Below, one piece after another: positions 1 through 64,000 of a stretch of 64,000 bases of DNA. Source of the stretch: Balanoglossus misakiensis (taxonomy: Eukaryota > Animalia > Hemichordata); assembly GCA_040954595.2 (NCBI GenBank), contig CM082581.2, positions 4,146,699 through 4,210,698 of the forward strand. The letters run 5' to 3'. The notes under the pieces were generated by a model, which ran no database searches, was not told the origin of the DNA, and saw only the letters and a program-made list of their open reading frames with translations. A program made the position numbers and the translations under genes. The stretch's first letter is position 1, and each line of letters begins with the position of its first letter.

Positions 1-828
1 GTGATGAATTTTACTGGGATTTTACAGGATCACAGTGGAAACTCAATGGGACAAGAATCACCTGCAATTCATGTACATCTTTTTCAAAGCTACGTACGTT
101 TCTCATCAAAGACGACTTGAGGGAACATAGAGTTTCAGAAAGCTGATTGTCTGACTATAGTTGATTTAAAAGAAAGTTAACCATGATTTAGACAAACTCA
201 TTTTTGTAAATGATGGCATTTATAGGAATTTAACTTCGAGGGTGGATCTGGATGTCGCTAAATGGTCATTCAAAACAGGAGCTTATATGGGACAATCCCA
301 CTATTTTATTTCTGTTACCCGTTGCCGTTCCTCGTCGACAGTGCTCGTATGATCGATGTTTAAAAACGATGACAATTATTCTGAGACACATTTAAATTGG
401 CGTTTTTACCCGCTGTTGATAATTTATCGAGAAACGTATGGAAAAAAGTGTAGGAGTTTTTAGATATTCCGGTCAATTCTGAGTCAAGTTATACTCGTTG
501 AACTTTCGGAAATATTTGTAGTATGGTTAAAAAGTAAAAGGGAAATATTCATGTCAAGTGGACATGTCAACATTTAATAAAAAAAGACACTTTGATGGTT
601 GGTCTCGTTTTTGACGAAAACGCGTTTCCTTGTCTGCCAGAAAAGTTTACAACTGTAAACATAATCACCACAACGAAATATATAATTAAATCAGTTTCAT
701 AGAGTCTAGAGATGAGATTGTGTGTAAGCGCATGGGGTAAGAAAGAGTCAGTTGAATTATCGGCGAGGTGAAAGACCGGTTGAAGAACAGGTTCCAAGAC
801 AGACAACACCATACAGACCAAACAGATA

Positions 829-920
829 AGACTGGAAAACCCGTCGCTCGAGGGCGCTCGCTGACCCCCCCCCCCCCTCTTTTGCGCGCACTGGAATAGC
901 CATCGTTCGAGGGCGCTCCA
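829..920 (+). repeat. Dispersed repeat family D fragment
   Basis: agactggaaaacccgtcgctcgagggcgctc matches the reverse complement of 8203-8232 (gagccccctcgaacgacggattttccagtct), with an internal second unit (atcgttcgagggcgctc) near 902. Confidence 0.55.
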
Positions 921-1416
921 CGTCCACCGGGATGGATCGGTAGACAACTGAAACTGTGCATGTTTTTACGTCTGTTCAGTTTGCTTTCCAGTCAGTTTAT
1001 TTACCGTATTCAAAAAAATGCAAGTCGTATCTGTAGTGTGTTGGAAACGTAGACCGTAGGTCTATTTAGCCCGGCCCGACTCCACGAAGTGAGACGTCAA
1101 TGTTCTTGGCAAAATGGGCATGTCCTTGAAACTGCTCGCATGCGTGTTTTCAAAGCTTCATCCGAAATAGCGTTTTCGGCCAATATACGGCAATGCTCGA
1201 ACTCAACGGATGATGGAGCCATTTAAATAAAGACTAAGTTTTTTTTTAAATCTCGGAGCTACTATTGATTTATATTTATATCCAACGTCAAAGTCCAACA
1301 CAGATTATGAGATGGTTACAAAGTGGGGGTTTGCTTGTTACTATCTCTGCGTCTCGTGGTGGCTGAAACTCAACATTATCGTTGAGGGCGCTAACACTAT
1401 CGGGAATGTTCACAAA

Positions 1417-1665
<249 letters not shown>

Positions 1666-3146
1666 TCCCCCCCCCCTTCTTATGGAGGCGAACTCTTTTA
1701 AAGCATCTCGTAATAAATTCCGGAGTCGCAGGAGCTTTATTCTCCTCATGTGAATGAAATTCAGGCGGAATTCCTTTATAATGATATTGCGTCCTCTCCA
1801 TGGAGAAAGGGACTGTCGCTTTTACGTCCTTAGTTCCCCTTCCGCGAAGAGTTTTAGTGGAAATGTCGAGTAGTATTAAGAAACGGCTTTTAATGATTTA
1901 CGTGAGGGTGGAGGTTTTTCAAAATCTTTTTGTCCACATCCGCCAATTACCGGTAAGACATGCACTGATATTCGTGCAGCCACGGAGCCGCGCTTTCTTT
2001 ACTGGAATACAACCACCCCGGTTGTAGGAAATACGAACACCTATTTTGAGTTATCCTGTATTTCTGCATCGATTGGCAAACGCTCAGATGTTTGTGTGCT
2101 ATAATTGGCGTTGTCGTGACACACAAAACATTGAAATTTTGCATCATCAAAGTCGCAAACTTTTTGGGGCGTCTTCCAAGGAATCCATTCATATATCGTA
2201 AGGCTCCTAAAGCCTACACGTTTCTTTCATGGACTTGACTTTGTTCTGTGTGCTTTGTTGATTTCTGCGCCGTAGAGTAGTGTATTGTTTTGTTTGCTTT
2301 GGCCATGCATGTTAATGTGATATTTGACTCACAAACTTTGGAATATGGATGGGAATGATTGCAATTAATCAACTGCATGACAGAGAAAGGTGCCTTGGTG
2401 AACTGTCGGACGCAATGTGAGTTTAGAAGACATAAAATGCAGAACTATATTTTAACTTCTCAATGGACACATTTATTTGTTTTGAAACAAAAAATACTGT
2501 TTTAAAAAAATCATTATAATACTTTTGAAAAATCCACAGACAACTAAAATAACCACCAGCAAAGCGCTTTAGAACTTCACAAATCGATTAATTTTGTGAA
2601 TATCTGAAGTATTGTCAATTGAGATTCTCACACACTTGAATTTCTGATAATTTATAGGTACACCGTGTTTCAGTTTTAATCATTACACTCATTTTGTAGG
2701 AAAACGTGTCTTTCTCATAATCATCAGTCCACGACTTGGCAGCAGCGTTAAAAGATCAGAAGTAACCAAAGTCGTTCAAGTCATTGTATTATTATAGACG
2801 CATCTCTCCAATTCTGTGTCCAATGAATAAAGCATGTTAAAAACACACCTTCATAATTGGCTCGTATTTTGGCCGCATATTCCGCCACCAAGGATTTTTG
2901 CGACTGATACAAATCAGCTTTTAGTGTCCCCAAGTTCAAACGTCAAGCAATTAATTCCAACATTAATATTTGGTTAAAAAAACATGTTTCGTGGATAGAG
3001 CTGCTTAACTTTGGCAAGGCATAGTTACTTATAAAATCGTCGCATGCTTGCTTTCAGCAAAGCTAACGTGGCCATTAAAATTGTTATGTTTTGATTATTC
3101 ATCGACTGAATGTTTGTGTAGAGATGCAAAATTGAATCTTTTTGTT

Positions 3147-5689
3147 TCACTTGTCTTTCGGATTATCTTTGCTGACACCATCTTTTGCAGTTTCATCTTC
3201 TTCCAAAGCATCTTCCTCCGTATGATCAATGACGTCATCTCCTGCACTGTCAGATTTATCTGTTTCAATCGATGGAGAGTCTTCTTCAGTTGGGTTGGAT
3301 GGTGGCGCGCCAGAAGTTGTCGCGTCTTTCTTATCTTCTGGCTTGAAGTCTTTATCTTCACCCTCGACTGTTTCTGGATCGGGATCTATGGGTCCAGCCT
3401 CTCTGATTTTGGTCAAAAGGCTGGCAAAGACCTCCTCTTTCGGTTTGGGTTTCTCATCCGGGGTAAGTGGTTCCATGTCGCGTATTTTATCGGAAAGGTC
3501 CGCTTCCCAACTACGGGAGGGCGGCTCTCTGACTCTGTCCGCCAGCTGATTGTAGAAATACGTCTTTGCTCTCGCGATGGATGTGGCTGTTCCGTATATG
3601 GAGAATTGATCGTCGTTCTCCTGCTTGACATACACGTCTGACATATTGGTCTGGGTGTCCCGGGCCGCCTTTTGCAGTTTTTCTGGATCCGTGATTCTTT
3701 CCGGTGCGTGCAGGTCGTATTTCTGGATGGTGTGGAATGTGCTCTCGTAGAGTGAAACGAACCGTTGTTTGGCGCTGCGAATCTGCATCGGTTTGGTGTC
3801 GTCAGACGACGGGACGATTCTGACAGACGTGATTGTTTTTCCGTCGTCACATTTGAGTTCCACTTTGCATTCATCTTGGAGTTTCTTCAAAAGCTCCACG
3901 TGTGCCATCTTCAGGTAGTTGTAGACATCGGCGTCAACCTGGAGGTTTGGTATGTTATCTGCCTCACTGTCCTCCACATCATCTCCGACGTCTTCCATCA
4001 TCATCGCCATCATCACCGGGTTACTCATGATATCACTTTCTTCTCGTCCAGACATCGCCGCATATTCATCATGTCTTTCGGATGCATACGCTGCGGCTTC
4101 TAACTCAGGTTTCCCAATGGAGCCAGTCCATTCGCCTCGAGCTCCACGACGAGTCGAGGCGTCAGAACCCGATGATGGGTTAAAAGGCAATTTCCAGTCA
4201 CCGTCGTCTTCACCCGTTGCCATGTGTCGCCAAATCCTGGAAGATATATCTTCAGAAGGAGCAGCGCCCTCTTTCGACTTTGGCGACTGCCCTTGAGATT
4301 CGCCGAGACCGCTCCGATTTTCTAGAAACACGCGGGCCGCCTCAATTTGAAACCAGGTCCCCCTGACAGCGTAACATTTCTGACCGTCTAATTCCGTCTC
4401 CAGACAAGACAACCCATACTGCCACTGCAGTGCGTGTCGTGCCCCTGGTATCCCATCGACTAAATCACGTTTGATTTCTGCAGTTATTCTGTGAAAAACC
4501 TATAAACAAATGAAAATAAAAAACCGGATAAACTTCGGAGTGAATAAAGCATTAGTACTGGGGAAACTGAATCCGTGGGACTTGATGGTTTGATTTCGGA
4601 GTATACCACTTCTGACGTGCGTGTTTGGTGTCTGTGTTTCGGAGTGGTTCACTAACGTTTGGTATTGTTTCAGCACGCTGTCTCGCAAAGTGACTCCACC
4701 AACATTGCCCCCCCCCCCCGCTCCGCAGTCACTTAAAGGTACACGGTCACCTCCAATTGACATATGTCCATAAATGGCAAAAATAGCGTATCTGAGTGTT
4801 CTAAAGAACAAATGGTGGCGCTCTTTTTTCGCGTGTGCCACCGTACCCCTGAAAATCTGTGATTGGCTAGATCTCAGTTTGCCATGGTAACTGTAGTTAA
4901 ATTTGCATAGGTGACCGTATATGTCACCCGTAATATGGTGGGGACGTAGCTGGACGCATTTCCTTTTGAATCGTGACAGGAATAGGGATCGCTGTATGAT
5001 AAGAGCATAAGTGTTTGTAAAATATTAACGTCAAATTCCTTACTTGTTCGCGCAGAGGTCGTGTCCCCAGATGAACACCGCCAAACTTTTGAGGCGTCTC
5101 CAGCACCCGTTTAGCAACTGTATTAAGCAAAACAGAGAAAGAAATTGATTTAATACTTCCGTGTGCCGTTCTTTCGTCTTAATTTATGCCTCAAGCGAAA
5201 CTATACGTTCTAATTAACTATAGCATATCACCATTATACCACTCAACCATAGCAACAGGTTTAAATGTGTCAATGACATGTATGAACACAGACCGATGCG
5301 CGAGGCCACTGCTTTTACAACTACAGAACTTCCGGGTATGTCGTTATGCACACGGCAATATTAGCGCAAAACACTCCCGGGAAAACACTACGGCGTCGAT
5401 TCCAAGAATTCAATTCAGAAACGAAAGGAAAAACAAACACGTTTATTAAAGCCTGGCCAGCGGATTTATTCGTAAACCAACAATTTTCACGAATGCGTCC
5501 CAATCTCTCACCTTCAGGTGTCTCGAACGTGATGACTGCAAAGTCCGCTGTAGGTGTACCCGTTACTGGGTAGATCAAACTAGCCACGTCCCCTCCACCA
5601 TTTCGGCGCTTTTGGAAGTGAATCTCCAGTTCGTCTCTTGTTGCATGGGACGGTATCCCGGAAACAAGAATGCTGCGTTTGTCCGACAT
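3147..5689 (-). CDS. RBM43/PARP14-like protein (about 534 aa): N-terminal RRM, KH-like segments and an acidic disordered tail. Coding exons 5512-5689, 5044-5117, 3147-4499
   Basis: ATG at 5689 (MSDKRSILVSGIP...LEIHFQKRRNGGGDV...IYP...AVITFETPE) matches the 'HFQ..NGGGDV..YP..A.ITF' RRM typical of PARP14/RBM43/NMI-IFI35 proteins. Splice sites are canonical and in phase: G|gtgag at 5511, acag|TT at 5117 (phase 1), CAA|gtaagg at 5043, tttatag|GTT at 4499 (phase 0, VFHRITAEI, cf. RBM43 IFSSVNAIL). Exon 3 is a 451-codon open frame with KH-like segments (VDADVYNYLK...AKQRFVSLY; FSIYGTATSIARAK). Confidence 0.85.
4733..4921 (+). mobile_element. MITE family A, copy 1 (in intron 2 of the RBM43-like gene)
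   Basis: Starts TTAAAGGTACACGGTCACCT and ends AGGTGACCGTATA (terminal inverted repeat). Clearly alignable to 8620-8811 and to the reverse complement of 41483-41650. Confidence 0.8.
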
Positions 5690-8174
5690 CTCCGAAGCGC
5701 TAAGGCAAAATTTCGTGATCGCTAGGAACACTGCGCGGCTAATATTACTAATGAGAAGCTTGCGAGACACGGCCTTATACTGAGGTCAAAAGTCACCTTA
5801 AGCATTCACCTCAAAACGGCACTGGTTGTGGTACAGTCAATCCAAACCAAGTATGCGTATACGTACGTATACAGCTTAGGTTTCCCACAATGCATTTCGT
5901 GAAGAAGGTGCCCCCTATAAATATAATATGACAGTTGACACGGTGATTTACCTGCTGCGTCAGCTAAATATGTATGCAGGCACGCTAAAGCAGAGAAGCG
6001 AGACCAGAGGACTAAATGGTAGACAGGGGAGGGGCATGTACAGTGTGGTGACAGGTCGACTGTATATGAATCTCGTACGAGAGATTTCTGTAACCTGTTA
6101 GAAAGTCTATCGCCTCTCCATATTAAATGCAAATATTTGCTAGAGGTGGTGAAGTTAAGAGATGAGTTTTGAGAAAATGATTACTTATTACTGGATGAGC
6201 ATGAACGACGGACGGGCCAATTGAATTAAAGCACCACTTCTCGCAGATACTGCCCTAGTTCTGGATTTTCTAACACGAAAACACACATTATCCTGTGTAT
6301 TGCTCTGAATATTTGCTTCGGTTTCATAACTTGCGTGAATGTTTTTAGTTTAGTAGCTCTTGTATAAAGTCTACCAAGACCGAGTGATATCGACAATCAA
6401 TGAATTTGATTATTTAGTAATAACGGATTTCCCATATCTGATAGGAGGCGCTCTTACAGACTGGAGGGGCCTGTCTGTCTGCATTTCGCCCAAATTTGGA
6501 GAAATCGTCATAAGGCTTATGAAAAACTGGACCTACCCTAGTCGAGTCATAATTCTAAAATATTAACAAAAGAAGAACTTCCGACCTCCCCACCCTATTT
6601 CTAGAGTGCATGTTACAGGAAACGCGCCTATTACCTTTCTTTAAATTTGCAGGGGCCAGATATTCCCCACTGTTTTGTAAAGCTATTCTCTGGAAATTAT
6701 TCTCTGCTCAAAACCAAGGTATTAAAATAAAACCAGCACGATTTATCCTTCAACAAACTGTCTCCCTGTGGGTTGAAAACTGAAAGCAGGGCTCGAAATC
6801 TCCTACAAATGAGGGTTGCTAGGGTAGTATCTGTTACATCTCGATACTAAGACACAGACAGCAAAACAACAAAAAAGTCCAAATTCCATGATACAACAGT
6901 CAAGATGAATGGTTTTCTCGATAAAAATATGACCCCGAAGCGCTACGACCCAGTACCTCCGTCATGCAGTGGAGATACAAAGACCAGTCAAGAATTCCTT
7001 TGTGTATCGTACACTATGGGAGCTGTGCAAGAAGCCCAAGGCTGTTGTATAGTGCAATAGTGTGGGTGAAACCTTATATGCGGTGTTGTGGACCTTGCAT
7101 TTGGTGGCTGCAGGGTTTGACAACTTTTCGCAATTAAATTGAAGCCGGCGTTGCAAGCAATTTTGCAACTACTAATGCAGACACATCTGTACATATATGT
7201 AGACATATACAGACAGACATGGCAGATTAAATTATGTCACCTGAGTTAATAGAAATAAAAACCTTTGTTCAAATGATCGATTTTACTATTACGAACCCCG
7301 TTATCTTTGCCAGTCTTTCGCAATGTTTCAAATTCTGAAAGAGTTGAAAGAGTTTTTGAGATACCACTTAACAGAACTGTTATGTGCAAACATGCAGAAA
7401 CAGTATTCCTCTTTCTTTATAAACATTCCCCTCATGTACAATATCGTACCTTCACACATCGGATATTTCAAATCAAAAATGTGATAAGCTGACCGAGGCG
7501 ATAAAGCTTGGACAAGTAAGACCATGCACATCAATTTGTCTTAGCTTTTCAAGAAAATACACCAAGCCCATTCTTCTGGGAGTCTTAGAAATTGAACATT
7601 TCATATCTTGAACAATATCGACGCCGATATGGGATGATATGTGTGTTATAGACGAGACGGAACGTGTGTTAACTATGCTCGCTGGACTTGGCTAGATAAA
7701 GGCATTGATCATCCACTCGGTAAATCAGATGTACGGATTGGCCCACTCACATCTCTACCTAAGGGTTTAACCAAGCACTGTCTGCAACACTACGTGCCGA
7801 ACCTGTTATTTATTGGGGTCATAAGGGGACGGGCATAAATTGTGTTTGCACAATCAAAACACGACTGTAACCAGGAGACAATCTGGCCGCGGCGATACCA
7901 AATGTTCGTCGAAAATTCGGGTAAAGAGAGGACAGAAGCTTCCGCGAGTTACCGATTATGATCACGGTCACTTCACACAGTGTTATGATATATCAATTCG
8001 TTATTTTCTGCTATATCTCGTAATGTAGTGCCTTACAATTCGCCATCGAAAGTCGAGTTGCGACAGAGATGACAGGCAGATTCAGATATGTACTCAGACG
8101 AGCCATTCCATAGTGGGTGATATCGACGTCATTGCCCTATTGTGTGAATGGAATCTCTTGTAGTTCAAATCAGG

Positions 8175-8232
8175 TCTGGACTAGAGGAGGGGAGTCACAG
8201 GGAGCCCCCTCGAACGACGGATTTTCCAGTCT
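8175..8232 (-). repeat. Dispersed repeat family D fragment (inverted)
   Basis: Its reverse complement, tagactggaaaatccgtcgttcgagggggctcc, aligns with 829-860. Confidence 0.55.
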
Positions 8233-8619
8233 AAGATCACGTCTTACACAATTTGCTTTACGAAAGCTGCCTTCGTACTTCAACAGACTTAAGCTTGCAA
8301 AAAGTATGTTGACACTGTTGCAAATGATATTACTACAGTCACGTTACAAAAGAAAATCCTTGACACTTGAGAAGCAATCACCAAGTTTTACCTGTAAATA
8401 ACTACTTTATAAAAAATATATATATTATATTTATTTTTTAAACATTGGATCCAAACTGTAACAAAACATGTTAATTTCTCCTAATAAAACAGCTATGACT
8501 ACTATTATTGTTGTTTATCGCGATAAATGCACAGAAGAAAAAACAGTCATTATAATATACTTTTAAAATATTGCCAGTTATGAAAAAACTTAAGGTGTTT
8601 ATACTGATTATGTGCAGTC

Positions 8620-8811
8620 TTAAAGGTAATACAGTCACCTCCAATTTACATACGACCATATTTGGCTGAAATGGTGTATTTGAGCGTTCTAAAGAACATA
8701 TGGTGGCGCTTTTTTTCGCATGTGCCACCCACTGAAAATCTGTGGTTGGCTAGATCTCAATTTGCCCTGGTAACTATATATACTTTTCCATAGGTGACCG
8801 TATACTTTTAA
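8620..8811 (+). mobile_element. MITE family A, copy 2; TTAA-flanked (Kolobok/piggyBac-type ends)
   Basis: TTAA-AGGTAATACAGTCACCT ... AGGTGACCGTATACTT-TTAA, with a shared core ttctaaagaacatatggtggcgc...ctgaaaatctgt..ttggctagatctca. Confidence 0.85.
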
Positions 8812-9031
8812 TGTTGATAACGAACTCTACACATCACCGATATCTGTTGCTATGAAATTGACACTCAGCTGCCTTCATATGAAAACGAAGTCTCAATTGC
8901 TTTCAACATTGTCAACGACATACGGAACACGGAGTTTGTAAAACCAAAACTGGTAGACACCTTGGCACTTCAGTTACAAAGGTCTCCTTATCTTTTACCA
9001 CATCGCTCTCCATAGAAATGAGATGCGCATA

Positions 9032-9970
9032 TCACACAGGCCATTTCTTCCGAGCCATTTTTCTTTTTCTGTGTGACAATTTCATGGCTCGAAGTTTTCC
9101 AGCCGTGCTCATTCTGGCTGTCTGTTTGGTGTCAGACACGACTCTGCTCTGCTTAACGACAGTAGTGGGAACTCGAACAACTAGTCTATGTTGCTGTCGT
9201 CTCCGTCTTTTGCCCGTTGTGCTCATTCTTGCTGTGCGTTTGACGTAGTGCTTCAGTTTTGCATCTGACGCGGTGTTTTTCTGAATATCTCCTCCTCCTC
9301 TTGTGGGACCGGAATCTGTCGTTTGTAGTCGTGACGACAATGTCTTCGCTGCACTCGACTGCTGGCCAATACGGACTTCACCCGGTAACTGTTACATTGC
9401 ACAGGCGAGAAACAGAGATAGAAACAATCAGACGCACACATATCGAACGGAAAGATGTAGAGGGCAGTACCATACTTGTAGGTGGGAAAACACTGACACA
9501 CACAGGCGGACGGACGATATACTTCAAAATTAAGAAAATAAAACCAGGCAAACGACATGTCTTACCTTCCATGATTCCTGTAGAAGAGGGCGAACGTTAA
9601 TCACTTGCCCATTAATCAAATGCTTTGACGATTTTGTTTCTACAGCAGCTGTAATAAAAAACACACCTGTAATTTTGTAAACAGTTTCGATTCACAACAA
9701 TACATGTAGCAAAACAACTATTAGTAGACGCTTTCAAGTGTTACATGTGATGTGCTCTCGGTATCAGCCGCATAAACTGTCTGAAACAATATACTTACTG
9801 TCTTCATTGGAAAACGTGATCACGGCAGTATCTTTTTCTTCCAGGTCCAGTGGATAAATGATATTAGTGACTTGGCCATTTTGAAGGCCTACTTCCTGGA
9901 AGTGCGTTTGCAGTTGTTGGGATGTAGTGTGTGGCGGGATATTGCTCACAACAACACAACGATTCAACAT
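9032..9970 (-). CDS. RRM paralog (about 203 aa) with a basic C-terminal tail carrying two histone H3 tail mimics (K9->M). Coding exons 9799-9970, 9566-9648, 9032-9388
   Basis: Exon 1 (MLNRCVVVSNIPP...LQTHFQ...NGQVTNIIYP...AVITFSNED) is homologous to exon 1 of the 3147-5689 gene. Donor A|gtaagt at 9798, acceptor tttattacag|CT at 9648 (phase 1), donor AAG|gtaaga at 9565, acceptor taacag|TTA at 9388 (phase 0), joining the open frame that ends at the stop at 9032-9034. Intron positions and phases match the paralog. An acceptor (ttttctacag) just before the ATG implies an upstream exon. Confidence 0.75.
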
Positions 9971-11337
9971 CTCTGTAGAAAAAGGGCAGAGAAATCTTAC
10001 ACGATGTAAAACTCGAAATGAAGCTGATGAAATTTAGTTGAATACAATCAGTATCTAAAAACACCACTTTTAATGATTTATCTGTTGAGAAAAGGGATAA
10101 CACAGGATTAAAGGAAGTTGGCAGGATCGAGATATCATATCTAGGCCTACACTTCATCTAGGTTTACAAAATCAGATTAGGCCGCACCGGTTTCTGTTTA
10201 ATAGTTTTTAAAACAGATCCACTAATGACCGTTTCAACTGAAGCTATCACCCGGGCGTTCACGACCTTTTGATGGATGTAGGTCAGTTCGGCAGCATATA
10301 TTTGCTGTTCAGAGTTCGACTGCGTTAATAGTTGGCTAGCCAGCGTCATAGACAATCTAGGGTATGTCATTGCTGAGAACAATGGATTTCCATTGACTTG
10401 ACTTCTAAAACATCAGCTGCACATCGCACCGGATTCCGCACGACCCATGGAAACCCATCGCAGATCTTAACAACCAACAATCAAGGGGAAAACCGGGGGA
10501 ATCCAGTTTCTTGACCCTGTTGTGACTCCACCCGCCCCCTTCACATAAACCACCGTGCACGGCGCATTACAAGAAGAGAGCGAACCTGAGCGAGAACGAC
10601 CTCAAAATTGAGACGATTTGGCGAGGCATACCTCAGAATCGCGTGTTCATGGCGCTGTGCACTCTCCCCGGGTAACTTTCGTGCTGAAACGCATCAATTC
10701 CTCCAGGTCGCCAAGCTGATGCAACGTTTGTTCAATTCACAAACTTCCTCGTCACACAACGAAAAACATGCAGATTCGAGTGCGTGTGTGTGGTGAGCTT
10801 CACGTACGGATAGTCCATGACGTCATGCATTTCCATTTAGGTCATTCGTTACCAGAAGTGCCGTTTAAGGTTACTATACGCATGCTCGATAGAATTTACT
10901 GATTCACACGTTGTATTTCCGCGATAATTCTAACCGATATAAAAATCGCGTTTTGAAAAACACAACGCAAGAACATCAGGTATAATCAGCATGCAGCACC
11001 CGCGTGCGAAATATAACTACATGTCGTGTCACTGAACTTAGGATAGAGGGCGCACGAACAGAAAGAACACCTCATAATGATGTCGGTCACAACTTGGTCT
11101 CCCTACTTTTTCAGGCTCACTCCCTTTTGTAATTTGTTTCTTCTGATCAATACTATAAATTCTAACGTTGATCACGCCGCACAGTTTCTTCAGATTCCGT
11201 AGTTTACCTGTCTTGTACACGGGCTTCTAGTTCTACATGTACAAGTAAATGGTATGCACCATGTACCAATATGCTCATACTTTTGTGAGAGGGTGGGCGT
11301 GCGCACGTCTTTAGATTTTCTTTCCTTTATTTATAGC

Positions 11338-11406
11338 AGAGTAAAAATCTCGCCAAAATGAATAAATGGTAAACACAAATTATTCATTTTGGCGAGATTT
11401 TACTCT
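11338..11406. repeat. Short inverted repeat / hairpin (about 27-bp arms)
   Basis: agagtaaaaatctcgccaaaatgaataa ... ttattcattttggcgagattttactct. Confidence 0.75.
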
Positions 11407-12304
11407 TGTGTCTACAAGTGGTGTGGAGGGTGTGTGTGGTCGAACGTTGATTCACTTTATATCCACACGTAGAATAACATAAATGGTGTCTTGTATCAAA
11501 CATAATTAAGGGAAAAGGGGCAGCGAGAGAGAGACTTTGTCACTTTAACATGATTTATCCAAGAGAGGTTGAGATTCCTGCTAGTCACCATGACATCACT
11601 TAGACAGACAACTTACAATGGCAATAAACATTAAATTGACCGAGATGATTCGTCATGCTTATTAATTTGTATTTTGCACTTCCCATTGTCAAACGACGTC
11701 ATCAAAATACCAAGATTGGTTTGCTAAATGACACGTGGAATTCATACAAATATGGCTTCAGCAGAAACTGATAACAAAATATCATATAGCATTCATGACT
11801 TCATGTAATCTGGTTTAAAGGTCACTCCTGGAAAGAAATACCAGTATTTTCATTTTCAATAATAATATTCATGAAAACTATCCGCTTTTGACATTTAGAG
11901 GGCAAAACAGTTCAATTCGAGCGTTGGCCATGCAGTCTATGTAACGTACACATGATAGTCACAGTGGGAGCAGTGACATTTGCCCTTTAATTGACAACAT
12001 TTGATATGTAATTGCGCAAAACGTTACTGGAACAAAAGCACAATGCAAATAACGTATGTGATATCGTGATACGTTTATAGTTACAGGGAATGTCTCCTGT
12101 TTCTGTGTGTGTGTAAACGTTTCCGTCATTATTGTACAGCGATTTTACGTTCATTAAAATTGTTGAGGAAGTGGGTCAAGGCACAGTAGAAAGGAAGATT
12201 ACAAAATGGATGGAAATATAATGTTACACAACTAGAATAAGTAGAGGTAAATAAGCAACGTCGATTTGTCCTGTAGGACTATCCAGGGTTTTTGCTACAT
12301 ATTC

Positions 12305-12828
12305 TATCCACCCCCCCTCTCTCTCTCTCCATCCATCCATCCATCCATCCATCTCCCTGTCTCTTTCTTTCTAGTTCTCTCTTGTTCTCCCCTCTCCTTT
12401 TATTTTTCTCTCTGTTCCGCACTCTCTTTCTCTGCCTTGCTCTCTCATTCTCGCTCTCTCCTCCCCCTTCCTTCCATATATCCGTCCGTCCGTCCGTCTG
12501 TCTGTCTGTCCCTCTTTCTCTATTTCTTTCTCTCTGGCTCGATCTCTCCCTGTCTCTTTCTTTGTAGTTTTCTCTCTTTCTTTCCTCTCTCTTTCTCTTT
12601 TTCTGTGTCTGTCTGTGTGTTTCGCTCTTTTTCTCTGCCTTGCTCTCTGCTGTCACGCTCATTCTCGCTCTCTCCTGTTCCTTCCTCATCGTCTGTCTGT
12701 CTGTCTGTCTGTCTGTCTGTGTGTATGTCTGTCTGTCTGTCCCTCTTTCTCTATTTCTTTCTCTCTGGCTCGCTCTCTCACTGTCTCTTTCTCTTTCTGT
12801 CTCGCTCTTTCATTCTCTCTCTTCCCCA
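12305..12828. repeat. Polypyrimidine-rich low-complexity tract, (CT)n/(CCAT)n/(CTGT)n, with an internal ~150-bp duplication
   Basis: The unit ttctctgccttgctctct..ctcattctcgctctctcct..gtctgtccctctttctctatttctttctctctggctcg occurs at about 12428-12560 and again at about 12630-12792. Confidence 0.9.
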
Positions 12829-15800
12829 TCTGTGTGATGAAACATATCTGATCGCCAAGAACGTGTTTGGTAAACAGCAGCAAATTGGAACTGGGTCATT
12901 GTACTGTTGTGCAGACAGAAAATTGATTCGTGGCGTCTGCAATGAGTTATGCTGTAAATACTAACACATCACCTAGACATAAATCTATAAATCTCGCTAA
13001 ATCTAAATCAGGAGTAAATACTGTATGATAACGTAATTGCTGACAGCATGTTATTATATGATATGACATTGTATGGACACAGAAATTATCTATATATCTT
13101 TCTACCCATGAAGAGAGGTTACCTGAGTTCTCGACATGACTTCATTCGTTAAAATACTAAATGACAGTTGCTTGGTTGAGATCAGCAGAAACGACATTAG
13201 GGCATTTCGCTGATTTCTGTGATCACTTGAATAGTTTTGACGTTTAAGATTATTCTTGCATTAGGGCAAGACAGCACGAAAGCAAACTGGTTTTATACTT
13301 TCGTTTTATTTGAGTATACCAATTCCTTTGATAGAACGCACTCGGGTTGGGAGTATCTCTGCACGCCTTTGGTAATTCCCCCAGTAATCGGTGCCACTCG
13401 TCCACTGCGATTTATTTTGTTCACCGTGCATGCATGAGGATAAAAGCTAATGATGTCCGAATCCTATGTGGGATAAACACGTGCAACGTGGGCGGATGTC
13501 AGGCGACAAGGAATGGTTACAGGCAATATGGCGATGCTCGCCTTTAGACCAACCCCTGATGTATAAAAGTAAATGCCACGGATTAGTTCGGGTGAAAAAA
13601 CATATTCGATGACCGATATTCTACCAAGGGAAATTCAAATGTTGGACTTTTTTGCGGGTCAGTGTTCGAGCTCCTTACTCAAATTAAGTTTATACTCTTA
13701 GAGTACATTTCGGTGACCCTGAAATCTAGTCCTATTCTCAGCATGTAATATTCAATGGCTGTGAGATTATGGCAAAGGATTTCGGAGGCTTAAGATTTAA
13801 AGTCTGGTATATATTGTCGCGATCATAAAATGTCTGACTTTTTATATTTGAATGGATAATATCACCGAGGTTGAAATCGTTTCTTTTGTCATTTGACTTT
13901 ATTCTACAAATAATTGAATTGGTTACAATATCCGCAAAAGTTTACGTCAGTCACGTGATTTCATAAATAGACGGCAGCTCTTTCTTCTGAAGTAGTTATT
14001 TTATGTTTTGGCCCTTGTGTTGCTGAGTTGACGGGTTGGCGGGAATCTTAAAGGTCCTCCCTGTAACTTGTGGCTCTTTTTTTGTATTTTTGTTATGTGT
14101 ATCAACAATGGTTTCTTGCTTGTCTCCCTCATGAGGCAGACCTACATTCACAGTGTGAATCTTCTCAACGCAGACCATGTGTGCACAATGGACGTTTATT
14201 GTTCAAACATCGTGACTGTAGTCTGGAACAGAATGTGTTCGTCGACAATAACAGTGATCGACATAATACACATGGCTTCTTGACAAGCAGAAAAAAACGA
14301 GCTTGTTGAGATACTATAGGAAGGGGGACCCCGAGAAAATGTAGTTTATATACATTTAAAACACTCTGAATTAATAGCCATGCAGAAGTTACATATAGTG
14401 ACCCTTTAACATGCATAAGTGGCGGACAGAGAAGATACAGTCTTAACACAAACGGAACAGACAGAAGAAAACAACAAAAAATTACAGTTACTTTCTCCAA
14501 AACATAATACGTACGAACGTTATATAATCATGTCATCTCATGTTATGTCACGTCTGAAAAACAGGATTAATATACCTGTATTATTAATGACCTAAGTCTG
14601 TGCAAACCAACTGTAAACCATTTCGGAGGCATCACATCACATTCGACATTTGATTAAACATTAATATAAGGTAGGCGTCACGATAAACAGTTTTAATTTT
14701 TAAGATTTCCACGAAATGAACTCCATTCTCGTTCAACCCGAGACCGCAAATTCTATCATCACGACGAACCATATCCATATGCCCTACTTCTGTCATTAGC
14801 AGATTCTCGAAACTACTAGTTCATAGATAAGGTTATAAATTAGTGTATTAAAATAAGAATTGATGACCGCATAGCACCCATCGCTAACGTAGGGCAAAGT
14901 ATGTCGACTATATGTTATGATCTCGGTAAATGGAAAGAGGGAACGACCTTTTGAAAGTACGAGTTGGGGTGTATATGGTGCGTATTTGATTTCCAACAAA
15001 TGTAGGCTTCCGTCAGCCATTGCTTTCAACACCAATCCAATTCGAAATATTGAAGATTTTGATGTCGAGTCGACGATCATTTTTTTAATTTAAACTGATT
15101 TATGTATACAATATAAATTATACAAATTCAGCAATTATGTGAAATAGGATTAATTGACTTTATTCTTTGATATCCAGTTGGATATGTTTGACTTGACGTA
15201 GGCTATACAACGATACAAAATATTCCATACCCATAAATTGCGTAAATCTATGTGTTGAACATTTTGACGAGTAACGTCGCCGAGTAACGTCGGCGATATT
15301 TTGCTGAAATCTGTGAATTCGGTAGATATTTTTTCTGAGTTTGTTGAATAAAACAAGTCTCAGTCCAACTACAGTGCATGCACCGTTCCAAAGATATTTT
15401 TCACCGACTATGTTTTCGGATTCATGATGTTGGGGACCATTCTTTTTTATTATAATATATTTGCTATACCAGTTTACGTTAGGCTTGACATTCTTTTCGG
15501 CCATGGACTCCTGTTCCTGTAAGTATACGATCAAATTCTCTTTGCTTCCCATATGATGTGTTTTTCAGTTCATAACCATCCTCCTGTAGAAAACTCCGCG
15601 GCCATGAAATCATACTTTTTGGATAACTGCATCATCAATTTCATTTGTCGCTCGTGAAAATAACCGCACATATTGCACGACTTGAACCATAGCCTGATTT
15701 AAATACATACGCCCCTTAGCAATTGAAATTAAAATGCGAAACAACTGAGCCGTGTGTTTCCATCCCTAACGAGATGTTCACTCGGTACAGGGAGGATGTA

Positions 15801-16334
15801 CGATATTATATCTTCATGCCTCATGGCGATGGTGAAAATGATCATATATAGCCTCAAAGTTAGAAACTCGAATATCCTTAAAGGGATGAAGTCGCTAACT
15901 TTTGATGTTACTCTGTGGATTTTTAATAGTTCTGTTTACGTTCTGCACACTGAAACACTGATAGACTGTCACAGCTCAATTCATGCGTGGATATTACACG
16001 TGAATAGACTCCCGTCATTTAATTTTTGGTCAGTAACACAATTATTATATTTCAGACGTATTCTCATGGTAAACCTATATGCAGGTTGAGGGTTGAGTTG
16101 TAAGAAAGTGTCATTTAGCATGTTGTCGTGAGTAGAACAACATTAACAGCCCATCGACTGAAATTAAAATGACCAAAAAATGTCAAAAGTTGGCGACTTT
16201 GTTCCTTTGACTGGCAATTGATTAAATTTTTAAAAAACCCTGGTAACGTATGACTCACTACTGCATGATTACTTACTTTAACTAATACTTACTTCCCTAC
16301 TTACCTACATACCCACCCACACATCATCCCACCA

Positions 16335-16392
16335 TCTCACTCAGTCACTCAGTCACTCACTCAGTCACTCACTCAGTCACTCACTCACTCGA
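16335..16392. repeat. (CACT/CAGT)n microsatellite
   Basis: Direct reading. Confidence 0.85.
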
Positions 16393-17417
16393 TCGATCGA
16401 TTAACCCAGGAAAGAACTCACTGAGTCACATTCCAAATCAAATTGATAACCACATTTCGAAGTTAGGACTCGATTTGAATTGATGATACTAGTAGTTGCA
16501 TAATGATGATGACACTATTCACTACTTTTAGAAGTTTTGTGGGATGACACGGGACGCATTAGTCACGTGACTGTTTGATTTCCAACGTTGGGGGTATTGG
16601 TCGATCTTATTTTGTTGTCCAACTTGGATGACGTCAAATGTTAAAAACGATTTCTTGACGACACTAAAAGTTTGAACTTACGTCATAACTGAAGGGTCTG
16701 AGACTTGCCGTTATTTCCATCCAGCTAAGCTAAGTGTCGTCGCGGTAGCTGAGCCTTTTCCATCTGTTGACGGGTAAAATCCGATTTCGTTGTCCGGAAG
16801 GAGTTACCCTATACTGCCATATTATTGTTCGGCAATTATCTCCTTTTCCGAGAATCGACGAAACGCGAGCTTCGCGTGTGCATGCACATGCCCTCATTTC
16901 CTGTGTCGGTAAGTCATTCGACACTCTATATCCAAATTGGCAGTCTTAATGGACAGTGAGAATTTTGCATCACTTTCGAGATGTTTACAGGTCACGTTGC
17001 TTTAAGATGCGACGATTTCATCCTTCCGAGACATTATCTTGCGTTCACTGACTCCCACTCTGCGTGTCACGTGACAGGGTAAAACCCTGCCGCCCTCTGA
17101 TTCGCAATATTTAAATCATTGGCCAGTCGCGGATCACGTGATCTGCTCGCTATATTAAACCTCAGTTTTGCCATCACATCCACACAACCACTGCAGGTAC
17201 GACGGTAAACCAAAGGTTGTGAAGAGCATATTGTCGGAAACGTAAACAATAACTGGTTGGTGATCGGCGGAGGCGATGCTCTGGCGCCAATCATCCAATG
17301 AGCAATGTGGTTTGTCAGCTTTGTAGGATCCTACGAGGGTGAAACCAGTTGCTATCATTTCTTCATAGTTTGACGCTCCGGAATCCCAAGTAACTCTAAA
17401 CAGTTTTTTCATCTGAC

Positions 17418-18404
17418 ATGGCCTTCTTACAGAATACATCTAACATCACAGCGTACAATGGTATCCAATCTTGCATTCACATCGACGAAACCGTGTACCA
17501 TGTCGGCACCGTGACGCTAGCAAGCGTGGGAATACTGGCAAACCTGTCGTTCATGTTCGTGTTAGTACGAACACCGGCGATGCGCACACCAACCAATGTG
17601 CTACTACTGAGTTTGGCGGTCTGCGACGTACTGTACTTATCACAGTTGCTGATCGTCAATGTCTGTCAAATCCTGCCCGGCGATGCCAAATGCGTGTTTC
17701 TGGTCACCATGGAATGCCGGTGTTTGATCACGTTAGCCATAGAAATGGCCCTCATAACCTCCTGTTTCACCGTCCTGCTGATCAGCATCGAACGCTACAT
17801 TGCCGTGTGCAAGCCGTTGAGCGTCACCGTCCACCGCGCCGGCACGCCCGTCTCCAAACGGAGAACCGTTCTCCTGTTGGTCTCCACCTGGTTGCCGGGG
17901 ACGTTCTGCAGTATGATACCCATAGCGGCGCTGCGCTACTGTCAGGTAGGCGAGGACAAAGACAAGGTTTGGCGGGTTGCGACGGCTCAGGTTCTCTTCG
18001 TGGTGGTGTTTCTGGTTCCTCTCGTGGCTGTTGTAACACTGTACACACTTATCATCAAGAAGTTATACAAGTCAGCCACCAGCGTCGCAGCCAAGACACG
18101 TAACAACAGAGGCGTCATCGAGAAACAAGTTGCCTTTCTTTGTGTTGTCGTTACCTGTGTCTATATCGTGTGCATCACTCCGTCGCTGATGTATTCGCTT
18201 GCGCACATCTTGCGTGTCTATTTTGGAGTTCATCTCATCTCTTCACAGCAGGGAGAAATTTGTCTCAATTTTATATCGGTGGATCTGCTGCTGTTGAACT
18301 CGTCACTGAACCCGTTCATCTACAACTTTGCCAACGCCAATTTCAGACAGGCATTCAGACAGACCTTCTCGTTTCAGACTCTCTCGTCCAGAGCATCATA
18401 CTGA
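17418..18404 (+). CDS. Intronless class A (rhodopsin-family) GPCR, 328 aa, orphan peptide-receptor-like
   Basis: Seven hydrophobic segments, N-terminal N-glycosylation sites (NTS, NIT), TM1 GILAN, TM2 LAVCD, TM3 ISIERYIAVCKP, TM4 W, TM5 FLVPL..LY, TM6 CITP, TM7 NSSLNPFIY and helix 8 FRQAF. Confidence 0.93.
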   Translation: MAFLQNTSNITAYNGIQSCIHIDETVYHVGTVTLASVGILANLSFMFVLVRTPAMRTPTNVLLLSLAVCDVLYLSQLLIVNVCQILPGDAKCVFLVTMECRCLITLAIEMALITSCFTVLLISIERYIAVCKPLSVTVHRAGTPVSKRRTVLLLVSTWLPGTFCSMIPIAALRYCQVGEDKDKVWRVATAQVLFVVVFLVPLVAVVTLYTLIIKKLYKSATSVAAKTRNNRGVIEKQVAFLCVVVTCVYIVCITPSLMYSLAHILRVYFGVHLISSQQGEICLNFISVDLLLLNSSLNPFIYNFANANFRQAFRQTFSFQTLSSRASY

Positions 18405-19176
18405 ACACGAATCAGGGACACACTAGCATTTTCATGAACACGATCGAAGAATTGAAAATTGCCATAAGCAGGAAATACGTGTTCTTTTTTAACTGTTTTA
18501 CTGAATATAAATATTTAGAGTTGTCCAAATAAATATTCATGTCTAACAAGGATTACTTTCTACGCACTGTGCTCTCAGCTACAACGTTTTGTAAACTTTA
18601 CTTGAAATTCTGGTCAGTAACAGTTATGGCATTTTGCAATTTAAAGACACGACATCATAATTCTAGTATTAACCATATGTAGGCGGTGTAAAATTTATAA
18701 GCGCACAATAAATATAATACGAATTTTGTATTGTTGTCAAATAAATTAAGATACATCTCCTACATATCAATTATATCTAAAACTTTTCTATTATCGACAT
18801 ACATTTTCTATATATCAATATTTATTCAGGTCTTTTATCGTGTGAGGTTGTAATTTTACAAACCGCATGAACACAAGAAACGAAATCAGGGCGAGCATTT
18901 CTTCTAGATTCCACTATATCTTATTTATGGTGTTTTTTTGTTAACCGTAAAATAATTGTTTCCTTTTGTTTAAGGGTCTCCCGTTTTCTGTGCGATGTAT
19001 GCTGCTCGTCGAACAGCGTGTATTATTCATGGTATTAACATTTGGACATTTGAATAGCAACTGACGGATAGTATTTCTCGAAGGAAAGACGGCAGCTGCC
19101 ATTGTCTGGTACGGTTTTATATTAAGAAGCATACACAAAAAAAGTATGGGATGTGAAGTATCAAAATATATCCTGA

Positions 19177-19388
<212 letters not shown>

Positions 19389-21530
19389 TTATCAAGTCTA
19401 CAACTGTCAACTGATATGTTGTTCCCTCGATTGAATGGGAAGCATGGTCAGCAGGATTATTCCTGGCGAAGATCAACACTATAATACATGTGTAAACAAA
19501 TGAGAGCTAATGTGTTTGTAATGTCAAAAACTGAAATGGTTAAGTTTTGTATTTGACGTATATATATTTATTTCACTCTTCTTATGAAAGTATATGATCC
19601 GGTCTTTATGACCTGTCTAGTGTATATCGGTTAACATTTATGTAAGAGATATTTACAGATAAATAAAATATATATGGTTCAGCCGGACCATATCTGCAAT
19701 ATTGTGTGTGAAATGAGTGTTCAGAGAGGATTGTGCTATCTAAAAGCGAGACACTTGTCAAAATTGCCATTTACCCCAGTAAAATATCAAAATATCGTAT
19801 AAAATCATTCGAATTCTATGAAACTGCATTGAGAATTTGCATATTGCTTGTTTCAGTTAAGTAGTAGAAATTCCGTACTTTATTCAGGAATAATCATTTA
19901 CATGTAGAACAGTGAATGCAAACTATTTTCAGGCTATTTTCAAGATGCACTAAGTAGTTCAAATCGTGCCCTCTATGTTACTCATTACACTCAGGGCCAC
20001 CGAACCCAACCGGGGATTTACATGAACCAGTAGAACCCTGATGATATCGACCAACAAACATTCATCGATGTCTAACACTACCCTAGTGTATTCATGCTCC
20101 AATCAAGAACCCTATGGGAATTGCTGTCCCTGAATACGTGTGTAGATTAAAGAAGATCTCTGCAAAGGCGTGGATGTTGTAAGATCTGTGCCGCGATTGC
20201 AAAGTAGCGCTGAGATTGAAGCGAGAATTGTGTTGCCTCCCCAGAGTGGGAGCAGTCCGAAAGCCAGGTTTGGTTGAAGTGGGTGTGAAGACAAGGCAAT
20301 TAGTCATGGCTAAGCGACAATATCGACTATTATCGTCAGACGAGAACCCTCTCTCGCCCCTCCCCATCTGTATCCCATTTGGAGGTTCGACAAACTATTA
20401 TCGATCTCCAGAAATCACAGACACTATATTCGTTGATTCCCAAGTGAGGAAGATCACCATGTGACTGCGTATAGATGTGTATATCCCATGCATTGAGTAT
20501 AACATCCAGCATTTTAATCTGAGTACAAGTGGGTGAGAAGTTCTGCGTTGAACTGCAATTCACACAGTTACCTGCTTAAATGTTCCATCTGGAACTTGCA
20601 TTATCACATAAACACTCATAATTAAAAGCCTGATAGAACAATCAACGTATGACTAAAACTGTCAAGGCGAAGAAAATCCAAAACAGAATCAATTAGATAT
20701 GAACGACGTATTTTAGTGAATTGTGTAGCATAATATTATACCAACTCAAACTGTATTAGCATTTTACTCTCAATGTCAGACCTATAAAAGGATATTCGAC
20801 TCATATCGAATTACTAAAGCCGTCTCAAACAATTAAAATGTTGTCGGGCCTCTTGTATTTTGTCTGCCAAGATAGAACATTCGAAAGTTGAACATCCCAA
20901 AACATTTATTTTGTAAGGTTATTGCAGCTTGAAAAGTAGACTCTGCCCCCCCCCCCCCCCGAGCAAAACGCACAAATTCATTTCTTCCTTCGAAGAAATA
21001 GACCTGCACTGCGCACAATAAACGGCTCAGTTTATATCGCCCAGATTTATTATTCTCTATCTTCATATGCCCCGACAATTTTCCAATTTGTCGAAACGTA
21101 GAATGTCACTTCGTGAATTTCACTGAACTCAATTTGATTATAACTCTCCACACACACACGCTAGCGGGATATTTGCACATGTCTTTCGTCCAAATGACGA
21201 TGTTGTTTACGGTTTTTTTTTTCAAGAAATCGGATGCATAGTATGATAGTTCAATGCGTTACCAAGGTGATACGACGTCTAATTTATCACGAATCTCCGA
21301 TTCTGAAGATTTGCCCAGGGCTACCTGAAATGGAATATGAAGAAAACAAACTGCGATGCTGTAGGGGAGTTCTTATAATTCAATGACACGTGTAAATTAA
21401 CATCGTTTTGCCTTTATATGGAGACTTGCGAGTCAATTCTGCGAATCCAATAAGCTTAGCAGTTCTCGGATTTGTTTTCCTGTGCCAACGAAATCGGCAG
21501 ACTTAGATTGGGATGTAACATGTACATAAA

Positions 21531-21645
21531 TTCATTCATTGATTCGTTGATTCATTCATTCATTCATTCATTCATTCATTCATTCATTCATTCATTCATT
21601 CATTCATTCATTCATTCATTCATTCATTCATTCATTCATTCATTC
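21531..21645. repeat. (TTCA)n microsatellite
   Basis: Direct reading. Confidence 0.97.
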
Positions 21646-24600
21646 GCCCCTCCGTCTGTCGTCCTAATACTCAGACATGACCAACCCGAATTTGTCAAAA
21701 CGGGACACATGGACAAGAACTTGTTTCGGACCGAAAAAATGGTGTCTGTTGGCCTCACATACAGATCTTATGGCCTTGGAAACAAATTGACGTGAATGGT
21801 ATACGTCCTGATTCATATCCTTACATCAAGTTTGACAAAAATTAGAAAAAAAGGCGTGTCTGAATAAAGTTTCATACAAAACATATGCTAATCAAATAGC
21901 TACCAAGTGGCCACCACGTAGATCGTATAGCAAATCTAACTTTAAACTGATCAATGACCTATAACATCCACTGAAGTAAAAGTAAAAACTAATTTGACGA
22001 AAAATACTACATCGTTGAAACAAGTCGGATGGCAATAATTACATCTTCAATGAAAAACCAACTCCACCAGAAAAAGATTGCCATGGTTAATCGATGATTC
22101 TGCAATTACCTCAGGGCCGGTGACGCGGAAGTAATTTCACTTGCTTCAAGTAAGGCAGGCTGGCTGTATTGTAGACAACCCTGGGGAATACCTGACAATC
22201 GGCGACAACAAATATCCCGTTGTAAGATGAATGATGAAATAAGTACACTCGATATTCTAATCGAGGCAACCGGTGACCAAGACTGATGCAACACATACAT
22301 TTTGCAGATTTACTTGATCTGTCAAATGCAGATAGTTGGTATACAGCCTTCACACGAGCCTATACACGAGACCCTCACCGTCCTAGAATTAGGAGTGTCA
22401 CAACCTATAGAACTAGGATGTGCCAAGTATATACCGCTACAATGAACACATTCCCCTGTATATCAGCTAGTTAGCTCACACCTGTGTAACGGAAAATGTA
22501 AACTGCCCCCAGCTCATCAAAACTCTTGTCTGTATCTCTCCTCGCATTACACACCCTCTCCTGTATTAGCAAAACTGTAGGAATCAGACATTTATATCGC
22601 CATCTTGTTATACACTTTCATGCGCAAGACCATAGCTAAACGAGGCTTTAAAGCGTGAAAGTAAATTGCCCGTCGTTTCAGTGCACTTAAAGCTTACACT
22701 GCGCACATCTCCGAATGTCTAATGACCCAGGTTGTTTCTACAGGTTGACACGTGACACCCTATACTTGATACCCACAAAAGTGTTACTAAACAGGAAACC
22801 AAATTAAATTGATTCGGTAACCTTTCTGTTATCGTGCGAAGATCTCGCGGTTTCATTTAATGCATTTGGAACAGTATGAACTGTAACGTAATCTGATTTC
22901 TTAAAGTGAAGGAGGTCAGAACGATGGAAAGTGGCGATGCATATGCGTTGAACCATTTGCCTTGGCTTGGTGCCGAATCTCCTGCCTTCTTTTAAGCGTA
23001 TGACTGTTCACGAATGAATCAAAGCGATTCAGTAGAACCGTCATGCACTGTCAGTTTCATTCAGTGTCCAACCCCCCAGCTTCAGACTGACTTTAATTAA
23101 CTTTACACAAGCACTCTACATGAAAATGCAACATGTGACCAAGTCATCAATCTTCATATCCTTCGGTTCTGAGAAAGGTAGGCTAATGCATAAAAATTTC
23201 CCTTTCCACGAAAAACGTAACAGTTTCAGTTGATGAATTAAAGATCGCCTCCCTTGACGATCATGATCACCTTGCACAACGGCATTTCTCTCCATTTTAT
23301 ACTACTTTGCGTATATCCGTATGACTTTACGTGTCTATCTGTTCTCAAGGACATTGACATTGAAATAAAGCAGGATTACATCCATCAAAATATCTCACGT
23401 GGTGACAGAGAAGGTGAGAAGGCATTTGCTTGAAGTGGTTAATGCCTCATTATACTTAAACACGATTTCGTTTATTACATTTTCCATACGCTTTGCATTG
23501 TGATGTTTTGGTAATGTTCATTTCGGGAAACCATCTCAGAAAACAAGGCTGGGCATTCGACTTGACAGGTAAACGCGGTGATTGTCCAATGACCTTGACC
23601 TGCTCAATTTGAGCCATTTCACTTCTCTTTATTTTCTTCTAACACAGCGCGATAAATAACCATGCAGTGACATTGGGGAAATAGTACGTTCGCTCGTATT
23701 GAACGAAGGAGGGACTGAAATCTGACCCCATATTGCAAATTGCTCTACATTACCGATCTAGAACCATGTGCACGGTGTTCTTACATGTACATCCATAAAT
23801 GTCCGCAGGGAGGCATTATCCCTAAAATTTTGTGAAGGATTTTAATTGGAAAGGAGAGAGACGCGTATAATATGAAATCTAAGAAGCGCCATTCTCGCAT
23901 CTACATCTGTCTTCTAGGAATTAATGCATTTACGTCTTGGCTCTTAAGACACAATTACGTATGGCCTAGCAAACATCTGCGACCTACTAGGAAAGTCTTC
24001 GCTTCTGCTGGACCGTATTTAAGTAAAGCTTTTAGTTTAATAGACGTTTATCTGTTCGGCCAATCAGGTTTGAAATGGTGTGATGCTTAATGTATCAGGT
24101 GGTTTATGGTAACTGACGAAAAATGATGATCGACAATATGTAGTCGGCGCTGTCGAATATTTGGGAAAATCTTCTATATGGCTTTGATCTTAAGTTGGCT
24201 CATATTGAGGAATTCAATTGATTCCTTGTCATGTTTTCCATTTCAAGCTTTCTACAACTTGTAAATTAAACAAAATACTTCCATGGTAACTGAGTTCAAA
24301 TAACCACTCAAAGATATTCAATGAAGGACTTACCATCGTAAATACCTCGATCGTCCGCAATCTCCCGTTGCATAGGAACAAGTTCAAGCAAACAAAACTC
24401 TGGCGCGGAAAGTCGCTTGTACTGTTTAAGATGCGAAGAAGTTATAAATAAATAAACGGGTAGTAACTCCAGCCTTATGATTTTAGCAATTCGACGTATA
24501 CGTTAGCGAAAACCTTTCTTCTGTGCTTAGGCCTATGTGTTGTACGCATCACAACGGAATTCCGTAAATAAACAAGACGGCGTTCAGAACCATGCATCCA

Positions 24601-26851
24601 TGGGAAATTTAGAACAAACTGACGATCTACGGAGACTAGGGGAAAATTTTCTTTTGTGCTTAGGCTGATGTGTTCAAGGAGGATATAGATTCCAGCCCTG
24701 TAGTTCGAGTCATGATTTCACTATACATGTAATATAAGATCACTGTAAAGAAGAGGAAGAAATGCAGATTTGAGAATGCTCTTCGTTGTTTGTGTTCAGA
24801 CACATTGGAAAACTTTTCGGAAGAAAAGTTAACTCGCTACCAGAAACGCGCTCAAAGCAAGCATGCACACAAAAAGTATTGAGATTCCAAAAATCACCAA
24901 GCGACTAGTGGGCTGGTCTATGTTTGTGATAATATAATCTACAACTGAGCACCTGCAATGTCTGTATGGCCAGCGTTTCATAGAATCACTTTTTCAGATA
25001 GAAGTATGAAATGCAATATCTATATTAAACTGTACATTTTTTCAAACCAACGTAGAACGAGCTAAACCCACGAATACAAGATGAATGCAGACGCGGCCGA
25101 TGATATCAGCTTACGGGCTTTGCCACACAACAGAACTCCATTTCGACGATAAGGTAACGTCAGGAAAATAACACACCCCTGGGGAAACAATTATCAACTT
25201 TTTGGCGTTTTGTTAAGACGGTCTAGCCATCCATCATTTGAAGACATTCAACCCAACAGTAGCGATATGAACCGTAAGCTTACGGATCTCGCGTTACAGC
25301 GATTTTATCAAACTAACTGAAGTGTCGTGAATAAGTTGGTGTCGTTTATCCTCTATCATTTCCCAGGCACTGCTTTAATAACCAAAATTGAACCCATTTC
25401 ATGTCACTGCGGGAACGTGGGCCGTCCTGATGGCAAAGTTTACTTATTATTCCCCCCATTATTTAAAGTTAAAAAACTTTTAATGTCGGCTCTAATTCCG
25501 AAATTTTAAGGAATGGTCCCTTGGGCCCTATGATATCATTTCACCTTGTTAAAAATCCACTGTCCTCATGATGAGCGAGAGTGGGTAGTATGATCTTGTT
25601 GACTTGTCACGTATTCAACTCAAACACGCTATGCAAGTATGTGACAGCGAACAAATCCTAGCTGTCTGCATCACTATGCAAAACTATACTAACTTAAAGT
25701 TAACACTCAAAAAGTCTTGTGTACTCACAGTACTGGGTAGCGAACAGTGTTTTATACAAACTATGCATCCAGGTCTGATTCGAGACTCTGCAGCTCTGCC
25801 AGGGCATTCACCTTCAACAGTACACCGTGATGTTCACAAACAAAACAACATATTAAATGACGAAAGGGAAACCAGTTCGGTATCTTGTTTTCTATTTGCA
25901 CAGTAATCATCTGCAATTTAGTAGACAAAGTCTCACGATGATAACGAGGGAATCCTTGCAGAGATGACACTGTATGTAGAACAGACAAAACTAGACTATT
26001 TCAATTGCTGACTGCTTCACTTTTGAAGCCGTATCATATTCACAGAAATTTACCATGGGACCAAGTGTTTTTCCAGCAGAATTTTAGAGCAGACTGCATT
26101 TGTTCTACCTTCTCTGTATAATCATCAGTTCTTATCTTTTTGAGTCACGCAGATTCTTCAGCTGATGTTGAAACAGCATCGAAAAGTAATGTCGGTAAAC
26201 GGTTTCTAAAAAAGACTCTAGTTTTGATTTGTTGTCGCGTGAAAGAACATATGATACGAGGTTGGGAATTGTCAGGTAGTGACAAAAACACGGAGGAGAA
26301 AGTAATCTGTACTTGTTCAGGGGTTTGGCCAAGGCAAATTCAAATTTTGATTCTTCTATCTCTATCTGCTGCAACTGTGTCTTCTGTGATTGAGATTGTA
26401 CTGTAACTGTACCGGTCGCACGCCCCCAATCGTCCGATCCATTTGCAACGTTTTCGCGGATGGTGTGTCAGTTGTATTAAGTGTAATCTTACACAATGAT
26501 TCTTGACCTTTATATGTGGATGTTTGCGAACTGTTTCAAAATTATAAATCACAATTAAAATTAATTATCAAAATTACAATTCTCTTGTTTGATTAAAATT
26601 CTCAACTCATACATATCGTAACACTCCCTTCATTTAAAGGGAATGCGTCCAGTATTGAATGTTACCAAAAAGGTAGTACATATCAAAAAGATAAAGTAAA
26701 AATATACATAGCTGAGTAAATAACGGTAATATGAAATATGTATGTTAGAAATACATATTAAATGAATATATAGCCAAAGAATAATCTGAAAAAAACTATA
26801 GCGGCCTACACTTGACTAAATTAACTATATTTTTCGAACTAGCTCTCTCTC

Positions 26852-26883
<32 letters not shown>

Positions 26884-27610
26884 CCACACATAGTTGAGTA
26901 TTTCAATTTTTCTTAGATTAGGCCTACTAATATACAATTCGATAATCGTTTTTTCGAAGTTCAGAAACAGAGAAATGAAAAATGGGGGCGCGTTATCTGT
27001 AGTTACATTGTTGGCACCTGCCGGCTGCCGTGTTGTGTTTAGTTGGTGTTAAGACGAGATCAAAGTAAGGGAACTGCGAGAGAAATGTTCCCAGACCCCA
27101 CTCAGCATCAATGGACATTCAATCAATGTCATGATAGGCGAAAGATTTTGCAAGGGATTCGATATAACTTGGCATAGTTTTAATTCCAGTGTTGGTATTC
27201 CCAGGTAAATTGTGTATCCCATGCGCGTCCCCCAGTCATGGAGAAGGCGGTCTTTTTATATCATCACGCTCCGTGAAAACAAGAAAAGGATACGCTCTTT
27301 CCGAAGACGTGCAAGAGAAAAGATATCCGTCGGATTCTCCTCATTTAAGAAATTGTGCAAACCATGAATTCAGAAATCGCCCGGGGATACGAGGCGAGGC
27401 TTTACTTTTCTAATAGGTAATCTTGAAAGACGACACGACTACTGCGAGCGATGAAAATAGTCTCATTGTTCTATTGAGTATTGACACGGCTGTGACTGTA
27501 TTGGAATATTATTTCTCCCTCTCATATTATGACCAGAGGAACGGAATGCCAATCCGTATTTACCAAAATAATATAAGCAGGACAAGCGAGCGATAGGTCG
27601 CTTGTTCGCT

Positions 27611-27962
27611 TTAAAGCCTCTAGAGCTGCCAATTTTTGCACTATTTTCATGACTTTATTTTCCAACTTAAATTGGTCCATCTAAATAAGCTTACTGATAG
27701 GTATACATGAACACCTTATCGATGCCCGATTGTGACTGCATGTTGCAATTTGAACACGCCATATATTAAACGGGTGCCGCACCCATTTAATCAGCCTTCA
27801 AACACTACGCAGCTACCGTAGTATGCGTCGCCAAGAGATGACAAACTGATGCAAATGCAAGTAATACGGCTTAATGGTGTGGATTTTAGCGGATAGGGAA
27901 TGTATTTGAAGTATTTTACTGTGGAAAAAAATTGTGAAATTTAGCAGCTCTGGAGGCTTTAA
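27611..27962. mobile_element. TTAA-flanked non-autonomous DNA transposon (MITE B, about 350 bp)
   Basis: Left end TTAAAGCCTCTAGAGCTGC and right end GCAGCTCTGGAGGCTTTAA form an 18/19 inverted match including TTAA, with weaker inverted similarity extending inward. Confidence 0.75.
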
Positions 27963-28921
27963 ATTTCAAATTAGGATAGTGGGGAGTATGAACAATAATA
28001 ATGGAAAATACTAGTAAAGATTAAGTAAGATAAATGGTCAAATCTGTAGTTATTTAGATTACGTCATCTGCATAGTCTATTAAGAAGTATATGCAGTTTC
28101 ACATTGCAAATTAATTATGTCTGATATGAAAGGTACCCGTATGGAGTTGTTGATAACTTGGTAGAATATTGAATTGTAATGAATGGGCAATTTGCATGGG
28201 CCGTATAAACGCATATTTATAAAACAAATCTTCATTTCACAATCATTTCCCAGGCACACATTAATATTCGATAGCGTCATTCTACTGCCCCAGGCTGTTA
28301 CGATGACAACCGCATTGGTCATACTAGTAGTTTGGGTCTATGTTTTGATCAAGAATAACATTTATCTGACATGATAAAAACACTCATCGGAATTCACCTG
28401 ACAAAGACCAGAAAACTGCAGAATATAATAAGAATGAAAATACGGGTGTCAGTTGAAATAGAATTAACATTGCTAAGACCATGTGTCGAGTTTAAATTGG
28501 TACTACTGTATGGAATACCTTCATTCATTCGTTCGTTCGTTCATTTATTCTGTTATTTTTTTATTGATTTATGCCCATACATACAATAGATCACACTTGT
28601 GAATATTTAGATGATAAGGGTTCATTAATAATGCAGCGACAATAATTTGCAGACTAATATTCGTTATCATGGTGACGTTACAATACACACCAATGATCCA
28701 TTATCATTCATATCGTCTTCGACTTTATTGATTGCAAAAGTGTTTTGTCAAGATCCAGTGTCCTCGCTTACCCATGCAGTCGCCATTGTGTTGTACTGTA
28801 CGCTGTGAGTAGCTTCGTCTAAGCACACCCTTGAGAGTTGTGTCAATCTAACAGACTAACAGGATAGACGGAGGCGTTGGAATGCGCGATTAATATACGT
28901 CCGGATATCGTCAGGTAAGCC

Positions 28922-28982
28922 TTTCTCCGTCTCCTCTCTCTGCCTTTGTCTCTCTCTCCCCCATCTCCCTCTCTGTCTGTCC

Positions 28983-29053
<71 letters not shown>

Positions 29054-29187
29054 CCTCCCTGCCCCTCTGTCTGTCTCTCCCTCCCTGCCCCTCTGTCTGT
29101 CTCTGTCTCCCTGCCCTTCTGTCTGTGTCTGTCTCCCTGCCCTTCTGTCTGTCTCTGTCTCCCTCCCCTCTCTCTATCTCTCTCTCT
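28922..29187. repeat. (CTGT)n microsatellite plus degenerate pyrimidine-rich minisatellite
   Basis: Direct reading; recurring ctccctgcccc/ttctgtctgt units. Confidence 0.92.
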
Positions 29188-31417
29188 GAAGACGTGTAAG
29201 CTCTCTGTATTTCATCACATTACTGTAATACATGTCTGAGTGGTTATTTACTCGCCTTTTTCCAAATGTATAATTAATATATTTCTTGCTTCGGTTGCTA
29301 GGGTGATTTGTCATGGCGTTCTTACAGACGCCTAATGCTAAGCTTATATATAAGCGATAACAGACTGTGAAGGGATAGGGATACTCAGTGCAGACATCTT
29401 GAGGACAAAAATCTTCATCGCCGCTCTGAGAATTCATTGCGATGATTAATTAGGGAAACGACTAGGAAGGAGCGTTACATTGAGTGTGTAACTGGGTGCC
29501 ACTGTTGACAAATGAGCAGGCATGGGTTCATCTGTTGTATATGTAGAAATTATTTCGTTCAAGTACACATATAAAATTAACGTCAGGTAGGCTAAAATGT
29601 TAAAAATGGAACCGTGTACTGCGTCATATGACAAAGACTTTCAATGTTCATGAGAAGATGTGGACAATCACGAATTTACACAAAACGGTGACGTGATTCC
29701 CATTGCTGAGTACCTTCATTTCAACATCATTGATTTATTGAACAACAGAGAGAGGTATTGCAAAAGCCTCTAATTTAACACCTGGAATATGACACATATA
29801 AAACGCTCGGTTTGAGTATTGACGGGGCGAACGTGTTATAATTTCCGTTCTGCCCTACTTGGGTATTTACACTGTATCCATTTTTTGAGAGATCATTGAT
29901 TTCAGCATGAACGTACAAGAGACGTCTGATTTAAATGAGTGCAGAGAGAATTCGTCGTTTTTGCACCATTTTAATCATGACAACTAAAATCAGATATCGC
30001 CAGTTATCAAATAACTTTAGTTGAACCTCAACGTCCGTTGATCAATCGGCATTTTCACAGTTGCAGCGATGTTAGTATAGAATTAATGAAACCCTGTGGT
30101 GAGTGCATGTACAAACTGATTCGGGAAATTCAGCGCCAATGAATTGAAGCAGTCATTTTGACGATTGGCAACCATTATTTCCAGAGCATATATACATTTA
30201 TAACGTAAGTTTTAACATCGTAATGTTTGCATTTGTATTTGTAACATGTTTTTATTTGAAACATTTCATTTTTAGTAACGTGACGCAGTTTCGTTTGTTA
30301 CGAGGCGGCTGTTAATTCTATCTCAACTGTTGCTGCAACCTTCCCTACTTCAATTGCGCAATTGGGATGGGCGCCTCTTTGTCTACTATTAACCGTAACG
30401 TTGTTACACTTTCAGAGATAACGTGTCGCTGGCATAAAAGAAATACGGTGTTGCTAGTTAGGCGGCTGTTGCAGCTATTTTGAATTTTGTAGTACTTGTA
30501 TTTTATTAACACCAATCTAGAATTCAAAGATATCACAGAAAAGCAAGTAAAACCTATGAGAACAAATATCATCCGTAACACGCCACATAATACTTTTGAG
30601 TGATCCAACTTTATTGTGTGTTGTTAATCATTAATAATTCATAAAGGCCGAACCAGCATCTAATATTTGTCCCGCATCATTCACCTCACTGTATCCAATT
30701 TGCAGGCCACATCAATTAGTGCCGAGCACAATGAAGATAATGAAAATGAAACCAATGACCCGTTCACGTAGCACACAATATAGTCTTGCTTGATTGCGTC
30801 TCATTGCTTTGTAAGAGCATATCGGCTTCACCTCTGAAATGAGTATCTGTCCGTGTGAGCGATTACCCGTTGACATGGTTACATGTCTGTTGATAAAACA
30901 AGCATAATAAAAGTTTATGATGCGTTTAAGGAGAGAAGATCTTCACATTTCATGTCTTCACTCGTGATTATTTGAGTTCAGAGAATTTGAATTATTGTTA
31001 GCATTATAAAAAATCATCTTAAGTGTTAATTACATTAACAGTAAGTGGGGATAAGGAAATATAGTCGCCGCGCAATTTACAACAAGCCGTCCATCTTTTT
31101 TCCATTTTGTTAATTAAACGATGACAATGTACACATGTGGCAGGCAAAACATAGACGTCCATAATAGTAAGAAATATTGATTAATTGCATCATCCATATC
31201 CATTGTCTCGCCTTGCTTCTATTGTTTTGTTCCCACTGTCGATAAAGTGAATATAACTGTTTCTGTTACTTTATTTCTTTTGCTCAGTTTATTACAATAA
31301 TATACCAACCACGTTTCTATTTTTACTCCGTTTGGAACAGGCATTAACCGTAACAGCTGCCTTGGACACAGCAACCGACTCAAACCAATTGCCAGATCGC
31401 AGATTCGCCATACTAAC

Positions 31418-32524
31418 ATGGAAACGTCGTCTGCAACAGATACAGTTTCTTACGACACACCATTCACCGATGTTCAGAATTCCACTTCTACCTTACTCAA
31501 TGATAGTCGCAGTTTGGTCTATTTTCGGAGATGCCATTCATTCGAAGGAAGCTTAGAAGGATCATTGACTACCGCCTTGGCAGTCGTCGCGGTGATCATT
31601 AATTTGTTGATGTTGATGGTTTTTGCCAGGGTCCCCATGATTCGGATCTCAACAATGGTTTTATTCTGTAACATCGGCGTTTGTGACATCATCTTGGTCG
31701 TGGAAGATGCCCTTTTTGTTGGACGGAAAACGACTTGCGGAACGCTGATACCGCTAGATCTGCCCGTGAAGGCGTCTACTTGTACCGTCGCTGTCATAGC
31801 AACGGAACGCTTGTACGCAGTCTGTTATCCACACATGTACAGCAGAAGGAAATTAAATGATAAAGGAGAGATCGGCGCACTCCTAATGTCAACATGGCTG
31901 CTCGGAATACTAATTTCTACCGCACAATTTTTATTGAGTCGTTGCTATCACGCTAATCATATCTTTCCATATTTATTATCTGAAATCTTGAATTTGGCAT
32001 TCTTTACTGTTTGCCTGACTATTTGTTTCATATTTTATAATCGCATTGAAAAAAGAATGAAATTGGGTGTTGTTATACCCGATACATTTCAAGGTATTTT
32101 CGAAGAGGCTGACTTGATACAGTTGTGTCGCATAATTACTGCGATACATTTTGTGATGTATTTCTGTCTGCTGGCCACCAGATTTATATACACATGTCTC
32201 TTTGCGACACATTATAGATTCTTAGAAACATCTTATTGTTCTTATAGGATATCTCAGGTATTAATTGTCATCAGTGCAATTATAAAGCCCGTCACTGCAT
32301 TTTCTGTCAACCAAAGACTGCGAAAGTCTTTTAAGCACGCATTCAGGTCATGCAGGAACCGAGATGAAAATCACGATCCAAAGAAGAAAGTCAATAAAAA
32401 GACCTTGAGCAAATATACCACAAACCGTGTTGTACCAATACCCGATGACAACACAGTTAACTCCGTGAGTAATGATTTTCAAGGTAGACGCTCAAGGAGA
32501 GAACAGATCGACTTGTTTGACTAA
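31418..32524 (+). CDS. Intronless, divergent class A GPCR, 368 aa; probable paralog of 17418-18404
   Basis: Multiple TM segments, N-terminal NST/NDS sequons, TM2 IGVCD, TM3 IATERLYAVCYP, TM4 STWLLG and helix 8 LRKSFKHAF. The ICL1/TM2 segment (RVPMIRISTMVLFCNIGVCD) aligns with the first GPCR (RTPAMRTPTNVLLLSLAVCD). Confidence 0.85.
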   Translation: METSSATDTVSYDTPFTDVQNSTSTLLNDSRSLVYFRRCHSFEGSLEGSLTTALAVVAVIINLLMLMVFARVPMIRISTMVLFCNIGVCDIILVVEDALFVGRKTTCGTLIPLDLPVKASTCTVAVIATERLYAVCYPHMYSRRKLNDKGEIGALLMSTWLLGILISTAQFLLSRCYHANHIFPYLLSEILNLAFFTVCLTICFIFYNRIEKRMKLGVVIPDTFQGIFEEADLIQLCRIITAIHFVMYFCLLATRFIYTCLFATHYRFLETSYCSYRISQVLIVISAIIKPVTAFSVNQRLRKSFKHAFRSCRNRDENHDPKKKVNKKTLSKYTTNRVVPIPDDNTVNSVSNDFQGRRSRREQIDLFD

Positions 32525-32898
32525 CGCCCTCGCTGGCGAGAGAAATGGTTGATACATTCCTGTGGAAATCGATAATGACATGAATATTGCAATATTTTTT
32601 TCTGTTCTATCAACTGCATTGACAAAATAACGCCTTATCACTTAAATGATTACATACAAGTTGACACCATTTTTTTGGTGTCAGGTTCGATTACACAATC
32701 CTATACTATTAACATTATTTTTTCATTGTAATAACTATACAGTAGTTGATATAATTTACATTCAGATAATAAACGAAATGGACTGTACTTTTTTAGTTGA
32801 GATAATAATGAGAATGTGTAGAAAGATACAACGTGAGTGTGTCTTTGTTGTGTTGTTTCGTTTCTGCCCGGTTTGGAGGGGCTGTTATCCATATACAT

Positions 32899-33050
32899 CA
32901 ATCTGATTAAAATCAGATGTAGGGTAGGTGACGTCTTTTACTTACGCGGTGCAGTATTCTTGTGTTGTAGTGTGAGGCGACATCATAAGAATACCGTACC
33001 GTGTAAGTAAAAGACGTCGCCCAACCCTACATCTGATTTTAATCAGATTG
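32899..33050. mobile_element. Fold-back (palindromic) MITE family C, full copy
   Basis: Arms of about 60 bp, caatctgattaaaatcagatgtagggt..gacgtcttttacttac / gtaagtaaaagacgtc..accctacatctgattttaatcagattg, around a short loop. Confidence 0.8.
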
Positions 33051-33849
33051 CTAATTACACGTACATCGTTTCTCTTCTCTAGTGTAAGTGTATTGGGAAA
33101 AGCGCCCTCATATCCGTTCGTTTTTCACGTATCGTTGGCAACCGAGGCTGGAGGGAAGTGACTACCAACGGTTTCTTTTGTCTTTAGGGACCGGTTATTT
33201 TAACTGTCTGGGGATGCCGGGCTTTTCAGACATGGCCCAGTTCACCCAAAGTGACCCCGACCCAGATTTCATAATCAGGGCCAAACGTTCACGTGCCACA
33301 ATTTCCATGATTTGTACCAAGTGGAATGCTTCTTCTTTCATATGGTCACCAGGCAACCAATTGGTTATTCTTGAAGTGCCCTTAATTGGCCACAAAGGTG
33401 CTTACTCTAGTAATAATGATGCCATGGTAATTGTCCATCATTACCAGCAGATCTGAAAAAAGAGATACATGTGTAACCTTTGGTCTATAACCGACTAATG
33501 ACAATTACTATTGGCTTTATCGACAGTGACAAAATATCATGTTGCAAATTTCTCATCGTCATGGATTTTATGTAAAACAATCATATCACACGCGGTATTT
33601 GATTTGAGAAATGTCCTCAGATTATCGTGAAAGTATATTTTTATTTTGGGGTTCAAACCACGTCCATGCACGTGTTATATGATGTGACCGTCTTTCAATT
33701 TTGTTTCAGGCTGAATCGTCAAGCTATTTTCCTTACCATAACCCTGAACGGTATTCATGTGTGACAATGTGTGTATAGTCAAATATCGACGGTTGCAGAT
33801 TACCAGCTCTGAACAAACTTGGATTTAAAAAAAACTCTAGCATACAGGT

Positions 33850-33930
33850 AGTCTGGGTTACCCAGACCCCTCTGCTTCTCTTTCTGGAGTGCCCAACGGA
33901 AGAAGCAGAGGGGTCTGGGTAACTGAGACT
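33850..33930. repeat. Short fold-back element (30-bp arms)
   Basis: agtctgggttacccagacccctctgcttct ... agaagcagaggggtctgggtaactgagact. Confidence 0.75.
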
Positions 33931-34934
33931 GGCATACAGGAAACTTTGTGTGAAGCTTTTGCTACGATCAAAAACAACAACATGGTTGTTTGGCATAGCG
34001 AGCTGTAACATTTTAACTTCCCTGTTACAACTTGAGCCCGTTATACAATGTTATATTGCAATTATTGCAATATGTGGAAAGAAGAAGAAAACAGGCATGA
34101 TATACAATTTAGAAAACACTTTAATCGGCTGTCATAAAATACTATATACAGTATAAAAGCAGATCAAAACCCCAGTAACTCCAACATTGTTGTATTTTCT
34201 CAGTATTTTTGTTTTGGGTATCTAATGGGATTTCTCGTTGTAATCTGTGAAACATATAGAATTGCTCAATACTTGGTTTTTCAACACAACCTTTTGTAGT
34301 GATCAGCATTATTATTGTTGGCAAATGAATTCAAGTCCGGACTTGAATTCAATGTTCAACCTTCTCAAAACCTCATGTAGCTTACTATAAGTTACACGAT
34401 TTGTTGAAAAGCTAAAGACTAAAACACTTCATAAAGCCATCCGAAGCATAACAAGTTGATACACAAGAGAAAAATACTGAAAAAATAGCCAAAAGTTTGA
34501 GTTACCGGGGCTTTAATCCGTTGTCAAAAGATTTGCTCTGATATGTACACGTTCTGCTCTCACATATAAAGGTACATGTATTACATTTTTAGTGACCTGA
34601 AGATATGCCTCAGTGATAAAGTTCTCTATGAAAATGAATGTGTAGATTTAAACGTCAGTACCATAATGGGTTTCTATGTTGACCGATATCAGCTACTCAG
34701 TAGTGTGAACTAGGGTTTTACTTCACTCTTCTGAGATCAAACTAACTGATATTGAAGCACGAGCTTTCGAAGACCTGCAGTCTCCTTCATCAGATGCATC
34801 GTAACGATTACAATATTTATTTTGAGCTGTTTAAAAGATCGTTTCTCATTCTCGCTACTTGTCGCGAAATTCCTGACGCTGATGGCTTCATGTGTTAACA
34901 TTTCTCTTCGATGGCACACCGAACCGTAAAAGAC

Positions 34935-37900
34935 TTAGATACTTGCTTCAATAGTAACATACACATCGTCATGGTCGTTGTCGCTTAGACCTGGCGTTTC
35001 AGTATGTGTTATAGACACTGGTGATTGTCTGCCCTCTTGACTATGTCGTTGTGTTTTCCTTCTGCAGTCGGAGCAATTGCACGAAAAGTTTCTGAAAAAT
35101 TCCCGGTTCGTAAACGGACTCAAAAACACATCGTCTTCGCCAGACTCTCCTGTGTGACTGATTCCCGTTGAAAGGGACGAGAAACCCGAGCTCTCTATGC
35201 CTAATGGGAAACTGTTTCTTCTTACAATAACACTAGATTTCGGGGGTGGTTGAGGTCGGACACGAGGCAGTTCTAGTCCATTTTCTGTGACGTTGTTGTT
35301 CAGTCTTTGCGCATGATCTTTACAAACACGGTGGCATGTATCTTCATCGATGTTGGCGGTGTCCATTTTGCTGCTGTTGTCAGTGCCTACCGGTTGGTTC
35401 CCGTTTTGTATTTCCTTGTCATTTAGGACGCCTCCGAACGGAAACTGTGAACTGTCCCTTTCCGTCGTGCTTGTCATGTGTTCCCCCACACGTAAGTCTG
35501 CATCTCGTTGGCGGCACTGTCCCTTCGGCAGAGCGGTTTTCAACTCAGCCACTGACTTCTCATTTCGTTCGTCGGCCATGACATCTATGGGATTGCTAAT
35601 GCCGCCCACCGTTATTGTGATTCCGTCCGATTCATCAAAATAGTCTTTCAGGTTTACCGCCATCGATTTTGGAGCAATCTCACTCTCAATGTCAGTACTG
35701 AAGCGAACGCTTGACGTGGATTTCTTGATTTGTTTGTTTTGATTTTTTAATGTGGTGTGAATACGCAAGCTTAGAGAGTCCATACTGTGGTGGTTGGACG
35801 ATAACAAGGACGATGACCTTTTCCCGCCTGCTGCATCGACAGCAGACGAGGCTCTTCTGGCCGCGTGCTGCATTGTTAGTTTTCGCACGGCAGCCGGTGT
35901 GTTCAACTGCGGTTTCATGATGATTATGAAACACTTTGGTCCAAAAACGCACATCAGCATTCCATACGACGAAGCTATCAACACAACACACTGTGCTAGA
36001 GCTTTGTATTTGCCATACGTCCACAGAAAGGCGGGAAAATATGTTAACCAGACGACAAAATAGACAAGCATGGAGAACATGATATGTTTGGTTTCATTGA
36101 AGTTCTCCGGCAGCCTTCGGGCCCTTATGGCGAAACCAAGACACACGCCCGCTATAGTCCAGGTGTAGAGAACCAGAACCACTGTCGGGGCAACCGCGAC
36201 GTCTTTGCACTCAACGTAGGTGACAGTCTTAGAAATGTCGTTATTGTAAACGACCTCAGGCGGCACTACCACTGACGTCACGACGTAGATGAGTAGCTGA
36301 ACAAAAACGAGTATCAGGACGATCATGATCTGAAGGCGCGTTCCAACCCAGCGATTTCGCTGCAGTGACGACGGCAGCTTCGCCTGGAATATCGTCAGCA
36401 CGCTGTGCGTTTTGACCAGCAATATGGACACACACCCGGTGAATCCGCAGCTCCTAAGCGGGGTCTGGATGAGACACTGAATATCGGTGGGTAATCCCAA
36501 GTAGAAGAACACACTTGCAAAGCATAACATGACGAAGGTCAGAAGCACGAAACTCAGATCGCGATTGGAGGCCTTCACCACCGGAGTACCGCTACACTTG
36601 ATGAACAGACAAATAACGACGGATGTAGCGAGAATACCAAGAGATGTCAATATCACCACCACGAGGCCACCAGCTTCACCCCATTCCAAATAATTCAGCG
36701 ATTTCACCTGGCACTCCGTGTTATTTAAGTTGGACCAAAAGCCAATCGGGCAGAGTGTGCAGGTAGAAGCCCCTGAAAAGAAAAAAAAGAAGAAAAATTA
36801 AGAATATTTTACTTACGCGGTACGGTATTCATATGTTGTCGCCTCACACTATCGTACTATGCAAGTAAAAGACGTCGCCGTACCCTACATCTGATTTTAA
36901 TCAGATTGCTTCAAACGCGTATTGTTGTCACGTGATAAATTTCGGGGAAAATGAATAATTCCCTGCGTTTGCGACGTTACAGAATGCATGGCTGTGCTTT
37001 CTATTTTTGTGTGTAATACTGGGTACACGAAAAGCTTATTAAATATATTATCTTGTGACTTGTTTGAGAAGACTTACCAGTCGTGTTGGATATTTCTCCG
37101 TCCAAACAGGGAACACACTCAAAACAGCAATTAGGAGCCCCGGGAATAACGCCTTTCCTGGTGCCTGGAGAACACGGTTGACTGCATACAGATACGGGGA
37201 TCTACAAAAAAACACACAGAGAAAACCAGTTACTTTGGTCACAAAACTGGTGGTATTTTTTGAAATATGGGAAGCGAATTTCTGACGAACTGCATCAGTA
37301 TGTTGGCCCGACATTGATACTGCCACGTCGTGTGACAACGACCTCGCTCTACTTTGAATGATCTCAATCAAATCCTCGACCCTTACTTAAATCAATTTTG
37401 GAATATGCCTGTGGTTAAAGTGGGTACAAAATTTAAAGCAGGTTTACTTCAGAATACTTGATTTCATTACTCTTCTGAAATGACGTCATTGTGACTGTTT
37501 ATTTGTCTCTGAAGTAAATGTAATTGTTATCTCAGATGTATTTTAGAATGTGTATATCCTTAGTGATTTCTTTATCAGTTTACAATGTCCACTTTGGCTG
37601 ATTTGCGCTTTGTAGTGATTCGTGTTGACATTGAAATGTACAGAAGACTAAGAGCGTGCTTTTTTATTCATCTCAACTGTACTGATGTATTTGAAAGGAG
37701 GTGGTGCAGATTTCTTGATAGATGTGATTTACCTGATCAGTTTCGGCCTTATAGTCCCACACAATATTCGTGTCATTCATTGATAATTTCTTTCCGTCTG
37801 CTGCACTCCCATCGTACATGCCAACTTCGACAAAATTGACGCCGTCACCAGATGACGACTCTTGCCAGTTGACCACGTGGTACAATGCAGTGACGTCACC

Positions 37901-40813
37901 AGTCTCGCTGAAACGAATGTGGCGTCCGTCAGTTCCAGTGAAATTGACTTCCAGTACGTACTTTAACAATTCCCACGGTTGCAATTGGTCTAACTTTGGA
38001 CACGTTCCATTGAAGAGTAGGCCGTCTGGTTCAACGCAAGTCCGGATATCTTCCAGGGCCGTGGCGATTGCGTAGACAGCCAAATAGGTACGGTAAGTGC
38101 CCCAAAGACCCGTGGGCTTATATGAAGGTGTTTCCTTGATGCTGTTATCCACAGAACACACAGACTGTTCCGTGATGCGTACTTCTGGGGTGACGCTTGC
38201 GTTTTTAGCCAAGGCGCTTGGTTGCTCCGGTAACACGCAGTCAAATGACGTTTCCCAAAGTTCGTTCAGAAATGGATTAGAAAAGTTGTTCCTGAAGGGA
38301 TTGAGATCTTCGAGATAATCACCAAATCCGGGAATCTCGCCGAGGGTCAGTAGAATGCCGTAAGTTCCGACGATAACCCGCAGATCCAGAGCGGAGATCT
38401 CGTTGTTATCGGCCCAAGCCTCGCTGGCGATCCAAATACGATCTATAGATGGGAGAAACACACATTCTATATGAGCGGGTAATGACAACACTCTAACGCA
38501 GTTAATCAATCACATTTACGCAGAAGAAAAACGCTATCGGCAATATTTAATCAAAACCGTATTACTTTTCATTCTATTTCCGCACTGGTGGCGCTTACTA
38601 AGTAAATGATACCGTCAGTATACTAAGAAAACTGGTCACCGTCCATTTGATATTAAAGCATGGCACGCGAATCGGATTATCAATAGTGACAGTTTCACCG
38701 GGAAAATTATCATGTACACCGTTAGGCACTCGAACCATGTTAAAAGATGGCACTGCAGGTTACATTCGCGATAGTAGACGCGGAATCGCCCACAAATGGT
38801 AGGTTTCCATGGAGCAGTGTACCTGAAATTTATTTTCATGTGGTTACTTCAGTCAACACCGACATTCGGATATCCTTTTGCATACGAATCAACCTAAGAC
38901 TTTTAAGCAGGTCACTTCCGTGATTAGGTGCTAGCTAGGTCCGTTCCGTGATTAGGTGATAGCTATCGTTCTACTTCCCACCGATACCACATTCCCTGTT
39001 TCAAAAGACAGTGCCAATAAGCTTCTGATGCCAAACGTACAGTAATAACGTTTTCTAATTTATGAAGTGTAAATCGACGTCTCTCATAAAATGTCTCCCA
39101 TGCGAGAGTTCGGAGACGGGGTGTGATTTGTAAAGACCGTTCGGAATACATGTGGAGTTACGATGCGACCCCGGGTGCGACTAGCCCCGCGTATACATCT
39201 GCATGCCCCCGGCGTTACACGGCCACCTGGTGGAGACTTTTAAACACTTGTCGGGAGCACCCAGACCTGTTCGCAGGGCTACGATGCGACCAGTTGAAGA
39301 ACTGCAACGGGAACACCGAAGTATAGTTTCAGTGTCAGGCGATTTCATTATACACGTGAGACCAGGTCTTCGGGCTGTTAAACTAAGCCCAGAGACCATC
39401 AACTATGAAGTTACTTCTGAACTAGTCTAGTTTCGCGTTTGCTCACTCGCGCCACGTCCAGCCACATGCCCTGTTTGCATGTCAAAGGACTTCAACCAAT
39501 CATGATTATCACGTCATAATTAGCGAGAGTGTGAGCTCGAGCATCACCTGCATTGACCTGAGTTTCTATTGTTGGAATTCTTTTACATGCAAATTGCTTA
39601 CGCCTGATGAACCGTTCTTTACAACTGAAGCCCTAGATAATTTGCAGTAACAGGTCTTACGAAAGACCGCACCCTGACAAGTTTAATTAAATTGGGTAAT
39701 ACCTCCTTCCAGGAGAGCGTCATTTTTATATCGATATGCGTATAAAAAGTATAGGAACGCGGCTGGAAAGTCGGTTTGGAAATATCGCCACACAGATTGG
39801 ATGCTCTTCACACCAAAACTGCAGACAGGAGAATTTTGGTCCGTACGAAGCCCGAGTCATATCATGACATATAATTAAGCTACAGAAAACGAATGCCACA
39901 AATGTTCGATTAAAAATAACCAAACAACATTCACCAACATACCTGTAATGCCTTGTCTTGCCACTTCTTCCAGAATTAATTTGATTTTTGCAAAATGAAT
40001 GAATGTCACCAAAACTTTTGCGTCAGGATTGTTCGCTATCGTCGACACAACATCCTTGATTTCTTCCTCTGTCGGGAATGACGTCACCAGTTTGCGGAAC
40101 GAAATGCAGCCATCTCTGACTTCCACCTCCCGAATAAACTGTTCAATGCCCGGGCGACCGTAAGAATCGTCGACGGCTATCGTACCCACCCACTCCCACC
40201 CAAAATGGCGGACTAATTCCGCCATAGCAACGGCTTGGTTGGCATCGCTGGGCACCGTTCTGAAGAAAGATTTGTAAAGTATCCTGTCGCTCAACAGCCG
40301 ACTTGTAGAGCTGTAGCTGATGATGGGCACGTTGAAAATTCCCATGACACTTGCCACGGGAACCGAAGTGGCCGAGTTGCTGGCTCCAATCACGGCAATT
40401 GTTCGCCCGTCGCCAAAGTGAATGTCGTCTGTATCTAAACTTGCGACGAAGTCGATGGCGCCTTCCAGGGACTTGGAAACCGCCGAACATGTGTCGCGAA
40501 TATCATAACCGAGGGTCACATTCGGCAATATGTCGTCTCTCTTGTTGATCTCTTCAATGGCGTAAATCATTGCTTGGGAACGGCGAAAGCCTTTGTAATC
40601 AAAACTGGTGCACTTCTCGGTGATGGGGCCAGAGTGCAAGTGGTCACCGTCGACTGCGATGCGTGAATGGAAAGAAAATAAACCGCCGATCATCAGGTCG
40701 CCGTGTTTGTAAACTCTCTGATTGTCCGTAGCTGTGTCACCTGAAATATCTCGAATGCTTGAGAGGGATATCCATACGACCAGGTAGGTGGCGGTGTTCC
40801 TGCTGCAAAACAT
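34935..40813 (-). CDS. Extracellular calcium-sensing-receptor-like class C GPCR (about 1180 aa): Venus flytrap, cysteine-rich domain, 7TM and long C-tail. Coding exons 39943-40813, 37733-38442, 37078-37201, 34935-36772
   Basis: CaSR-family motifs: GDLMIGGLF, GFRRSQAMIYAIEEIN..ILPNVTLGYDIRDTC, SYSSTSRLLS..YKSFFRTVPSD, WEWVGTIAVDDSYG, WIASEAW, CRD IPVSVCSQPCSPGTRKG..NCCFECVPC, TPVVKASN, RLPENFNETK, FGPKCFII. Splice sites are GT-AG with phases 1/0/1, and the CRD exon is 124 nt as in vertebrate CASR. The ATG at 40813 is followed by a signal-peptide-like segment. Confidence 0.92.
36807..36908. mobile_element. MITE family C, truncated copy in the last intron of the CaSR-like gene
   Basis: Shares ttttacttacgcggt..gtattc, the inverted loop (tgtcgcctcacact) and aagtaaaagacgtcgcc..accctacatctgattttaatcagattg with 32899-33050. 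Confidence 0.75.
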
Positions 40814-41316
40814 CGTTGGTGTGAAGAGATCCCCGGGCCAAGTGATTCCCCCTCGCTTGCTTGTGCAGCCTGTAGCCTTGGAATGGAATGATCCACTCAA
40901 GCCGTTAGGAATGGCCACTTAGTCAATGGAATGGTCCACTGCTGCCGATGGAATAGTCCTGTTCAAGGGGAATTTTTCAATCCCTGGTTCTTTCATTAGT
41001 TCTTGCTGACAAAATCTAGCGTTTTTGTTTTGGAAAGCATTGATTTCCATTTAAATATTTATCAAGTTCATTAATTAGTTTGCTTTTCATCTTTAACCTT
41101 GTTTCCCTTTCGCGTACCAAAGTATCACGGTTGTCCAAAATTAGTGGACTCTTGCATCTGTATTTGCTACATGGGTTCTGCGGGGGAAATTAGAAAGCAA
41201 TCATTAGCATATAACTGATTTGAAAATTGCTTCAAAGAGGAAAAAACAAGAGGAAAAAATGTATATTGTTGGAAAACCACAGTCGATTATAATGATCGTT
41301 ATCACAGCGCAAGACC

Positions 41317-41427
41317 CTGTCAGCCAATCAGAGACCTGGATCGCCGTGGATTATAACCTGTAACCCATTCTTCAGTAATGCGCCTGGCCAATCCGCGGAA
41401 CGGTCCTTGCTTCTGATTGGTTGACAG
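41317..41427. repeat. Fold-back element containing CCAAT boxes, upstream of the first CaSR-like coding exon
   Basis: Outer arms ctgtcagccaatcaga / tctgattggttgacag and inner arms ccgtggatt / aatccgcgg. Confidence 0.55.
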
Positions 41428-41482
41428 TATCATGTCACCTGAAATGATGGTACATGTATGCAACAGACTGCGCACCTCGGGC

Positions 41483-41650
41483 TATACGGTCACCTATCGA
41501 AAATTAGCTATAGTTACCATGGCAAATTGAGATCTTGCCTATCACAGATTTTCAGTGGGTGGCACACGACAAAAAAAGAGCGTCACCATTTGTCCTTAGA
41601 GTGCTTAGAAACGCGATTTCAGCCATATATGGGCGTATGTAAATTGGAGA
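41483..41650 (-). mobile_element. MITE family A, copy 3 (inverted, truncated)
   Basis: tatacggtcacctat...gttaccatggcaaattgagatc...cacagattttcagtgggtggcacacg...tatgtaaattggag is the reverse complement of copies 1 and 2. Confidence 0.8.
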
Positions 41651-42234
41651 TTCTGCCATTTACATGTACATTGCGTGAAAATCTTCTTTTTAAAAATCAT
41701 TAACTGTTCCCAAACCACAACGCTGACTTCTGGGTTAGGGAATGCCCGAGACGACGGGAGAGGGAGATGGCGGGGAAGTGGGAGAGGGGGGAGGGGGGGG
41801 GATAGTGAGAGAGAGGAAGTGAAAATCTCAACAATTCATAGATAGAGAAAACGCAAACGATATAGGGAGCGCTAAATTTCCATGTTAAAGCTGCACAGTT
41901 GATGATAATGACAATTTACTTTGGTAGCATAAAACTCTTAACTTTTGTTTGTATAATACTTTACTTGCCGAAATAAAATAACTCACGAGTGATTTGGTCA
42001 GTTGCCATGGTTCAGAATGTAAAAAATTAATAAAAATGAATTTTATGGGTACGTACCCATATATTTTTATAAACACACAAATATTGCGACGTAAACGTTA
42101 CGTCATACAATGAATACAGTGAATACCGCACTTTGTTTATTTTGCAACAAAGTTACCGTTTCAAACGTTCGTAATCCCACTGTGAGATTGTCTGTAGTCT
42201 ACTCTGAACCTTGTATGAGGATGTTTTGCACTGA

Positions 42235-42444
42235 CAACCAAGGAAACTTCCTAATGATGAAGAGCAATATATCAAGTATTTAAAACGACAAACTCTTTCG
42301 ATTTCATATGAAGAAATTCAACAAAAATTGGCGGAATTTTCGCAAGCAGACGTGTCTATACCCACCGTCTGTCGAACCGTCAGAAATCGTTTGTCCGACA
42401 AAACGTGGACTTGGAAAAAAATGGCGTGTTGCAAACGACGAGAG
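42235..42444 (+). mobile_element. Remnant of a Tc1/IS630-superfamily transposase (DNA-binding HTH region only)
   Basis: An open frame without its own ATG reads QPRKLPNDEEQYIKYLKRQTLSISYEEIQQKLAEFSQADVSIPTVCRTVRNRLSDKTWTWKKM. This fits the 'RPRKL...EI..KL....VS..TV.R......T.KK' pattern of IS630/Tc1 transposases. No DDE domain is recognisable downstream. Confidence 0.65.
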
Positions 42445-45400
42445 TTGTTTAGCGTGTCGAATGCTGCTCTACGAAGCTCGCAGTTACCTTCTGACCGGGA
42501 CATTTACGCTTGAACGGACTGGGTTCCCCCACTTCAGGTCGGTATATTCCTCTGAAGCAGAGACGTGAATTGCTAGTTCCGCGGGTTGCAGTGTATCCCG
42601 TCTGTTGAACTTTCTTTTAGAGAATCGACGTATTGCGAAGAGAGACGATTGAAATGAGAATTAGCGGTGTAGGATATAGAGACGACGTACCAAACTGCCG
42701 TGTTGTATTCTGAATTTGTGTTGTTGAAATGAAATACAACGGAAGAGTTTGAACCGCATCGCTGTATGGACTGATAGTTTTGTGGCAAATTCGGGCGTGC
42801 GAGGCCGCCGCTAACCTTGCAGCGATCACCCGGCCGCTTGAGAACTTTCTCGACCTACGCATGAACTTGTTTGTGGCAGCAAAATATATGAACTCAGCGT
42901 GACAGGTTACATTGTTTGAAAAATAACGTCGGCGCGTCGTCGCGCCCAGCGGATTTTTTTTTCAGATCTGGCTTTTTCAACGTTTGTTTGGCGTTCATGA
43001 TTAGTATAAATCCATGTTCTTGTTCCGCTATTTCCATTCCGAAAACCCCAAAGTTTTAAACGTGTACACTTTGACTAGAAAAGGCCTCAGACACCTTCAT
43101 ATGCTGTCTGGCAGCCGGGGTGGGATATCCGACTGCGGTGCAGCTCAAAGTGGCGTGGAGCTGGTCATGTTGGGAACAGTGCTGCCGGCCGGTGGATCGA
43201 CGTCTTACATTGTCTTAGCCTACACTTTCATACCCGCCGGCGTGCGGCAATCGGCAAGGAACGTCTCCAATTCACGCTCGACCGCGCCTGGTCTCGTGAT
43301 TGTGACGTCACAGTTTCCGTGTAGTATCGGCGGTTCATGTAAACATGTTGTTTACCATCGGACTTTTTCTATGAAGCTTATATCGTTATATGAGTACATT
43401 TGACCCGAGTCCATGGGTAGGGCAATTATTTTCATGTTAAAGGTTTGTATATCGATGTTTATTTCACAAAACACAAATATACCCAAAATGGAATTTGCCA
43501 TCAACTGTGCAGCTTTAATGGCCAGTCATGCTGAACAACGTATGAACGTTGAAGAGCCATTAACGCGTAAAACCGAAAGGAAAGCGCCCCTACCATTACG
43601 ATGCTAAATGTGTGTTATTCCCCAATCTTGTCTCAATTGATGCGCGGTCTGTTTGGCGCCAAATGGAAGGGATTCGTATTAGACGCGTACAATTGCATCA
43701 ATCAACATCCTGGCAGGAAATATCAGAAAATTTACTGCTACGCGCTGTTGTTCATAGAGAACCCCAAAAAGCCTTTCTAGGTACACACAGCGCAATGCAC
43801 TCAGTGTGACAGGCACACGAGTACGAGCAAACTACGTGGAGCAAATAAACGATTCCAGTGAAAATCTGCAAGCACAGCCCCGGGCGAAATCTCAACAAAT
43901 ATGCGTCACACAGAGTTACGATCAATACTTCTGGAATATAGAATTCCAGAAAAGGCGATTATCAGTGCTTTAGTGAAAATTGAAAAAGGCACAATACAGC
44001 AATCATGGAATATCAATTTATTCTGACATTTTAGTTGGGTTCGGTAAATTAGAAAGCAAACTTAAATCGAACAACAAACAAGACTGCGATGAAAGGGGAA
44101 AGGCGAGTATGTCAGCCTGAGGAAAAACAGTTATTAGTTGGGATAGCTTGTTGGTGAGCCCAAGTTTGCGAATCGCGAGGATGGATTTGTGAATACAGGT
44201 TGTGGTCAACTATATTTTATATTTTGTCTTTCAAGGAACATTTCGGCGACCGAATTTGCAGCTAATTTAAAGCATCTTAGAGAACTTCTGGAAAACAACG
44301 GATCCGAGGGGAAAGGATCAATAAATCCATATTCTAATTTCGAGAACTCTAATATTCACATTTGCGAACTCGGGTAGGATCAATGTGTCGGCCCCAGTCA
44401 TTTCTTTCCCACCTATCAATAAACACAGAATAGCGGAAGATAAAATCCATTTAGAGCGCACAGGATTCGATGGAGTATTAGAGCAGGATTGCACGATATT
44501 CAGATAAACTTGCGCGGATTGTGTTTTTTTTAAAGACGCGGTTGCACACGCTTCGACAAATAGAATGCCAGAACACTATAACACGATCGGCCGTTCTATA
44601 AAGTTGACCACCTGTTGTTTCCAATATCTAGTTTTCTCTGTCGCCATTTTTATCTGAAAACAGTTCTGCCTGGTATCACACGACGTGGAAAGAACGCTAA
44701 CCTATACATTTGCATCAGATACTAATCTGCGCTTGTGAAAAAAAGTCTCCATTGTTAAACTGTTAGCTGAAAATTATTAAATTTACATTATTCTCACCAA
44801 TGTAGAACCTCCGACCCTCTGGAGCGTGTCCCGATGTCTGTGTGGAAAAAGCGCGATGCTGCGAGATATTCTTTAAATGTAAATAACCGTGTTGCTTGTC
44901 AAAGCAAAATATATAGCTAGGTCAGGTCTGTAAAGCGAGATATAAGTTTGGGCTTTCATCGTAATTAATGCGAAGAACGGAAACGAAAAATAAGATTGGG
45001 ACCATCTCTGTAGGTTATTTTAGGATATTTGTCAATAAAGTTAGGATGTACAACTCTCAAGGGAAACTATTTGAACACACAAGAGCGAATGGACAAAGAG
45101 AACTGTGCGTAGTTTGAGCACAGTGGTTTAAATTGACATCATTTGTGAGTTCTAGTGACGTGATTAACACCAGTGACACCGTCTTATGAACAGTGTCAAT
45201 ATGCACGGGGTTGCCCGCCAAAATAGATTTTGACATTTCATGTAATTGGATTATTTTTTCAACCCACACATTAGCCCTAGACGCTCATTATTTATGCAAA
45301 AAATCCCAACATGACGTCTGATAATATCTCGTTTTATTTTCATAACATCGCGGGTATAGAACAGGAACATTTTACGCCATGTTCAAAACGGGGGTACCCC

Positions 45401-46624
45401 CACCCACTGCTTTTGCGATCTTAGAGTCACAAATCTATATTTTAAAAAGAGATATTACACACTTAGTGTAGAAATTCTCAATCAAGATACATGTTCCTAG
45501 TAGAGAAATATACGGTGTAGAATTAAAATAAAGCGATGGTGACCAGTCCCATACTGTTGTCTTGAAAGAACATTACGGTTTCAAGGAATAGTAAATCCAT
45601 TTTAAATATTGGCAAAGTTGTCTAATAATCTCGCATTTTTCGTTTTTCATTTACAGAAAGTTGTCGTATAGGTATTTGTTTTACAAATTAGGGCCATTCA
45701 CTCAGAATATTCGCACTATTGGAAACACTTGGTAAAGATAATTAAATCACACATGTATTTGTTTCCAATAATGCAGTGTATCAAAACAAAATTTAAATCA
45801 ATAACTTGGTAAATATGGCGTTCACGCAAATAAATGATTTCACTGAAAATTTTTATCGTCAATTGTCTGCTTATTATTTGCACATTTAATTTTTTTTTTA
45901 GGAAGGCTGTGTATCTAGAAACACTAAACCCCTTTCACGAAACTTGCCGCAAACACTATAGGGATGGAAGATGTAATTGTATCAATATGGACTATTATCA
46001 GTTTTATATTACTGATATATTGCGTTCTTACATTTCAAAAACACGGAAAGCACATTTATTTCATTGTCTTGTCCTCGATATCTGATATGAGTGACATAGA
46101 TTCGAGATGCTCTCTCTATATAAAAATTATCGAGAAGGGGTTCATTATACAAGACGCAGCGTTGCTTTCAAAGTAGATATTCAAAAGAGTATAGACGCCA
46201 CCAGTGATCATGTCCTGTCACGGACACGCCGCTGTTCATGACTCCAAGAGTAAACGTGTTCAAGATGAAATCAAGGAAAACGTGGAAATGAAGAGAAGTG
46301 TGGGTTTTGTGGCAATGTGGAATGTCTCACATACTCTTCGAAATGGAATGATCGGTCGTCATTTTCACTAAGACATGATTTGCATGAGTGTCAACGAGAG
46401 ACAAATCAACTTGTCTCATTTGGCGAATTTTAACAAATCGCCACGTAAACTGCAATGCTACCTTAATGTTGCGTTCTCTTTCTTGATCTGCATATTAATG
46501 ACCCGACATTCATCAAATTATATCAGAACAAAGATGTTTTAGTTATTGTCACAAATATACTAAATTTTTCATCGGAATGTAAATCCACTATAACATCTAC
46601 ATCTAACATTATGGGATTTTAAAA

Positions 46625-47032
46625 TAAAAATGCCTTTAGTGGGCCATATTAATTTGTATACAAATCAAAGTGACAGGCGAACGGGCAAAATGAACCTACT
46701 AACAACAAAGAAACCTTCGGTTACTTGGATGTCAGAAAAGGCAACCCTTAGGCTGTTGAACATTAGTGTCTTTCAATAGTGAATGTGTTAATTTGCGGCC
46801 TATCTTGTCAGTGTTGTTTTCCGTTCACGTTTCGCCAGACTGTTTTGAACATCGTGAGCTTATACTGTAATAATGACAATCTTGTCACATTAACGTAATC
46901 CTGGATATCAGAAAAATCTGCAAGCTATTGAGCAAAATCGGGGTTAAAAGAAAAGTGCCTATAATAGGACATATTAATTTGAGTCTCAAATCCAAGTGAC
47001 AGCCGATCAGCAAACAAAGAAACTTTCAGTTG
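46625..47032. repeat. Diverged direct duplication (about 90-100-bp unit, about 325-bp spacing)
   Basis: aaaatgcctttagtgggccatattaatttgtatacaaatcaaagtgacag..aacaaagaaaccttcggtt versus aaagtgcctataataggacatattaatttgagtctcaaatccaagtgacag..aacaaagaaactttcagtt. Confidence 0.65.
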
Positions 47033-49584
47033 ATTTGACTCAATTTTATTACAGGGTCATGAAGAAAAATGACGTGATCTACTGAAGCAGCTATTTACAA
47101 TATCGCAGGATATACTCATATCACAGATTGATCCACATTCAACTAAATGGATCGCCTTTCAGTACATTTTGCTCGGATATCAGCGGCGGAGACAGTGGCG
47201 GTTCATAGCCCTTGTTCCGACAAGGCTGTGTGTTTAAAACACGCTTCCGAAACAAAGCGTAGAACACGCGCTATTTTGGGCTACGTTCATTTTACTTTTC
47301 CTCTCTCATGTTTCCGGCAAATAACCTTTATTGGTGGGCAGGTAGCCACACGCACATAAGAAATATTGCAATTTCGTTTGTTTTCTCACATTTTTTGTCA
47401 TTTATGACGCAGCAAAGGTAAATTACAGTAGCCTAAAGCTGTAGGCCTATACGTTATTAACTATCTTCTCTTTTTTACCGTAGAATCAATTGTCAAGAAA
47501 TCACTCTCTTCTTCTCCCTCTTCTCTTCTCTCCCTGTCTCAGTATCTCTTTCTGTCTTTCTCTCAAAGCTTTTACTGGTAATGGTTTTACAAGTGTTAGA
47601 CTCTTAGTACATGTAACTTTACGAGGGATTTTATGATCGATTTCCAACGAACAATTGGAAAGATTGAGAGTTGCTGCTGCGCTTTGCAAGTGTACATGTA
47701 CATTTACTGCTGAATATACCGTGCGTGCTGTGCATGAATAATTGTAATTAAAGCATGTTGATTAATCAGGTCAGAGATAAGATTTCATTAACCGTCGAAT
47801 TATTAAAATGCAAATGTCGATAACGGAACAGTTTAATTTAATAACAGGATTCAATTAAACGCACAGAAAGCATTTAATTGATTATAAGGATACATTCAGT
47901 GAAAACAAACCATTTCACGTGATAAAAATCTATCTACCGTGTCAATAGAGTTAGTAAACATTTGGTTGGCCCGTGTGTTACTAATCTTCACGATTCAATT
48001 TTGAAATCAAGGTGGGTCCAGACGTATACACACATGTACTGACGTCATGATCTACAGCTATCTCCGTCAGGACATCTCGCAAATGGCCTCAGCAATTGAC
48101 AAACATTCATGACATGAAGTAATTTAAACGATCGGTAGAAACCACCTTCGCCAAAAAAAATCGGCTCAGACGTGTCCTAGCAATGGCTGTGCTATGTTGA
48201 TATGAAAAGAAATTACGTGGAACATTGAATTGTGTTTATAAATAATACAGTACGTTCGTACAACATACACTCAGGGATTCTCTGAGCACGAAAAATCTAG
48301 TACTAGTATGACCGCCAATTAGCCAGGTAATACTGTATCCTGAAACACGGTGACATGTCACGCGTTTAAAAAAAACATGTAGGAACACGTTCGATCAATG
48401 TAGAGCTATTTTAGCCTCAATATGATTATACAGACTAAAAACATAAAAGACGTTGGAAATCGTGAATGCCAATCAGTAACACTTGATTAACCCATAAATA
48501 GAAAAACCACGTTGTGATTCTAAGAAATATTTTCATTTCATTTTATGCCGAGCAATTATTTTGACAAAGCACTGAAAGCGAGATTTTCCAATTTGTAAAA
48601 CATTGGCCCTTTGACTGAAAAACGTGGTGAGTCAGAGGTTTCCTAGCAAATTATGATATTGTTAATCCCATACAATGAAAATTGAGTAAACTAGTTACTT
48701 CTGGGTCATCAAGCGCGGTCTGTTATTCGAACAAATGTAAAATGCTGCAAGACAGCTCAGTTTTGAGATATTTGTAGATTTTGGTTCCTTCGAAACAGCT
48801 TGAGAAGAAGCTGAATGATGGCTTGATAGGATAAGCCGTGCTGATAGCAATCAGGATTGTCAATTTGAATGATGTAACGAATAAAGCAGACCAAGTCAAT
48901 CTGTGGACTGACATACACAGTACACACAGAAAGACTGAAGTAGATTCGGAACGTATTCTCGGTGAAATAAAATAGCTGCAGCGGAAATGGATCATTGAGA
49001 TTCGATTTCAATAGATATCAGAGCTTCATAAAGTAAAGTGTCAGTCCAGCAGACGTCGACAGTTAGTTTTCTGACGGCTGAACAAAGCAAATGTCTAGAT
49101 GCGAGATGAGATGTCCCATTCTCTTTATCTGGTCATTCGTTCGTGATACTGTCAAAATATCCACGCTGTACGTAAAATTTCGTTTCACAATAAGTAGCGC
49201 ACCGTCGAGCGTTACCCTCTCGTCTATCCCCCTCCTCCCCCTCCCCTGGACGGAAGTATTCCTTGCATACTACAAAATTCTCTAATCCAGTTTCAGTTAC
49301 ATTATTGTAAAGTGGATATTTTCTTCTTTTTTTATCGACCATAATTTGTGCTTCCTATACATCGAAACGAAACTTATCTGCGACAGACGCAACTTCTTGC
49401 CCAAATTATTTATTATATCAAAATTTGGCGTGGACACTGCCGCAGATGAGTGACAAGTTTCACACCAGGAAGATAAATTTTCTATTTTTCAAATTAATAG
49501 AATCCGATTTTGAATCCGTGGTAATTTGTTTTTTTTTTACAAAGAATGTGCTTTATTTTCCCCTTTCCCGACTGACGAAAAGAA

Positions 49585-49697
49585 ACAAATCAAACCAAAT
49601 CTAAGCTTAATAAACTGAACTGAACTAAATTAAACTAAGCTAAGCTAAGTTAGGCTATTAAAGCTAAGCTAAGCTAAACTAACCCAACTCAACTCAA
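49585..49697. repeat. Degenerate pentanucleotide repeat (CTAAG/CTGAA/CTCAA)
   Basis: aactgaactgaactaaattaaactaagctaagctaag...ctcaactcaa. Confidence 0.7.
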
Positions 49698-52600
49698 CAC
49701 ACGCGTACTGGTGTACACTGACATTGACAAGTTGGAAAACCGTGCTAATGCATTTTATCGGAAGCGAACAAGCGATTATTCTAATATCATGGAAGAATAA
49801 ACACAAGTAAACGACACATATGATGTTCAAGTGGCCGAACAGGCTCTCCGACAAATCCGCACGACTGTATATACACAATGTAGATGCAGTGCGAAAATAA
49901 CTGGAATATTTGCAAGGGAATGAAACTCGGCCGTCCAAATCGATATTCACAGACAAGCAGCGAGCGAACATTGACTATCGTGACTGAAAATCTTGGTTTA
50001 CGCGATAACTGGTTCTAAGTGTATTTCACCAACAATTTGGACCTGAACTATTAAAGCCTGTACAGAAAACTTTAATTCTCACCTGATTGCCGAAGCTAGC
50101 CCCGGCTTACTGCCGTGGTATCCACAGAAATTGCAACGAACTTAATTCGTGAGATTCCGGGCCTTTCGTCTACATGGTATATACACCGTGTGAATTAGTA
50201 TCTTGGATACCGTGATCTGTACGAGCGCACAGTCACGTGGCTATAATGTAAACATCCCCACGTATCCAGTGTAGGTATTCAAATTGCAATTTGCGCAAAT
50301 TTGATTAACAATGATTTCAATTCTGATGATCCCCAACGACACCCTAGCACGCTGAATTCTAATACGCAATAAAACCCTTGCCTAATTTACGTCACATCTC
50401 TTTACATATTAGTTATAATTACCACATAATATGGCAAATTGCCATCAATAATATACGGCGATTGGAAACAATGCAGAATAACCGATGTAATTTAAATGGA
50501 CAATGTTACAGTTGTGTAAATCATTTGAATTGACTTTCGGGTGGTGAAAGAAAACATGTTGATACAGCAAAGCAAAAAAAAAACAAAAAAAACCACGTTA
50601 TTATTTCCTGTAATATTAGAAGAACACCACTAGACATATCAATGAAATTTACGATTCCAATTTAATGAAATGATGTCTCCCCCGTGGTCACATGATATTA
50701 AACTAGATTGATGGCGTGTTTCGCCAACCAACCATGGTTGGACATGGTTTAATGATTGCTTCCGTGTGGAAGACGTTCTGCCCGAAGGCTTACCTGGGCG
50801 GATCACATACTCGATCAATCTGGTTCAGTCACGTGACATTGTGCTGCCTTGAGAGCGTACCTCGCTTTTTAAACGCTGTAGTGAAGTCGACTATTCGAAA
50901 TAACTTAAATGCGCATGCATGGCAGTTTTAATTTGGCATGCGTGAAGTCGACTGTGATTTGTTGGTGACGACCAAATACACATCACCGAAACCGCAACGT
51001 GTCGTTTAAAGGGCCACAGTGGTCGCTCGATTCCACAGAGTTGGGACGTTGGCAGTATAGTCGTCTGGTGCCCAATATCGACACAATCTACAAACGTTCC
51101 TTTGCAACTCCTTAGATCCATCGGGTTTCCTTGGGAATATAACTCTGCAAATATCATGCACAGGGACTTTAAACGTTTTAACGATCACCGTGACAACAAG
51201 TGTTTATGGATTCGTGTATAGTAGCACATCTGCTAGACCCTGGGCAACAGCGTTCACGCCATCGATTCTATTGATTTGTATCTCCATGCGCACAGAGACT
51301 GTAGTATGCATTATGGAAAATACATTACAGCTAATCTACGTTATTTGACCAAATAAACGAGTGGTTGTCAATGAAAATGGTTCAGGCGTTAGACATTTGC
51401 AACATTTAGAATTCCTCCACACACAAAAAACCGCGAAATATTTTAAATAAAAATGTATGTAACAAATGGTTTAGAATATAAAAGTTCGCTCGGAAAAGAC
51501 AGTATGCTATACAGTCAGGGTCGACATGGCCTATGACGGTATCATCTTGAAGATATCTGGTTTGAACCTGTTAATGGGTTCATTTGACATAGCACCAAAA
51601 CTACAGCAAAAGTTTGGCTGGATTGACTCTCCCGATTATATTTCCGGAATGTAGTTAAGACATATTTGATTTGCGTTATCTGTAAACCAATTTATTAATG
51701 AAAACATCGGGATACATTTTTACCCTGGTTGAATTTGTGCTGCCGATAGAGGTGTTAGAAATTACACGGCACAAAAAGAAAGCACGTCTAATGATCCGAA
51801 TCAGAATAGGGGGACCAACGAAAGAAATTAGGATTTAGAAAATAAACTGCTAATTTTTCAGTAAGTTGAGCTTGCTTTTGCAGTATTTTAATGTTCACCA
51901 ATGACAATTACACTTCCCTTCCTTATAAATGATCGATGGATTCAAAATTGTAATTACATTTGATGTCTCAGACATGACGGCTACATGTATGTTGTTCTAT
52001 CAATGTATAGTGTCACTCATCAATTGTGCGTCCTTGCTGACATGGACATCAAGATAGCAATAAACTCCCACAGGCGATTTCCAGTCAAAGCAACAAATCT
52101 TCACTAAACTTTCACTCTGCGATCATTAATTTACCGTAACTTATCGAATATATTGGCTCTAAGTACTTTCTTCGTAATTGCAAATATCTTGCCTACATTT
52201 TCAGGTGTAGAAATTAGCATACTTGGTGGGCGGGGGCTGCATTAGGTTCGGCGTTATACACTGCATGAGCTGACAATTAGTTCCAAGGGATAGACTCTAT
52301 ATGCAAATTGAAAATGAATCTTACATCCATATGTAATCAAGACGGCGCTCTGGGTTCGTCGAAATCAAAATCCCATCGCACATCGAACATCGAACGTCAC
52401 GAATATCCTAACTGCAAAATTCAAGGGAAATTAAACGGAAGGGCACGTGGACCTCGTGAGAATTTTTATTCTGGTTACCGTCAGTAAATGGGTGTTTTTT
52501 CCAGCCATAACAGTTGACAATATGCGTCCTTCATTCTCATTCTTTCCACCGCATAAAAAATTAAATACAAACGGGAACTAATGCGAACCAGGGATTGACA

Positions 52601-52894
52601 TTTGCCCCTTATTAATGCCAGACTTGTTTAATACAATCGAAGCTTGGTACTGATTGGTCGATAAGCCACGTGCACTAAACTCTGGTGGCCATTTCATCTA
52701 ATATACGGCATCTCATGGGTTAGCATATCGAATTGAAGCGATATACCTGTCATGCACTGACAATAAATTCCAAGGCAAACAGATAATACTCTCGAAGGAC
52801 ACGTAATTGTTAATGACATTATTGTCCACCCGGATTAGTGGATTAAGCAAAATAGGAGGGAATTATGGTGGAAGGAAATCAATCAAGTTATCCA

Positions 52895-52960
52895 ATCCTA
52901 CCAGGTACCCATTAAAACTGGGTGGAGAGGAAATGTGCCTTGCCAAATGACACACAGTCA
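52895..52960 (-). mobile_element. Probable tRNA-derived SINE core fragment
   Basis: The minus strand reads tgtgtcatttggcaaggcac..ctctccacccag..taatgggtacctggtagg, resembling the conserved central block (gtgtccttgggcaaggcac...ctctccacccaggtgtaaatgggtacc) of CORE-type SINEs. Recognised from memory, not by search. Confidence 0.45.
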
Positions 52961-53129
52961 CCCACCACAGCCATGTCGGACTAACGATCCTCCGTTAATA
53001 GGCAGGCGTATAGAGGTAATAAAGCGTCTGACAGTGTCATACGACTTCTTATTTCCACTGACAGAGAAACAAAAACAGTAAAGACTCCTCACATGACAAT
53101 TAATAACAAAATAACTGCCAAGTTGCCAT

Positions 53130-53330
53130 AACAAAATGGCCGTCGGGTGGCCATATTGGATCATATCGTGAAGTACATTGACGTGCGCGCGCATCTAATA
53201 TGCACATTATACTTTTATGGTACATTGTCCATGCAGCAGATTTGTATGAACGGGCGGATGGACGGACTGACGTACGGACGGACGGAGCCTAATCCATAAG
53301 CTCCGGATAAACGTTCGCGGGGACTAAACT
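53130..53330 (+). mobile_element. Possible Helentron-associated non-autonomous (DINE-1/HINE-like) element fragment
   Basis: A caaaatggccg..ggccatattggatc core followed by a (GGAC)n-like microsatellite and a short terminal stem ending ggggacta, the typical architecture of such elements. Inference only. Confidence 0.35.
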
Positions 53331-55130
53331 TCGAAATACAGACGACCATCGCTTCATCTATGTCGTGGTCTGTGCCTGAGGGTATATTACCATATGAGAA
53401 AAGTATGCAATCAATCGCAGTAGTCTAGACACCGCGGACTGAACTGCTGCGTTTTGTCCTACCTGAAAAAAGACTTCGTATCAACCTTGGGAAATGCCAA
53501 CCATTGCCACAGGTGCTGCCAAACTAATCACATCAGTTATTCAACGGAGATTGAGACAGTCTTGTAGTTTCCATTCAAGATGCAGGATTGTTGCACAGAC
53601 AGACATTTTCTTATTACAAGAAAAAATATTAATATCGTAATACGTAATATTATATCACTTTCTGTCAAGCCATCATTCACCAAAACATAAGAAATCATCG
53701 AATACCTTTTCATATATTTCAAAGCTGCCTCCGGACATGGAAACCAAAATCATTGATGTATATGCGATAGAAAAAAGTCAAGCATTCAAACAGAAAAAAG
53801 CAACCAAACAATTTCCTTCCACGTGTCCTGAATACTAACTGCCGCTCATAAACTGTTGTTTTGTTTCGCAACAGAATAACTTTATCATAAGAAAATCTTC
53901 CCTATTTTGAGTAGATCGACCAAGCTTGGCTGGAACCAAGTAAACAAAAATTACTCCTACCGTTCATTTTTGTCATTAAATCAGTTTGTTATTGTTTCTG
54001 GTATTCTACACAGGCTTGACATTCCAACGCCTAATTAACGTTGGCTTTCCGCTGGAGTGAATTCATATCACCTGCAAAAGAGGATTAGAATCCGTGTGTG
54101 GGAATACCTGTTGCGTGAGAAAGCGGTCGAGGAATTTCGCTATTTTGCACTGTAAAACGATATTGGATTCATCAACAGGTGACTATTAACCTAACGTGAC
54201 CCTTTGGGCTGTCAGTTATCTTCGAGGACGCCAGTTGTATTTGTGTGACTTTTAAGGGGCGTCCAGTCATTGTGAGGATAGGGGTGAAGGCGGGAGATTT
54301 TGTAGTAGGTCACATTTTACACGCCTGCCCCTGGGATAGTCACATTGCACAATGCAATTGTATTTTAAACTTCATCAGTAAGCTGTGTACTACGACATTA
54401 AGAACTTCAGGGCAAATAATGGTGTCAGTATTGTACAATGTAATGATTTGTGTGCACTTAACTCAAACTTAACACATCTGACATTTTAATCTTTTTATTA
54501 TCTAGTCACACTTGCCCGGCCTTACTCATAATCTTTCTAATTTCTCTGTCACTAGTCTTTCTTGCTTATTTGCCCACTAAATGATCAAGGATTTTCCAGG
54601 CAAATGACCTGTTTGCATTTGAGCCTAACAGTTCGGGTTATATTGGTTAAAGCAAGTGTTCTTACTTCTCTGATGTCGTTAATCCAGGGCCCAAGTTTAT
54701 GCAATACTCGAGCCTGTGTTATATACATATTGATGCCACCTTTATAACTGATGTCAAAGATGTATTAGCTGTAGAGAGTGAGATAGGAAGTTAGCAGCTC
54801 CGAAGCCAAAGTCTATCCAGATAAAGGTTCGATTCATTGTTTTGAAATGGCACAGATAGTAAATGCTAAGTTAAACATGAAATAATAGTCGTGATTGCAA
54901 ATATTTACATATAATTGATATATGAAAAAAAATAACAGGAGACTCATAAAACCATCAATTGTAATAAACCAAGCTTCGATAATCGGTTCTTGGTAATCAA
55001 TAAAGTATCGCGGTATTTAATTGTCATATTGTGTGAAATGCAAAAAATTGTAGCACATTTATCATAAATATTTTAGATATCATTCAGAAAGAGGTTTTAT
55101 GACATAGAAGAGGTATATCAGCAGCTGAAT

Positions 55131-55306
<176 letters not shown>

Positions 55307-56236
55307 CGACTGGGAATGTCTTTTCCTCACGCATCAGAATTAATGGGGATAGCGTCTTTTTATATTATTGTACGAAGGTTCTAGACACGATTTTGTTTTG
55401 CCATATCAATTTTCATATCTGTTGGGTGTATTTCGAAGAACGTTTGGCCTGAGTCTTGCACACGTAATCGTAGCTGAACGTGGGAGCCTATGTCTCTTGA
55501 GGTATCAATGATCGATGCATGTAAAAGCCGATCTGGTTTGCTGCAATCAATGTTTAATGCATTTCTCATGTTTCAGGCGGAGAGTTTTGCTGGAGAGGCA
55601 AACTCACAATGACGTGTAGTACTAAATCGTTGCCAGTTTCCAAAACCGCTACTGTTGGCCTTAATTTTATTTGGTGGGGGCGTGGGTGTGTTTTGGGACG
55701 GGGGGCGGGGGAGGGATCACTATTTTATAGCATGGGTGAAAACCTGACCAAGATGGTTTCACCTACTCAAATGTTGAAATTATGACTGTTTTAGGATTTG
55801 ACGATGAATCTTGAGATCACTTATCGAAAGCTATCAACACACCTCTATAAGTTTGATACAATTTTGAAACCACTAACCCCCCCCCTCCATGTTAATTTTG
55901 TCCCAGCCCTTACAGTCATTATCTGTGTACTCTGATGTTTTAAAAGCTAGATTATGAACCACGACCTTTTACTGCTTTATGAAAGAACCGACTTTCAATT
56001 TTCAGAATGGTAGCAATCAGGGACGTTAAGTATTTTCCAGTGGACACTCATGCAGAATGTTGTCAAAACGTACAGGTTCTCGTGGGAACAAAGAAAGGGG
56101 TCAGCGAGGTCAAATGGTTGAAGAGTAACTAGCATGGCATTACCTGAGGTGTGTAATGAACTGCGTATCGTTGTTCATGTGTGTGTACAACACTGCGACG
56201 CGACCGGTATTTTCGGAGAATGAACGTTGTTTAGGG

Positions 56237-56327
<91 letters not shown>
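56237..56327. repeat. (ATC)n microsatellite
   Basis: Direct reading. Confidence 0.97.
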
Positions 56328-59300
56328 ATTAATACCATCGTAGATAATTGGTGTCCTCTTCCAAACCGCGATCTGGGGAATTTATTTCTACGATGTCACA
56401 GAAAATGTTTCAGAGGATCTGGTGCAGAAAACTCCTTGGTGTTGGGTGTTCCAAGTCAATCAGAAAATGAATTGTGACTGGCGAAAGTGGTCGATAATCA
56501 ATTTTATTTCATACATTTTAAACCGTTGTATTCATTTCTGGGTAAAGATTTCCGAGGTGTCTCCGGAAAAGTTCACAAGACAAGCTTATATACATGTTTT
56601 TAATGCTTTGTTATCTGGGAAATAGCAGCTAGCATTAAAATGACAAATGCACTGCATGTAATTACGTACCTGTATCTACACACAGTTTAAGAGTCTGTTA
56701 GGTCCAAAAGATATCTTCACCTCAACTGTAATCGAAAAGATCACAATTATGGGGAAGGGGTCCCATTCTAATGAATGAGGGCAATAAATCATGTACTGAT
56801 CGCGTGTACTGTCATTGTTCATGATGCACCGAAGTGAGAAAAAGTTGAACATGACAAATTCGAAACGAGTATCCCTTACAATAGAATTCTATGAGTTTCC
56901 CACCGTCTGTTTGGTAACAATGGTCAAATACACAAGGGAAACTCCATTCCCATCTCGTTTCGAAGAAAGATGAACATTTCATTAAAATCTGAGCCCGGTA
57001 ATACAAGAGCTAAGTGAATTTATCAAAGACCTACAGCTTGATGTGACTTGATGTGAGAAAATCTTTACAATCGAAACACGACGTCTTTTTTAGAAACCTG
57101 GAAAACGTCGAAAAGCTATCAGAAAGATAAATATCTCATGAGCTGTGTGTATATTGGGGTCATGAGAGCTGCGTGAAGCATTGGAGACTGCTTCTTTTTC
57201 GACAATTCTCTATCAGAACTGTGATCGTCCGTTCGTTCCGATTCGTCGTTCAATATTTTTCGCCCGCCATGACGACTTTTTCAATTTGCCTTGATGGACA
57301 GGTCTGACTTGATCTGCATGGAGATCCAACTTAACACACCTTTTTCGCGGGTGGCCACGTCAAAAACAAGTCCCCCATCAAACGCTCATTCGAAGATCTA
57401 GACACACCATTTTATCAATATATGAGCATATGTAAATTAGGGTGACTGGTAGTATAACTTTAGTAATACTTGTACATATACATCCCCAGTGAGTATATGT
57501 ACACGAACTAATTTTAAAAGTAAAATCATGACAATGAAGCCAACAATTGCCGCTTATTGGACTTTAATAACTTAGATTTAAAATGTATCGCTGCTGTTTG
57601 ATTATTTGAATCATTATCATGTACTAACAATGTTTTGGGAAGATAGAACATTTCCTGGAACGACAGATACAAAGTAATCTTATAATGTGGAGATAAATAA
57701 TACAATATAACATCAGCAATCAAATCAATAACTACGGCGATCTTTATGTCCCTCGGGGACTTCAGTAATCAATCATTGATTATAATTAAAAGGCAGTGTC
57801 GGTATAAATCTTTTTAAGATAGTACTTACTACAGTATCAAGGAACCATCGTCAATCTTGCGATTTTGATAGCTGGGCTATCTATATAAGTAACCGAAGTT
57901 TGACATTCTGGCGGACAATCTTTTATTGAGATAAAGAGTTGCGGGATATGAGATCAAAAGTGGATGGATGAACTTTTTATTGTCCGTATTCTCTTGCGGA
58001 AATCAGAGTGGAATTCGTAAGATAGTGTATAGCGACATTAAAGTCTTTTGCCATCAAGCCGCCGATTTGAGGGTTGTGCGAGACGTTCGATCCTTTTTAC
58101 AGCGATGGCAAGTCATTGTTTTCGAACGTTTAGGGGGGGGGGGTCACCTCCCGAAGTGGAGCTGTTTAGCCTGTCGTAGAATGAACAGGCAGAACAGAAA
58201 CGGTTATGGGGCTCTAAATTTGCACCAGTGATTCTGAGTACTGTGCAAACCTGTTAAGCCGATGATGTACTCATATGGAATAACACGTTGATTGGACTTG
58301 GCTCAATGTGATTTTAATCGATTTTGCATCTGTAAAAGTACTGCCAATTGAGTACAATCTTTAGTCTAGAATGGCAGCCTTGGAGAACATCCCCTTTTAT
58401 ACTGTTTATGAGTAAAATTGGCTGATTGTTAAAGTAGACAAATTATATGGCGCTAATTAGACTAATCGTTTCACCTTCATGACCTTGGACAATCTGGGTG
58501 ACTCTACCACATAGTCTGGTAACCGTTTTGAAGACTAATACTTACGACAACCACGTTGGGAATACATCAGTAAATGTCATTGTAATGGTATACCTGTGTT
58601 GCCAAAGGTTGTGTGGACATTGGGGAATTTAGTTCCACAAAATATTACATTACAAAGTATCAGTCCATCAAGATTGGGATGGTGTGACCTTTCAGGGTTC
58701 TTAAGTACGCATGCGATGACCCTCCCTACTGAGAACTGAAAAAAAGTCATCCTCTCTCGTGGTATAGTTATTGAAGTCTCCCTACGTTGTGATTTATTGA
58801 ACCGTATGTTGAATTATCGCAAACTTATAATTATCTGAGAGAAACCACGAGAAAATCTACAAATTCCTGTCAGCTTGGAACTTTCATCGTGTGGACGATA
58901 GATTATATACTCTGATATGACAGAGTATGCCTGATGTTGGCTTTCCAATATATTGCTTTCCTATAATACCATTCTGTTGCAGTGAAAAGTTGAATCAGCG
59001 TCCATAAGATATATTTTACTCACTAGTACTATGTTGCATACTTTATTTTTTCTTTTTCGGTTTATTCACAATATCGTATGGTAAATGTACAATAGTGTAC
59101 CGATATCACAAACAACTAGTAACACTATACAAATAGTGTTTGTGAATGCGAGACATTGGTTTTTGCCACCTGTTTTGATTTCTGACAGAGCGACGACTCG
59201 ATCATTTTATTATTTGTCCTAGAGAGCAAAATGACTGTCATTGTTTCTTGATGCATATCTGAAAAATACTGTACGGGTCAGAGTGTTTTACGGTAGGTAA

Positions 59301-62300
59301 TGAGTTAGCTATTATCAGGACAATTCTAGACATGTATTTAATTATAATATATGACAGTTTCAGCGTATATCCGGTATGTAAATTCAAAATACTGCAAATC
59401 GATATCCCAAAGGATTTTGTGCAAGCATGTACTCATGACAGTCAGTGGAGGAAAGACGAGTGACTATACACAGTTAATGATACTGTCTCTCAGAAAATAG
59501 AAAACCATGTTTGAATCTTCTGGTTCTTTGGAAATCAATCACGGATCATTTAATATTTATAGCGCTGGGGTTGACGTTTTTCGTCGAACCTATTGACTTT
59601 TTTTTATTTTGTTCGATTTTTCCTGTTATATTTTTCATTACCCAGTACTCGGCATGGAAACTGACAGTTCGCGTTATTTCCCGCCGTCAAATCAAAGCTG
59701 CCCTGAATAAACCGGCGGCAAAGGCAATAATATTTCATGACGGATCAATGACCCGTGAACATTACATCTGTGGACTAGTCAGAGAAGTAATCGGGGAAAT
59801 AATGAACAGCGGAAACGAATCCGTGCTCTTTCTAGGAAATTTCTTATGATTGGATTTGGCGGTACTTACCGGCGCCTCATTCAGGCGTTTCTGTACCTGT
59901 TGAAATGGGCGAACTTTTATTTACATTGCTTAGGAAAGTAGTTGGCGAAACTGGGTTAGAGTCGCTTGTCAAGGGGTCAGCCTTACAGGTATACGCCGTC
60001 ACTTTGTATGGTGCTGGAGGATATGGTTACGGCAGAGCCTTATTCATGGGGATCTTTTCGGGCGTAAATACCATTGTTTGTTATTATTGTGGTATTTCTA
60101 TGACGTACAATCGACAGCCATGACCCCACCCACCCCCATGCGGTGCTGGTACAACATGAAACGAAGGACGATATTTCTGTATCTATGTCAGTTCTTCACC
60201 CAGTCGAGAGAAGTATACAATGGCATTGGTTAAACCTGCTATAATTTGTCTTAGAGTGAAAGTTCTTGAAAATTAGCTAACCGTGTAGATACCATGCTGT
60301 AAATAAGAAGCGGCCAGAGCAGGCTATGTGCTGAGCTGGATTTGCCAGCGTCTAAAATGAACCAGCCACGCAGTGAATAGCATAGGCCTGAGGTACACTG
60401 GTTTATAGTGAAATGCGTACAGTGTACATACATACACCGTATACAATTACTGAAGCCAGCCATGTCGACCCTCCCCACTAAGCTCTCACCTGTTTGAGGT
60501 TGCGTGTAGAACCACCACTGCCGGTAAAGAGCGGGATTAACGTTCTTGTGTCTGTAACATAACCGTTGTCAGTGTTGGTTACAAGCCTTGGTTGGCAGAT
60601 TCAGTCGCGGCGGGCCGGGTGGGTAATAAAGACATGTCATGTACAATCATGACTTCCACTGAAAGCGTCCATTCTTCGAAATGACGGAATACTTAGAGGT
60701 GGAAACTGTTGCGGTTATACCGTGCCCCAGACTTGTGTATATACCCACTGTCCGTTACTCTATCCGTGTCTTTAAGGACTCAGAAATGACTCCTTATACC
60801 AGGAATGTTTTTAGAACCACTGGCGTGTAACAAGGCAGTATCTTCATACTCGAGTGAGTCTCGCCGGTGTTGAGGTCGCCACGGTCAGATCGATCGAAAC
60901 TGATTTGGGTGACGACACAGGCGCGCGTCGGTTGAACACAAACTCTCCGAGATCGTCAAAACGGCGCGACCGAATCAACTGTCTATTGTGGAGTAACCGA
61001 AGGGCACTCCTTTACCAATTCCGTCAATTGAGACTTAATTAATGTGGCTTAGTTGGAACTCAGGACTCGCCAGTTAAGAATGCGGATTCTCCTGTCTTCG
61101 TTAGCGCACAACAAGTGCCTGCGAAATAGCTGAAAGGAATCCGAACAGAATTGCCCGTTTTATTACAATGGGGACAATGCTTGTAGGTTGTTGAATCCAT
61201 ATGGGACATTTTGGTCGTAAAGAAGAACGCGAATAATTGGCATGCCTGTCAGCAAAGTGATACCTGTATTTATGTAAGAAGAACCATACCTGAATGAATT
61301 CTAACATTTTGCATCTGGCGGACCATATACAGCGTATGTTATAACGCACGCCCTGATTATACACAGGCAGATATTTCAATACGACAACAAAACTTTTAAT
61401 GAATAAACTTCACTCGAAATCTTCGATAAATGTCTTCAGTAGAGGTGGTCGGACTACTTCACAAGCTCTTCAAAAGTACAAAGTCTTCCAGTCTCACTCC
61501 ATTAATTACACACGTCGTAAACTCTTCCAAGGCCAATCCCGCTTGCAGTAAGGGTTTTTATGTAGTCTGGCGTAAACTGGCTAAAATACGTGTCATCCTT
61601 TGTATAGAAAACATTCTATGTTACTATTGAACGACGGATGATGACGACGATATTCCACATAATCTTACCCATTTAGGAGTAACAAAAACAAAAGAACTGT
61701 ATTTCGTTTCTTTGATCAGACACTTGTTTCTTGTTCTCTTCCCCGTAGTATCCCAACATGCTCAGTTTTCTGCTTGTCAACAAGGCCTGTGTATGCGCGC
61801 ATATAGACCATTGTTATTCAGCTTGTGCACAAAAAAATCAAAGTCCGGCCTTGTTTCTAAACAATAACAATGTCGATTATGGATACAAGGAATATATGAT
61901 GAGAAGATAAACATTGCCCTGCCTCAGGCAGCTGAACACGGCTGATACATTGAATTGAAATATATGTACTAGAAAATTCCAAAAGTTATAGATAGTGAAA
62001 ATTTGTGTAAAGAATTTCAGTGATGATACTGTCATGATACTGCGAAGTAAAGCTAGTATGTCGAAAATGTGGCACATGTTATTAATTTATCAATTTAATC
62101 ATTTTGGCTAATCCATATAGGCAGTATGTTGTCTACAGTTAGTTTTTGCAATGGGTAGCTTCACTGAAGTACTTTGACCACGGAATAAACACCCCCGCCT
62201 CACCATTCTAAAAAGCTACACTGAAGTAAAGGTTTTCACAATTTGAAATTGGTAGAAATATACAATATACTCAATCTTAAAAGGCACAACTTTCAAACCC

Positions 62301-62772
62301 TTGTTCACGCAATAGTAGGTGCTCCTCCTAGTCGTACATTAGGCTAGTTGCGATGTCTAACTTACAGTACATTAGTTACACACACGAATCGCAACAGTTT
62401 ACCACATTTGGCTAATCCTATAAACAGATCGCAATTTGTGTTAGGTATTTACAGATAAACACAAATGATCGTCTGGTCAGCTAGCTACCTATGAGTACTG
62501 TGCTTACAGTGAACTAGTAAGTATCGATGACAACCATGAGTTATTGTGATGGTAATACATGTAAATGGATTTCATAATTAGAGAAACTCGCTTTTACTTA
62601 TGTTACGATTTTCCCATCTGTAAATTTCTCGAAATTTTCGGCTGTTATGAAAAGAATCATTTCGCTCACATGAGACTTGCAATCCATTATAGAAGACACA
62701 GGCATATCGGACTGTGGAATTACAAAATACATGGCAAAATGACTCCATGTTTTGAGACTATTAGCTGTCGCC

Positions 62773-63617
62773 TTATTTGTCGTACAATTTGTACACTCTG
62801 ATTTGATTGACAGGTGCAATCCAGCCCTGGGTGACAGCAATTCTGCGGCCATCTTGGCTGACAGCAATATGATTTGGATCACACATGTCATCTTCAAACA
62901 GGATGCGATCAAACTCACCATCAGCTTTCAACTTCACGATCCTATCATTTCCCCAATCACAAATGAAGATATTGTCTCGTTCATCTACATCGATGCCACA
63001 CGGACGATGAATCTGACCGTCACCGCTACCCTTCGAGCAATAAGAGGTGAGAAATTTCATGCCCGCATCAAAGACCTGGATGCGATGGTTGTTTTCGTCT
63101 GAAACTAACAGCTGATTTTTGCTGTTTGTGACTACAGCGTGGGGTCTGTTGAATTGCATTCGTTTATTTCCCTGCTTCCCAATCTCACCAACAAGCTTGC
63201 CATCCTTGTTATATTTCATCAAACGATGGCCACTGTAGTCAGTGATCCAAAAGAATCCAGCCATGAAAGCAATACTGCCAACACTAGTACCTTCTGGCAA
63301 GTTAATAATCTGAATGATCTTTCTGGTCTTGTCACAGACAATGACCTGCATGTTGCCAGAATCAGTTATCATATAGTGCTCGTTGGGGGACAGAGCTACG
63401 TTCCATGGCTGAAATGGTTTTGGAAACCGACCTTCAAATTCGATTATATTATCACATTGGTAGGATTTGTTGAGGATCTGTACGCGGTGATTTTGCTGGT
63501 CGCATACCACAAGCTGGTCATTATGCCATGTCAGACCTCTGGGAGCTTGAAATACTCCAGGCTCTTTACCATATGTCTTATTGCCAATCAACTGCACTGT
63601 CCAGTGAAACTCAGCTG
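62773..63617 (-). CDS. Terminal exon encoding an NHL-repeat beta-propeller (TRIM2/3/71-like); upstream exons lie beyond the window
   Basis: Repeated NHL motifs (FQAPRGL..LVVCDQQNHRVQIL; FNRPHAV...LLVSDENNHRIQVF; GSGDGQIHRPCGIDVD..IFICDWGNDRI). Polypyrimidine acceptor tttcattttattttacag at 63618-63619 (phase 1). Stop at 62773-62775. Confidence 0.88.
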
Positions 63618-64000
63618 CTGTAAAATAAAATGAAAGCACACATCGGAAATACTAAGCGTCTGCAACAGTTATTGGCATATACGTTAAATATCTTCTTCAG
63701 TAAAGAAGGCTTGCAAAATGTTTTTGCAAGGGCTACAGAATTAGATTGGGTTTGTTCTGAACGCATGCTCATTGAATCAAGATATCCACACATGCAGATG
63801 AAATGTTGTTACTATAGCACACAACAGACGTTCAATGATCGATCAACTAACCATGTTTTTTGTCCGGACCAGTTTGCTGTTGCTCGACATCTGATGCGCA
63901 TGGAGTTGGAAATGAAAGAGAATAGCCCTCTATCGGCCATTCTTTTCCCGACTGTCCACCCGGTTGTTTCTTGATTTGACTGCCAGCTACTGATGAAGCC

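Follow-up and report, generated by a model that had tools for sequence, protein, structure and literature searches.

The locus and its genes

The window, by which we mean the whole stretch of 64,000 nucleotides of Balanoglossus misakiensis DNA analyzed here, carries on its minus strand a predicted gene with a coding span of 9032–9970, hereafter the mimic gene. Its three GT-AG coding exons join into a 612-nt open frame for a protein of 203 aa, with an N-terminal RRM and a disordered basic tail that holds two H3K9M-like motifs. Coding exon 1 (9799–9970, 172 nt, donor GTAAGT) encodes the 5' part of an RRM of the PARP14/DTX3L type and coding exon 2 (9566–9648, 83 nt, acceptor TACAG, donor GTAAGA) encodes its end. 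Coding exon 3 (9032–9388), which is open for 118 residues, encodes the tail with both motifs, in which 31 K+R stand against 5 D+E. Motif 1, VKRTARMSTTGK (9209–9244, minus strand), has Met140 at the position of H3 K9 and is directly followed by RRRR, and motif 2, TKQTARMSTAGK (9095–9130, minus strand), has Met178 at the same position. The alignment of the RefSeq protein of Ptychodera flava spans both introns of the gene.

An acceptor AG is located 2 nt upstream of the ATG of the mimic gene, so that an additional non-coding exon probably lies upstream of coding exon 1. By sequence scan alone, 10632–10825 (minus strand) is the candidate region for this upstream exon and the promoter, with a donor-like site at 10632, TGACGTCA at 10818–10825 and a raised CpG o/e of 1.29. 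Two candidate polyadenylation signals, ATTAAA at 8812 and AATAAA at 8435 (8430–8812, minus strand), are likewise read from the letters only. Upstream of the gene, at 11344–11401, there is a 27-nt inverted repeat (93% complementary, 4-nt loop), possibly a small transposon remnant.

The product had been described in the earlier note as an RRM protein, which Pfam and Foldseek bear out and which can be narrowed to the PARP14/DTX3L/NMI type. Pfam RRM_PARP14_3 matches exon 1 with an E-value of 7.7e-7, and PF23085 scores above the cut-off in the window exon and in all three orthologs described below. In the AlphaFold2 model of the Glandiceps ortholog (3-sequence alignment, mean pLDDT 55.7), residues 1–78 are folded and no secondary structure follows, and Foldseek matches the folded domain to RRMs. 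Identity to P. flava amounts to 74% in exon 2 and 64% in the RRM, and in a tree of 18 RRM rows the four orthologs form one clade (98/95). The RRM type and fold are common to the mimic and the RRM proteins DTX3L, PARP14, RBM43 and NMI-IFI35 (PF23085, PF23222, PF07292). In contrast to the DTX3L/PARP14-type proteins, the mimic has no KH, macro, RING, DTC or PARP domain and bears a K9M tail after the RRM. KH-like repeats and a catalytic domain are absent from the orthologs, which range from 189 to 267 aa, and present in the Saccoglossus paralog P0027.

A tandem neighbor of 534 aa, with an RRM and a DTX3L KH-like domain by Pfam, is encoded at 3147–5689 on the minus strand (exons 5689–5512, 5117–5044 and 4499–3147). 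This neighbor has no RING or DTC and ends in an acidic C-terminal tail, as does its P. flava counterpart (P0017), and is taken as a truncated non-catalytic paralog. The RRM introns of the neighbor and the mimic gene have identical positions and phases (1, 0), which makes it likely that the mimic gene arose by tandem duplication of DTX3L-like RRM exons and addition of a new last exon; the neighbor would then likely be the sister paralog and the source of the mimic RRM exons. It is the ortholog of P. flava XP_070541466.1, an accession that adjoins XP_070541465.1 of the mimic, and in Saccoglossus a DTX3L-like RING-DTC gene and the mimic ortholog are found on contigs of equal length, so that synteny agrees with orthology. 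As to the order of events, a DTX3L-like gene would first have had its RRM exons duplicated in tandem in the enteropneust ancestor, a new last exon bearing one H3-tail-like motif would have been gained, and the motif would afterwards have been duplicated. A link to immunity through this DTX3L/PARP14-type cluster is speculation.

Elsewhere in the window, a class C GPCR with at least three large exons (ANF_receptor, 7tm_3) that is calcium-sensing-receptor-like lies at 34935–40918 on the minus strand. Two long single ORFs lie on the plus strand, one at 17400–18404, which is a rhodopsin-family GPCR, and one at 31301–32524, which is GPCR-like by eye and has no Pfam match at E 1e-5. An NHL-repeat beta-propeller exon at 62773–63651 (minus strand) probably closes a tripartite-motif-like gene. 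A long (GAT)n/(GGT)n microsatellite (1430–1670) and a purine-rich simple repeat (12279–12850) both create spurious ORFs.

The H3K9M-like motifs and their conservation

The earlier note had reported two copies of the H3 tail, both with Met at K9, and an identity of motif 2 to wild-type H3 at 10 of 12 positions. Both observations were reproduced, with TKQTARMSTAGK (9130–9095) and VKRTARMSTTGK (9244–9209) in the open frame 9388–9032, and motif 1 is identical to wild-type H3 at 8/12 positions. Compared with residues 3–14 of the H3K9M peptide of PMC5030085, motif 2 agrees at 11/12 positions and motif 1 at 9/12. The window was shuffled 60 times by codon block, and no six-frame match then exceeded 7/12. 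A back-translated pattern of nine codons matches the window exactly at two places and, at 44100, with two mismatches; 100 shuffles held 0.01 matches on average. Prokaryote genomes, whose matches served only as a chance rate and whose composition differs from that of the window, hold by estimate ~260 such stretches per 596 Gb, or ~3e-5 per 64 kb. By these shuffles and pattern counts, chance falls far short of accounting for the match to H3. Judged by the residues kept (K at -5, T at -3, T at +2, G at +4, K at +5), the resemblance to H3 is real and specific to K9.

Searches of viral contigs with two exact motif patterns gave 0 matches. Exon 3 matched no Pfam family and no PDB sequence at E ≤10, and no histone Pfam domain was found in exon 3 or in the orthologs. 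In the ESM Atlas, ortholog P0003 had only a 0.77 feature match to an ascomycete cluster and weak RRM structure matches. A K27-like reading of the C-terminus KMARKKWP (9038–9061, minus strand), which is loosely like H3 K23–P30, was dropped because the orthologs do not have it. With A1, R2 and T3 not conserved, mimicry of the H3 N-terminus toward a K4 reader or LSD1 was likewise discarded.

Exon 3 as the query led, out of 12 candidates, to a single protein, Ptychodera flava XP_070541465.1 (189 aa), and an HMMER scan with this protein gave 24 matches at E ≤0.001. Three of them are full-length family members, namely P. flava XP_070541465.1, Glandiceps talaboti XP_077992705.1 and Saccoglossus kowalevskii XP_006825968.1. 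The TARMST motif is absent from the other 21, and those inspected are RRM paralogs or repeats; P0006, P0009 and P0025 were rejected as relatives, being low-complexity or repeat matches without the motif. The orthologs belong to the families Ptychoderidae, Spengelidae and Harrimaniidae, and the split between Saccoglossus and Ptychodera is dated at >370 Myr (PMC4729200). Sequence and profile searches found no ortholog outside enteropneusts, which, these searches being word-based and length-limited, is weak evidence of absence.

Two motif copies are present in the window gene and in every ortholog, which makes four species, and the spacing between them varies from 38 to 95 residues. Among these eight copies, which come from four species and are not independent, K4, T6, A7, R8, M9, S10, T11 and G13 are each kept in 8/8, so that K-x-T-A-R-M-S-T-x-G is invariant, and the other positions vary (K14 in 6/8, G12 in 3/8, Q5 and T3 each in 1/8, A1 and R2 in 0/8). 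Loss of the motif in relatives, or Lys or variable residues there at the Met position, had been named beforehand as evidence against the mimic; in the three orthologs and the window this position is Met in all eight copies, never Lys or variable. In the four-way alignment, invariant columns make up 8/12 of each motif, 31/81 of the RRM, 0/52 of the linker, 2/26 of the spacer and 2/20 of the tail. The Met-peptide is a conserved island within a predicted-disordered, fast-evolving region. At their nine shared codons the two window copies show 3 synonymous and 0 non-synonymous differences, which are small numbers. By these alignments the locus holds a real, conserved acorn-worm gene whose most conserved feature is the pair of H3K9M peptides, and the motif is under purifying selection.

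Similar motifs also occur in other eukaryotes. Of 6064 candidates, 7 matched the family profile; three are the orthologs, and the other four are unrelated proteins that have K9M-like motifs. A search with the motif profile gave 35 matches among 3337 candidates, comprising 3 orthologs, 3 unrelated members of the profile and 29 new proteins, some of them from Caenorhabditis remanei, three mushrooms and Acorus gramineus. All 37 motif instances in the 33 proteins examined have Met, which follows by construction from a profile with Met built into it and is no test of enrichment. Among the 29 new proteins, two have a Pfam match and none has an RRM, so that they are taken as independent occurrences, some of which may be chance or relics.

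Several of these proteins can be described one by one. P0029 (162 aa), one of the four unrelated family-profile matches, bears two RTKQTARMSTGG copies, each with H3-like residues downstream, behind a chromodomain (PF00385), and may combine a reader of K9me with an inhibitor of the K9M kind; its tail had no usable match in the ESM Atlas. P0049 of Acorus gramineus is a histone-fold H3-like protein with the tail KRTARMSTGGKAPRK, either a K9M variant histone that occurs naturally or the product of a pseudogene. P0036 of Caenorhabditis remanei (305 aa) has TARMSTGGK and a second RMSTGG, and its several GRPRK repeats, which we take to be AT-hook-like, would make it a possible DNA-targeted K9M mimic. 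Eight environmental proteins (P0039, P0043, P0045, P0046, P0054, P0056, P0060 and P0061) have a similar P-x-K-x-[KR]-R-TARMSTGG[KR], mostly near residue 60, and may be a conserved family of a different lineage.

Fit to methyltransferase motifs and known K-to-M proteins

The recognition profiles compared here are those of human enzymes, applied to acorn-worm sequences. The recognition motif of SETDB1 is given as T-X-R-K-S(R)-T-G(S/A)-G/A (PMC11662677), and 7/8 copies agree with it at all positions but the K-to-M change. Position +3 is G in 3, S in 2, A in 2 and T in 1 of the eight copies, and the G/S/A set matches the variation that SETDB1 tolerates. SUV39H1 is described as preferring K at -5 and G/K/Q at +3, and SUV39H2 as reading G12 accurately (PMC8303541). 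K at -5 is found in 8/8 copies; G at +3 is missing in 5/8, which counts against a fit to SUV39H2 and SUV39H1. G9a is stated to require R at -1 (PMC2797608), which 8/8 copies have, and its crystal complex has residues 3–12 of the K9M peptide ordered (PMC5030085), of which motif 2 has 9/10. Binding and inhibition by K9M peptides are established for SAM-loaded G9a and Clr4, whose lysine channel takes up the Met (PMC5030085, PMC8167812). In the literature cited here, no report of K9M inhibition of SETDB1 itself was found.

Complex modeling covered the G9a type of enzyme only. The enzyme in the model (L029) is one of 50 metagenome G9a/GLP-type SET loci, a stand-in that has the SET core and post-SET without pre-SET and whose best PDB matches are EHMT2/EHMT1. 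Together with SAM and the peptide encoded by 9169–9068, this stand-in, for which a like complex is already solved, scored 0.89, 0.88 and 0.89, and the best of 3 controls scored 0.01. The score mark is reached by 51/78 solved complexes and 2/108 mismatched pairs, with peptides and disordered chains outside this calibration; in eukaryotes it is reached by 39/65 pairs without a like complex and 2/126 unrelated pairs. The runs share at least 92% of contacts, and the pLDDT of the partner is at least 58. The modeled interface consists of partner residues 14–27 (TKQTARMSTAGKLR), exactly motif 2, in the SET peptide groove. In the model, Met contacts F39, Y108 and F112, which by offset mapping correspond to G9a 1087, 1154 and 1158 in the numbering of PMC5030085 and are 3/5 of the lysine-channel aromatics named there. 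Since the G9a-K9M complex is solved, the model shows likeness to that complex, not binding by the window motif, and it possibly reproduces memory of the solved structure. The controls contain no Lys or Ala peptide, so that the model does not speak to the importance of Met.

The features of the K-to-M pseudosubstrate class, Met at the target lysine and R at -1, are found in 8/8 copies each. The known natural protein of this kind, EZHIP (CXorf67), resembles the mimic in being non-histone, largely disordered, fast-evolving and lineage-restricted, with an invariant histone-like peptide that has Met at the target lysine and Arg at -1 (bioRxiv 10.1101/585729). The mimic copies H3K9 (K4...G13, K14), whereas EZHIP copies K27; the putative targets of the mimic would be SETDB1/SUV39H/G9a, whereas those of EZHIP are EZH1/2 (PRC2). 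Furthermore, the mimic has two copies and a folded RRM and is found in acorn worms, whereas EZHIP has one copy and is described as restricted to placental mammals (bioRxiv 10.1101/585729). The mimic was not assigned to the EZHIP family, in view of its K9-type motif, the lack of visible sequence homology and orthologs that are all acorn worms; by analogy, it likely works like EZHIP without belonging to that family. The earlier note knew of no natural K9M counterpart of EZHIP, and among the open-access papers listed none was found, nor any description of the mimic gene itself.

The mimic is also close to the engineered H3K9M oncohistone, since motif 2 has nine of the ten G9a-ordered residues and equivalents of S10 and K14 are present (PMC5030085, PMC8167812). 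It differs in being natural and in having no histone fold, nucleosome incorporation or H3 N-terminus, and classification as a histone H3 variant was rejected on the missing histone Pfam match and on A1 and R2 (0/8). Mimics of H3K9 that bear Lys, among them the motifs at which SETDB1 automethylates, are likewise non-histone peptides that copy the surroundings of H3K9; they are, however, described as Lys substrates that recruit readers (bioRxiv 2025.01.21.634156, 2025.10.22.683908). The Met of the mimic cannot be methylated.

Proposed function and its alternatives

Ortholog conservation, published recognition motifs and the complex prediction make pseudosubstrate inhibition the best-supported hypothesis. 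The protein would be nuclear and would probably inhibit H3K9 methyltransferases as a pseudosubstrate, with SETDB1 and/or SUV39H as likely targets and G9a/GLP as a possible one. The basic patches would bring it into the nucleus, although a simple NLS pattern is present in only 2/4 orthologs; in the nucleus, Met would occupy the lysine channel of SETDB1, SUV39H or G9a in the SAM-loaded state, and H3K9 methylation would fall. Two motif copies could provide avidity, and the RRM may be a targeting module toward RNA or a partner protein. Phosphorylation of S10 is reported to weaken K9M binding to Clr4 (PMC5030085) and ubiquitin at K14 to strengthen it, with a KD of 1.42 -> 0.34 uM (PMC8167812), so that the retained equivalents of S10 and K14 might work as off and on switches, respectively. 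In fission yeast, K9M alone is a weak Clr4 binder at the former KD, and chromatin trapping needs K14ub (PMC8167812). A bare EZHIP peptide left cellular H3K27me unlowered without the flanking disordered sequence (bioRxiv 10.1101/585729), and on both reports, inhibition by a free mimic may be weak.

The motif could instead serve other enzymes of the H3 tail as a decoy or docking site, either an S10/T11 kinase with 14-3-3 or a trapped K9 demethylase or deacylase, with Met keeping the site free of K9 methylation and acetylation. The copies retain R-x-S-T and equivalents of G13/K14, which surround the H3S10 phospho-site according to kinase and 14-3-3 preferences. A K9 demethylase and a sirtuin reportedly bind K9M nucleosomes, which would count for such a decoy; the open-access literature gave no match for K9M with KDM3B and SIRT1. 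Left unexplained, however, is the Met in 8/8 copies, never another non-lysine residue, and SET inhibition is described as restricted to few residues, Met or Ile at the EZHIP site (bioRxiv 10.1101/585729). The variation at +3 also fits the tolerated set of SETDB1, and the failure of chromodomains to bind the K9M peptide (PMC5030085) argues against a decoy for methyl readers, so we regard a role toward other enzymes as unlikely. Quite unlikely, too, is a non-turnover tether for a K9 methyltransferase, in which the enzyme would be relocated or degraded once the RRM has delivered it to an RNA, to a locus or to a ubiquitin ligase of the DTX3L-like kind. Such a role would suit the well-conserved RRM (31/81 columns invariant), its type, which is that of the N-terminal domain of DTX3L/PARP14-like proteins, and the full DTX3L-like RING-DTC gene on a Saccoglossus contig equal in size to that of the ortholog, but binding in the active site blocks catalysis regardless.

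There are two further explanations. Convergence on H3 of basic patches for nuclear import or nucleic-acid binding would agree with the very basic tail and with motif 1, which overlaps a bipartite-NLS-like pattern in the window gene and P. flava. This pattern is, however, absent in Glandiceps and Saccoglossus. NLS linkers are not sequence-invariant, whereas T-A-R-M-S-T-x-G is kept in 8/8 copies with a match to H3 far above chance, which makes basic patches a very improbable account. The motifs might also be what is left, neutrally, of a captured piece of a histone H3 gene, AAG -> ATG being one base change; weak H3-like sequence is indeed seen downstream of some copies, as after Glandiceps motif 2 (GGIPRQQQIALK). 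Against this stand two copies that stayed invariant for >370 Myr beside a linker with 0/52 invariant columns, and shared codons that differ only synonymously; the relic explanation is largely refuted, and we give it hardly any credence.

Returning to pseudosubstrate inhibition, we lean, by a narrow measure, toward the wider proposal that a bivalent K9M "oncohistone" protein has been kept for >370 million years in acorn worms as an endogenous inhibitor of heterochromatin writers of the SETDB1/SUV39H type. It would derive from a DTX3L/PARP14-type immune-gene cluster, would be switchable at its S10/K14 equivalents, and would be the best-conserved of a convergent TARMSTxG class in fungi, nematodes, plants and marine eukaryotes, one of them with a chromodomain, so that K-to-M mimicry would be a general means of regulating H3K9 methylation, rather than a peculiarity of PRC2 in mammals. 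The mimic yields a 12-residue peptide and possibly a genetically encoded, enzyme-selective tool without nucleosome incorporation, and as a search pattern the motif already picks candidates in other eukaryotes. K-to-M inhibition is known so far from tumors and from one natural protein class, EZHIP, acting on PRC2; if the proposal is true, the same K-to-M trick would have evolved against constitutive heterochromatin and transposon silencing.
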